Positions 1-64,000 of a DNA stretch of 64,000 bases are shown here, one piece after another. The notes beneath the pieces were generated by a model, which was given only the letters and a program-made list of their open reading frames with translations, was not told where the DNA came from and did no database searches. The stretch is from Mizuhopecten yessoensis. Its lineage: Eukaryota. The DNA lies in the NCBI RefSeq assembly GCF_002113885.1, contig NW_018408629.1, positions 2,251,971 to 2,315,970 of the forward strand, in the 5' to 3' direction. Numbering within the stretch: position 1 is the stretch's first letter; every line of letters begins with the position of its first letter. A program made the position numbers and the translations under genes.

Positions 1-194
1 AAATCAGTTATAATTATTTATGCAAAAATTGTTTGGAGCAAAAAAAAACTGTAGTATTTGTATTTGTCCCAGTTTGTGTAGTACTCACTGACACATTTGC
101 ATTATTTGAGAGTGGGAGCATATTGTATATTGTGTATGAGAGTGGAAGATTGCTGACAATGAACATCATGCATGTTGGCTTTATTTTATTGAAC

Positions 195-291
195 TACACA
201 CAAAGTGGTGACTTCACACCCAAGTACACACAAAGTGGTGACTTCACACACAAGTACACATAAAGTGGTGACTTCACACCCAAGTACACAC
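195..291. repeat. 30-bp minisatellite, ~3 copies (intronic)
   Basis: Unit acacaaagtggtgacttcacacccaagtac. Confidence 0.9.
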
Positions 292-526
292 AATGTGTAC
301 CTCATGGTGAAAGGCGAGTTCACTATACACCGCCACACGACCACCTTAAATAAGGGTCAGCAAAAAAACAATGCAGAAGATAGGATATTTAAAATTGAGA
401 CATATTTTTGTGTTTGACCAAAGTGTCATTTTAGGTATCCTTATGTTTTTTTTTGATATCTGGATAGTTTTACAAACACACATCCTGAAACAGATGTAGT
501 TTTAGTTTGTTTTCGGATGTTTCCAG

Positions 527-767
527 GTCAGGTAGAGTTGTACACACACATTCCTGCCATGAAACAGCTGGTTGAGACGCTACAGAAATGGGATTTTCGC
601 ATCGCTGGTGTCTTCCTAATTGACTCCCAGTTCATGATTGAAGCATCTAAGTTTGTGTCCGGAGTGATGACGGCTTTGTCCACCATGGTCAATCTAGAAC
701 TGCCCCATGTCAATGTGATGACTAAACTTGACCTGCTCAGCAAGAAGGCCAAGAAGGATTTAGATAG
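527..767 (+). CDS. GPN3: GPN-loop GTPase 3, internal coding exon (upstream exons lie outside the window)
   Basis: ttccag|G acceptor and AG|gtacaa donor. Encodes [80 protein letters not shown], matching the GPN3 PGQIELYTH...DSQF...KFISG...TKxDLL region. Confidence 0.95.
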
Positions 768-1219
768 GTACAATTTCTATTTTTTTTAAAGTATTTTTCT
801 CTTTTTGCATACTAATGTAGGTTTGAAATTTAATATTTTGTACTACTGGAATGTTAATTCTGCTGAAAAAATATAAGTATCATTACCTTTATCAGTATGA
901 AATAATACAGAGTTTTATTGAGATTATCAATTAAGTTTAATATATGCTGCCTACGTTTAAGAAAGATATTAACAAGTTTCCTATGGCAGTGGAACTCTTT
1001 TGTCAAGGCGAGACTGGTACATATTGCAGTAAAGGTAGTGTACATCCTTAACTATCGCCAACAAATACACCTACTTTTCTTATGTTGTTGTTTTTTTTAT
1101 TCAAAAACTATACCTTACTGCTCTAAATATTAAAACTCATAGAATATATACTGTATAAAGTCTGTGTAAATTATAAAGTATTATCTTCAACATTCTTAAA
1201 TACAACTTTTTTATAACAG

Positions 1220-1319
1220 GTATCTGGACCCAGAATTACCAGTTCTACTTGAGGAGGAATTCGATAACTTGAAATTCAGCAACAAATTCAAGAAACTCAA
1301 CTCTGCCATAGCAACAATG
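1220..1319 (+). CDS. GPN3: GPN3 coding exon
   Basis: taacag|G acceptor, phase-compatible with the previous exon. Encodes (R)YLDPELPVLLEEEFDNLKFSNKFKKLNSAIATM; donor ATG|gtataa. Confidence 0.93.
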
Positions 1320-2349
1320 GTATAATATTTGTTCTAAATAAATCAAAGAGATTTAATTAAAAGTTCTGTATTAAGCTGAAGCTCTCTCCTAATTTTTTTT
1401 ATTAGAAAACATTAACTTACAGGGATTAAGTTAGCCACCTTTCTTTTAGAATTTCATTTCAAGCAGGTTGGAGGAAAACATTTCTGTATTCCACTGCATG
1501 ATTGTAAGAGGTGACTAATTTGGGACCCTTATGCATCAGAGGTTCTTCTATGTGACACTGTTCTCCCCAAAATGTTTTGAAAGAAGCCTGGTATTTCAAT
1601 ATTTCTGTTAAAGCAGCACTCTATGTAAAATCAAAGCAGCATGGTAACTTTAGATTTACTATGAATATATAGCAGAGCAGATCTAGGGTAGCAGCATGGC
1701 AAGGAATTATAGGAGCATGGTGCCATGCTGCAAAAACAGCCTGGGGAGAACGCTATGTGATACAAAGGATACCAAAATTGAACTGCTGCCCCTATTGCAT
1801 CAACTTGGACCACTATATTTTTCTTTCTCTCTCGTCTGTTATTTCCTTTCCTGGTGTCTCCGTATAGACACCTCTGTCTATGATTTGTCCAGATTGAATG
1901 CCATTCTCAGCTGTCCATCTTATGATATTTTAGTGAGATTGCACTATCAAATTTATAGAATGCCTCCATTATCTGTGGATATCATCACCACATGACCTTA
2001 GTTTATACAAAAGTTCCTTAAAGTATTTTGTTTCTCACATAAATTTTCGAGTCATTTGATTTAATGTAATAAGTGATATGAAGGTTTTCACTACCTGAAA
2101 CAAAGAACAAAAAGTAGATGAATTTATTACATGCAAACTATGCTTTGGGAATCTGGGAATCGTAACTCATGGTCCAATGGATTTTTTTTATTTGGAAATT
2201 TTAGATAATCGGATGCTCAGATAATCTTAAATTTCAAAATCATAAAAAAGTTCATCAAACCTTGAGCTGCAACTGCATGCAAACGAAGTTCATGTTATTT
2301 TCATTAAAAGTTCAGTTAATAAAACATTCAGTATACCATTCTTTGATAG

Positions 2350-2478
2350 ATTGAGGACTATAGTTTGGTGAAGTTTCTTCCCTTGGATCAGACAGATGAG
2401 GAGAGCATCAATGATGTCCTGTTACAGATTGATAGTGCTATACAGTATGGAGAGGATCTGGAGCCCAGAGAAATGAAG
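2350..2478 (+). CDS. GPN3: GPN3 coding exon
   Basis: ttgatag| acceptor. Encodes [43 protein letters not shown] (GPN3 IDDYSMVRF...IQYGEDLE motif); donor AAG|gtaggt. Confidence 0.95.
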
Positions 2479-2589
2479 GTAGGTACCGGGTGCTACAATA
2501 TTTTTGCTCAGAGTTTTGGCCTCTAGTGTTTTAAAAATATTCCCTGTGTTGTGTTTGGCAACGATTCCTTATATATTTTATTGTCTTGG

Positions 2590-5500
2590 TAGACATGCAT
2601 ATCATAGGGAGATATTCCGATTCGTGAACCTGAAGGGAGCATATATGCTCTAAGGATGAGCCTTATATTGGAAAGGAAACAAGTAATGTTACACTGGGAA
2701 TGAGGAAAATGTTAGAAAGGAAACAAGTAAAGTTACAATGGTAATGAAGAAAATGTTAGAAAGTCGTTTTCGCAAGAGATGGTAATATAAGTCGAAATGG
2801 ACAATGCATTGGTTTAGACATCGGGTCAGTATACATATAAATTTTTCGAGGGATTCCTTAAGGATTTTGTCCTTCCCAACTTTCATTGTCAATTTATTAC
2901 GCTAGCCATACTTGGAGTTTCTATCCACCCAGTCGAGGGGCAGTGCAGACCCCATAAGGACTTACACAATCATAAGAATGTCAGTGTTTGTATTCTAAAC
3001 AGACTTTGACTCGAGATAACTTTCTACCGAGGAGGAGAAGGAGAAAGATGATTATTTTGATTTTCATTTGAAGCTGAATTCTATCACAGATCTCTTATTA
3101 TTCAAGCCAATTCAACAAGGCAAGATATGGACAGCTGTTCTCGGGTGTCCTAGGGAGGCTCATCCTCTGTGCTTGCTATGACTCCTTGTCGGGCATAATT
3201 TTGACCCTATCAATGTTTTTTGGTCAATTAGATGAGAATGGAGTTTAACAAGCGGTCTTTGAGGGATTCAACTTGAGACCACAAAATTCGTGGATGTCAT
3301 CCAAGGCATGCTTGTTCCAGTCTACTCAGCTGTAAATGAGTATGTGGTTGGGCAGTGCTAGAATTGTAGAATGCTAGCTGTGAGCGCCGAAATGGCAGCA
3401 ACGGCTGTATGCTCCCCGGGGAGTTGAGAAAGATATTAGCTGGTTGCAAAGGCCCTATAACCACGGATAATAATTTGTTAACCGCTTTGAGACGACCTTT
3501 GAACTAGGTTGTAATAAAGCGGTATATAAGAACCTCAAATAATTATTATTATAATTTTTATTGACTGTCAAAGCTAAGTCAGGAAAGTTTTTTGACCTTC
3601 TTAATATGCTCTAAAACAACAAGAACGACACTGGGTTGATGACCACACAATTAAGCGCAACCCAATAAAATGACAAGCTTCAGAGTTAATGAGTGATTGA
3701 GAGTCGTCCATATACCAATTGTAATAGTGTTCCTTGAGGACCGAATTTGAAGGGTTGAGTCAGAATTTCATTTTTTGCAAGGTGGTAAAAAGACAAAGTG
3801 TGTCTTATTCCCGTCACTTGAACTCGCAGGACTTTTGTTGTGACACATGTTAAAGATCTCCAGGTAGGAGCTAGTATGCAGATGTTTCATGAAATGTGGA
3901 GGAGTGGTTACCTTCAACGAGAGGGCTGAGCAAACTGTTCATGAAGGACTTCACAAAGACATAGGGAGTCTATAGAATATGTTCAAGAGGCCGATATAAG
4001 TTCCTGTTTTACAGTTCGTTTCTGTTGTTCAAAAGTTCAAACAGAAAGTTCCCGCCACTCTTCAATATCAGGTTCTTAAATCAGTATGTTGACAGTCTAT
4101 TTGATATATAGCTTCCCTGATAAACAGGACACTTACCTTCATGTCCAATTACAGACAAAAATAGCCGGTTTCCTAGGTTTTGCATAGAAGGAACACCTCA
4201 GTCTAGAGCAATGCCTTTCATCCTTAGTTTTTTGTCTTATAATATCCCAAAACTGATCAGGGTAGTAGCGGCTTTTCTGAAAAGATACCGTCATCACTTT
4301 AACAAAATATAGAATTATAGAAGACTGTCTGATGAAAACAAATGATCACGAAACAGCTGCCGATTCAATTTATCAGACGATGTCTCGGACAGACACTGGG
4401 GTTGATTGTCAACAGGGACAATCAGTGTTGTATTCTGCACTAACCATAACCCATTTTGAAGCGGCAGGATAGGTTTGCAAAACCAACATAGGACAAACTC
4501 GACACAATCGAATTATAAGCAACCTATTTACAGATAACGGACTCATTCCAGATTATACAGTGTTGCGCCGGGATCTCATTGGTCGTCTGCAAGTGTGCGT
4601 GGCCTATTCAGCCATTAGCGTTGTAGTGACTTACAACTCGAGCAGTCCAAGTTACTTTTCCATTGAGTGCGGGACCCATTTACCTCAGATTTGAAAAGAG
4701 GCATGACCCTGAATCTGTCACCAATGGAAGTTACCCTTTAAACGAATGCCTCAGTTTTGGGCTGGTGCAAACAAAAAAATTATTCCCACTAACGTTGTTG
4801 ATACCATAAGTCATCAGAAAGGTTTTCAGTGTAGATTGTGTGGTTCTTTTAGTGTACCCACGATAGTTCTTTTGAAAGGGATTGATGCTCAATCTGAGGA
4901 GCTCGATCAAGCTCAGCTAAATTGGCTTAAAGACTTTGTTTCTTTTAGGGTTGACATTGGTAGCCAGAGAGAGGTTTTGTTTTGTTTTATATTGTTTAAT
5001 GTCCTATTAACAGCTAACTTCATTTAAGGACGTGTCTCCATGTGAGTTATGTATGTGAGAAAGTGATCAGGTGTTTGTCTATTACGAAATCTCCAGTTTC
5101 CCAAACATATCGGACATTAGAAGACATGGGAGCCCATATTATTCAAAGTTTTCATCATGCTAGAGACGAAACTGATTTGAAATTATGTCCATACAGTGTT
5201 TTTCCCAGTAAAGTATTTAATACAGTTACAATGTACATTCAGTCAGAAAGTTCCAGTTTCCGAGATTAAGTAATTAGGGTACTGGCTTGGTTTCTTTTAT
5301 TTATCTAAGGGTCTTTCTGATGGGGAAAGAAACTATTGCTAGAACAGTTGTTTAACAGTCAGTAGTTGGCAGAGGGACATTTAGACAATACTGTGTTGCA
5401 ATGATACTTCTTTTGATTTGTGTTAATTCTGGCTTACATCTTCTGTAAGTTAAAGACTTAAAAGTGATTTTTGTTTTGCCTGAACATGCAAGGGGGCTGG

Positions 5501-5800
5501 AGTAAAATAATAGTTTGTTTTAGGTATACATTCTCTGCTTGCGAAGTCTACATAGATACCCGCATAATTTTGAACCCTCCTTACCAACATCTAGTTTTCT
5601 TGTAGGAGAGCTTAGTATCAGATATTTGTCCTATTATACACTTTCCAATGACATTTTGTCAGACAATTCTTATTTGTAATAGTTCCTGCCGATATTTCTA
5701 AAGATCACTCAAGTAGGAAGGTGAAGTGACTTCATGCATAGGTAGCAGTATACAGTAGAGGGTTGTGGCCATGGGTGATATTTTTGTTAAATGGCTAACC
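2590..5800 (+). mobile_element. Degenerate DIRS-like (tyrosine-recombinase) retrotransposon relic in the last GPN3 intron; boundaries approximate
   Basis: Broken RT motifs in order: FYSSFLLFKSSNRKFPPLFNIRFLNQYV (~4008-4090), DKQDTYLHV (~4119-4145), SRFPRFCIEGTPQSRAMPFILS (~4163-4228). These resemble the DIRS GFYSRLFLVPK..RPVINL, DLKDAYLHV and QFRAMPFGLS motifs. A YSVFPSKVF segment (~5190) resembles the DIRS YAFPP region. Many stops and frameshifts. Confidence 0.7.
3320..3553 (+). mobile_element. 5'-truncated SINE with a LINE-like (ATT)n tail, inserted in the DIRS relic
   Basis: SINE-type central motif cagctgtaaatgagta...gcgccgaaatggcagc...tgtatgctccccggggagttgaga; tail cgctttgagacg...aagcggtatataagaac...attattattat. 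Confidence 0.6.
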
Positions 5801-6757
5801 CCTGTATAATGATATGTAAAAAAAATATAAAAATAAAACTGCACTAAAATTGGTATAAGCATGATGAAGTGGGCTATGTGAGCTTCACATTTGTAAAAAA
5901 GAAAGAAGATTTCTTTGGTTCGAGAATAAAATTTTGGCCATAAACAGAAAGGGTACGTACACATGAAAAGCAAGCTTTACAGGAGGTAAAATTTTGACAA
6001 CAGCACACGACGCAAAATTGCAAAAAATCAAGTTCTACAATTTTACTGCGACCCAGATAATTCTGCAACCAGGTAGGTAATCTTTAATTTCAGACAGAGC
6101 TTAGGAAAAAAATTACTAGTTGTGGGGGTCAAATTTTGGGTTAAAAATAGCAACTTTTGGCATTTTTTGGTAATTTTTGATAACCATGGTTTTCACACAA
6201 GTGACATACATAGAAAAAAGAGGTTTATACACTTCTCAGTACTTTATATGTATTGTAAATGTAATGCAGTTTACAAATATATATGCATGTATATATGTGT
6301 TGTGTAGGGTAAATCCGCTGTGTTTACATTTCCTCGACATGTGCCTTGTTTATCAGAGTCGGGCCATTTCTACTGTACACTGCTACCTTATGGCTTTTAC
6401 ATTATGTACATAAAAAAAAAGATTACAGATGATGTGAAGATATTTTTCCTCTGTCACAATAAATTGCATCCAGAAATTGGACTTTGATATAACGTTGTGC
6501 AGTTTGATGATGTTTTCTGAAGTATATATATCAATATAACTCTTTGTTAACAAGTTTTGTTTCCACAGTTAGACTGAAATAGTATATTGTGCAGATTAAG
6601 GACGTTTATTGCAGATTTTAAGAAATCAATTCTCCATAGAAAATCATTGGTTCTAGTACCTTCTTGGACTATGCTACTAGACACATTGAGATTTGTCCCT
6701 CAAATTCAAGACATTGATTTTGCAAAGACAGCCGTTACTTCTAGTAGTTGCACAACG

Positions 6758-7011
6758 GTACTGTAATAAGCAGGATAAGGCTGGTTGATGCAGAGCTAAT
6801 ATTTCTGTTCTGTAGACAACCATTAATGATGATAATAAGACTACTGTTAACCCTTTCAACACTGTAGACCATGATGGACTCATCCATATCAATGCATGGT
6901 AGAGTCTACAAAAGTTACATGGTACTGTGATAAGCAGGATAAGGCTGGTTGATGCAGAGCTAAGATTTCTGTTCTGTAGACAACCATTAATGATGATAAT
7001 AAGACTACTGT
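6758..7011. repeat. ~90-bp direct duplication flanking a truncated TTAA/CCCTT mini-transposon
   Basis: 6758-6848 is near-identical to 6921-7011. The intervening 6851-6920 matches the element at 55356-55438 but lacks its right end. Confidence 0.85.
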
Positions 7012-7087
7012 TCAGCTATATTATAAAAACCAAAACCCAATAATTGAATGCAAAGTGTTTGTGTTTGATCAATATTATCTTTCCTCT

Positions 7088-7286
7088 TTTTTATTCTGAT
7101 TTCTGACTGTTTTATTCTGATTTCTGTCTGTTTTATTCTGATTTCTGTCTGTTTTAGGATGATTTCTGTCTGTTTTAGGTTGATTTCTGTCTGTTTCATT
7201 CTGATTTCTGTCTGTTTTATTCTGATTTCTGTCTGTTTTAGGAAGATCTATCAGATGAAGATGATTCTGATTTCTGTCTGTTTTAG
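7088..7286. repeat. 21-bp tandem repeat built from the GPN3 terminal polypyrimidine tract and acceptor
   Basis: Unit ttttattctgatttctgtctg / ttttaggatgatttctgtctg, ~8 copies. Confidence 0.9.
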
Positions 7287-7340
7287 GATGATCCATCAGA
7301 TGATGATGACAACGACTTTGACAGGGGGATTGATGGCTGA
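7287..7340 (+). CDS. GPN3: Probable GPN3 terminal coding exon (acidic tail)
   Basis: tctgttttag| acceptor in phase 0. Encodes DDPSDDDDNDFDRGIDG*, an acidic C-terminus as in GPN3 orthologues; AATAAA at 7699-7704. Three further upstream acceptor copies make the exact start uncertain. Confidence 0.7.
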   Translation, partial: DDPSDDDDNDFDRGIDG

Positions 7341-7430
7341 CATTATGGACTACTGATGGATGTTTCTGATGCATGTTGTGCGAAAGCAGGATGAAGAAAA
7401 TGGATGAATCTGATGAATCTGGTGGATGGA

Positions 7431-7500
7431 ATATTCGCTGATGAGTGACATATTCGCTGATGAATGACATATTCGCTGATGAATGACATATTCGTGGATG
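7431..7500. repeat. 19-bp tandem repeat in the GPN3 3'UTR
   Basis: atattcgctgatgaatgac, ~3.5 copies. Confidence 0.85.
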
Positions 7501-7518
7501 ATGTGTGGTACATTGTGA

Positions 7519-7609
7519 GTAACTCATTTACCCCTGAAATTTCATAATGAACTATTCCAACCTTTGAATTGGGAGAGTTCAAATTTGTCTTCAGGGGTGA
7601 ATGAGTTAC
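7519..7609. mobile_element. ~90-bp MITE in the GPN3 3'UTR
   Basis: 20-bp terminal inverted repeat gtaactcatttacccctgaa / ttcaggggtgaatgagttac (1 mismatch). Confidence 0.7.
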
Positions 7610-7698
7610 ATGTAATGACATGGAGCTGTTGTTTGATCCATGTCTTTGAATGAAGTATGGATATTTTACCTGTGTTACATTTTGTATGGATCGACTGT

Positions 7699-7704
7699 AA
7701 TAAA
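7699..7704 (+). terminator. Probable GPN3 polyadenylation signal
   Basis: AATAAA ~360 nt after the stop codon, followed by T/GT-rich sequence. Confidence 0.5.
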
Positions 7705-8217
7705 ACCTAAGGAACTTTTATTGTATTTGAGGACTTGTGTATTATAATTTATCTGTTTACAAAACTTTCATCTCCAAAAATCTAAAAATATTAGATTCTT
7801 GAATTTACCCAAATTTCATCCTAAAATATTTCCAAATGAAATATATTCATTGACATTCTAATTATATTCATGTTACAAAGGAACATCTGTCATATTCATT
7901 AGACTTTAAATGACAGGGGCCCACACATATTAAACTTGCTGGTTTCAAAATGCATTTCTTATGAGCATTTCCAGATTTCCATGATATGTTTTATATACAA
8001 ACTAAAGTAACGTTTCCTGTTTTATTTATCAAACGCTTTCGTTATCCCAGTTTCCATGGAGAACCCAAGTTTCCAAAATATATTGGATACATTTCTCCAG
8101 TTTGTAGTTCATACACCTTATATCGCAGCTTTTCTTTATCGACAATTCTCTTCCCATGTCATCATACGGATGTTTTGTATCATAATTCAGTCCTCTTTAG
8201 CTATTTGTTGCGGTAAA

Positions 8218-8492
8218 TAAAACCCATAGCTGTTGTATATTTATCCCTTTTCAGTGCTAACTATAAAACCCATAGCTGTTGTATATTTATCCCCTTTCAG
8301 TGTTAAATATAAAACCCATAGCTGTTATATATTTATCCTCTTTCAGTGCTAAATATAAAACCCATAGCTGTTATATATTTATCCTCTTTCAGTGCTAACT
8401 ATAAAACCCATAGCTGTTGTATATTTATCCCCTTTCAGTGCTAAATATAAAACCCATAGCTGTTGTATATTTATCCTTTTTCAGTGCTAAAT
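8218..8492. repeat. ~46-bp minisatellite, 6 copies
   Basis: Unit taaaacccatagctgttgtatatttatcccctttcagtgctaaata. Confidence 0.92.
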
Positions 8493-8627
8493 GTTTGCAT
8501 GTCATACATGCGTAGATATATTTGTTATTTAAAGAAAAACTGTATTGTCGTCATAACATTTATTTACACAAAACTGTATATAGCACTTTAAAAAGAAGAA
8601 ATTAGGTTTGACATGAGACTTTTGTTG

Positions 8628-9256
8628 TTTTTAGGTCACCGCATTAGAAATTTCATTGATACTTCATGGGAATGTTACTGACATCTTCCTGACCAAGTGT
8701 TGTTATTTTTCGGGTCGATCAGAAATCCAATATGGCCGCCATTTTGAAAAACTATTTCAAACTTAAAGTCAATTTCTGTTGGGACGATTGAACTGAAACT
8801 TGGTAGGATTAAAGCAATGATCGACTCATGCTCCTGACAAAGTGTTGTTATTTTTCGGGTCGATCAGAAATACAATATGGCTGCCACGGCTGCCATTTTG
8901 AAAAACTATTTCAAACTAATTAAAGTCAAGTTCTACTGGGCCTATTTAACTGAAACTCGGTAGGAATGATCGACTCATGGTCCATACAAAGTGTTGTTAT
9001 TTTTCGAGTCAATCAGAAATCCAATTTGGTTGCAACGGCCGCTATTTTGAAAATAAGTATTTCAAACTTAAAATCAAGTTATAATAGGTCGATTTAACTG
9101 AAACTCGATCTAGAAATGATCAGCTCATGGTCCTGACAAACTTAAGTTAACGTTATACTTAACTATTTTTTACTCAAATTGGTACTTAATTATTTCAACA
9201 ACAAAAATAAATACTATAGGACTCGGGTGACCGTTAAGGCGCATGGGCCTCTTGTT
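8628..9256 (+). mobile_element. Non-autonomous Helentron-type element (HINE) with an internal tandem array
   Basis: T-rich 5' end with subterminal IR ggtcacc (8634) / ggtgacc (9226); 3' hairpin aggcgcatgggcct followed by cttgtt; 3-4 internal ~150-bp units (aagtgttgttatttttcgggtcgatcagaaatccaatatggccgccattttgaaaa...). This layout is typical of bivalve HINEs. Confidence 0.8.
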
Positions 9257-9519
9257 AACAAGTCCGGTCATTTTTCCAGAAAAATGTATCCAAATCAAAC
9301 GTATTCTAACAAAATGTATTCGACAATAGGTATATAGAGAAGAGTTGGAAAGGTCAAATACTACATACTAGATTTTGATTCAAATTTACCGCGCACAACA
9401 AACATTTAAAAAACCTTATCGACCCTGCTTTTTATTACTGAAAAGTTGTTTATAATTTGTATTAATTTATATAAAAGATGCACTTACAGCAGATGGAAAA
9501 TTATATCAATAGAATGCCC

Positions 9520-9700
9520 TCGTGCCAACAAAAACGTAATTAGAACTCAACAGCCGATAAACTAGCGCAAAATATGAACAAAAGAAAGATTTACATGGAG
9601 AACATTGAGAATACGACCAGGTGTGTCGGAAGAATTGCGTCCACTGCCTCGTGGATGACACCCGCCATGTAAATCTAGTTAAAACAGGAGTAATTTCACG
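9520..9700 (-). mobile_element. Penelope-like element terminal fragment (degenerate internal sequence may extend to ~11.3 kb)
   Basis: gaccaggtgtgtcggaagaattgcgtccactgcctcgtggatgacacccgccatgt resembles the conserved Penelope end common in bivalves; a related motif occurs in the opposite orientation at ~16836-16890. Confidence 0.45.
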
Positions 9701-11619
9701 TCCTTACTTCCGAGAACTCGAGTGGTGACAACAAACCACACGGCACACTAATTGGCATGATCAAAAACATCGACTTTCATATCGCACAAAGAAATAGCAT
9801 ATATTTCCAAATGAGATAAGGATGTCGACCGTAAGGAATTATCCATAATATTCATCAACCTGCATCTTTGGTTACCCATTTATAAGTTGTCATCAGCAGT
9901 CTTCACATCTGGTACGAAAATCAAGGTATTCGGAAATCATACATTGTATGAAACATTAAAATACTGTAGACGTTGTTTTACAGATAGGTCGTGATTTGAA
10001 TACAGAAACTTCTGTCATATGTATTACAGATACAGCTGGGAATAGCTATGGTATGCTTACTGCGTAATATAGCATTTGTTCATGGACATTTTGCCGTTAC
10101 GTCCAGCAGCAGAAGAAATACGTATAATATTTGCGCATGTTCTCAAAACTTCAAATGATCAAATGTGTAAAATTGTTTTAGGTGTAAATAATGGGGAAAA
10201 ATAATAAACTAAATATGATTTTAAGAATTGAGAAGGTTCTCAAGGCTCGGAGTCTTGTGCAACCATGACCATATCCGATGGACGCGAATGTGATCTCTCC
10301 GATAGCTTAGATCCTTTAAAAGTTCCTGTATGTTGTGAAAATCACAATAATGTCGTGTCATGAGGCTATTTAAAGTGGCGTTCACACGATTGCTTGCACT
10401 AATTTTTGGGTGGGATTTCGTGGACTATGTCCATTCTCTTGTCTTATGGACAAGTTGTTAGGTAACTGAATAAATACTTTATGAAATTTCACAAGTGTAA
10501 TAAGTCATCATGTTATTCTGGTAAATTGTCTCAGGAAATAAAAACAAATGCGAACAAAATCACCTAACTGTGACTCATAAAAATGTGCGTACGCCGCTAA
10601 CAAAGATAACGCACAATAAAACTGGCATTTGGCTGACCATGTCATAGTTGTAGATAAAATATAATTCTATCTTACTTAAATACGGTATCGTCTCGCCGAG
10701 AGTAATAAGTGATATATTGTTTCTGAAATTATCGCCCAAAGCACCAAGTCCGCCAGATAACTGTGCAGACAGCAGTCCATTGGAGTACCTATTTGTAAAA
10801 TATCCGATATTTTTATCCAGAGCTTCCGTTGTTCCGGAGAACAGAAGTTTCCGTGTTTTTAAGAATTTTATAACGCATATAATTTATAGCACGGCATTTC
10901 TTTATCGACTACATGTACCTGGTATTCTCATGGTATAATATCAATGTTTGTTATCCTACTAATTTATTGCTTTCTGAGCTTTTTCTTGAGATAAACGCGA
11001 ACCCATCACAGATCTTTCATAACCATTATCTGGTCATTCAATATTCCATAATTTGACTTGAAGCTTGTAATGTTCCTGTGGGATTCCATAGGTCAAAAAC
11101 CAAGCGATTCACATGCGTAGGTTTAGCTGTTCAAACATGTATTTACGTCATAGCATTACATTTTTCGCCCACTTATATATGTTTATAATAACCATTCGGT
11201 TTGACTGCTAAATGTATTGAGACTAAGTTTTAATAGATTCAACTATGAGAATGATGTCATAGCAAAAGTTCAAAAGAGCAATATCTATTTTGCATATATC
11301 AAGAGCAATATCTATTTTTAAATGATTCTTTTTCCGGCTGAGCCGTTTACGATTTTGTGCATGTATAATAAAAACTGAAAAACGTTAAATTGTTTTTACA
11401 AAGTGCGATAATGTTTTAAAAAAGACGGATTCTCAATCAATATATTTTGGACAACTTCCAGGCATAATTGAGTTTACGTGTTTAGTAGAATTATTTTTTA
11501 CCAAGTTACGGAATTTCTCTAACGGAATTGTCAGAGCTCCAATTCGTAATGTTCTATTTTCGAATAAAGTTATTATTCGTTTCGGTTTGTTTTGTTTTCG
11601 TTAAGGTTTACCTTACACG

Positions 11620-12096
11620 TGCTCCCGCAGAACAGCGGCTTGAATTCAGCAGAGCAGTCCATAGAATAATCTTCCAAACCAAATTAAGAATGATATAACA
11701 GTCTTCACGTTTAAAAAAAATCTCAAGAGTCACCTATTGTCTCTTTACTTAAATGGATAAATGAACATTATCAATTTCATGATAATAAAAAGTTTGGTAT
11801 TGAAATTCCACAGGACACTGTCAAAACCTATAATGTAAGGTTCCACATATGCTGTTAGTATATGCAAGATATTGTTGGACATACGTTACCATAGACATTA
11901 CAACACATGTAATTCTAGTCAGTTTACAGTAATCTCAGATTGTGTTTGTAGTTTGTAGTTATATCATATCATTGTTTTATATAATCTCTTTATGCATTCA
12001 TGTACTTTATGTGTTTGAGGGCCGCATGGCAGATTAGTCTTGTACTAAATGTGTAACCATCTTTAAATAAAAAAATTAAAATAAATAATAATAATA
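11620..12096 (+). mobile_element. CR1/L2-type LINE 3' fragment
   Basis: ORF2 C-terminal relic (W)NNLPNQIKN..FTFKKNLKSHL at ~11660-11737, then a 3'UTR, terminal stem-like gagggccgcatggcagattagtc and an (AAT)n tail. Confidence 0.65.
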
Positions 12097-14254
12097 CGCG
12101 TACGTGTCAGTAACTGCGTCACAGGAATAAAATATTTCCATGACAATAATTCAGTAGTGAGATGAGGAAAGCAAAGTGTTAATTGATCAAATGAATGATG
12201 TACGAACACTTGTATTATTAGTATTATCAAGTATTCTGTATAATATAACAGAGAGTTACGTCACTAATAAAAATCACGTCAACGTAGGCATGTTTCGTGA
12301 TGTATTAATATACACAGTTAATTCTATCTGTTAATGTTTAAAATATGTGTTTCGCGATTGTCTCACAGTTTTTTTAAAATTCATGTTTGACCATTTTTTT
12401 TAACCAGCTTTTCGACATTTTATGTGTTAGGATGTATGAAAGAAATAAAAAACAATTCTACAGATACACAAACTGAAATCAAGAAATTTCTTGTTATGTT
12501 TTACATTCTATCATGTTTGCTCGTGCGTGCGTTTGTGGGGATGTCATTTTCGATGTTTTTGCTAAAAAGGCAATAATAAATAAGATAATACTTTGGTATT
12601 TTTTATGTAAGAACAGATGACTACGCTTCAGACTCCTATATTGGTACAAACGGACGTTGAGAACGACAGTGTCTATAAGTAGCTAGGTTGAATAATTGCT
12701 AATTGATGTACTCCTCTGAGAAGTCAAAACATTCTTGTATTAAACTTGTTTTCTTATATGGAATTTTGGAAAAAAAGTAGAATATGAGAAAATAAAAAAT
12801 GCAAAACAAATTGTATATCTGGTGTGCTCATTTTTTTTGTTATGATCGGTCAAACATACCAATTCAACATATTATGTGACTTTTGGTGAAATTGATCGTT
12901 TTGACCGTATGAAGACCAAATTAATAAATAATTTTCAAGTGTGCCATCAGAAATTTATAAATGTTCGCACAATTGATAAAAATAGTATTTTCTTCTAAAT
13001 AGGTGATACCTATGGCTATACATTTTAAATATGGTTAAATATGAAGTAATCGAATTGCTACAAATGTGACGTATTTACGTAACTATCCGTTTACAACGTC
13101 GTACATCATTTCTTGGAAAGATATAACATTTTACCAGGCGCCAATATTTTACGATTTCAGATAAAAAAAAAAACAATAAATAGACGACATAACAGCCACG
13201 TATCTACATATTAACATCTTTATCAGAGATCCGGCGATTTTAATGTTCTATTGTGAAAAATAAAAATCAACATCGATTTGTTCTGTCATTTTGAGGTAAA
13301 GCACGTACCACTTCAGACTATTTGCTATCAGGCTCCTGTTAAACTCTGTTCCATAATAGATAAATCGTGTGTAATGTCACTTGAATTAATCTTACAAAGC
13401 GAGGAAGATATTGCCATATAATTATATATAACATGCAAAGCTATTTTTCAGTGTTTTTTAGTAATGGGCATTAAACACATTGTTATATTTTGCGCTGTTG
13501 ACGCCGGAATAAGCGCGAATTACTTTCTCTGCCAGCCTGACCGCCAGGTGCACGTGGCGGACCCTGATAAGGTACTTGTGACACGTGCAGTGCCGGGTCA
13601 GTTTAGGCAACAATCGGCAACCCTCGGGTGACTCCGCTACGCTCCATCATGGTGTTCGAGGCTCGAGTCACCCGAGGAGTCCCGAGTGGCAACGCACTAA
13701 TGAAAGCCGATCAGATAAATTGTTTTTCTTCAGATGAATGTGAAATCACCACGCAAAAATGAAGGAAGTTTAATATAATTCAAATATAGAAAGATAACTG
13801 TTTTTAACATAAATGATTACGCATACTTGTTACAATATCTAGAGGAATGTTGCAGATATGATTTTCATTGTATCGTGTATCGTACGTATCCATATTCCAT
13901 TATAAAACAAGCTACTCATCTATTCAGCTGACATTTCTATTTGACAGGAAGCTGACAACTTTATCTGGAAATAAATATTTAAAAAATTGTTTTTTCCGAT
14001 AACGCCATGAGAGAGTTGTCGAGATAGGCACAGTTTCGTTCTAGTGTGACGGAATGCGATAACAGAACAGTATTCGTGTCTGATCTTTGAGTTGAAAAAA
14101 CAAAGTTCGATTTCCAATGGTTAGCGATAAAGTGAGTTGGAGCGAGCGCCTATTGTTAACACATCTGATGCCAGTTTGATATGGATGTTCGCTTTATTTC
14201 TGAGCTAACAGTTCTAAGTTTGATATCCGGTTGTCAATGCGTCTGCCATAGAAC

Positions 14255-14327
14255 CATCCTCCATATACAGACATATTCCAGAGGTGTAGAGGGCGATCGT
14301 GAGCGTAACCCCTGGATATCGAGGATG
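14255..14327. mobile_element. 73-bp MITE with a 9-bp TSD (Mutator-like)
   Basis: TSD ccatagaac at 14246-14254 and 14328-14336; TIR catcctccatatacag / ctggatatcgaggatg (2 mismatches). Confidence 0.7.
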
Positions 14328-14627
14328 CCATAGAACCAACGGTCATGGTTTCCACATGACACGTCACAGAGTCAAAGGTCAAAGTTTTTTTTGTAAGTTA
14401 GAGGGCTGATGTTGGCGGCGTCGAATCCGTTTCCCTCCCATACATGGTCTGTAGGTAACAGATCTTGCAAGACTTGCAGGCTAATCAATCTTTTAACATT
14501 GTTTTGCATCAGAAATGTCCTACTGACATGAATAACAGAAGTAAGTGATATTGCGTTGATTTTTTTTATCTTGATTACGAGTCTCAGTCAAATTTTTCTT
14601 GGCAGCAAAAAGCCCGGTGCGATAACC

Positions 14628-15416
14628 AGCGCAAATACACCGTAGACTATCATGTTTCCATCACCAATATCGTCATGTTCACGGACGCAATACACCATAG
14701 ACTATGATGTTTCCATCACCAATATCGTTTTGTTAACGGACGCAATACACCGTAGACTATGATGTTTCCATCACCAATATCGTTTTGTTAACCGACGCAA
14801 TACACCGTAGACTATGATGTTTTCATCACCAATATCGTCATGTTCACGGACGCAATACACCATAGACTGTGATGTTTTCATCACAAATATGGTCATATTC
14901 ACGGACGCAATACACCATAGACTATGATGTTTCCATAACCAATATCGTCATGTTCACGGACGCAATACACCATAGACTATGATGTTTTCATCACAAATAT
15001 CGTCATGTTCACGGACGCAATACACCACAGACTATGATGTTTCCATCACCAATATCGTTTTGTTAACCGACGCAATACACCGTAGACTATGATGTTTTCA
15101 TCCCCAATATCGTCATGTTCACGGACGCAATACCCCATAGACTATGATGTTTCCATCACCAATACCGTCATGTTCACGGACGCAATACACCATAGACTAT
15201 GATGTTTCCATCACTAATACCGTCATGTTCACGGATGCAATACATAGTAGACTATGATGTTTCCATCACCAATACCGTCATGTTCACGGACGCAATACAC
15301 CATAGACTATGACGTTTCCATCACCAATATCGTCATGTTCACGGACGCAATACACCATAGACTATGGTGTTTTTATCACCAATATCGTTTTGTTAACGGA
15401 CGCAATACACCATAGG
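14628..15416. repeat. 55-bp minisatellite, ~14 copies
   Basis: Unit cggacgcaatacaccatagactatgatgtttccatcaccaatatcgtcatgttca. Confidence 0.95.
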
Positions 15417-15503
15417 TTAAACAAACAAACAACTAGTAGACGACAACCATAGGGTTTTCTTTTCATATATTATAGCCGTTGTCGTAAGACTGCGCGAGCA
15501 TAC

Positions 15504-15849
15504 ACTAACAGGAAAAGCGAAATGCAACGACAATGCTGGGTTTCCATCCTGAAACCTCCCGAGCTATAGACGGACACTACAAATTGAGCTACCTGGTCGC
15601 CAACGATCGACCTAGTCCGGTTCCGCTACATTCTTCCCTCCTTTTCTAAGTCTTTGCCCCCGAAGGCATCACTATTAACAAACCAGATTCAGGTATACAA
15701 GGGTTTACAAGCTCGCCAATTTTGCAATAGAAGAAAGAGGAATGCAACGGCCAGACCGGGATTCGATTCTGGGACCTCTTTTGACGGATGCCTCCTTACC
15801 GATTGATCTACTTGATCGCCGACGATTGACCGAGTCCATTTACGCTAAA
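15504..15849 (-). mobile_element. Miniature non-autonomous LTR retrotransposon (TRIM) with tRNA-like LTRs
   Basis: Two diverged ~127-bp direct repeats (15504-15630 and 15723-15849). On the - strand: LTR start TGTAGCGG, A-box-like TAGCTCAATT/TAGATCAATCGGTA, B-box-like TCGAATCCCGG, PBS TGGCGAGC (15718-15711) and PPT AGAAAAGGAGGGAAGAA (15647-15631). Possible ATAC TSD. Confidence 0.7.
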
Positions 15850-16835
15850 ATACTACCAAGTATTGACAGGCGATAAATATTGGTGAAGCTAACGGCCAAC
15901 AGTACAATGATCGTCATTTTCATTATAGTGACCAAAATAAGATATTTTAAAGGAAAGATACAGTGACTTAACTTCATTTTATTTGAATAGCGATGAATAA
16001 GTGATTTAACAATAGGTATTCAGTGCATGATATTAGTGTTGCCCCAAGAACAAATGCGACAAAAATATTCTCAAATCGATGCATTTTTATGTAAAATATT
16101 TAACAAAAACGTGTTTATATATGTTTTAAAATTATCAAAATATACAAAATTATATTTTGTTTATGAATCAAATCGAATGTAGTAAACGTGTCTACTCTTA
16201 TCGAGCGTTTCAAAGAAGTCCTATGATGGTCAATCGTACTGAACTCATGCTGGAGTGAACACACTATATAATGGGTCCATTTGTGATGCATTGTCAATAT
16301 CACTGGTTGAAAATATTCCGTGATTTTGCCAAAGTTCCATGCAATGGAGATGGGCCATTACATTACGGGATTGCTCTGTTGTAACATTTGTTAATTTACA
16401 TCTACTCAGACTGTCTGTTCTGCGGTTTTTATCGTGTACCAGTATATATATGATAGTGGGAAAAAAACGTTTGTTTTCGACTTGTATCACTTTTTTCTGA
16501 ATGAGCTATCTTTCTCGAGGTTTTATTGTTTGTCTTCGTCGATTTATAGAGATTACAATGATAAATACATTCTTAATTTAGATGGTACGATTAATTAATG
16601 ATGTTAAAGTCTTCTCTTATCTCGTATTGTTATTGTTTTTGTTATATTAAGCCTTCTTTCTGCCAATCCTTATCTTGTTACACAATTCTGTCTATCTCTT
16701 TATACGTCGTCTATTTTATCAGAAATATGGCAGGGAAATGTTTGTGATATGAAGATAGATGTTCTTTTAAAATCTCAGTAGAGTGCCTTGTTATCTATGT
16801 AAGAACGTGACATTACTTGGAGTTGGCCTCAAAAT

Positions 16836-16890
16836 GGCGAATGTCGTCGATGGAGCAAAAGATGCTTACCCTTCCGGGACACATGGTCTG
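16836..16890 (+). mobile_element. Penelope-like terminal fragment
   Basis: ggcgaatgtcgtcgatggagcaaaagatgcttacccttccgggacacatggtc, reverse-orientation relative of the ~9620-9670 motif. Confidence 0.45.
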
Positions 16891-18378
16891 AAATCTTTCC
16901 TTTGATCATATTTTGCCTTATTTTTTGTTTTGTTAACACTTGGGTATTCTCTCGTTGTTTTTGACGATTCTATTTGTAGCCATTTACTAATCGCACTACA
17001 TGACTATGGCCATATTAGATTCCATACAACGATTAGAGAAGTATCCAGAAGTTAACTAACATGTGATCGTCATTGATGACGTCGGAAGTCATAACCTATT
17101 TTTTTTATACATGTATGTTGGTACATACAGTGTTTGAATTTTAGTTTAGAGACAAGGGAGTGGGATATTCTAAACACAGTTAAGTAGACTACCATGTTTA
17201 TTTCACCAAACGCTCGACCTCTCCATCAGCATAATGCCATTATAGAATAGTTTCCGTTCCATCCCAAGAATATGTTCACACGTTTTCTTGCATACGTCAA
17301 AGGAAAAAAATGATATGCCGTCATTGAATCTGGTTCTTGCATTTACAGGTGGCCGGAAGCGGCTTATTTTGAGATATTAAGGAGTGTGGGGTTAAGGCGT
17401 TGTATCACACCACACCTACGCTTGTCAATATAACCAATGAATACTAACAAGCTATTATAACTATTTATACATAAATGTGCACGCTTTGACTGTCACGCTC
17501 ATCATCATCGATCGAGGTGTCACGTGGTACCTCAACTCGAACAGTAACGAGATTGTATTCTTATTATATTCATGAATGGAACAGCTTCCCAGACAGACAA
17601 TGGACATCAAAGGCAATAAGCGTTGTGCTCATTGTGCAATTTAATCTCAAAATGAAAAAAAGTCATATCCGAGATTATTTGCGTGAATCCTCTATAATAA
17701 ATGCGAAATTAATAGGGTAGATTAAAGGAAATTCCCAGGGGATTTTGGTGTACAAAAAAAAAGCTGATTTGAAAGAGATCAATTATCAAAACATTTTCAG
17801 AATGTTTTATTTTCCTATTTGCGATGAAAACGTAGGGTATATGATACATTTAAGTGTGCAGCTACGTCATGCCATATTTGTATGCTGATATGAAATATGT
17901 TCTTGTTTTTATTTAAAATGTGTAATTATTGTTCGTTTTGCAATATTGGTGTCAATTAGAAAAAAATAGAAAGTCAATCCAGAGTTTGAAGTCAGAACCT
18001 TTAAAAGTCTCAATTCTTACCCCTCATTCTATATCCTTTGGAGGGTAGACGATTTCTATCCTCCATGCCTACATATGCTAAGCTCTATTTATATTACAAG
18101 GGTGGCCAACATATTGCACGTGTCCATAGGTCCTTATGGGATAAAATGTTCATTTGTATAATTTCATTATCAAACGAAACTTTGGTAAAAATAAAACAAG
18201 AACATTGAAGGAGTTGTACCTTTTCAATTGATCATGAACTTTACTATAATCGCCTTTAGTAAGGATTCGGTTAGGATTGTCCAGCACTTCAAGAAGACAA
18301 CACTAATTAAAGCATGCCGTTCAAAATGCTGATGAAACTTTGCAACAGTATCCAGTCATAAGTAGAATAAGGGGGGGG

Positions 18379-18412
18379 NNNNNNNNNNNNNNNNNNNNNN
18401 NNNNNNNNNNNN
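18379..18412. other. Assembly gap (34 N) between poly-G runs
   Basis: Ns directly visible; single Ns also at 27986, 37817 and 48542. Confidence 0.99.
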
Positions 18413-19191
18413 GGGGGGGGGGAGGTTAGAGTGAGAGGACGTAAATTAATTAAAGAACAACCAAGAACCGAAAAACAACAGGAAAAAAATCAGTATAAGA
18501 TGGGTTAAAATGGATCAGACAACTGATATTTGGCCTTGTCGGGTTCTGTGTGCCGTTCCCGATGACAACTAGACAGCACGTGGTCTCTGTAATATTACTA
18601 TTAGCAGTGCACCCAATCGCTTTTTTATTAGTTTTCTAGATACACTGTAATATTTTTACAGTGGGCATGACGATAACGAAAGTTATTGCTAAAGTAAAAG
18701 AACTTCATTTTTTTCTATAAATTATTGGCGCCTTTTACAAAGAAATCATTAAAAACCAAAAACGCTTGCGAGCTCTTTTTCTAAGGCAATATGCGGATGA
18801 CTGAACATCTCGATAAAAAAAGTTTTATAAAAGGTCCTGTCTTTGTATCATCCGCTGGTCTAAGTGCTTCCCTTAACGGTGACAGTTACTTTTTCTCCTC
18901 GACGTAATGAAACATGCTTCTTTGTTTCCCCGTGATGATTTAAAATCAAGGTTCATGAGCACAAACCTAGAACAAAACTTAATTAATCGAAGGGAAAAAA
19001 GGTTTCCCTAACAAAGAAGCAATACTTTGTTTATTATACCGAAATAGAACAATAGATTATCAAGCGTGTTAGCCTCTGTTGTCTGCTTCAGTCACTGTGA
19101 ACTCAGAGGAGATACCTCTTACTAATGTTCTAGAGATGACTCATGTTAGGGAAAACTCGAGCGTGAGAGTGAAACACGACATTTTATTGTC

Positions 19192-19394
19192 TTTGGGTTT
19201 GTTTGTGTTTTACGTCCTATTAACAGCTAAGGTCATTTAAGGACGTGCTAGGTTTCAGTGGTGGAGAAAAACCACCGACCTGCGGCTAGTACCTGGCGAC
19301 TGCCCCACGTAGGCCTCGAACCCGCGACCCAATGGTGGAGGGCAAGTGGTAGCATAATGTCAGATGCCTTAACCACTCTCCCACCGCGGCCCCC
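19192..19394 (-). mobile_element. tRNA-derived SINE, family A (V-domain-like, with internal deletion)
   Basis: - strand head GGGGCCGCGGTGGGAGAGTGGTTAAGGC with B box GGTTCGAGGCC; tail ...ggacgtaaaacacaaacaaacc; TSD attttattgtc at 19181-19191 and 19395-19405. Confidence 0.88.
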
Positions 19395-21364
19395 ATTTTA
19401 TTGTCATGTGATCAATATGGTCCAATCATATACGTTGTTATAAGGTATAATAAAGTTGGCTGACTGTAGAGACAGTATTTCTATATTTCAGTATCAGCCA
19501 TTCAACAATAAAGATATCTGAACACCGAGCCGAGGCTAAGCCAGAGGTATGGTAGGGCCTCTTGGGCATGGCATTTGTTTTTAACAAATTAATGTGACGT
19601 TTGACAAGAAGTAGTATTCTCTCCTCCATTCTCTAGCTTTCATGTCTCATTAATTGTTTTTCCATTTAAATAACCAATGACATTTTGTCCTTACATAACA
19701 ACAATTTCAATACTTTCTGTCATTTCGCTATCCTTCCCAGATGAGAGTAACATACGTGATAGCACCTTTAAAATATTAAATAGATATATTATGCAAAAAA
19801 TGCTTGTACACCGTGTCTCACCTCGAGATCTAGAAACCACCCAGACATCAAACCAGATGCCATTTGTGCAGAAAAACGGATTATTTTTCCTCGGAGCACG
19901 TGGTTTTGGCTCTGGTTTGTTGTGTGCCTTTACAACGAGTTGGATATCTGTTCATTTTCCGTTGTTGTCTAAAGTTCTTTTTTTTTGTGTATTGCCGATG
20001 TCGTACGCTTTTTTTAACGTTAAAACATATTCTATGAATCTGAATATTTGGTTTTACAAGAAATGAAAATGGTTGCAAAAATGTTCTCCTGACATAAGTA
20101 ACTTTTTTTTTTAATTAATCAATCAAACGTTTTTAAGGTTTATAAGGCTACACAAATCAAAAGTAAATGCATACATCATGCTGCTGGTTAATGTCTATAG
20201 GAGTGCTAATGGTGTTACTAGGTTTTACCGTCAAAACCATGAGTCAATTTCTACCGAATCAAATAAGTTCTGCCAGCAAGTCTTCTGTCATCTCTGCGTT
20301 TGGTGGTTTAAGATTTGGTAACTGAGTGACAGTCTTAATAAAATCAGGGGTAAGGAGAGAGTCTCCAGCGCCTCCAAATAACCGCCGCGAAGCATCCGGG
20401 TCCTCTCGACCAGGACGCCTTCGTAGGATTATGCTTGGGGATGTAATCCCAGCACGTGTAAGAGCTGGGTATGTGTCGGCAGGTGAAAACATCTGGCCAA
20501 GAACAGATGCCACTTCGGCAAACCTTTATGCTTACAGATGTGAAAGAAAGCGAGAATATCTTTTAACGTGTATTGGAATCACATAAAACACTGGTTTAGT
20601 GTTAATTGAAATAATTTGACTTCGACGAAATCCAGCAGAGAAGTGAGGCAATGATTATTAACAGTTTCCAACGTGTCACTCTCTGGGAAATGAACGGAGC
20701 ATACGGATTAATAAACACGATATACGAACTTTTAAGAATATTTACGGGGTTTCTGATGCTTAATCAGAGAAATACCTTGCCTTATGTTAGTTCTTGATAA
20801 TATCAGGGCTGTACAATCTCGCCATTGATGTTTCACCTGTTTGTAGTTTTGTTGGTTGGTTTGGTTGCTATAGGTTCCTGTTTCGGTTATAACTGTTTCG
20901 GTTATAACTGCCCCAACATATAAGTCAAAATGGTATGACGGTATATCTGTAGAAGGCCGACAGGAATGACTGTCCGAAGGTATATCCTCATTCCTCCATT
21001 CTCAACACGGACGTGAGACCAGCTACGGCGGACACTGTGCCAAAGTCGGTTTGATATTAACAGTTTCTTAAGAACCACTTAGAGATTGCTTGATTTTACA
21101 TCAGAACTTGATTATTGTAACGGTAAGATCAATAGTCTGGGTAACACCGATAGTTAGGCTTACACTAAACCGTTGAATTTTGGCTATATTAATGGGTTTT
21201 TTGGATGACACTAGACGATAAGGGGTTACACCTGCATGTTATGTTACAGTAACGATTGGGGGTAGAATTGATACCAAGGAAAACGCTGGTAGTTGGGGCT
21301 ACACTAAACGGTTGAATTTGGATTATCCAAACGGTTGGGGTAACATTTTTAACATTTTTATCTA

Positions 21365-22430
21365 GGGTTACATCTGCAGTTGGTGTTACACTAACGGTTC
21401 GGGTAAAACTGATAGCTAGGGTTACACTTGCAGTTGGTGTTACACTAATGGTTGGGGTAACACTGAGAGCTAGGATAACACTGCAGTTGAGGTTACACTG
21501 ACGGTTTGGGTAACACTGAGAGCTCGGGTTACTCCTTCAGTTAATGTTACACTAACGATTGGGGTAACACTGAGAGCTAGGGTTACTCCTTCAGTTAATG
21601 TTACACTAATGGTTGGGGTAACACTGAGAGCTCGGGTTACTCCTTCAGTTAATGTTACACTAACCGTTGGGGTAACATTGAGAGCTAGGGTTACTCCTTC
21701 AGTTAATGTTACACTAACGATTGGGGTAACACTTAGAGCTAGGGTTACACTTGCAGTTGAGGTTACACTAACAGTTGGGGTAACACTTAGAGCTCGGGTT
21801 ACTCCTTCAGTTAATGTTACACTAACGATTGGGGTAACACTTAGAGCTAGGGTTACACTTGCAGTTAATGTTACACTAACGATTGGGGTAACACTGAGAG
21901 CTAGGGTTACACTTGCAGTTGAGGTTACACTAACAGTTGGGGCAACATTGAGAGCTCGGGTTACTCCTTCAGTTAATGTTACACTAACGATTGGGGTAAC
22001 ACTCATAGCTAGGGTTACACTTGCAGTTGAGGTTACACTAACAGTTGGGGTAACATTGAGAGCTCGGGTTACTCCTTCAGTTAATGTTACACTAACGGTT
22101 GGGGTAACACTTAGAGATAGGGTTACACTTGCAGTCGAGGTTACACTAACAGTTGGGGTAACATTGGGAGCTAGGGTTACTCCTTCAGTTAATGTTACAC
22201 TAACCGTTGGGGAAACACTTAGAGCTAGGGTTACACTTGCAGTTGAGGTTACACTAACGGTTGGGGTAACATTGAAAGCTAGGGTTACTCCTTCAGTTAA
22301 TGTTACACTAATGGTTGGGGTAACACTTAGAGCTAGGGTTACACTTGCAGTTAATGCTACACTAACAGTTGGGGTAACATTGAGAGCTAGGGTTACTCCT
22401 TCAGTTAATATTACACTAACGATTGGGCAT
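21365..22430. repeat. 54-bp minisatellite, ~19 copies, two interleaved variants
   Basis: gttggggtaacactgagagctagggttac[tccttcagttaat|acttgcagttgag]gttacactaac; 18-codon period, open in one frame on each strand. Confidence 0.95.
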
Positions 22431-22506
22431 CGCATTGATAATTAGGATAACGCTGGTGGTTGGGGTTACATTAACGTTTGAACTTGGATTACACAAAATA
22501 TGTGGG

Positions 22507-22888
22507 GATACATTGGTTCGGGTAACGCTTACACTTGCGTCTGGGATACCAATAACGGTTCTGGTAATACAGACTGATACATTGGTTCGGGTAACGCTAA
22601 CACTCGCGTCTGGGATACCAATAAAGGTTCTGGTAATACAGACTGATACATTGGTTCGGGTAACGCTTACAGTCGCGTCTGGGATACACTAACGGCTCTG
22701 GTAATACTGACGGTTCGGATTATATACAAATATGTGGGGACACATTGGTTCGGGTAACGCTTACAGTCGCGTCTGGGATAACACTAACGGTTCTGGTAAT
22801 ACAGACTGACACATTGGTTCGGGTAACGCTTACAGTCGCGTCTGGGATACCACTAACGGCTCTGGTAATACAGACTGATACATTGGTT
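22507..22888. repeat. 69-bp tandem repeat, ~5 copies, related to the 54-bp array
   Basis: gatacattggttcgggtaacgcttacagtcgcgtctgggataccactaacggttctggtaatacagact. Confidence 0.88.
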
Positions 22889-23308
22889 ATAAAAACACTT
22901 TGCAATATTGGGTTCACCATAGCGGTGCCATATACTAACGCTAAACATTGACAGATGTTTGTTCATATGTAGTTTGTTTTGCTATCAATAAAGTTACTGA
23001 CAAATGTGTTTTTCTAATCTGTAAAAGATGCCTCTGAATCAATCACTATAATCTGCAATTTATCACAAAGCACCAACAGTATAAGGGCAACACTGTGATA
23101 CATATTTGTGTTACGTTAGGTTGTCAACATTCCATTTGTTATATAAGAAATACACAGTTTTGATATTAAAGAGAGATATTTAATAACTTAATATCTATAT
23201 TTGACAGTATTTTACAATAAATATTTTAAAAAATTCCAATTTATTGATAAGCTAGACAATTGACAGCCAAAGACAATCCTGGTGTAAAGTGTAGCACAAA
23301 AATCAATC

Positions 23309-23424
23309 TCGCCTATCTATATTCCATTGTTTGTCGTACTGTTTGACAATGTTATTAGACTTGTACTTCGCCTATCTATATTCCATTGTTTGTCGTACTG
23401 GTGGACACGTTATTAGACTTGTAT
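23309..23424. repeat. 59-bp tandem duplication
   Basis: tcgcctatctatattccattgtttgtcgtactg...gttattagacttgta, 2 copies. Confidence 0.85.
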
Positions 23425-23579
23425 TGGTGTAAACAACAGTAACGCTGACATCATCGTTCCTTTATAAGTCACAGCATACCACCATCATCTGTCAATATCT
23501 CTGTTAACAGAGAGACATATCTTCACCGCGTAGACCGGTCATTGTACCAGCTATTGTTGTTGTGACGAGTGAGACTTTT

Positions 23580-23754
23580 GGCGTCAACGCTCACGTGCGG
23601 CGATGAATGAGAAGGATTCTGATTGGTTGTTTTCGACTGCCCCCACTTATTACATGGCCATAGTTAATGAAGTCGATATTTAAATGACATCGGTATTCAC
23701 AGCATCACCGTCTAGCGTTGGGTTCTCCTTGGGATTTCTGCCCCGTTGATCGAG
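23580..23754 (+). promoter_or_regulatory. Candidate promoter and short non-coding exon 1 of the neuropeptide gene
   Basis: E-box CACGTG (23592), inverted CCAAT (23622), TATA-like TATTTAAA (23677) and a consensus donor GAG|GTAAGT at 23754/23755; locally CpG-rich. Confidence 0.5.
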
Positions 23755-24599
23755 GTAAGTTTTCTGTTCTTTAAATTTAAGATATATTTTGCAATTTGAC
23801 ATGAATATTCTGCCACTATTTCTATGTATTAAATATCGACAAGTCCTTTGTAAAGTCTTCTCACATTAAAACAGTCAAATTTACAGTTATTCGTTCACGG
23901 CATGATTTTTCTTCTCAGAATGTCTATATTTTACGTAAGTTTTGAAGGAAATTGTTGCCAGTTTAAATAATAATAGCCGGTTAAGATATAAATCATATAA
24001 ATAGTTTACATAATTTCGCCCGTACTATTGGTGTAAATTTGCAGGCAGTAATCTTATTGCTGTTAAAACCGCAAATGATTTTTAAAGTAAGTCTTTACGA
24101 AAAACGATTCGTTTGACCTTTGTTTAAAAAATTGCTCCCGTGAATTTTCAAACTGTATGAATTTGGAATGAAAAACTATTACATTTTACATCGAGTTACC
24201 TCTACAAAACTTGAAATTCTGATATATTACCATGTATGTGAGATCAGGTCCTGTTGTTTTAAATATCAAATAAAATGTTTAGAAAAAGATAAAGGTATCT
24301 GTGATAAAATATACGAACACCAGCTATAAACTTGAATCAGTACGCTTACACATCATGGTGAATTAACGTCATTTTAGAAACCAAAAATCAGTAATTTTGG
24401 CATCAAAATGTGTTTTTTATGTGGAATTTTATCCTGAAATTGAGTTTATAAAGATTCGCGGCCTAAAGTTTGGAAATTGATCTTTCTTAACATTTTCTTC
24501 ATGTTGGTAAGTATGGATTATGAAAAGTTCTTTTCACACACATTTTATTGGTTGTGCAAAAAGAACTTTTCATAATTGGAAATTGATCAGACCATTTGT

Positions 24600-26225
24600 C
24601 TGCTGTAGAAGATATCTACAGTACAGGCAATATAATCAGGTACAGTGTATCTCCTATGGTAGATATCTACAGAACAGGCATTACAATCAGGTACAATGTA
24701 TCTCCTATTGTAGATATCTACAATACATGCAATACAATCAGGAACAATGTATCTCCTATGGTAGATATCTACAGCACAGGCATTACAATCAGGTACAATG
24801 TATCTCCTATGGGAGATATCTACAATACATGCAATACAATCAGGAACAATGTATCTCCTATTGTAGATATCTACTATACATGCAATACAATCAAGTACAA
24901 TGTATCTCCTATGGTAGATATCTACAATACATGCAATGCAATCAGGTACAATGTATCTCCTATGGAAGATATCTACAGTACCGGCATTACAATCAGGGAC
25001 AATGTATCTCCTATGGTAGATATCTACAGTACAGGCAATATAATCAGGTACAGTGTATCTCCTATGGTAGATATCTACAGAACAGGCATTACAATCAGGT
25101 ACAATGGATCTCCTATGGTAGATATCTACAGTACCGGCATTAAAATCAGGTACAATGTATATCCTATTGTAGATATCTACAATACATGCAATGCAATCAG
25201 GTACAATGTATCTCCTATGGTATATATCTACAGTACCGGCATTACAATCAGGGACAATGTATCTCCTATTGTAGATATCTACAGTACCGGCAATACAATC
25301 AGGTACAATGTATCTCCAATGTTAGATATCTACAGCACAGGCAATAAATCAGGTACAATGTATCTCCTATTGTAGATATCTACAGTACCGGCACTACAAT
25401 CAGGTACAATGCATCTCCTATGGTAATTGTCTACAGCTTATATAATTACAGGCAAGAAAATCAAGCACAATGTATCTCATATGGTAGATATCTACAGTAC
25501 AGGCACTACAATCAGGTACAATGTATCTCCTATGTTAGATATCTACAGTACAGGCATTACAATCAGGTACACTGTATCTCCTATGGTAGATATCTACAGT
25601 ACAGGCAATATAATCAGGTACAATGTATCTCCTATAGTAGATATCTACAGTACATTCAATTTAATCAGGTACAATGTATCTCCTATGGTAGATATCTACA
25701 GTACAGGCATTACAATCGGGTACAATGTATCTCCTATGGTAGATATCTACAGTCCAGGCATTACAATCAGGTACAATGTATCTCCAATGTTAGATATCTA
25801 CAGCACAGGCAATAAAACAGGGACAATGGATCTCCTATTGTAGATATCTACAATACATGCAATACACTCAGGTACAATGTATCTCCTATGTTGGATATCT
25901 ACAGTACAGGCATTACAATCAGGGACAATGTATCTCCTATGTTAGATATTTACAGTACCGGCAATACAATCAGGTACTCTGTACCTCCTATGGTAGATAT
26001 CTACAGTCCAGGCATTACAATCAGGTACAATATATCTCCTATGGTAGATATCTACAGCACAGGCATTACAATCAGGTACAATATATCTCCTATGGTAGAT
26101 ATCTACAGGACAGGCATTACAATCAGGTACAACGGATCTCCTATGTTAGATATCTACAATACCGGCAATACAATCAGGTACAATGTATCTCCTATGGTAG
26201 ATATCTCCAATACAGGCAATACAAT
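24600..26225. repeat. 51-bp minisatellite, ~30 copies, with an internal palindrome
   Basis: Unit acaatcaggtacaatgtatctcctatggtagatatctacagtacaggcatt containing the palindrome GTAGATATCTAC. Confidence 0.95.
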
Positions 26226-26227
26226 AC

Positions 26228-26667
26228 ATCATTTCTACTTTCTACTTTCACACGATGCTAATTTTGACGATCTTCATGTGGGTTCACCGAATCGCCAAAA
26301 TCAATTCCCATTTACATTGCTCGTAATAAGTAGACCTGTACTTCTATTATGAATATTACATAAGCATATTTCACTGTCAAGCCTGGTTATTGTCTACAGC
26401 TTATATAATTACATGCAATACAATCAGGTACAAAGTATCTCCTATGGTATTTGTCAACAGCTTACATAATTACATGCAATACAATCAAGTACAATGTATC
26501 TCCTATGGTAGACATTCATTTCTACTTTCAACGATGCTAGTTTTGACGATCTTCATGTGGGTCCGCCGAATCGCCAAAATCAATTCCCATTTACATTGCT
26601 CGTACTAATTAGACCTGTACTTCTATTAAGAATATTACATAAACATGTTTCACTGTCAAGCCTGGTA
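26228..26667. repeat. Duplicated ~150-bp array-flank block separated by minisatellite units
   Basis: 26228-26387 is similar to 26517-26667 (cgatgcta.ttttgacgatcttcatgtggg...cactgtcaagcctggt). Confidence 0.85.
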
Positions 26668-27549
26668 TTTTAGTCCATAATTAGTCACACATCAACGGAA
26701 AAAGAATTGATCGAAATTCCTTGGACAATCCAGAGCATTTACAGGCTCTTTCACACATTCATTCACATCAATGGAAATAGAACTACGGTAAAACCTGTCT
26801 AGCCCAACACCCTCTTATTTCTACTAACTCAATACATGCTTTGGATTAGACAGGGTCTCAGAATACACAGGTTTTTGTATCGCCCAAAGCAAACTTCACA
26901 TAAACGTATCGCTCCGATAGTGTCGGCATCGATATCGTCGTCCGCACTGAAGGTTTCTGGGAGGGAAGTCTAGATATCGGGATTGAAGGCTTTGTAAAAT
27001 CGCTTATTGTTTACGTATCGCTCATTGTTCAAATGAACATTAAGTAAGCATCGATTCGTCGACGCTTAATATTCGTATGTGAATATCAAGCGCTGATTTA
27101 ACATCGTTTTTAATGTTTATTTGATGACGTTGTGAGCAATGAGCGTCGAAAATGTCGATACTCTCGCAATAAACAAGCAATTATTGTTCATATTGAAATT
27201 ATTGCTCGCCTTATCAGAAAGGAATCTATTTAGTTTTAGGAAAGATATCTCAGTCGTTTCTACGATAAAGCCAAGTGACTAAGTCCCCGGAAGTCGGGAC
27301 GAACCCAATGCTAAGTCCTGGTATCCTGGATGTATTGGTATTTTCATGGCGACCCTGTGCTAATGTAAACATCATCATGTTATTGATATAAAACAAATCA
27401 TCTTGCCAAATTGTTCATTTCTGACACTCAGTTAATCATTTCGTATTTACAATGAACGTTATTGATTTTGAATGTATCGACATTCTCTTAATGCCTTTTT
27501 TTGCTATTCCTCATGCATAATAAAGTCACACGATATCACTATGTTTAAA

Positions 27550-27781
27550 GGGGCGCGGTGGCCAAGTGGTTAAGGCATCTGACATTCTGCTACCACAAGC
27601 CCTCCACCACTGTGTCGTGGGTTCGAGACCTACATGGGGTAGTCGCCAGGCACTGGCCGTAGATCGGTGTTTTTTTCTCCGGGAATTCCGGCTGTCCTCC
27701 ACCACCAAAACCTGACACGTCCTTAAATAACCACCGCTGTTGATAGGACGTTAAGCACAAATAAACCAAACCAAACCAAAC
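27550..27781 (+). mobile_element. tRNA-derived SINE, family A
   Basis: GGGGCGCGGTGGCCAAGTGGTTAAGGC, B box GGTTCGAGACC, V-domain-like tttctccgggaattccggctgtcctccacca, (CAAAC)n tail; same family as 19192-19394. Confidence 0.88.
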
Positions 27782-28039
27782 GTTATGTTAACAACATCGG
27801 ACCACTTTAAGGCATTAATTGCCCCGTAAAGTGTCACCCGGGTCTTTGCCAATAGTGACAATTTATAATGTGTAAGGTATATGTGTAAACATTGACAACT
27901 CAACACTCCAAGGATCCACACCATTGTCAGAAATAGTAAGGATGCGCTTAGTACTTTTTACGGGACAGGATAGCTTTGAAAAATCNCCCCCCCAACAGCA
28001 ACAGTATTATTGATGTAAAAGTAATACTACAGGTCATAC

Positions 28040-28569
28040 CAGTGCCTGTATTCATGAAACCATTCTCGTGCTCAAGAAATAATTCTATGATCAAACAAAT
28101 TTTCTTCTAGCTCGCTTAAAAGTCATGGTACAAAGTCAGGTGTAAACTCTGAAAACGATATTCTGCTTCAAGTCCCCCCTAAACTCTTCCAGTTTGTTGT
28201 CAAATTGTGAAATATGGAAGATTTATCACTAAATCACGAATTTGGGCTTGAGCACAAAATCTGAGTTTGAGCATTAGAACATTTTTATGAATACGGGCCT
28301 GGACTCGCATTCATGAAACCATTCTCATGCTCAATCACGGATCATGTGATAAAACGTACTGTTTTGCAACTCGCACAAATCATGTTACACGACCAAAAGG
28401 TCATGTTTAAACATTGAAATCAATATTCGGCTTAAAATATCTCCAAAATTCCTCAAATATTAAAAAAAACCCAAAAAGGCTATTCATTTATCCTCGGAAC
28501 AAGAAATTTGAATTGAGGACAGAATCTGAGTTTGAGTATGGAGAACGGTTTAATGAATATAGGCCCTGG
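28040..28569. mobile_element. Head-to-tail dimer of ~260-bp MITEs (PIF/Harbinger-like termini)
   Basis: Copy 1 gcctgtattcatgaaaccattctc...ttttatgaatacgggcc; copy 2 gactcgcattcatgaaaccattctc...ttaatgaatataggccc. Confidence 0.7.
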
Positions 28570-29789
28570 CAAGATTCGAACCCGGACCCCTAATTATTAC
28601 ACTGTCGTTTTAGCAAGTCAACATCGCTACCCTGATCCAGTCGTGCTACAGAACTGAATTAAGGAGTTTAGTTTAGTGTATGTAAGACAAACTGCAGTGG
28701 AATTCTCTAGTGTTTGACTGCAGTAGGATAATAGTCGTTAGGTTTCACAGAAGAACATGTCGTATTAACATCTTACAAGGCCTTGATTTTCATAATATTT
28801 TCTTCAAACAGGCTTACTTCAATTATCAATCACCCGTTAAAGGTCGGTTTTGACCCAGATATCAATTGCATTTTGGTCGCCAGTGGCCATCTTGTATATT
28901 GGCATCCGAGGTTGTTTTCAAGCTGTAACTGTTAACGGAATACTGTGATTGTATTGTCAGTTCCCTACTCAGGTTTGGTTTCGATTTGGATCCAACATTT
29001 AATATTGCTGCCGGCAGTCATCTTTGATTTCGGAACAGTGCAATAACAACTCTGCTACTTTGCCGATCTTAAATTAAATTTCCTACAGATACATACAATA
29101 TTGATTCCTCGATCAAGTTTGATTTTAAGTCGGAATCGAAATTCAATAACGCGTTGTTGTGCAGCGGCGGACAGATTTGTTTTCGGGTGATTTGTTTTGA
29201 AATGGTTATCGGTTTTTAATGAAATTTGCTTAGGATACAGTCTACGTTTTGTTGTCTGAATTGTGGTGCTCTGCCAAATCCACGAATATTTAATGAGGCA
29301 GCTGTGTCGTGATCAATAATACAGTAGTGAATATTTTGCTTTTTATTTCTTCATCACGGGTAGATTGCAAGCGACCGTCATTCTACCAAAGCTATCGCAG
29401 AAAACACTTCCACCTCCACGGAATTATTGAAATTGACAGTTTGTTGCTAAAGAATTGGATTTCAGTCGTATGACGGCTATTTTATGATATAGGAATAATT
29501 GAGTCGGATTAGACAGGCTGACCAAATAATTATGGTCGGATAAGACAGTTTTCGCTGTACACTAACGAATACCGTAGGTTTGAATCGCTTGAAACGAGTA
29601 TGTAATGAAAGTTTAGAATATAAATATGATTTCACCGTGTCCCTTTTAATCGGTTAAGACTCTTGTTTACTGAGTAGGATATAGATGTGCGCACTGTTCT
29701 TACCACATTTATTGAAAAAACATTGTAATTTGTTATTCTTTCAAACGTCAAATGTTACATTGCGAATAAAGAAAATTTCGAAAAATTAA

Positions 29790-29995
29790 TTGGTTTGGTT
29801 TAAATTGTTTAACGTCATATTAACAGCTCATGTCACTTACGGACCTGCCTCCATGTATGTTGTGTAAGCGTGCATGGGTTTATGTATACCGGAGACAGGG
29901 ATGTTGGGGTAATTGCCTCCTTGTGATAGCGTGGATCTGATTTCGACATTATAGTGCTATCTCACTGAAATACCATACCGAAGGCACGCAGCATA
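29790..29995 (-). mobile_element. SINE 3' fragment sharing the family A tail
   Basis: ttggtttggtttaaattgtttaacgtcatattaacagct...ttatagtgctatctcactgaaatacc; a shorter copy of the same tail lies at ~4973-5060. Confidence 0.55.
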
Positions 29996-30958
29996 GCTAG
30001 GAAATAGAAAATAGTTAAATTAGTAAGAAACATAAAGGAACCAAATATTGCAATGGGTACAGCAGATTTACGTTGGTGGCTTTGTGTCCAAGTAGTGGGC
30101 ACAAAAGCAAATCCCCAATTCTGCAGGGGGTTCCCACATAAGTCGCCTCTTACTATACATACGTACACTATAACTAAAATGCAAAAACGAGATGGAAGCA
30201 ACTCTTAGGATTGTGGGAAAATCCTACTGAATTAGAAAATTTCGCAATTAGTGTCGGCCGTGATAATCATATTTATTTATATATATCTGTATATACTTAT
30301 CAGTATTATATATATATATAATATTTGGCTGGGGGAAATAAAATATTTGAAAAAAACCCAAATCATATTTCCAATTTCAATCGGCCTTACTTATAATTTA
30401 ATTATAATTGTTTATAGATTATACACTGTACTAGCTTATAGATTAGTATTTAATTCTCACCAAGCTGACCATGCCTTAGAGCCAATGCTTCGGTTTCAGT
30501 ATATATATAAAAGGAATGGAAAAACAAGATTACATCTCTCATAGATTCCTGTCAGTGTGCGCCTTCTTAAATCAAAATCGATTCTGATGATAAATCATCA
30601 TTTTGAGTGAGTAATGTGCCGTGCGATCACCAGACCAAATGTCACAACAAATATCTGTCAAAATATATCAGGAGGGGATAAAAAAAGAAAATGAAAAGTG
30701 AGGATTCCAACACAATTTTGAATGGCGTCTGTATATACTCCGCATGCGGTTCAAATGATCAATTTTAGGTAATCTTATTTTTTTCTAAATATTTAGTATT
30801 CACAAAGTGTTCTGTGGCAAAGTGATCAGATTAAAACAAATTCCCGTATAATTAAAAAAAAAGGTATTTCAATGCTTATCCGGGTGATTGTTTCTTTTTC
30901 TGATTCCCTATATATGTGTTTTTCCAAACAAAATTTCGTCTAACCAAAGTACAAATGA

Positions 30959-31192
30959 AGGTGGCCGGGAGGCGCAGTGGATAACGCACTCGCCTTCCAC
31001 TAAGGCGGCCGGGGCCCCGGATTCCCCGAACTGACGTGGAAAGGTATGGGGTCACCTGTCCGACCACGTGGGTTTTCTCCAGTTACTGGGGGTTCCTCCC
31101 AAATTAAGACCATTCGCGTGCAAACAATCGAGCCAACAAAAGTGATTAATATTGCAATGATTTGTTTCATAATTATTGTAAAATCAATAAAA
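30959..31192 (+). mobile_element. tRNA-derived V-domain SINE, family B
   Basis: ggtggccgggaggcgcagtggataacgcactcgcc..., cacgtgggttttctcc...ttcctccca, A-rich tail; matches 41718-41954. Confidence 0.85.
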
Positions 31193-32904
31193 TTTCTATG
31201 AAATTAAGGTGAATATGATGTGTTTATCGCCGAGGCGGGTATGATTTTCTATTGTTGTTGTATTTAATTTTCACCGCAAACGAGATAACTAAGGTTATTA
31301 AAAAGTCAGAATGAAATAGAAAAAAAACCTGTATACTTTACAATGTGCTACACCGTAAAATGAGAAATAATAACTCTGCTACTGTCAATTACACCTATTT
31401 TTCCAAGTCGCGGAGTCAATCACGAGTTGAAGTAATTAATACTTGAATAATGCAAAATACATTTGACTGACAGTTGTAATCATTCAATGCGTAATTCAAA
31501 TATACGTAGATCAAAGGTTATCAGCGCAACCGCGAAATTCAGCAATCGCGAAAATGAAATGATTGACAGAATATACTGTGTAGTTAAACACCATGTTTTG
31601 TTCTTGCATAATTACGATGACGACACATTAACCGTTATATTAGGAACACACAGTTTCTAAGTGGCTACGTTCGTCTTCATTTATCGTTTGTTGTATAAAT
31701 CCAACACACTGACAGCAAAAGAATCTCCCTGTTAGGGGGGGGAGGGGCGGTAATGTGGGAAGAGATACCCTCAATTGGATTCACGTACGATTGATGGACA
31801 TATTAGTGCATGTACGCTCAACCGCACATTTCAGGGAGTAGAATTTTATAGACGATGCTTGGATGTTACCGTGAAAGGTTTTGATGAATAACAATACTGA
31901 CAAACGAACTTTGAAATTAATATACAGCTTATTTATTTAAAATTTTACGATTTTAAAGAAACCCACCTCAATTAACGCTGATGGATTAGTCGTTTAACAG
32001 AAGAATCGTTTCCGGTAAGACACTTGGGAGAGTCCACGAAGACATTATTTATCCTACTACTTCCGGAAGGCTAAATGCCAAACCCTTTATCGTTCAATGT
32101 ATTGTTCTGAGGCGAATTCGTGAGTGAAAAGATTTATGTCTCCTGTTCTAATCCAATTTCAACCGCTAAACAATATAAAGTTTAATTTGAGCTTCCAGTG
32201 TATGACATGACTACCCATTTGAAAGCGGCAGGCGCAAATAGCGGCGCCGTTTTAAATGCTCTTGAAATCAGGCCCCAACTGTTTAAAGAATACGATTAGA
32301 ATAACGAATGGTAAACGCAGATATTAAAAATTCAATTTTCTTTTTTTAAATATCTAATCAATTCAATATAATTGTGTGTTTCTTGCTTTCAAGTAACTAG
32401 TCAGAATCATTGTTTATAAAATAGTTACTTTGACTTCCGATATTTTTGAAATATACTAGATGAAAGGTGTGCATTAAGTTCTCGTTAAGCTTAAGCAACT
32501 CGGATCTGATGCTTGAAAGAAAAAGAGATGCCAACGAGAGAAAGTATAGAGGTTCATTTTTTACAGTTCCATAAAATTCAATTACAGCTCATTTAAGATT
32601 AGAAATGTTTTATTTTCTAGAAATGTTCGCCTTTTATTTACGATCCCTTCTTAATGGATTTGTTGCTTGAACAATAACTATATCTATGATAGGCAATAGC
32701 ATAAATAAATCTAGGTTCGTGATAGCATGGCGTCATTAAGAGTTTCAAGCCGATGTCGGGGAAGCAAGGAGGATGCGGCCTTGACACAATAGTTATGTCG
32801 CATTAAGCGTTAACTGCGATGAATTGAACGTTAAGAAACTTAAAGTAAAATTACTGCTATCACTTCAGAGATTGGTTCTCTTTATAAAATATTTATAATT
32901 TTTA

Positions 32905-33125
32905 TAATACTTATGAAGCAAGTTATTTCAACTTGTAATAATCACTCTTGTTGTCCCGGAAGCTAGCGCGGGGTGTGTGGGCTAAATGTGGGAGGAAGAC
33001 GGAGTACCCAGAGAAAACCCACGTGGTGGGGCAGGTGACCCCGTACCATTTCACGTCCGACCGGTGAATTGAACCAAGGCCGCCTTGGTGAAAGGCGAGG
33101 GCGTTATCCACTTCGCCATCTGGTT
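32905..33125 (-). mobile_element. tRNA-derived V-domain SINE, family B
   Basis: Reverse complement of the family B head (ggcgaagtggataacgccctcgcctttcaccaaggcggccttggttcaattc) and V domain. Confidence 0.85.
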
Positions 33126-33913
33126 CTCTTTATTGACGTCGATTCATCTCGCCTTTAAGATGTAACCTTTTATCAATTATCACCTTTCAACCTCACGTTA
33201 TAAATACGCCACATGCAGGATTGAAACGATGCGAACCCTATCTTTATTGGTCAGAACCTTGAGTTGTTAGATATTACTAACTAGGCGTCCTTTAAATGAA
33301 ACGAACCTGAAATTAAATCAAATAAAACACTTTTTGAAACCTTTCACTGCGAAATGTTTACAAACAAACTACTTGTTATTGTCATAGCAATATTTGTGAT
33401 TTTTTTTATGAAGTTGCTTCTTAAATTAAATTTCTGTTTTACTATAGAACATTACATTTTTGATATATTAACGCGACTATTTTGTCCTACAGGCGAGGGA
33501 TTACGTTTAAGGGTAAAATGGTTGAAGAAATCGTTTAATTCCTCATTGGCAAACACTTGTGTCGACTTTACCTTTTAAAGATAAATTTTAGCATTCATCA
33601 CTATTCATTAACTAATATTTTCCCTCATTCATTACTATTCATGAACTAGCAAATCATTACAATTCATTACTATTTATTTATTAGAATTATAGTGAATTCA
33701 TTTTATTCATTAATTACTTTTACTGATATTAAGTATTTTTCATGAACTAACCTTTGCTTGCATTCATTACCGTTCACTATTAGCGTTTAATAGAATTCTT
33801 TACTATTTATTAAATTTCCTTTCTTTTAAGTACAACAATATTATAAAAACGCATGTTTCTAAGTCTTTCATAAAGCACACGACTGTCATATTCTTAATGC
33901 CGAGACCAGCCTG

Positions 33914-34071
33914 TAGTCCGTCTTTGCGTATTGCAGAGTTATCTTCTCTTGTGAGCGAGTAACTTCATCAATTTTTGAGAAAACGACGCTATTTCTCACA
34001 CAAACCACTGACGTAACAATCAATACCTGTTCACAAGAGAAGATAACTCTGCAATACGCAAAGATGGAATA
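33914..34071. mobile_element. Palindromic TA-flanked MITE, internally deleted copy
   Basis: Long TIR tccgtctttgcgtattgcagagttatcttctcttgtga / tcacaagagaagataactctgcaatacgcaaagatgga. Confidence 0.88.
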
Positions 34072-36840
34072 AGCAGTCAGTGACCTCTCAAGGCCAGACA
34101 TAATGAGTCTCGTGTGCCCGTTTTTTATATTGCTGTCGCAGTAATGGGTCTTAGCCTAAATCATGACGGCAATTCCGCAGGAAAAGAAAAGTGATTGAAG
34201 AATATTTCATTTTTGATTGATGCAATTGTTGGTACAGCAACATTCAAAATTGTTAAATGGATTTTTCTCCCTGAATTTATGATAAAATCAGTAGAATTTA
34301 AGACGATTTTAAATTTAGAAAGTTTTCTATTCCATGCTTTTTCGCAACTCAATTGTCAGAAAATCCATATGTATCGGAGTATATATACAATGTAATTTGC
34401 ATGACTACGAGAAATATTACTATTATGGGATTATTGTATATAAAGTAAAAACTGTAACCGGTAAAACCTGCCTAATCCGACCACTGCTTGTTCTGACATT
34501 GTGTCATCTTCGACCTACACTTTTAATGTCGTCTACTAAATAAACGCTTTTAATGTTGAGAACCTGTCGTATCCAACAAGTTTGAGGATCCCAGAGAGAG
34601 TCGAATAAATAGGTTTCACTGAACAAATTGACCGGAAGTACGCATTGCGGAGATCACCGATACCGATTTTTGTACACGTTTAGACCTATCCGAAATCCAC
34701 ATGCTTAACGATTTATGTTCAGATTTGTATGACGCACACAAGGGCTCTATTATACAGTCATGTTAATCTTACATGTCTGCCGAGCTACGTAACCGGAAGT
34801 ATATATAAACATTAACCGAACGACGTTTTTACCGGAAGTTGAAAGATAAACACTGTGAGAGGATATCGATGAAGATTTGAGTAACTTTGAATCCATTTAT
34901 TTGCATATGAGACAAATAGTCTATGGGAAAAATACCAAAATAACGTATCGGAAATATGCAAGTATTCAGTGACGTCAACAAAATGTCGTCCTACGCCGAG
35001 TATTTTGTGCATTAACTTACTACGCAAACATAGCTCTGCTTCAACAGGCGTCATTAAGAAATAAATCTATGGACAAGTATGGAAGTTGTGTAGTCGGAAC
35101 AAAGTTTGTACTTCTCATTAATGGGTAGTGATATCGTTGGTGGTTGCAATTGAAATTAAATCTATGACATTTAATGATTTTCAGCTGAACACAATGTATA
35201 TATGTACTTAAATGTGTTCGCAGTCTTTGCTTGGTGACTACCAATACGATTTTTGAAATAGGTGCGGATTGAAAATTGGATTACGTAGACTGTTTTCGTA
35301 TATCTGTTGATTGATCACTACTGTGATTTAATAATATACTTGTTTGACTTTTTATTAATGATCTTAATATGCCTTTCTATTTTGCCAGAGGAATAATCAA
35401 GCGGTGAAACATTTTCAAATCCCGCGATATATATCTTTCCCCCTTATATACAAACATACATTCATTATATGAATTGTATCACGCCAGATAACAATTGAAT
35501 GTGTTTTCTTGTCTACCTTATTTTCTAAAAGACAACCTGACCTAGGTATCCCAAATACTTAAAATTTGATATTTTATTTTCCGCTGGCACGTGATGCCTC
35601 GTTTTATATTCACCAAAAACCCGCGCGAAACTGATTAAACGTTTTCCTGAGGATGCAGCCAGCCAGAGGTCTTTTCCTGTCTGTTTAACATGAAAACAAT
35701 TATTTACGTACATGCACGCGTATACCCTCACTCCACATGCTAGGCTCACTGATTTGCATTTGCTATACGGGTAGTTTCTGGAAATGCGGTCACGGTTAGC
35801 TGATAGGAGAATAATCTTATAACTAGTTATAGGAATTTTAGCTGAAATTCCATGCGACTTTTACCAGATCGACCTAGACCAACAACTGACGGGATAGAAT
35901 TACGTTAAGTTAAATTTAGATGATATATTTCTCGAGAAAACTCGGGACAGAAAGTCTCATTACAAGCGCTTCTGTTCTCAATTTTTTTCAATCAACCTTT
36001 CTGTCAAAAGTTTGTGTTACGACACTGATTTAAGAATGCGCTGTGCAGAAACATGAAGTGGTTAAACAGCGGAAGCCACGCAATGTAATATTGAATTTGT
36101 CAAATCTAATCAGCCTGACAAGGATATCAAAGACTTGGTCAGGCGAACGCTTCAAAAAAATAATCTTTGAAGATGTTTTTGTTTTGAGGAATGCACTATT
36201 AGCTAATCGATACAACGTCCGTGTAAATAGCTCAAAATTTCATTAAAACGTTGCGCCTGAACTAGACAAGAATTTCTTGGATAATTTGTCAAACATTGAT
36301 AAGGCGGTATAACACCATATCAGTTTTACGCCTGAAAAAAAAGAGTTTTTCTGTGAACAAGATTCCTTTACCCACAATGCATGATCACGTGACCAATGAA
36401 TTGAACAGTTTACTGTACAGCAGTGAATGATTTCCACTCGGTAAAAAAAAAGGCAAATATTTTTTAAGAAGAATATTTTGAATTAACTATTTATATCTAT
36501 TCCAAAAAAATCTAAAAATGAAATACACACGCATAGAATGAAATATCTAGCATCAAGAAAAATAGTCTCAAACTATTGCCAATATTCTTAGTGAGAAGAA
36601 TTGATAGCCTTTTGATAGCAATCGTTTCCACGGAATGGAATCATACCGAACCACATGGCTAATATATCAGTAAAAAGTGTTTAGATATCCAAATAGAAAA
36701 TGGCACTCCATTTATACCAAGTAATTTCTTGAAGATTCTGTTCTTATCTCTGTCATTCGGCTGACTTGAGTGGTTTCAGAACGTTGATCAGAAGCATGAT
36801 AAATGTTGAGGCCGTGAATCTGTTAAGACGCCACTTTTTT

Positions 36841-37260
36841 AGTATCCATACCTCATGTTGAGTAACCATACCTCATGTTTAGTATCCATACCTCATGTTT
36901 AGTACACATACCTCATGTTTAGTATCCATACCTCATGTTTAGTACACATACCTCATGTTTAGTATCCATACCTCATGTTTAGTACACATACCTCATGTTT
37001 AGTATCCATACCTCATGTTTAGTACACATACCTCATGTTTAGTATCCATACCTCATGTTTAGTACACATACCTCATGTTTAGTATCCATACCTCATGTTT
37101 AGTACACATACCTCATGTTTAGTATCCATACCTCATGTTTAGTACACATACCTCATGTTTAGTATCCATACCTCATGTTTAGTACACATACCTCATATTT
37201 AGTATCCATACCTCATGTTTAGTACACATACCTCATGTTTAGTATCCATACCTCATGTTT
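36841..37260. repeat. 20-bp minisatellite, 21 copies, alternating as a 40-bp higher-order repeat
   Basis: agtatccatacctcatgttt / agtacacatacctcatgttt alternate strictly from 36881. Confidence 0.97.
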
Positions 37261-40200
37261 AATAAAGTGATTTCAGATACACACACGTAAACACATAAAC
37301 ATTGACACCTGTGTTAAAATCAGCTTGAAGTCATTATCACATCGTGTCTGGTAAAATCGCTAGTTTATTGAAACAACATTTTTACAGAACATCTGCAAGT
37401 CGATGCCGTTTTAAGAAAAACAAAAATGAATACCAACTTTTGTACTAAAAATCATTTACTACATTCTTGTACCTTTATACCTTTTGAGTTAATAGCTTTA
37501 ATATTTTAAGTTCAATTTTAGTGGAAACTGTTTAGATTCACATATACAGGTACATACATGGCAAAGGCTTCAAAAGGCATTGTTTTAACATGTTTAAAGG
37601 TAGAAAGGAGCACCACAGGCTTCTGTTGTTAAAAACCAAATGTTTACAAGCTAAACCGGTGAAGAGGGACGAGAACACCCCTTTACTTTTTATCCCTTTA
37701 TAAATCTGCCGACGGAAAATTAAAATGTGTCAAAACTATACATTTTTGTGAAGTTCAAAACGTGTAGATTGCATTCAATAAGAAAAAACCAGTCAACAAT
37801 TACACATTTATATTANGGGATTACAATCTTATGGACCACTTGCTGATTGGCTGATTTAGTTCTGTGAGTCTTAATAACCGATGTTTCTTTTTTTCATTGT
37901 GGCAATATAGACAGAGTTAACGACAAAACGAGTAGAGTAGCACGAGACAAACTCGAGCACGTGAGGCAAAAAGAATAATGATTTCCAAATATGAATAACT
38001 TTTGAAGAATGGACTAGGTTTCCATGGCTGCCATTGAAACCTTAACAGTTAGATTTTTGTTTGTTGGTTGATGGAATAACGCCATCATAATTAATAAATC
38101 TTATAATTTTGAAGATACAGAGGAACAACAGGGAAAGGATGGAAATAGGTAGAAGAAAGGAGAGCATAACATCCCACGGGTTGCAGTGGGAGTAGAGGCT
38201 TATATGTTGTCAGTAAATATCCCGCAACAGATCATACAGAAGGAAACGTTAACTTTTGTAGGGCTCAATTTTAGTGGCTTTTACAACGGGATATAGTTGC
38301 TCATTTCACCCCTGTTTTTGTTTAATCCCCTGCAGCACATGAACATTATTAACGCTATTACCATATGACCATTTCCAAATCCTAACTATAGAGGGATGGG
38401 GGAAAAAAATAACGGTTTCATAAATTCTTCAAACTTACCCGAACCAAAAATCTTAACGATTATAGAATGAATCTTTCGTCATAGTCGTTTCTTGACGCTC
38501 TCAAGCACACATTCTTATCTGAGAACTATTTTAATTTGATTATTAACACCTGAACGTTTTAATGTAAAACATGAAATACATGGTGCATTTGTGATGGCTA
38601 TAACTGCTGTGACTAACAAAATATACATATTAATTGGCAGGACCTGCGATCAATTTAAAAGGTGTGTGCGTTTCAAATGGAAAAAAACCCCGTGTAGTTT
38701 TAGAGAAAATGGGCATGCGGGGGTTGAGAGGACTGGGAATATTGTTCCCGAATCTTTAAACCCCCGCTGGATACATACGCAGTTCGTTGTGAAATACGCA
38801 AAAGGCTACCCCCACAATACAACAACATGGTAAAAAATGTTTTCATGAATACGCAAGCGACTATTGTTAACATAAGCATTTCTTTTCAAGATTAAAACAT
38901 TTAAATTCAATGCAAATATACCTATTTCATGAATATTGAATAAGACAATGTTTTCTGATACAATGTGCCGAAATTAAAGGAATTCATGTGCGATTTATTG
39001 CAATCGACGTTATATATGTATACATTGTCGAAATACTGTTAGCTTTCGTAATCAGACCATTTATTTGTAAATGGTAACAGAACTGATTGTAAGCATTGCT
39101 TTCTGACATCCCTGAATTACACGCTTCCGTCGCCAGACAAAGCGTGAAGTTGTTTATGTGATAAGTAGATGTGTAGAAATAGTGACACGTGCTAGTGATA
39201 TCCTTCTATCATTTCCCACTACTATGCAAACAATTTGTAGTCGTTAGAACAAAACGGCTGGCGACATTTCCCAATTTTCTGCTTGGTTTCAAAAACGCCA
39301 TTGCAGATGAGAGCTTTCCCTTCTTGTTCTACTGCTTAGAAAAATAGAATAGCATGGTTAGTTTTACAGCTATAGATGCAAGAAAAACACACAGAGAAAG
39401 GAAACTTGTTTAGTTTGCATCAGTTGAAACCAAGCCCTTTCGTATTACCTTGTATCAATGGCCCACTGGTTTGTAGTATGCATATTACCAAATATGGTTA
39501 ACTTCTTGACGTCAGCATTAAGAAAATATATATGACTTCATATCTTTGTGACGTTACATTGGTCGTAATAGCAACAGCGTCATATGACGACAGAGAAACC
39601 GTCATGGTAAGAAACATATTTGTTTATTTCCACGAATATTTGCATAATTTTAAAAAATGTCATTCAAAAAGAATTTAATTTCTTTCCATTTGGTGCAAAA
39701 TTTAGGAATTTTACGAACCGCGATCCGAGACTTTCCCTTCATTAAAACATAGCCTCGCTCGACTTAAATGGAAACTTTGAGACTCGTTTTGTAAATTTCA
39801 TATGGAATTGAAACTCATTTAAGATAAATTTGATGTTTTGGTGTATACGTGCCTAACGAAACAATTACTATTTTTGGATGTTAAGCCATTGCTTCCTACA
39901 TGACATTTGACAACTTTCATTATATAGGTTTGTATTGTTAAGCTGACACAACACATGACACCACACACAGAGTTCTGAGCTCATTCTCTTCTTCTTAGTG
40001 GCATTCGACGCGTTTGTAATCAAAATGCAAATATGGGAATACCGTCCTGTAGCTCAATATGTGTTTATGTTAAGAACGGGCTTTTCACCAACGTCACATC
40101 ACGTGACACTGTGCGTCTGAAGGTCAGAGCTCTGAACTGGTCGAGTGATAAAGAAATACACATTATTTGTTTGATACAAGTTGAAAGTAGGCATCTAACG

Positions 40201-41717
40201 CTATCGACTAACAACTGCAAAATAAATAGTTTCATATATTTCTTATTATTCAAATGATTTTATATCAAGACTCTATAGAAACTATCAGGCAACAAACTTT
40301 CATTATGAAAATTGTCTTGAAAATTATTTTATAGAGAGATTTTTTCTTGATACATAAATACTCCAAATTGAACAGTTTGGAGCGCGAATGCAAAAGCACT
40401 ATTCGCGAAAATTAAGGTTCATGTATGAACTCGATGATAGAATTGGATACCGTGGTTGTTTTATTGGAGTTTGGAAACTCATCAAAGACCATTTATAATT
40501 GAATTTGATTACAAGGGAATGTCATTAAATCAGCGACCTTTATTTCTAGATCATAAGAGCTGAATTTTCAATACTAGGATAATTGTACTTAAAAAAAGGG
40601 AACATGTCCACTTATACAGTAGCTTGATAATCAAAAATATTGGTTTCATGCTGGATGGATTTACGAGTTTCAACTACATAAATTTATAAAGTTGAGAATT
40701 TCTAATAGTCATTTATACCAAAAACCCGCTGCATCCGAGATATTCTCTTAAATGGAGCCCTTGAAAGTATTTTGAAATCATAACCACACCACTCTTTTCA
40801 CTAAGCAATACATGGACCTACATTTGTTCACAGCATTGAATACTAGTTGGCAGTTTTCAATTAGTATGGATTGCTGTTATCAGTAAATGGATACTCAATC
40901 CGGTTGGATAAGAACACGTTGCATTACCTTAGATATACAGTGCTAAAGTGATATTTGTCCGTTTTGCTTACTGTTTGTCACTTTGATTGAAGTGATATGT
41001 TTCGAGTTGTATGTCCAAACGGCAAACATGTTCTCCGTGTGAGACTTATCAAAAGACAAAAACTGTCACTTTCTTATTAACGAATCTAGGTATTGACGTA
41101 ATGGAAAGTTTACACAGTTTGGCCGTAATTCTTCTCACGTATGTATATATATAATGTGTGAAATGCAGGTTAAGTAAAGGGCATCGATAATCTTTGCAAA
41201 CCCGTGTCTGACCTCATTACTTAAGTACGACAATCAAACATGATAAAACTTACATAAAAAATACTACTTTAGCTATAGTTATATAAGCATCTTAAAAATA
41301 TACATTTTTTTCATTTGAATTAATATTTATCTTCATTGATACTACAAAAATATAAGGAACACGTGTTAGGCTTATATTAACTGTTTTTGGTAACCCGGGT
41401 AGAAGCGTGCAGGGCATCCTGATAGGAAAAGAAACTGCAAGGACCGCTTTCCTATTCACGTCTACTTAGGGAATCAAATACCAGCCATTTTGACGACAAG
41501 CGAATACGCTAACCAATGCGACATTCAACTATTCCACTTACGATAGTTCAAATAAATAACACATTGTAATAAGTCCTAATACATTTAATTTGAGTTTCAT
41601 TTTCACGAAATATTCTTCCTACCTACAAGCTGCAATTGCATCGGCGTGTAAATTAGATTTAGTTGAAGATTTTACGACATTCTTAATTAGATTTTTCTAA
41701 TTTAAATTCAAATATAT

Positions 41718-41954
41718 GGGTGGTCGGGTGGCGCAGTGGATAGCGCACTTGCCTTTCACCAAGGCGACCGGGGTTCGATATCCCGATCGGATGTGAAAAG
41801 GTTGGGGTCACCTTTCCGATCACGTGGGTTTTCTCCGGATACTCCGGTTTCCTCCCACACTAAGACCCCCCATGCGCGAACATCCGAGCCAACAAGAGTG
41901 AAAGAGTTGAAATAACTTGTTTCATAATTGTTGTTAAATAAATAAAGTTTATAT
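41718..41954 (+). mobile_element. tRNA-derived V-domain SINE, family B, full-length with TSD
   Basis: A box TGGCGCAGTGG, B box GGTTCGATATCC, V domain gtgggttttctccggatactccggtttcctcccaca; 16-bp TSD atttaaattcaaatat at 41700-41715 and 41955-41970. Confidence 0.92.
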
Positions 41955-42235
41955 ATTTAAATTCAAATATTTTAAAAAGTGTATGCATATCATTAACATT
42001 GATAGACAGAAAACGTAATTAATTCTAGTTCTCGACTATGTATACAGCCAGTCAGGATTTATTTTTGAGTTTGATAGGATGCTGACATGTTCTTAGTCAC
42101 TACAACACCACTGTGATGGTGGTGAACGGCTATTGTCATATACACAAACAGAGTAGTATCCGAGTGTCAAGGAGGTGTTGTACCACTGCGAACACTTCAT
42201 TGTTATATCAAACTAAAAACTCATTACGAACTAGG

Positions 42236-42425
42236 TATTCCGTCTTTGCGTATTGCAGAGTTATCTTCTATTGTGAGCAGGTATTGGTTGTTACGTCATT
42301 GGTTTGTGAGAGTAACGTCATCAATTTTTGAGAAAACAGCGTAGTTTTCTCACACAACCCAATGACGTAACAATCAATCCCTGCTCACAAGAGAAGATAC
42401 CTCTGCAATACGCAAAGACGGAATA
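42236..42425. mobile_element. 190-bp palindromic TA-flanked MITE (Tc1/mariner-type ends)
   Basis: Near-complete inverted symmetry tattccgtctttgcg...cgcaaagacggaata; same family as 33914 and 58927. Confidence 0.92.
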
Positions 42426-42601
42426 ATCATATAGGTATCTATAGATGACACAGTGCAAATACTATGCTTAAATAGTGTCTCCGCGGACCTTATTGCACTG
42501 TCTCAGAGTTCCTATTTCGTCTACGAGTATTTAAGTTAAATGTTTTATTTAACTTATCTGAGATCTTTCTGATTTTAATTGTTTCAGAGGAAGCTTTAAG
42601 G

Positions 42602-42653
42602 ATGCTGTGGCCACTATGCCTGTTTCTGTCGGTCACATTTGCTACATCAAACG
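42602..42653 (+). CDS. Signal-peptide exon of the neuropeptide precursor (exon 42588-42653)
   Basis: ttgtttcag| acceptor at 42587; aggATG at 42602 gives MLWPLCLFLSVTFATSN+G; the phase-1 donor G|gttggt joins the phase-1 acceptor at 59595 to give ...ATSNA/SIYY. Confidence 0.75.
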
Positions 42654-45600
42654 GTTGGTATATTTCTTATCGAAAAATAATCTACTTATCTTGACATTTT
42701 AGAGCATTTTGATCCACTGCCATATTTGTGGGTGCCCACTGATATCTTTAGTTTCCCCTTCTTACTTTGGCGCTATGTTATATGCGTCATATCTGATTTG
42801 CTAAATGGAGGTTATTGTTTTGTAAAACATGCCACACTTGTGTTGTGTTTTCTGTCGCAATCAATTTACAATATCGTATTATGCCGCAAAAGCAAAATTT
42901 ATTTCCAAACCACCAACGTTTAGCATTTTGATACATCGCAAAACACTCTATCAATAGATTTGTTGAAATATTAAACTGCAAACGAAATTATCTGCGACAA
43001 AATATTCAACATCAAAAGTTTCTGTCAGTAGAAGCTCCCCTGATCTCCAACCATCCAGCTAAACAGGCTTTTTATGTTTAACTCTATTTTAAGATTTCAT
43101 TCATTGAATGTCCATGGTGATTGTTAAATAATTTTGTAATACATTTTAAGCCATGTTGTTAAGCTTATTTCTGAAAGATCTTACATATTAACATCAGAAA
43201 ATCAATAATGTACTTGCATGTTTTTAAATCATAATCCATAAATAGTGTATTTTATGGTCCCGCTATCATTTGCAGTAACGTAATAGTAAAACCTATGACA
43301 TGTATACATATAGAAAGAATTAATTATGTCATGATATAATCTGATATTACTACAGTATAGAGTTTGTTAAACTCATTTATAGAATCACAAGTTCACTAAT
43401 TCAAATCAAAATTGAGCGTACGCCAGACTAATATGTTATAGCTTATAAAAATAATTTTTAAAAGAATGGTCTATTTCTTATACAGCATTCTATGGCTGTT
43501 TCATTAACAAACTTAGTCGATGTCCAGATTTGTTTAGCATGACAGTTAAAAATGTGGGACAGATACGAGTGTGCGTGATATGCGCGATAAACAAAGTGTT
43601 ATCTTTGACGACAGATAAATAAATCAGTTGCATTGCTTTAATTACATACATCTAAACCTCTACATATGACTACGCCACATGGTATTACCGAGTTACTAGG
43701 AATTTGCTTCGAGCACATAATTTTGTGGTATACATGCGAATAGGGTCCCACGTGTTTTAGACAGGTTGCGTGTTTTTTAATCATGAACTGTTATATAAAT
43801 ATTTACCGCTTACTTACATATACCATTCATTAGTGATAACATGCTATTAAGAGCGTAGATATACTCGATGACTTTATTCTAAAGTAGGAAAATGCCTTGT
43901 TGCATGAACATGTGATGTTGCACAGAAATATATATACAGAGATTAGCCATATATCGGCGTACGATTAAATACACACGACGCATACCAATTATCACAAGGA
44001 ATGCCAACTAATAGTTGTTTCCATGATTTGTAAAGGAAAACTGATTTCTTTCCTAATCTCAAAGTAAGATGGGCCCGCTGTGGGATAGTCCCGATAGAAC
44101 GGAGGTCTGCCCCATACTGCTTCACTTGGAATTGCATGTCGGATACAGCTCCGATCGAATGAGCTCTATAGGATTAGGACATGGGGAGCAAGTTGGTTTG
44201 CTTAAAATACTCTTCTTATCAGACAACCAAGATCTCATATCGCTAAAATAAACGTCAAGGCGGGATTGTTGGAAGCACAGTAAGCTTTAAGTTTTGTTAA
44301 CGAAGGTTTTCAAATACGTGTAATATTTTCATTATTGTTAAAATCGAGTATGAAAACTGTATGCGTCATGAATTTGGATGCTCTTTTTAAGACATAAGCC
44401 CTGAAAACACTTCTGAAAATATCAGAAAATATTTTCTCCTTTATTTTCGGTAAGTTGACGATGCTTCTAATAATAAGACGTAGGGAGTATTTTTGTGAAG
44501 ATTGGTTGAATTAAGTCATATTTGTGTACTTTATCAAATGAGAATTTTCCGAATAAGCTCATTGAGAACAAAATCCCTTGAAATTTCCTCGGATTTTGGT
44601 CTTAAAAAAGATCTTTCGTTTTATACCCATACATTACAGTACAGTGCACACGTTGTCTAAACATGTAGTACACAAGTCTCACTTGGATTTAATCATTTGT
44701 TTCGATGCTTGCCTTACAGATCTTCACCTCTTTTAAACAACATGCTTCAAGTCATAGATATTACGCGGGATATTCGCTACAGCGTTATTTTGCCAAAAGC
44801 ATATTATCGACATATTTCTGCGAGGTTTTTGTAATCACGTTTTCTTGCGAGATAATCTTCGCGCATATTGCAAGATATTTGTTTTGCATTTTTCTGTGAG
44901 TTATTTGTCATTGCGTTATTTACTATCATGCTATTTTGCAAGATATTTATTTCGTGTTATTTTGCAAGATATTTATAATTATTGCATTATTATGCTACCT
45001 ATTTACCATCGCTTTATTTCGCGAGAGGAAACGATCGCCAATTCAGATACGTAACAAATATAACTATATAACATATAAAAAAGCATATAAATAAATAATT
45101 ATTTTATTGGTACACACACAATACATACATACAATCCATAGACACGAAATGAGTAACTATAATAAAACTTAGGTTATAAATATATGATTATTTTAGTGTT
45201 ACACATACAATACATAGAAAGCTTCCTCTAATAACACGGTAAAGTTAATATAAATCTTCGATATTCCTATTCCTATCTTTAAAAGAGAAACTCGCCGAGA
45301 TATCTGGACAAGACTGATCACCACCCAACGAAGAAACCTTTGGTTTTGCTGACTTTGAAACGGAAAATGTCATTGCATTAATTTTAAAGATGATACATCT
45401 TGATACAACTGATATCCGGTGCATTTACAACTTTATCATAGTGCGCCATTTCGCCAATAGTATTACGACTGCCTAAGTAATTGAGACCGTATCATTTTAT
45501 TTTAAGACAATTCCTACGGATTGATTCATGTACGAGCATCTTGTGGTATGTTCTAATGTTAAAACTACATTACATTACTATTCGGGTATTTGCGATTTGC

Positions 45601-48600
45601 GTGACACAGGGTAATTATTAATTTATTACACATTTAGTAGGACAGCTATTGATCTTAACTCATAGTAAATAGTCATCGCCTTGTTTGACCGACCAGTAAA
45701 GGTGTAAATTGTTCCAAGGATTCCGATAAACAAACGTATCGCTTGCAACACGTCATGTAAGTGCTACATTAAATATGTCACATGAATCATAATTATACGC
45801 AATGGAAAGTTAATGGAATCTGTTTCTACTTAATGCAGTTTAACAGGTCGATTCATCGGTACGGTTTGAAATCTGATATGATGATAATGATTTCATTACA
45901 AACTAAAAGCTATAGAAAGTAAAACCGACTGGCTCATTGAGAGTTGTAGTTTTGTTTCTCTCTCGATGTATTTGATATAGAGATGAACTGATACACAAGG
46001 TTGTCCCTATGGACAGATATCTGTTGTGAAATATCGTGTACTGTTATAAAAAAAATGGAAATCTATGCCAAACAAGACAGCCGTCCCTGAATTAGAACAT
46101 CATATCATGTACCATAAAATAAATTTCTACATTCTACCAATTGATATTCTCCAGGGAGGACTGGTTCGTATCAGCTTTGTTTTTCAAATTATGGTAAAAA
46201 CCATTTGAACGAAGTAACAAAAAATAAAATATCCATCACATAAAAATGTTTCCAAGATAAAAATAGTTTTGTTTGTCATCAAAAAATGATCGCATATCTC
46301 CCAATATTTGTTTTCACTACAAAAGTAATATTAACTTTTAATCAGTTCATGCTAACGTTTACTTAAAAACATGCATCCTTAGATACGTACTTTTATATAC
46401 TGTGTATCAAATATTCGTGAGTACTTTATTTCGCGGATTTACGTTTATAACTATTTCGCTGATACAAATTCTCATTGTCTGGCGGAAGTTTGAGCCAATT
46501 TTTTTTTTAATCTTTTCTACCCCTTTGGAAATATGCCATGACAAATTTGAAGGCTCTATACACAGGTACACTTCTGGATTCCTGTCTTTGACTAAAGTTG
46601 TTGGAAGGGTGCAGCAAGACTCTGTGTAAAGTCCTGTATACAAAACTCCTCTGTAATTGTCAAAATAGAATAGTCTAACAATTTGTCATATGTTAGTACC
46701 TGAATTCGATAGACAAGTTCCACAATTATTAAAGTTTCTGACCGCTGCATCGTTTCGAACCACTATTATCTTTCAAACTATTTATACATTCTTTGTTGTA
46801 ATGACTGTTCACGTGAAAGCCAAGATTAAGCGGACAGAGCTTAGCTTTATTTTTAGACTTGTCATATACAACACATAGAAACAATGTGACACTGGTTAGC
46901 TTACATTCCTTCTGAATAGATTTTTCAGCGGTTTATAACGCAATGAAATTGATTCAAAATATCATACTCTTTCTTTTTATATATATAGTTTTTAATGAAT
47001 TACATCAAGAAAGGCCTGTCCATTATATTGAAGAATACAAATCAATCAGGGACACCCATCTTAGAATAACAAAGTATACTATGGAATGTCCTTTGTACAG
47101 TCGCATTAGCAGCTGATGTTGAATAGAAAGTGAAACAGTAGGATTACTGGCACTTAAAAGAGAAATATTCCCTAAAACACATGGTAGATAATAGAAAAAC
47201 TGGCTAAAAGGTGGCTGTATTAAAGCAGATCGGTTGCAACTATGATATTTTAACGGACACAGACAGTGTTGAAACATGACCGTTGCCAATTTTCTTTTGT
47301 CGGTGTTTCTTCCCGAGTTGATGTAGTGTGTGGTGCAACAAAAATGTCATTATTTGTGTAGCTGTTAAAATCATTGTTATCATACAGGACGTCAATTTTC
47401 TCTAAAGCATCTACTTTTCGTGAGTAAATATTATTTATAGTAAAGTTATTAATTTCGCGAAATAATCAATTATTGATTAAATGTAGTTCTATAATAATAT
47501 ATACCTCACTAGATATGATTCAGAATGGGTGTGTATTAAGACGATAAAAAATGTGCGTTCATTTTGGGACATTTTTTAAATTTCATATGGCGAATTGTCA
47601 AACTAACAGAGCTTTGAACAATAGGGACTTTCCGTCTTGTTGAAGGGACATGTACCGCTAACATCGAAAATCTATTCGTAACCCCTCGGGACTCTAATGA
47701 CCCCGCATTGTGTGTAGATCCTTCAGATTCTGCTATACTTAATACATGGTTTACAAAACGCTATTTGTATTCAATGAATATATTGAACGCTTCAAGATAG
47801 CTCCATGCTGATATACAATCATATCATCAATAGCGGATATACATATTGTCATGACAACATCTGAGGTCCGAAAACAGTCAGGATTTATTTGGTGTTTGTT
47901 ATGTTTTGGGAATAAAAATATAATAGAAGCTTTAATTTTAACCAGGCTGTACACGTGTAATAACCGTATCTTAGACGAGGAAGTGTTCTTTGCAAAGTAT
48001 TAAAACTTGCATGATTCGTGTTGAAATATAGTGACATTGGAGGTTAGAAATATTTATCTTATATATATATTAACAAAAACGTAGTTATATGATTATGATG
48101 AAATAAAATGCACTCGTGGCTTCAGGGATGATCATTACATGATGTGCTTCATGTTATTCAAGACTAACCACATAACATGCAGAATTCACAGAGAATACAA
48201 CGCACTAAATAACAATGTCCCAGGGCATTATCCTCAAACTGAGATGAGATAAATGTGTCCGGTCTTTTTCTGTCAATTCCGGTCGTCTAGTCCCAACATC
48301 CGGTAAGCAGGACATAAGAGGTTGAAACAAACATTGATGAATTTAGATGTGGTAATAGTGTGAGCGTATGGTAGAGTTAACCAATACAGACTTGTTTACG
48401 AGGATCGCTGGGCCCTAGCCTAAAGTGCTTCCGTAGATCTAGACAAAATCAGCCCTTCTTTTCAAGTTGATGTCGGCACTATTACAAACAGGAATATCCA
48501 CACAAGCATAAAAATGTACGTAAAGGTTATCATGGAAGGTANTGATATACATAGTTCAAAGTACAATAAGGCGGTGGATCAATGACAGCCGCAAAAGGTT

Positions 48601-50265
48601 GCGCAAACTTGGGGTATATCGCTTCTTTCTCCATCTTTTAATTTTTGCTTCATTTCTTCCCCCCCCCCCCCATTTTTTCAAAACGAAAATTAAAATTCTT
48701 GCTACTTTAAACACTGACCTTACGTTACGTTCAGGTCTTTAATTCCATGTCTGTACTTACGGTGCTTGTCAGTAAAGGGGATACCGCTTTTACCCCTCCC
48801 CATCCCATGTTTTTAAAAAGTTCGTTAACTAAGATGAAACAATCATATCTCTCTCTCTAACAACCGTATAGTTTGATGATACAGAACCCAACAGAAGAAT
48901 ATAGGGAAGCCAGTAGTGTTAATCGACTGCCAGAAGGGATGATAAAGTATAATAATGGTTTGGATAAGGAATAATTCCTAACATACAGAAGCCACCTTAG
49001 TCACATCTAAGTGGGACGCAACGGTTTACTCGTGTGGAGGAGTGGGCGGACAGGTGTTCGATTCCAAATACCTAGAAATATACATCAAAATAAGTTTCAT
49101 GTTCAAAAGTACCCCTTCCGTTCTTATTGGTTATTTGAATGACGAACCGGGAGTAATGAAACCGTGTTCTGTTTATGTCTGCAAAACTTATTTAATAATA
49201 TACAGTTAATGAATAGCTAGTTCTTTCATATTAATCAATAGCTCCATAATTTGAAATTAAAAGCATTAATATTCTTTTACATGTCATAAAACGGTATTTA
49301 GCATACGACTACGTAATTTCTTTTGATGCGTAAATGATATCGACCCATGATTGCCTTTGATTTATAATTATTTTGGTTAAGGAAAAGTGTGTAAACTTTA
49401 CGGGTAGGGCCGATCTGTTTACAATGTTATAGATTTTTCTTCAATTAACATTCGTATTTCCGGTTCCGCCTCGAGTACTGTCTGTGTTTTGATACACCCA
49501 CATTATACCCAGTATACTGTATTTGAGGTTTTAAATACTTTTTCGATTGCCGAAGGGTAACACTTCAACTGCCCGTATTTACCCTGATTTAAATATCCCA
49601 TTAACGACGAGACATGGTTAATCAATACAATCATCAAGAGCTTCCACGAGACGAACATTATATATCGATGTGCCCTGACAGTGTGTAAATTTTTCCGCGT
49701 GTCCTAACACCATAGACCATACCCCCGCCTACCAACGCACAAGTTGAGACAATCTTGAAAAAATATTAATTATTTGAAATCATAAAAAGGATGGTCAAGT
49801 TTCCTTATAGATCCTCCTGCTTCCACTTATCTTTCTCATTTCTTCACTGTTTCTCTACAAATTTATTGATTAGACTGGTTAGACGATTGCTTGATTGTAA
49901 ATATATACTACCTTGTTACATGAACAAATTAAATAGTTTGGCACAACTGGCGGCCAATCCCTTTGTAAATATGAATGCAATCAAATTTGTTTAAATTAAA
50001 AACCACACAAGTTATAGCTGTTATATACAGAGAGGTCACTATACACTTTTAAAATTTTGTAATAGACACACAGTATACCAAAATCAATTACAATGCATCA
50101 TACAGCTGTTTCGTCCATCTAGGACTCCTCGTTTTCTTGGAACCCTTTAACTTATAAATGACACAACTCAAAGGAGACAAATGTGGCCATCCAGGCTACA
50201 TCAAACCTTGTGGACTAAAAATGAGAAAAGTCTATCACCTTGTAGATTGTGAGATGAACGTAACA

Positions 50266-51881
50266 CACAAACACAGGTGATACAAACACAGGTGATACAA
50301 ACACAGGTAGTACAAACACAGGTGATACAAACACAGGTAATACAAACAGGTGATACAAACACAGGTAATACAAACACAGGTAATACAAACAGATGTACAA
50401 ACACAGGCAATACAAACACAGGTGATACAAACACAGGTAATACATACACAGGTAATACATACACAGGTGATACAAACACATGTGATACAAACACAGGTAA
50501 TACAAACAGGTGATACAAACACAGGTAATACAAACAGGTGATACAAACACAGGTAATACAAACACAGGTGATACAAACACAGGTAATACATACACAGGTG
50601 CTACAAACACAGGTGATACAAACACATGTGATACAAACACAGGTAATACAAACACATGTGATACAAACACAGGTAATATAAACAGGTGATACAAACACAG
50701 GTAATACAAACACAGGTGATACAAACACAGGTGATACAAACACAGGTAATCCAAACACAGGTAATACAAACAGGCAATACAAACAGGTGATACGAACAGG
50801 GGATACAAACACAGGAAATACAAACACAGGAAATACAAACACAGGGGATACAAACACACGTAATACAAACAGGTAATACAAACAGGTGGTACAAACAGGT
50901 GATACAAACAGGTGATACGAACACAGGTAATACAAACACAAGTGATACGAACACAGGTAATACAAACACGAGTGATACAAACACAGGTAATACAAACATG
51001 CGATACGAACACAGGTAATACAAACACAAGTGATACAAACACAGGTGATACAAACACATGTGATACCAACACAGGTAATACAAACACAGGAAATACAAAC
51101 ACAGGAAATACAAACACAGGAAATACAAACACAGGGGATACAAACACACGTAATACAAACAGGTAATACAAACAGTTGATACAAACACAGGTAATACATA
51201 CACAGGTAATACAAACACAGGGGATACAAACACACGTAATACAAACAGGTAATACAAACAGGTGATACTAACACAGGTAATACAAACACAGGAAATACAA
51301 ACATGTGATACAAACACAAGTAATACAAACAGGTAATACAAACACAGGTGATCCAAACACATGTGATACAAACACAGGTAATAAAAACACAGGTGATACA
51401 AACACATGTGATACCAACACAGGTAATACAAACACAAGTTATACAAACACAGGTAATACAAAAAGGTGATACAAACACAGGTAATCCAAACACAGGTAAT
51501 ACAAACATGCGATACGAACACAGGTAATACAAACACAGGGAATACAAACAGGAGATACAAACAGGTGATACAAACAGGAGATACAAACAGGTGATACAAA
51601 CAGGTGATACAAACACAGGTAATACAAACACAAGTGATACAAACACAGGTAATACAAACACATGTGATACAAACACAGGTAATACAAACAGGTGATACAA
51701 ACACAGGTAATACAAACAGGTGATACAAACACAGGTGATACAAACACAAGTAGTACAAACACATGTGATACAAACACAGGTAATACAAACAGGTGATACA
51801 AACAGGTGATACAAACACAGGTAATACAAACAGGTGATACAAACACAGGTAATACAAACAGGTGATACAAACACAGGTGAT
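50266..51881. repeat. 13/15-bp minisatellite, ~110 copies (intronic)
   Basis: Units acacaggt(g/a)atacaa and acaggtgatacaa; source of the CITCV/VFVLP ORFs. Confidence 0.97.
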
Positions 51882-54800
51882 CAAATAAGTACAATTGATC
51901 AATCCAACACTTCGTGGTTACTAAAACGTTGAATGTAGGAAAAAAGTTGGGTTCATTGTAAATTGTTTCCAAATTACATTCATGCAGGATCAGAAAACAT
52001 ATTGCTTAGAATGTTGATACAGAATTGTTACAATTCTGTTGGAAGATGGATAATATAGACCGACTTAAATGATTAGACTGATAAATAACTCAATGTTGTA
52101 ATAAATATTTATGAGTATGTATGAATTATTTAATTTATTAATAGCAACTGAACAATTTAAGATTTTGTTCAAAGAGTTGATATTCTATAAAAACTCATCA
52201 TGGGCAGATACACCTTGCTATTGTAACTTCACAAGAGGCTTAAGTTCGTGATTCGATGGGCTGTTCAGGCGAATTAATTGACACTTATATAAATATTTCG
52301 TGATTGACAAAATATGTTTTTGCATAACTTCTCATAAGATCCGACTCCAGCGACCGGAAGAGCTGGTAATTCTAAAGTACGATAATGGCAACTACCATGT
52401 ATTGACTTGATGTCTAATGTTCGTGCTAATAACTACTAACATTAATAATTAATGATTTCGTTCTGTCTCAGATGTTGCAATGCTTGATGTATACGCCCAC
52501 AACTTCTTAATTGCTATCGTGAAATTCATATAAACAGTAAAATCGTCATAGACCCATCTTGCATTTTGGAAGGCCATTTATCATTCAATGGTAATTTAGC
52601 TTCTTTCGGTACCTCCATTGGTGATTAAGGAATCCCTTTGACTATTCAGTGTCAATAAAATATGTTTAAAATTAAATCAATCGATTGGTGTTGAAAAGGC
52701 CATATTTTTTGCACGAATTAGTAGTGTTTTTGTAGATTATTCCAGAAACAAATTCAATTTGTGAATGCTGACCGAAGTTAGTTATGATTTTATTCTTGTA
52801 TCACTCCTGTCTTCAACTTTTATATTACTATTGAGTTAAAAAAGGTTATGTATAAAACATTCAACAACAACAACAACTCCATCCCCAAATAAAAAACCCA
52901 ACAAAAACAAACAAAAACAAAAACGGAAAGATGAACCCAAATCTTTGTAATGAAACACCATGAACCGTCTGTTGATTTCTTACAATCTAATTGTTAATGA
53001 TATTAATTGTTTTAAGTCTGGATCTGGTATTTGTACCGAGATTGCTTATGTATAGGGTTTTTATGCTTCTACCACCTGTTTATTTATAGACAGTGCTTGT
53101 ACAGTTCAAGTTTGATTTCCTACGAAATATATCAACGAATCTGTAAGACCTCAAGCCACCCAAAGGACGATTTTGTATTTATTGTCGCATTTCAGCTATC
53201 CTATGATATATGTTTGACTGTTAAGTTTCAACAAACTAACCAAAGATGGTATAATCACCCAATTGTTCAACATTTTGATAAGTTATATTTTAACTCTAAA
53301 TTAAACATGAAAATTCAGATTTGTAATTTTGATAAATTGCGCTTTTACTCAAAATTTTCAAAATGGTAATGGAAGCGACGTTAACTAAATGTAGTGTAAG
53401 GCATGAGGGCCGGTGTTCATAATGACATGTCTATCTCTTTATCAACCTAAAGGAATGCTATGAAGTGACATATTACATATCATCTATATACTAAGATCAT
53501 GTAGCGCTTATTTTCTGTTAATAGCCTTGGAGATAGAAACTGGCTTCAAACCAAGATGGTTTCGGCTTTGTAAACCGGCAAAATTCAGTGTGAAATAAAT
53601 GCTCTGTTAAAATATTGTATCGGTACAGCACATGTACTTTACAACAAAGAGCCTTGTGACCGTAATAAATAAGATAACCTATACCGTGTCCTTTTTGTAA
53701 CATTCAGTGTTACAAGCTAGGCATGCTTTAACATTATAACCGTTATGTTAAACAGAATGTTATGTGGTACATTATTTTAAGTTCATCGTAAGTGCTTATG
53801 TCATTTTCCTGTGTGTAAACTGTTTATTACTGCCTGTTGCCCAATTCCTTTGTATCTAAAATCTTAACAATAAATATTCTGAAATGAAAATCTTAAGTTC
53901 AATTCATTTAGCATTCCTATTCTTATCCACAGTTTATTATGATTTAAGTTGTTATTGCATTGCCACGTCCATCTTGATTTGAGACCGGTATGCCTCTACA
54001 GAGCTTGTAAAAAAGAAATTAAGCTCCACATTTTTAAGAATATCATCTTGTATCATTCAGTTGGTTCTCAAAATCCATTGCTATGTCCTTAATGCTGGTG
54101 AACTATTTTTTTGTGAAGATATCAGCTTTAATGCTTTTATTATTGTCTACGTTATTGACGATAAGTACCATTTTAGTAACTATGGTGAAAAGTCAATGTA
54201 TCAAAATTGAATACCTGACTTGTAGTATTTGTGACTTATAACGGGGTTTAGGGTGAATATACTATATGTTAGGGCTTCTTGGACATGAAGGGAAAAGTCA
54301 TTCCCTCGACGTCAAGATTACATATTGTTAAACTCAGCTGCCATTGTGGTCAGCTTTGCCATTGTGGTCAGCTTCTACATCGCGTGTATATTTTGGGGAT
54401 CTTGTTCTAGACCCTCTTTGCAGCATGAATCGATACTCCACTGAAAAAGAAACGCATAAAGAAATGTTTCGATACAGCTACTTCTCATCTATAACACACA
54501 CACATCGCCAGCTTCGATCTATTTGTGGTCTTTGAATCCTGTCACCAGCAGAGAGCCAATCGAATCCGGCGATTGATGAAATTGGCATCCCTGTTATTAT
54601 TCGGTTCGACCTTATAATTAAGGACGGGGCCAGTTATTCTTCTCTTTTTTGGCGTCCCTTCGTATTATATGGTCTGCCACGAACATTCAAACTATATAGT
54701 TGTTAATTATCATAGACTTCATATTATAAGTATATTTTATCATTTCCTGGACCATAACACAGCGAAAGACATCTCTTTCAGATGAATTCTGTGGAAACCT

Positions 54801-55355
54801 ACCCTTGCTAACAATAGAATTAATCATTCTTATGACGTGGGAATGAGTCTCTTCAGGAAATAGAATTAGCACAACCGAATCTATAATTAATGGCTATGTT
54901 TATGTATATGACTCTGGTTATGAGATATGAACAATATATATTGATGTTTTTCACAACATGAATCTCATAACTTGACGGGACTCCAATATGTATTCATTAG
55001 CATCGGCAAGTGCGATTATCGATGACAGTTTACCTTAACGTAATATCGACAGTGAATAACATCGCTCTAGAATTCATTATAGAAGTATGAGGCGTGTTTC
55101 AATAGAAAGTAGTATTGTGACGTCATCATGTGATAACTGACTAACTGGAAGTGAGAAAGACTCCGAAAATGGACTGGTTGAACGAAAAACTCAGCCAAAG
55201 TATCGGTTGCTGATGTACTTTCCTGCATGAAACAGACATTGTGTGTGGTATCTCTCCAGAATACAATGCTCAATTTGTCTTTTCTTTATGTCAGTTTATA
55301 GTGACTTTTTGGTGTCACCTTTGGTGCTGTTGCTGTCATTTCTTGTTGCCTTTAA

Positions 55356-55438
55356 CCCTTACACCACTGTAGACCATACTGGACTCATCCAAATAAATAC
55401 AAGGTAGAGTCTATTAAAGTTACCTAGGGTTGAAAGGG
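55356..55438. mobile_element. 83-bp TTAA-flanked mini-transposon (piggyBac-like ends)
   Basis: TTAA|CCCTTACACC...GGTTGAAAGGG|TTAA; a related truncated copy lies at 6851. Confidence 0.75.
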
Positions 55439-58400
55439 TTAATCGAGACCCGATGTTGTCCTTGTACGTATACGAAACATCATCGAAATTCCATTGGTTA
55501 CGCTGACTTACGTTCTCTGCACTCCTGGAACATGGCATGGAAACATCGATAGCACACGGTTAGTTGTTTGACTGGTTTTATGTAAAAAAAAACACCTCAC
55601 TAATCGCTATGCTTATACCTAGCCGTTTTAAGATTTCAAAGAGCGACATCCGACGTCAAAGCAAGTCAATTTTAACGTTATGGTGCCGCGCGATTCTGTT
55701 GATGTACAAAACAAAGTATCAAACTTGTCTTTTGGAAGCATTCACAAGGTAATGATTACATAACCATCGATTACATCATGACATATTCCAGGAGTGCAGT
55801 GAACATGAGAGTGCTTAACACCTGAGTTTTAAAAAACAATGGTAATTAGTTGGTTTTGGGCTGATGAACTGCTATGTAATGTAGCAATATGGTAAATCGA
55901 CTCATTTTGTCGGAAAACTGTACACAATTCTACTTGATAATGAATGAGTTTATAGACGGCCATATTGAAAAAACAAATTAAGTATTAAATTTCGTCAATA
56001 TTACTAGGTGATAAATATTTTGTCATTTTGGGATGTATACTTTCACGTTTTACTATTTTTTCATGAATATATACCAACTATGATCAGGATATACGAAATT
56101 AGTCATTAGTTGTATATATCAGTCATTAATAATACACATCACACTCATACCACATAACACTAAGCAGTAAATACCGTTTGTACTCTTTTTGATTCATCAG
56201 TTCCTGTGTGATCTTTCCATACCAATTTTGTCCCCGCGTGTTGACGCGGTTGTACATTGTTTATACGAACGTTACCCTTTTATAATAAGTCCGTTTTTCC
56301 AAATAGCGATGTCTTCAATTACACTTGATGTAGGATCAGACACAACTAATCTCCACTTTATATAGGAATATAATATGAGTTGAAGCCACTACAGACCGTC
56401 TATGAATCATGTAACATGGCCTTAACAGATTTCAAATAAGGCTATCCATTTCATATTTATATCAGTTTGTATTGCGTGCTAGACTTAACACTGAGCTTTA
56501 AATCAATAGCAATTACTATGAATATAATTGGACATAACATTGGATTTGATTTCAGAACAACAATTCACATTTTGTTTTGAATAAGTGTTGAAAACGATTA
56601 ATCATCTGTTGCTTTGATTACAGGTTGTTTAATGCAAATGGGCATACATCTTTATGCTACATTCCTAAAATGAGTTTTAATATACATGCATATAAGGACT
56701 ATGTTGTTCTAAAACGTATTTTAACGGATCGTAACATATATTCAACATACGGCTATTAAGACATTATTTCCATTTATTTTCAGTTTTTTTTCACATTTTG
56801 ACATTTCTTGTAATGTATTAAAAGCGGAATATCTAACAAAAGAACAATCGCATATACTGAGAGCAATGAAATTTCATTGTTTATTCATTCGCTTCAAAAT
56901 CTATCCCAACTGCACATGACATGAAATCGCACAGGAATACTTTCAAATGCTAGAATTCGCAGTCTTTCGTTTACACCCAGGAGTAAAAACTCAGTTAGGG
57001 GAATGAATAAAAAACCCACTTGGAATGATATAATGAAACCCCTGTAGACTTATTATTCCATTCTAAGATGGCCAGCAGACAGACATCTTAAATTTCAAAA
57101 GTTAAAGTGGTTTAGCTCTTTTCTCAGAAAATTTCACGTGAAGGTTTCCCATAGTTGAGTATATTTAATCTTCGGACTGATTGTGAAACCAAGATGGCCG
57201 ACAGCTGATCATCAAATAGGAGATAAGATTGTTGTCACTATTTCTCAGACATTAGTTCAGGGCTCTTTCTCAAACTTCATCTTTAGGTTTCCCGTGGTTG
57301 GTCGTTGTGCACATTTCATTTTGATTAGCAAAATAAGATGGCCACCAGACATCTTTATTTTCGACAGTTCTAGTTTGTGTTTATTTCCCAAGACGTAATT
57401 GACAGGTCTTCCATAATATCAAATGTAGGTTTCCCTTGTTATGCATTAAACGCTGGGCTAGTAAATTGGCCAAAAGACATTCTCACGTTGAAAGAACAGT
57501 GTATATATATAAACACAGGACACGATATTGTTGCTGCGCCTCATCGTGCTCTGTTATATTTTTGTGTAATCTAAAGAACAAAGGGTTGACGGCTTTTAAT
57601 GATGGAGAACTATGTCATTGTATATAAATTGAGATATGTAGGTGTATTCGTTGGACTAGTGGCTTACGTTATCTGCATTTAAAAAATATGAGATTGGTAC
57701 AAGAATGATGACTATAAACACATTACGTGAAGAAATATGAAATGTCATACATATTTTGCTGGCTACAATTGAATTGAGAAAGGAATGTCAAGCAATGTTT
57801 GACAATAAAAAGAAGGATGATCATTGAAAAAGAGCACACATGTGAAATGATAATAGCATTTGTATGAACAAAAATATCGACATTATGATTTTTATCTAAA
57901 GATCTGAACATATTAGCCGAAGCAGACAGACGTTTAACTGGCTTTTATAGCACTTCGATCCTAATAATTTCTATATAGGAAACAATATTTTTGAAAATAT
58001 ATATGTTTTCAATCCGGACAAACAAAACCCCTCACATGTATGCAGACAAACACCCGTTGTAGACATGTATGTATATGTATCAATGGAAAGTTTATTTCTG
58101 ACTAACACAATGGTGTTTGTGTTTTATTATATTGATAAAGGCTAATAAAATTATAGGGCAAATGTTTTCAGCTGACATTCATACTATTTTTCTTTCATGA
58201 AGTGATTTATTCGCTCAATCAATATTTATTAGCGGTATTGCCAACAACCTAGATAGCCACTGCATAATATGAGCGGAGGATAATTGACCTTCTCTGTCAT
58301 GTTACATGATATCATATGAGGTGATTTAATTTAGTGCTCCCGGCGAAGTTGGTTGCCCTCTTCATAAACTGTTTACTGGTGGACATTAAAAATACAAAGC

Positions 58401-58926
58401 TGATCTGCTACACCTAGTTACACACGATGTCGTTATCTTTCTCTCTCTCTCTCTCTCTCTTTTTCCAGATAAAGAAATATGTGTACCATTTTAATCTATT
58501 CATTTAAAAGTCCAATACGGTTTCTATAGAAGCATATACAATAGAAAGACACATTTGTGCTAATGTTACAGTTCTAGCACAGAATTCATAAAAGATTTAA
58601 ACTAAAGTCAAAATGAATGTTTAAGATTTTTCAAGTCCAAATCACAATGTAATTTTGCATAGAAGCACATAAATGTATTGTAAATCTGAATTGCTGAGCT
58701 ACATGTGTACTGAGGAGAAATACCAAGGGAAATAGTTATTTTTCGACATCTGAATGTTTTAGTTAAGATTCAACAACAAGTAATAAGTAACCCCTTATTT
58801 CAACTGTCCCTAAAGTCATATTTAAAGACCTGGTTAAATATTTAATAGAAGATATTTAACTTGCATATATCTAACTGGGATATATTAAACTTGTACTTAT
58901 ACTTATTTAAATGGTACATAACGGCA

Positions 58927-59116
58927 TATTCCGTCTTTGCATATTGCAGAGTTATCTTCTCTTGAGAACAGGTATTGATTGTTACGTCACTTATTTAAGA
59001 GAGGAACGTCATCAATTTTTGTGAAAACGACGTAATTTTCTCACCCAAACCAATGACGTAACAATCAATACCTGCTCCCTAGAGAAGATAACTCTGCAAT
59101 ACGCAAAGACGGAATA
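58927..59116. mobile_element. 190-bp palindromic TA-flanked MITE
   Basis: Same family as 42236-42425; ~480 bp upstream of the main neuropeptide exon. Confidence 0.92.
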
Positions 59117-59594
59117 CTGAGTCTATGATAAGGCATTGCAATTAATTTCTTCAAAAAATAGATCATCGGCATTATAACATGGGAATCTCTTTCGCAACCC
59201 ATTTGGTTACGAAGTGACATTTGTTTAAATAATTAAAGTTGAAGCTCAGTACATCAAAATTGCATTTATGAATTCCAATGCTTAAGTGGGTTTTTTAATT
59301 CGTTTTGTAACTCATCATTGGTTATAGTGACCATATCATCTTTAAGGGAGCTTGTTGAGCCTTAAGTTTAAGACATTTAAATGATCCTTGGGACTTTTTT
59401 TATAAATACTACACTTCAATTCAGTTCATATCTCTAAAACAGATTAACATTTTTTTTTAAAAAATGATCAAGTATTAGTAAAGGTACATGTTAGTTAGTT
59501 TGATGTAAGTTTGTATTTCATTATTATATCATATTTTACTTCAATTCGTTCTGCGATCAAAAGTTTCATTTTCTCTATATGATTGTTTTTGCAG

Positions 59595-61369
59595 CTTCAA
59601 TATATTACGAAGATAACAGAGAACATATACTGGACCAGGGTGTCGAAGAACCAGGAAGTTCAGACGGAGTTGTAGACGACGGACCATACAGTTTCAAAGA
59701 ACGTCCAGAAAAAGATGAAGGCCTTACCTATGCACCCCGCTATTATGCTCAATTTCCGGTTGACGATATGGAACAACCGGTTGTGATTGGAGGAAAAGGT
59801 TACACATTTGGTAGGCGTCCAAATGTATACGGAGGATATGGACTTGGCAAACAAAACGGACAACAAGACGAGTATATTTTAGACGATGGTGAACCCTTAT
59901 ATAACTTCAACGACCGTGGCAATAAAATGGCGACTAACAAGAGATACTTTGTGTTTAGAGGAGGGAGACATCAGCTTGGGAAGAGACCATTTGTTTTTGG
60001 AAGTGGTGGATACTTTGGGAAAAGAGACGACGACGACGATACTGACGATAACAAAGCTACAGTAAATAAACGGCCATTTGTGATGAGGGGCGGTTACAAC
60101 TTTGGAAAAAGGGATTCCGGTGAACCTGGAGAAACGCTACTGAAGCGACCATTTGTCTTAAGCGGTGGCTATAATTTCGGAAAACGTGACAACGATGAGG
60201 ACCGTGTACAAAAGCGACCGCTTGTTCTAGGTGGAGGTTACAAGATCGGTAAACGGCCTTTCATATTAGGAGGTGGTTATAAGTTTGGAAAACGCAACAT
60301 TGACGACGGGGAACAAATTAACACGATCAAAAGATTATTCGTCTTAGGAGGAGGGTATAAATTTGGCAAAGGACCATTTGCATTTGGTAGTGGATACAAA
60401 TTTGGTAAAAGAGAAGTTGGGGATGACGATGTACAAAAACGACCATTTATTCTAGGAAGTGGCTACGATTTTGGTAAACGGTTCTTTGCTATGCGCGAGG
60501 GACATATTTTTGCAAAACGTGACATGAAGAATGATGAAGGCAATGAAATAGAGAAAAGGCCGTTTGTTTTAGGAGGAAGATACAAATTTGGGAAACGTCC
60601 ATTTGTCTTTGGAAGCGGATATAAATTTGGAAAGCGTGGCATGGGCGAGTTTGAAGACGATGAAGAAATTGAAAAGCGGCCATTTGTTCTTGGAAGTGGT
60701 TATAACATTGGGAAACGTCCATTTGTTATGCGAGGTGGTTACAATTTCGGCAAACGTGGTCTAGATAATGAAGGTGACATAGTGGAAAAACGACCATTTG
60801 TGTTTGGAAGCGGCTACAAATTTGGAAAACGTCCATTTGTACTTGGAAGTGGCTATCAATTTGGTAAACGAGCAGATCCGGAAACAGAAATTGAAAAAAG
60901 ACCGTTTGTGTTGAGTGGGGGGTACAAATTTGGAAAACGTCCATTTGTGCTAGGAGGCGGATACAAATTTGGCAAACGCGCTGACATGGCCAAAGAAGTC
61001 GAAAAACGTCCCTTTGTGTTAGGTGGCGGGTATAAATTCGGGAAACGACCATTTGTTTTAGGAGGCGGATATAAGTTTGGAAAGCGTGATAACCAAATGC
61101 ATACATCTGCAGGAGAATCTCTATCAGAAGGCGGTAATACAGGCTTGGACACCATAGAGGAAATTACAAAACGTCTATTAGCATCCAATTACAACTTTGA
61201 AAAACGCCCATTTACGTCTAGTAATTCATTCAAACTTGGTAAGCGCGATCCCGAGATAACAGACTTCGAGGCAGAAACTACCAATGACGAACTGCACAAG
61301 GCGGATAACAGCAATGATCTCAGCCAACATCCTACCGTAAATAAGAGAAGTACCATACTGAAGGGTTAG
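59595..61369 (+). CDS. Main exon of a multi-copy amidated neuropeptide precursor (PFVx7amide type, e.g. PFVLGGGYKF-NH2)
   Basis: tttttgcag| acceptor; 591 codons to TAG; about 20 KR-[P/L/F/Y]F[V/I/A]xxGYxF-G-KR units separated by acidic spacers. Synonymous codon variation between identical peptides indicates a real coding sequence. Confidence 0.95.
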
Positions 61370-63638
61370 AGCTTGATCGAGGTTATTCCGACACACATAA
61401 ATCCCGCATTCAAAAGAGATCTCTTCTCGGCGATTGGTAAAAAATGTAACGTTTTTGCATTTCAACTTCCGGAAACAGAATATTCTATAAATTAAAAAAA
61501 AAAAAATGAAAATATGTGATGTTGCAAACTGTCTTTCTTTCAAAAAGTAGGAAACAAATAAAAAACGAAAACAGTTTGAGAAACGGCGAGCCGCCATTGA
61601 TGTGTTTCTTGTCTATTTCTGGAGAAAATAGATATTGAATGATTTACCGTGCCACTTTGACATCATACGTAACGTCAATAAATGCACGTGAGCGTATTCC
61701 TGGTGAAAAAATAGGTCATATTACTGAGCCGATTGTAAATGGACAGACATAGTATATACGTTAATCTCGCAGACTGTTATGTTAGTGCTTCAACAGACAA
61801 GGAAACGTCCCACGCCCACGAATTCAAAGCTGATGAAAAGAACAGACTGGCCGTCAGATATCTTTGTGTCTTTCGTGTGTGTATGTGTATGTTTCCAGAC
61901 AATGTTCAAAGATGTTGTAGTCAGCTATTATACATTTGTCGACGTAGACGAACGATAAATTGATGAGACGATGCTGACTCATATGCTATCAGTTTGTTTA
62001 GCGAGGTTGGAACCGTAAAACTAATTAATAAGATTTTGTCATTTTTGGAATTGATAGTGAGAAATTTCATTACTGTAAAAGTATCTGTAATAAAATTTCA
62101 TTTTGGATTGAAAACATAATAAGTATCATAGTTCAAAGGATCTTTTATCATGTAATGTTAAAAGTAAAGCATGCATCTTAAAATGTGTAAACGCAAAAAG
62201 GCGTCTTATTTCAATAGTATAGCATTTCATTTCAAAGAAACATTCAAACATGTAAAGACGGGAAAGACTTTTGGTGAATTATACCTACACAGTGATGGGG
62301 GTGGGTGGCACTTTATTTTTTCTAATTTCCGATCAATCGTTTTCGTGTCAGTATTGCACTGTTCATGCAGCTCATAAGTGTTCATTGGTACCTTCCATGT
62401 CTGGTAAATCATTTAGACTTGCTAAGCACGATGATTATCATGTGTTCATTGGTACCATAGATCTTCGCAAACTCTTTAGCAGATGAGCTATTAAATCCTC
62501 TACCTAGGGGATTTACTATCAGCCACAGACAGTAAGAAACTTTGAACAAAGAAATGTTCATAGGTGTATGGCAGTCGTGTACACTCCGTAAAGTGAATAT
62601 TCTATAAACTCCTTCTTTGGTTAAACATTATGGTAAAACAACTGTTTATTTGTGTAAATCCTAGCTACAAGATTAATCAGGCATTCAATGAGGTTAGTCA
62701 AATACTTTTTTAGAGTCGACTGACGTCTTTTCCGACGTCTATAGAAAATCCTGAACAGAAATTGTTATACGCATTAAGCACTTGGATGCTTTGCTATTTT
62801 TTGTTCCAGATGATGAAAATTCAGATAAGTTATAGTCTATCCTATAAAATAGTTTAATTCATCTTTGTTAAAATTTACAGCCTGATTATTTTGTCAAGTT
62901 ACCTTCTTTCGTATATATATATATTTTTGGCATTTTTCATTAAATGTGGGACTGCTAGTTAATGTGCAAAGTGAATGCTGCCGTGTGCACAGTATATTCC
63001 GGGAAAGGTTATATTGTACATTTTATTAATAGGTAAAGGTTAAGTGTTTATTGACTTTAGTCCATGTTGTTATTTGTTGTTTGGATAATTTCAAATAGTT
63101 CTTGTTTATGTGCTTGTGGATATTTTTTTTTTTTATGTTTTCGTGATTTTATCACAAGTATAAGTGAATATTTCGAACTTTTATGTTTTCAGTGTTGAAA
63201 GGCGTTTCTCCGAAAGGACCAACACTGTCTGGAAAAACTGTTGACAAGTATGCATTATGATAGTTTAAGGTTTGGTTGTTATCCCATGAAAACATCGCCA
63301 TGGCAATCATACGAGTCGACTCTGTAATAACTCTGATACTCGTTAAATAAATTATTTAATTATTAAATTATTAAAAAGTATTCAATTTTGATCATTTAGA
63401 TATGGTATTTGAACTTTAAAGCTAAAAGTGCATCGCATTGTCAACGGAAACAGTGTTTCGTAATTTCAAAATATTTTCTCCCTTGTTGAGTTCGTAATAC
63501 TATATTGAGTACTTTGAGTATCCCCTTGATAGGGAAACACATATCAATTATAAAATTTTGTCTTAGATATGCTAGTAGTGCTTTGATAAATTATTGTATT
63601 TTTCCAAAATATGTCTTTGTTTTCGTTAACATGAAATG

Positions 63639-63644
63639 AATAAA
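63639..63644 (+). terminator. Candidate distal polyadenylation signal of the neuropeptide gene
   Basis: AATAAA followed by a GT-rich tract; more proximal AATAAA signals at ~61557 and ~62089. Confidence 0.35.
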
Positions 63645-64000
63645 TTGATATCTTGTCAATCTGTGTTTTGTAGTTCATTACAGAATATAGCTGTTTTAAA
63701 TGAAACTGTTATATAGAGGCTAATGGTATGTCCTATATCTTAAAACCATAACAACCTTGATCTGCCCTATTGAAATTTAGTGCTTGAACACGGCATACGG
63801 GAAATATTGTTTCAAAAAGGAAGTAAAAACAAGAGTACCACGGGTCGGGACAATGTACGCCCGTCGTTATGTACTTTCTTACATTGAAATAAGATCTCCA
63901 TCATTCTAAGAGTGGTTAGCTGACATGCTATGTAAATTGTAGGATCACGAATACTCATGATCCATTCAGTAGTTCACGAGAAGTAGCGGTAACAGGCTAA

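What the first reader, a model, noticed from the sequence alone, without database searches (positions are those of the whole stretch)
42588..59594. Hidden 66-bp signal-peptide exon 17 kb upstream completes the precursor
The track ORF (MIVFAAS...) has no signal peptide, and its first codons overlap an acceptor (tttttgcag|CT, phase 1). At 42588-42653 there is an acceptor, an ATG and a phase-1 donor. Splicing gives MLWPLCLFLSVTFATSNA|SIYYED..., with a hydrophobic core and an S-x-A signal-peptidase site, for a 608-aa precursor across a 16.9-kb intron. ORF-only annotation would mis-start this gene and miss that it is secreted.
Basis: partly seen in the sequence, partly recalled or inferred. Interest (0 to 1): 0.7.

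Follow-up and report, generated by a model that had tools for sequence, protein, structure and literature searches.

The report
Known scallop neuropeptide gene's signal-peptide exon
The small exon 17 kb upstream really does supply the signal peptide of this scallop neuropeptide precursor, but the complete N-terminus was already published in 2018 from ganglion RNA, so this is a correct and ordinary gene-structure call, not a discovery.

Summary
Observation and interpretation are both confirmed, and the result is already known. ATG 42602, a phase-1 GT donor after 42653 and the phase-1 acceptor 59594|59595 are all present. Joining them gives a 608-aa protein starting MLWPLCLFLSVTFATSNA|SIYYED.

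Sequence alone could not pick this exon. A stricter scan finds about five signal-peptide-like phase-1 loci upstream, and the control strand gives as many.

The literature decides it. Zhang et al. 2018 (PMC5996578) list a Yesso scallop precursor "PFVx7a" (GenBank MH045244, genome model PY_T16467, RefSeq hit XP_021370506). It came from a de novo Trinity assembly of nerve-ganglion RNA and begins with exactly this N-terminus. It differs from the window at several residues, so it is independent of this assembly. Their LC-MS/MS found nine peptides, six of them amidated, and all nine are encoded in exon 2.

Mussel and pearl-oyster relatives share the plan of a signal-peptide exon, a phase-1 intron and one big exon. 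Their introns are 0.4-0.9 kb, against 16,941 bp here.

Whether exon 1 is the first exon stays open. The scan lists this same stretch as read before; that is the same DNA, not other DNA.

The parts
42588..42653 (+). The start codon is at 42602, and the CDS 42602-42653 gives 17 codons plus 1 nt, the signal peptide MLWPLCLFLSVTFATSN(A). The 3' end (donor ACG|GTTGGT) is fixed by the published protein. The 5' end is not established.
   Evidence: sequence and frame. (published transcript-derived protein starts with these residues joined to SIYYED). (single copy in the genome).
42528..42552 (+). Two TATTTAA motifs (42528-42534 and 42546-42552), 50-74 nt before the ATG. They are possible TATA boxes if exon 1 is the first exon. 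This is inference only, because such motifs are common in a genome that is 64% A+T.
42654..59594 (+). Phase-1 intron of 16,941 bp with GT...AG ends, rich in repeats and with no credible nested gene.
50267..51885 (.). 15-bp minisatellite (about 112 copies) inside the intron. It creates spurious ORFs of up to 557 aa on the minus strand.
   Evidence: (no Pfam family).
58927..59116 (.). About 190-bp near-palindromic interspersed repeat (MITE-like) inside the intron. Many copies in the genome are 92-97% identical. The rival exon candidate 58911-58971 lies mostly inside it.
   Evidence: 39 loci scored out of 7302 first-look candidates for the whole intron, each matching on both strands. (rival candidate).
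59595..61369 (+). Exon 2, the rest of the CDS (590 codons plus stop TAG at 61367-61369). It has a non-repetitive N-terminal spacer followed by about 18 KR-flanked PF[VI]x7-Gly units, which yield amidated decapeptides.
   Evidence: (nine LC-MS/MS peptides, all found in this exon). (homology to bivalve precursors).
61491..61562 (+). Candidate polyadenylation signals (ATTAAA at 61491, AATAAA at 61557) 120-190 nt after the stop codon. Not tested.

Best explanation
The window holds the Yesso scallop (Patinopecten/Mizuhopecten yessoensis) gene for the PFVx7amide neuropeptide precursor. Its coding sequence is split into two exons. A 52-nt coding piece (42602-42653) encodes an 18-residue signal peptide, whose last codon is completed by exon 2. 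A single 1.8-kb exon (59595-61369) encodes the spacer and about 18 copies of PF(V/I)x7-Gly flanked by Lys-Arg. The two are joined across a 16,941-bp phase-1 GT-AG intron. The signal peptide directs the 608-aa precursor into the ER. Signal peptidase most likely cuts after Ala18, which is essentially at the exon junction. Prohormone convertases then cut at KR, carboxypeptidase removes the basic residues, and the C-terminal Gly is converted to an amide. This gives decapeptides such as PFVLGGGYKF-NH2. Shown: the exon 1-exon 2 junction at protein level in ganglion RNA, and the mature amidated peptides by mass spectrometry (both from the literature). Inferred: the exact signal-peptidase site and the position of the transcription start.
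For: The splice arithmetic is exact, with canonical GT and AG. PMC5996578 Suppl. Fig. S1 gives PFVx7a starting MLWPLCLFLSVTFATSNA SIYYEDNREH.... That sequence comes from a Trinity de novo assembly of nerve-ganglion RNA-seq. It differs from the window at several residues (for example GVVEPG vs GVEEPG, QPIVIGG vs QPVVIGG, RGDKMA vs RGNKMA, TLQKRP vs TLLKRP), so it was not derived from this assembly. Table S1 gives GenBank MH045244, positive de novo (NpSearch) and homology calls, genome gene PY_T16467, and best nr hit XP_021370506 at E = 0. Table S2 lists nine LC-MS/MS peptides, six of them amidated, and all nine are encoded in window exon 2 with the expected flanks. Relatives keep the same plan of a signal-peptide exon, a phase-1 intron and one large exon: Mytilus californianus (intron 763 bp), M. 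trossulus (about 0.9 kb) and Pinctada imbricata (about 0.4 kb). Exon 1 is unique in the genome.
Against: The junction is supported at protein level from a supplementary PDF read as text. I could not read the nucleotide record MH045244 or the RefSeq model. No signal-peptide predictor was available here, so the cleavage site rests on the -3/-1 rule, on the paper's use of SignalP 4.1 and NpSearch, and on a break in the extracted text. The donor ACG|GTTGGT is only moderate by a crude weight matrix (score 4.0).
Confidence: 0.95

Rival explanations
1. A different upstream exon supplies the signal peptide, and 42602-42653 is a chance look-alike. Candidates include 54083-54197, 45556-45610 and 58911-58971.
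For: Sequence scans find several look-alikes on the + strand, and as many on the control strand.
Against: The published transcript-derived protein carries the 42602-42653 residues, not those of any rival. 58911-58971 lies mostly inside a high-copy MITE-like repeat. 45556-45610 has an Arg in the middle of its hydrophobic core.
Confidence: 0.02
2. Translation starts at the ORF's own ATG (59579), giving a 596-aa protein MIVFAAS... with no signal peptide, from an unspliced or differently started transcript.
For: The ATG is in frame and opens the longest ORF.
Against: That ATG lies inside the polypyrimidine tract and AG acceptor of the intron. The published protein does not contain MIVFAA. The peptides are cleaved at KR and amidated in vivo, which requires entry into the secretory pathway. 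All relatives have N-terminal signal peptides.
Confidence: 0.01
3. The published N-terminus is a Trinity assembly chimera that happens to join an unrelated fragment to the precursor.
For: De novo assemblies do produce chimeras, and the published contig is incomplete at its 3' end, ending ...PFVLSGG without a stop.
Against: The joined fragment maps 17 kb upstream on the same strand of the same scaffold. It ends exactly at a GT, meets an AG in the correct phase, starts with ATG and encodes a signal peptide. Relatives have an intron of the same phase at the same place. A chance chimera would not satisfy all of these.
Confidence: 0.02

Closest known systems
PFVx7amide precursor of Patinopecten yessoensis (Zhang et al. 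2018, PMC5996578; GenBank MH045244; gene PY_T16467; RefSeq hit XP_021370506 'protein PRQFV-amide-like')
   Same: This is the same gene. The N-terminus is identical through the exon junction, the repeat units are the same, and all nine reported MS peptides are encoded here.
   Different: There are a few amino-acid polymorphisms between the two sequences. The published sequence is truncated at the 3' end (it ends ...PFVLSGG), while the window gives the remaining C-terminal part and the stop codon. The paper does not describe the exon-intron structure or the 16.9-kb intron.
PFGx8amide neuropeptide precursors of oysters (Stewart et al. 2014, PMC4200219), represented here by Pinctada hits P0004 and P0006
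   Same: They are multi-copy, KR-flanked, Gly-terminated peptides that begin with PF. Sequence similarity is significant at E = 6e-28 and 6e-20. Zhang et al. equate the two families. In Pinctada imbricata a phase-1 intron also follows the signal peptide.
   Different: The unit is PFG plus 8 residues instead of PFV plus 7. The Pinctada intron is about 0.4 kb rather than 16.9 kb.
Mytilus uncharacterized proteins LOC127710777 (M. californianus, P0007) and LOC134680613 (M. trossulus, P0008)
   Same: They share RPFV...GKR-type repeats with about 29% identity. They have the same two-coding-exon structure with a phase-1 intron after a short signal-peptide exon.
   Different: Their introns are 0.76-0.9 kb. 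Their repeats are more degenerate, and exon 1 encodes 27-28 codons rather than 17.
Phase-1 introns next to signal-peptide cleavage sites in genes for secreted proteins (general knowledge, not tested here)
   Same: The signal peptide sits on its own small exon, separated from the mature part by a phase-1 intron.
   Different: Nothing beyond the intron's unusual length compared with the bivalve relatives.

Membership tests
PFVx7amide / PFGx8amide bivalve neuropeptide precursors | N-terminal signal peptide | tested here: met
   The spliced N-terminus MLWPLCLFLSVTFATSNA has a 12-residue hydrophobic core and Ser at -3 and Ala at -1. The published precursor has the same residues and was accepted by SignalP 4.1 and NpSearch in PMC5996578. 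No predictor was run here.
PFVx7amide / PFGx8amide bivalve neuropeptide precursors | Many tandem copies of PF(V/G)x7-8 ending in Gly and flanked by dibasic cleavage sites | tested here: met
   Splitting exon 2 at KR/RR gives 19 short Gly-terminated segments. Eighteen are of the PF[VI] type and 17 are decapeptides.
PFVx7amide / PFGx8amide bivalve neuropeptide precursors | Significant sequence similarity to described family members | tested here: met
   Pinctada P0004 at E = 5.6e-28, P0006 at 5.8e-20, Mytilus at 1e-17 to 2e-22. The match to the published scallop PFVx7a sequence is near-identical.
PFVx7amide / PFGx8amide bivalve neuropeptide precursors | Mature peptides are produced and C-terminally amidated in nervous tissue | not testable with these tools
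   This comes from the literature only. LC-MS/MS of scallop ganglia found PFVLSGGYNF-NH2, PFVFGSGYKF-NH2, PFVLGSGYQF-NH2 and others (PMC5996578 Table S2). I confirmed that all nine peptides are encoded in the window.
PFVx7amide / PFGx8amide bivalve neuropeptide precursors | Gene plan of a short signal-peptide exon, a phase-1 intron and a single large exon | tested here: met
   Window: 17 codons plus 1 nt, then exon 2. M. californianus: 27 codons plus 1 nt, intron 763 bp. M. trossulus: 28 codons plus 1 nt. Pinctada imbricata: phase 1.
Any curated protein family (Pfam) | Match to a Pfam model | tested here: not met
   No Pfam family at E up to 1 for the 596-aa ORF. This is usual for repetitive neuropeptide precursors.

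The most novel reading that the evidence does not exclude
The acceptor-like site at 42587|42588 may be real, so that exon 1 is internal and an undescribed non-coding 5' exon and promoter lie further upstream. The Pinctada imbricata model joins its signal-peptide exon to an exon about 15 kb upstream, which is a parallel. Together with the 20- to 40-fold expanded, repeat-filled intron, that would make this a much longer transcription unit than in other bivalves, possibly with alternative promoters. Nothing in my evidence excludes this, and nothing supports it beyond the acceptor motif and the Pinctada parallel.
Probability: 0.3. Interest if true: 0.15.

Novelty: already known. Interest (0 to 1): 0.1.

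Why it matters
It matters mainly as quality control. The precursor, its signal peptide and its mature amidated peptides were published in 2018 and linked to existing gene models, so no new biology follows. There are two small additions. The gene structure is now explicit: a 16.9-kb phase-1 intron where mussels and the pearl oyster have 0.4-0.9 kb. The window also supplies the C-terminal part that is missing from the published partial sequence.

Tried and rejected
The motif script began at 41900 and the genome search used 42654-59594.
2. A protein word search with the whole ORF found only distant bivalve relatives of at most 38% identity and no protein of the species itself. A search with the first 200 residues of exon 2 alone found nothing. 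Records of the window's own genome appear to be left out of those collections.
3. Pfam on the ORF gave nothing.
4. The largest intronic 'ORFs' (557 aa on the minus strand, 112 aa on the plus strand) have no Pfam family. The large one is a minisatellite artefact.
5. Sequence-only ranking of candidate signal-peptide exons could not single out the true one.
6. The scallop genome paper (PMC10970998) is not held, so I could not check the assembly statistics against it (after a mistyped search term).
7. Joined spliced model: I joined exon 1 to the first 80 nt of exon 2 only inside a local script, to check the frame, and printed 44 residues. I sent no joined model to any search, fold or look-up tool. 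Literature look-ups used short strings from each exon separately.

Full report
**What is in the sequence**

The finding's coordinates are exact. An acceptor-like tgtttcag ends at 42587, and an ATG lies at 42602. Seventeen codons (MLWPLCLFLSVTFATSN) plus one extra G run to 42653, followed by GTTGGT. At the other end, tttttgcag stops at 59594 and CT at 59595-59596 completes the split codon as Ala. The frame then continues as SIYYEDNREH into the long ORF, which ends with TAG at 61367-61369. A local script confirmed the phase (52 nt, remainder 1) and the total of 608 residues. The ORF-track start (ATG 59579, MIVFAAS) sits inside the polypyrimidine tract and acceptor, and carries no hydrophobic leader.

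**Is it more than chance?**

Not from sequence alone. A stricter scan required 14-30 codons, no acidic residue, an uncharged run of at least 8, small residues at -1 and -3, and a phase-1 GT. It left 13 candidates at about five loci: 7159, 20167/20191, 20828, 42602 and 54083-54131. The opposite strand, used as a control, gave 15, and mononucleotide shuffles gave 1.5 on average. The 141 bp around it are single-copy in the 988-Mb genome, which at least rules out a repeat.

**What the gene is**

Exon 2 encodes about 18 KR-flanked PF(V/I)x7-Gly units, for example PFVLGGGYKF-Gly three times. Pfam has no model for it. The word-index protein search found bivalve relatives: Pinctada proteins with PFGx8-Gly units (P0004 at E = 6e-28, P0006 at 6e-20), Mytilus 'uncharacterized' proteins, and one transcript-derived protein (P0001, 36% identity). 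Those relatives with complete N-termini, including all the Mytilus proteins and P0001, begin with an ordinary signal peptide, and P0006 carries one inside its annotated N-terminal extension.

**The decisive evidence**

Zhang et al. 2018 (Front Genet 9:197, PMC5996578) sequenced nerve-ganglion RNA of the Yesso scallop Patinopecten (Mizuhopecten) yessoensis and assembled it de novo with Trinity. They list 63 neuropeptide precursors.

- Supplementary Figure S1 contains 'PFVx7a', which begins MLWPLCLFLSVTFATSNA SIYYEDNREHILDQGV.... Those are the residues of 42602-42653 joined directly to those of 59595 onward.
- The figure legend says predicted signal peptides are highlighted. The break in the extracted text after ...SNA fits an 18-residue signal peptide that ends at the exon junction. 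This is my inference from the text layout.
- The published sequence differs from the window at several positions (GVVEPG vs GVEEPG, QPIVIGG vs QPVVIGG, RGDKMA vs RGNKMA, TLQKRP vs TLLKRP, KRPFVLGGGYKI vs KRPLVLGGGYKI). It therefore comes from other individuals and is independent of this assembly.
- Table S1 gives GenBank MH045244, positive calls by both homology and NpSearch (which requires a signal peptide), genome gene PY_T16467, and best nr hit XP_021370506 'protein PRQFV-amide-like' at E = 0.
- Table S2 lists nine LC-MS/MS peptides from this precursor, six of them C-terminally amidated. All nine are encoded in window exon 2 with the expected flanks, R before and GKR after. Cleavage at KR and amidation happen only in the secretory pathway, so secretion is shown experimentally.
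- The authors equate PFVx7amide with the oyster PFGx8amide family of Stewart et al. 2014. Only three papers in the library use either name.

**Comparative gene structure**

- In Mytilus californianus (P0007, locus L001), exon 1 holds 27 codons plus 1 nt. It is followed by GT, a 763-bp intron, an AG and a single large exon.
- M. trossulus (P0008, L012) has 28 codons plus 1 nt and an intron of about 0.9 kb.
- In Pinctada imbricata (P0006, L011), the exon carrying MIPFYRVSSFILLISTFTVA... ends in phase 1 before an intron of about 0.4 kb. That exon has its own acceptor and is joined in the model to an exon about 15 kb upstream.

The phase-1 intron just after the signal peptide is therefore ancestral to these pteriomorph bivalves. 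The scallop differs only in intron length, 16,941 bp.

**What fills the intron**

There is no credible gene. The 557-aa minus-strand 'ORF' at 50201-51874 is the translation of a 15-bp minisatellite with about 112 copies at 50267-51885, and it has no Pfam hit. Searching the intron against its own genome gave 7302 first-look candidates. The scored ones are all copies (92-97% identity) of a near-palindromic element of about 190 bp at window 58927-59116, so the intron is full of interspersed repeats. The rival exon candidate 58911-58971 lies mostly inside that element.

**Mechanism**

The 608-aa preproprotein is targeted to the ER by the exon-1 signal peptide. It is cut most likely after Ala18 (inferred), processed at KR sites, trimmed and amidated. 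This yields about 18 decapeptide amides. Processing and amidation are shown by MS in the literature.

**What stays open**

The 5' end of exon 1 is not known. The exon may be internal, using the acceptor at 42587 as the Pinctada model does. Or it may be the first exon, with transcription starting after one of the TATTTAA motifs at 42528 and 42546. Those motifs are weak evidence in a genome that is 64% A+T.

I therefore have no junction reads of my own, and I sent nothing from those places to any search tool afterwards. The 18 runs that hold exon 2, in 10 studies, were only listed. The joined model was used only for a local frame check and was never searched or folded. Exon-wise short strings were used for the literature look-up.

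**Verdict**

Interest is low.

Noticed in passing
window 50267-51885: A 15-bp minisatellite (consensus ACAAACACAGGTGAT, about 112 copies, 83% matches) produces stop-free frames on the minus strand. It yields spurious ORFs of 557, 433 and 318 aa rich in Cys, Val, Ile and Thr, and strong AT skew (0.45-0.51).
   Followed up: yes
window 58927-59116: A near-palindromic interspersed repeat of about 190 bp (MITE-like). At least 39 other loci in the genome match at 92-97% identity, and each also matches on the opposite strand at about 80%. The whole-intron query returned 7302 first-look candidates. It lies about 480 bp upstream of the exon-2 acceptor.
   Followed up: partly
L011:3001-20120 (Pinctada imbricata, protein P0006): The annotated model joins an exon about 15 kb upstream (62 codons, MPGGLKQPLGV...) to the exon that carries the evident signal peptide (MIPFYRVSSFILLISTFTVA). 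The real start is probably the internal Met, and the upstream exon is either 5' UTR or a model artefact.
   Followed up: partly
window 61010-61369: The published PFVx7a sequence (MH045244, as printed in Suppl. Fig. S1) stops at ...PFVLSGG without a stop codon. The window supplies the missing C-terminal part, with further PFVLGGGYKF-Gly copies, an acidic and polar tail, and atypical last units (PFTSSNSFKL-Gly, STILK-Gly).
   Followed up: partly
window 20167-20317 and 20828-20900: Two strong signal-peptide- or transmembrane-like ATG-started stretches on the + strand (MHTSCCWLMSIGVLMVLL..., MFHLFVVLLVGLVAI...) came up in the candidate scans. They may belong to another gene's exons.
   Followed up: no
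They were left alone afterwards, so the region about 750 bp upstream of exon 1 was not examined for promoter or upstream-exon features.
   Followed up: no

What the first reader, a model, noticed from the sequence alone, without database searches (positions are those of the whole stretch)
59595..61369. Large polyprotein neuropeptide precursor releasing ~20 PFVxxGGYxF-amide decapeptides
Seen: KR-flanked, Gly-extended peptides PFVLGGGYKFa (x3), PFVFGSGYKFa (x2), PFVMRGGYNFa (x2), PFVFGSGGYFa, PFVLSGGYNFa, PFVLSGGYKFa, PLVLGGGYKIa, PFILGGGYKFa, PFILGSGYDFa, PFVLGGRYKFa, PFVLGSGYNIa, PFVLGSGYQFa, PFAFGSGYKFa, YFVFRGGRHQLa and PFTSSNSFKLa. Established: KR sites are cut by prohormone convertases and a C-terminal Gly is converted to an amide by PAM. 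The PFV + 7 residues + amide pattern matches the molluscan PFVx7amide family as I recall it, so the family itself is probably not new. Inference: to my knowledge its receptor and physiology are uncharacterised, making this a candidate orphan signalling system with many ligand variants from one gene.
Basis: partly seen in the sequence, partly recalled or inferred. Interest (0 to 1): 0.85.

Follow-up and report, generated by a model that had tools for sequence, protein, structure and literature searches.

The report
Known scallop PFVx7amide neuropeptide gene
This is the Yesso scallop's already published nerve-signal gene, which is cut into about twenty near-identical short amidated peptides; the peptides were already detected in scallop ganglia, and no receptor for them turned up in the papers I could search.

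Summary
Window 59595-61369 (+) is the main coding exon of the Patinopecten (Mizuhopecten) yessoensis PFVx7amide precursor (PMC5996578; MH045244, PY_T16467, XP_021370506). That paper found it in a ganglion transcriptome and detected its peptides by LC-MS/MS, several amidated.

A signal-peptide exon lies 16.9 kb upstream (42588-42653), also noted by this scan (s1-519516). Three RNA-like runs from three studies show the splice and a 3' UTR to about 63655. The precursor is 608 aa, with 18 peptides cleanly flanked by KR and GKR.

Two corrections: the PFAF peptide follows KG, not KR, and the PLV peptide is an allele (PFV in all three RNA-like runs).

Probable orthologues occur in oysters (PFGx8amide), pearl oyster, mussels and chitons. 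The pearl-oyster precursor carries both PFG- and PFV-type peptides, so the two names probably denote one family, with a mostly aromatic-x-hydrophobic amide tail.

I found no receptor or physiology paper, so "orphan" stands within the library searched. Most likely target: a GPCR for aromatic-amide peptides (inferred). Verdict: already known, low interest.

The parts
42588..42653 (+). First coding exon (66 nt); ATG at 42602; 52 coding nt give the signal peptide, ending in a phase-1 GT donor
   Evidence: Matches the published N-terminus; its 3' end is the loose end joined to 59595 in runs X9, X11, X18 (table 7)
42654..59594 (+). 16,941-nt phase-1 GT-AG intron
   Evidence: Sequence; RNA-like contigs start at 59594 while the DNA run continues upstream
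59595..61369 (+). Coding part of the last exon: acidic spacers and all peptide copies, stop TAG at 61367-61369
   Evidence: no indel in this stretch in 4 runs (table 4)
59780..59848 (+). Two N-terminal Gly-extended candidate peptides without clean dibasic flanks (PVV...YTF-G, then RR, then PNV...YGL-G-K)
   Evidence: similar segments in the same order in homologue P0001; processing not shown
59945..61081 (+). Main array: 16 PF/PL-headed decapeptides and one YFV-headed 11-mer, each KR...GKR flanked, plus one pair joined by KG (60335-60406) and one unamidated copy (60482-60514)
   Evidence: six of the full-length or truncated peptides and two spacers seen by MS in ganglia, five entries amidated
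61208..61240 (+). Last peptide, PFTSS-headed decapeptide with amide Gly; a conserved C-terminal-region copy
   Evidence: A PFT/PFMT-headed peptide lies in the C-terminal fifth of 6 bivalve homologues
61370..63655 (+). 3' UTR of about 2.3 kb; AATAAA at 63639
   Evidence: One contig of run X11 spans 59594-63655 (table 8); hexamer list

Best explanation
This is the scallop PFVx7amide neuropeptide precursor gene (oyster counterpart: PFGx8amide). Shown: it is transcribed and spliced into a 608-aa prepropeptide with a signal peptide; it is expressed in ganglia; peptides cut at KR sites and C-terminally amidated exist in ganglion extracts. From established knowledge: signal peptidase, then prohormone convertases cut after KR, carboxypeptidase E trims the basic residues, PAM turns the Gly into an amide, and the peptides are stored in dense-core vesicles. 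Inferred: the near-identical copies act as one high-dose ligand pool, not as twenty separate signals; the amidated aromatic tail (G-Y-K/N-F-amide) is the part a receptor reads; the receptor is most likely a rhodopsin-type GPCR (about 0.75), with the protostome W/Y/F-amide clade, including the orphan lophotrochozoan FMRFamide-type-1-like receptors, the best first guess (about 0.35); the likely job is modulation of neurons or muscle.
For: Published identity, accession numbers and MS table. Splice and UTR in three studies. Codon-position pattern and chance control. Homologues in Mytilus, Pinctada, Crassostrea, Saccostrea and a chiton. All five genomic homologues checked have a phase-1 intron shortly after the signal region and all peptides in one exon. 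The tail [YF]-x-[FLIVM]-amide is in 16/18 scallop, 31/36 Pinctada plus P0004, 9/13 mussel-like and 6/7 chiton peptides while the head varies. PMC8557429 argues that orphan receptors of this clade should take peptides with an amidated aromatic C-terminus.
Against: Nothing argues against the identity. The receptor and function steps have no direct evidence: no assay, knock-down or localisation was found. The tail is less constant in oysters (9/19) and P0001 (3/15), where the PF head is the constant part, so the head may matter as much. Similarity among repetitive KR/G-rich precursors inflates E-values, and a phase-1 intron after the signal peptide is common in secreted proteins (own knowledge). 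Synteny could not be shown.
Confidence: 0.95

Rival explanations
1. Same gene, but it is an amidated offshoot of the pedal peptide/orcokinin family and acts through that family's still unidentified receptor, probably as a muscle relaxant or ciliary/motor modulator.
For: The Lottia PFGx8amide precursor is labelled 'pedal peptide-like' in the De Oliveira data set. [quoted passage not shown] Snail pedal peptides also start with PF after KR. Starfish and sea cucumber members relax muscle; no receptor was known as of 2017.
Against: Scallop peptides lack the Asp-Ser-Ile core of pedal peptides 1 and 2 and are amidated, whereas those are mostly not. The scallop has two separate canonical pedal peptide genes. 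No pedal peptide appeared in three homology searches. The molluscan members of that third group were not visible in the supplement, so its overlap with this family is unconfirmed.
Confidence: 0.25
2. Same gene, but the peptides gate a DEG/ENaC channel (FaNaC-like) and give fast transmission instead of slow modulation.
For: Molluscs and annelids have channels gated by amidated aromatic peptides (own knowledge; named as a possibility in PMC8557429). High copy number would suit the high concentrations such channels need (inference).
Against: No evidence specific to this family; most characterised multi-copy amidated peptides act on GPCRs (own knowledge).
Confidence: 0.12
3. Same gene, but it is a paralogue of the lophotrochozoan proenkephalin-like ('opioid') precursor that lost its cysteine-rich N-terminal domain.
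For: Chiton and P0070 peptides begin [YFW]-G-x-[VIL]-L, like the YG-x-L-F head of molluscan and annelid opioid-like peptides. PMC8557429 files cysteine-domain brachiopod precursors in the same group as the PFG-headed nemertean ones.
Against: No cysteine in the scallop exon, nor in the chiton, Pinctada, Saccostrea or M. edulis homologues. The scallop has a separate opioid-like gene. The resemblance is of short Gly-rich motifs and was not tested statistically.
Confidence: 0.12
4. The ORF is a minisatellite or assembly artefact and makes no peptide.
For: The window holds several minisatellites with long open frames.
Against: Spliced RNA, MS-detected amidated peptides, synonymous-site divergence, homologues.
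Confidence: 0.01

Closest known systems
PFVx7amide precursor of Patinopecten (Mizuhopecten) yessoensis (PMC5996578; MH045244; PY_T16467; XP_021370506)
   Same: The same gene: same signal peptide, spacers and peptide order as printed in the paper's supplement (compared by eye); three coding SNPs seen in RNA-like runs restore the published residues.
   Different: The printed sequence stops inside the array, so the window adds the last four or so peptides and the C-terminus relative to that figure; a few allelic or text-extraction differences.
PFGx8amide precursors of Crassostrea gigas, Pinctada fucata and Lottia gigantea (PMC4200219)
   Same: KR-Pro-Phe heads, amidated tails, acidic spacers, same intron layout; PMC5996578 treats them as counterparts; the full Pinctada protein P0006 carries PFG-type peptides in its first half and PFV/PFT-type in its second.
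   Different: Oyster peptides are about 12 residues with Gly in position 3; scallop peptides are 10 residues with Val/Ile in position 3, as if two residues after PF were lost (inference).
Pedal peptide/orcokinin family, in particular 'pedal peptide 3' of PMC8557429
   Same: Multi-copy, KR-flanked, often PF-headed, Gly-rich peptides with a hydrophobic end; receptor unknown as of 2017.
   Different: No Asp-Ser-Ile core; amidated; not found by sequence search from this protein.
Aplysia PRQFVamide and Mytilus inhibitory peptides (source of the RefSeq name 'PRQFV-amide-like')
   Same: Multi-copy amidated peptides starting with Pro.
   Different: Those end in P-x-F-V-amide and are 5-6 residues (and own knowledge); here PFV is the N-terminus and the scallop has separate MIP genes. 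The RefSeq name is a similarity label only.

Membership tests
PFVx7amide / PFGx8amide precursors | N-terminal signal peptide | tested here: met
   Exon 42588-42653 encodes the published signal peptide and is spliced to the main exon; no predictor was run
PFVx7amide / PFGx8amide precursors | Many KR-flanked copies of P-F-V/I + 7 residues + amide Gly | tested here: met
   16 core decapeptides, 18 KR-x10-G-K motifs against 0.07 expected
PFVx7amide / PFGx8amide precursors | Identity with the type sequence MH045244 | tested here: met
PFVx7amide / PFGx8amide precursors | Neural expression and amidated mature peptides | not testable with these tools
   Shown by others: ganglion transcriptome and LC-MS/MS in PMC5996578; oyster peptides in PMC4200219. 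The tissue of the runs laid here is not given
PFVx7amide / PFGx8amide precursors | Orthology of scallop PFVx7a and oyster PFGx8a | tested here: inconclusive
   Supported by a mosaic Pinctada precursor, a shared PFT-headed late peptide and shared intron phase; synteny not shown (oyster neighbour Tim17 lies downstream, beyond this window)
Pedal peptide/orcokinin (types 1 and 2) | Phe/Leu-Asp-Ser-Ile-like core | tested here: not met
   Position 3 is Val, Ile or Thr in the scallop peptides
Pedal peptide/orcokinin (types 1 and 2) | Mostly non-amidated C-terminus | tested here: not met
   Gly before KR in nearly all copies; amidation seen by MS
Pedal peptide 3 group of PMC8557429 | Clusters with nemertean PFG-headed precursors | tested here: inconclusive
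   Motif resemblance through the oyster form; no nemertean hit; molluscan members not seen in the supplement
Lophotrochozoan proenkephalin-like (opioid) precursors | Cysteine-rich N-terminal domain | tested here: not met
   No Cys in the 590-aa exon
PRQFVamide / Mytilus inhibitory peptides | C-terminal P-x-F-V-amide | tested here: not met
   C-termini are Y-K/N/Q/D-F/I-amide
Ligands of the protostome W/Y/F-amide GPCR clade | Amidated aromatic C-terminus | tested here: met
   Phe is last in 14 of 18 peptides; necessary-looking but not sufficient
Ligands of the protostome W/Y/F-amide GPCR clade | Activation of such a receptor | not testable with these tools
   Needs a cell-based assay

The most novel reading that the evidence does not exclude
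PFVx7amide and PFGx8amide are one ancient molluscan (perhaps spiralian) family, defined by the amidated G-[YF]-x-[FLI] tail and not by the head after which they were named, and they are the missing ligands of an orphan lophotrochozoan receptor, either the FMRFamide-type-1-like GPCRs or the long-sought pedal peptide/orcokinin receptor. The scallop's dominant decapeptide would then be a ready tool to deorphanise it.
Probability: 0.2. Interest if true: 0.5.

Novelty: already known. Interest (0 to 1): 0.13.

Why it matters
As a gene discovery it does not: gene, name, ganglion expression and amidated peptides were published in 2018, and the oyster counterpart in 2014. What stays open, as far as I could search, is the receptor and the physiology. 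This is one of many orphan lophotrochozoan peptide families, in a farmed species. The modest additions here are the full exon structure with splice support, the evidence that the two family names describe one gene family reaching to chitons, and a conserved C-terminal motif that tells an experimenter which peptides and truncations to screen first.

Tried and rejected
1) Frameshift near the stop. Another frame just past the stop reads like a precursor tail with one more KR site (about 61352-61437). No insertion or deletion is seen there in the probable source DNA run or in three RNA-like runs, so an assembly error is rejected; a fixed old frameshift or chance remain, and no other scallop orthologue was returned to test it. 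2) A blind scan for a signal exon with strict donor and hydrophobicity filters missed the true exon; it was found with short motifs from the paper. 3) Pfam: no family. ESM Atlas: only generic multi-copy neuropeptide clusters under 0.9, not informative. 4) Search with the non-repetitive N-terminal 135 residues: nothing; the tool only sees proteins of similar length. 5) No evident orthologue in the Platynereis peptide set by motif search. 6) Literature by peptide strings and accession numbers: nothing beyond the surveys. 7) Synteny: flanks of 10 kb gave no neighbour shared with this window. 8) P0067 (hagfish laminin-like, 19% identity) rejected as a compositional hit. No structure prediction was run: the precursor is a low-complexity polyprotein. 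All database searches used the main exon alone, by reference; the joined model was not searched and was only translated locally to check the frame.

Full report
Observation. The window is AT-rich animal DNA (GC 0.36). Frame +2 is open from a splice acceptor at 59593-59594 to TAG at 61367-61369. Splitting at KR/RR gives 18 peptides flanked by KR and G-KR, one pair joined by KG, two copies without the amide Gly and two N-terminal candidates. The motif KR-x10-G-K occurs 18 times against 0.07 in shuffles and never in the other 59.5 kb. Among the 16 core units the second codon position is almost invariant (mismatch 0.009) while the third is near saturation (0.56), and 53% of codon pairs for the same residue differ. 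The array is therefore old and under selection as protein, not a recent DNA repeat.

Identity. A paper search for the family name gives one paper, PMC5996578. Its supplement prints a precursor named PFVx7a whose sequence after the signal peptide matches this exon, lists MH045244, PY_T16467 and XP_021370506 of Mizuhopecten yessoensis, and gives nine MS entries from ganglia, five of them C-terminally amidated. The match was made by eye, because the printed string has no reference here. The paper also reports Ka/Ks 0.27 against its oyster counterpart.

Gene structure. The published signal peptide is encoded at 42602-42653, in an exon starting at 42588 and ending in a phase-1 GT. In three RNA-like runs from three studies, contigs begin exactly at 59594 and continue with the 3' end of that exon, whereas the DNA run continues into the intron. 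The loose ends are 95-103 letters, longer than the 66-nt exon, which suggests a further non-coding 5' exon that I did not locate. One contig runs to 63655, 16 nt after an AATAAA. The joined frame is 608 aa without internal stop. Three coding SNPs in all RNA-like runs (59921, 60141, 60221) give the residues of the published sequence. No run shows an indel in the coding part, so the stop is real. Searches were made with the main exon only, by reference; the joined model was not searched.

Relatives. Two searches return the same small set: Mytilus, Pinctada, Crassostrea, Saccostrea, the chiton Liolophura and unnamed marine contigs. The Pinctada and C. gigas-like hits are the PFGx8amide precursors of PMC4200219. 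Three observations support one family under two names. The full Pinctada protein and P0004 carry PFG-type 12-mers first and PFV/PFT-type peptides after. A PFT-headed peptide sits near the C-terminus in scallop, pearl oyster and mussels. All five genomic homologues have a phase-1 intron shortly after the signal region and one large peptide exon. The chiton peptides join a G-x head to the same seven or eight C-terminal residues as the commonest scallop peptide, and a second chiton precursor of this type is in the De Oliveira data set, so the family probably dates to early molluscs. P0069 and P0070 share the tail but not the PF head; their organisms are unknown. Caveats: repetitive precursors match one another by composition, the intron feature is common, and synteny was not shown.

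How it works. Shown: transcription, splicing, cleavage at KR (including KR-Pro bonds) and amidation. Established pathway: signal peptidase, prohormone convertases, carboxypeptidase E, PAM, dense-core vesicle release. Inferred: the copies differ mostly conservatively, so they probably act as one concentrated ligand pool. The tail [YF]-x-[FLIVM]-amide is kept in most scallop, Pinctada, mussel and chiton peptides but in only half of the oyster ones. That favours, without proving, a receptor that reads the amidated aromatic end. PMC8557429 describes a protostome GPCR clade activated by W/Y/F-amides, with orphan lophotrochozoan members expected to take such ligands; this is my first guess (about 0.35; any GPCR about 0.75). 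Rivals are the unknown pedal peptide/orcokinin receptor, a peptide-gated DEG/ENaC channel, and kinship with the proenkephalin-like precursor. The confidence of 0.95 refers to identity and processing, not to the receptor.

Comparison and novelty. It is a member, indeed the type gene, of PFVx7amide. It fails the sequence tests for pedal peptides 1 and 2, for the opioid-like precursor and for PRQFVamide/MIP, though it may work like a pedal peptide. Only three relevant papers in the library name either family (two surveys and a review) and none gives a receptor or function; subscription journals are mostly missing, so 'orphan' is probable, not certain. The same holds for many lophotrochozoan peptides. 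A specialist would not be surprised, and the receptor screen has been possible since 2018. Verdict: already known; interest 0.13.

Noticed in passing
window 42236-42425 and 58927-59116: Two copies (89% identical) of a 190-nt element with 80-nt terminal inverted repeats, MITE-like; one lies 160 nt upstream of the signal exon, the other 480 nt upstream of the main exon. Probably a dispersed repeat.
   Followed up: partly
window 61352-61437: Another frame just past the stop reads like a precursor tail with a further KR site. No indel in 4 runs; possibly a fixed old frameshift or chance.
   Followed up: partly
window 457-786 (+): Exon matching Pfam ATP_bind_1 (E 2.7e-25); looks like a GPN-loop GTPase (GPN3-like, own knowledge), the upstream neighbour gene.
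   Followed up: partly
window 21362-22888: 54-nt and 69-nt tandem arrays with 323-codon open frames on both strands (Thr/Val-rich repeats); only weak sub-threshold Pfam hits. Minisatellite or mucin-like exon, unresolved.
   Followed up: partly
window 24610-26225 and 50267-51885: 51-nt and 15-nt minisatellites giving long spurious open frames; the second lies inside the precursor's intron.
   Followed up: no
window 63866-63931: Very high-copy short repeat (depth in the thousands in all four runs), just past the 3' end of the transcript.
   Followed up: no
window upstream of 42588: RNA-like contigs carry 30-38 more letters than the 66-nt signal exon, implying an unlocated non-coding 5' exon.
   Followed up: no
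L005 15632-18350 and L006 22327-29870: In both Crassostrea virginica and Saccostrea echinata a Tim17-family gene lies just downstream of the precursor on the opposite strand: a synteny marker for future orthology tests.
   Followed up: no
L007 770-2233 (P0070) and L009 419-1252 (P0069): Unnamed multi-copy precursors with [YW]-G-x-[VL]-L-G-x-G-[YF]-x-[FL]-amide peptides from organisms not identified; possible distant members of the family.
   Followed up: partly
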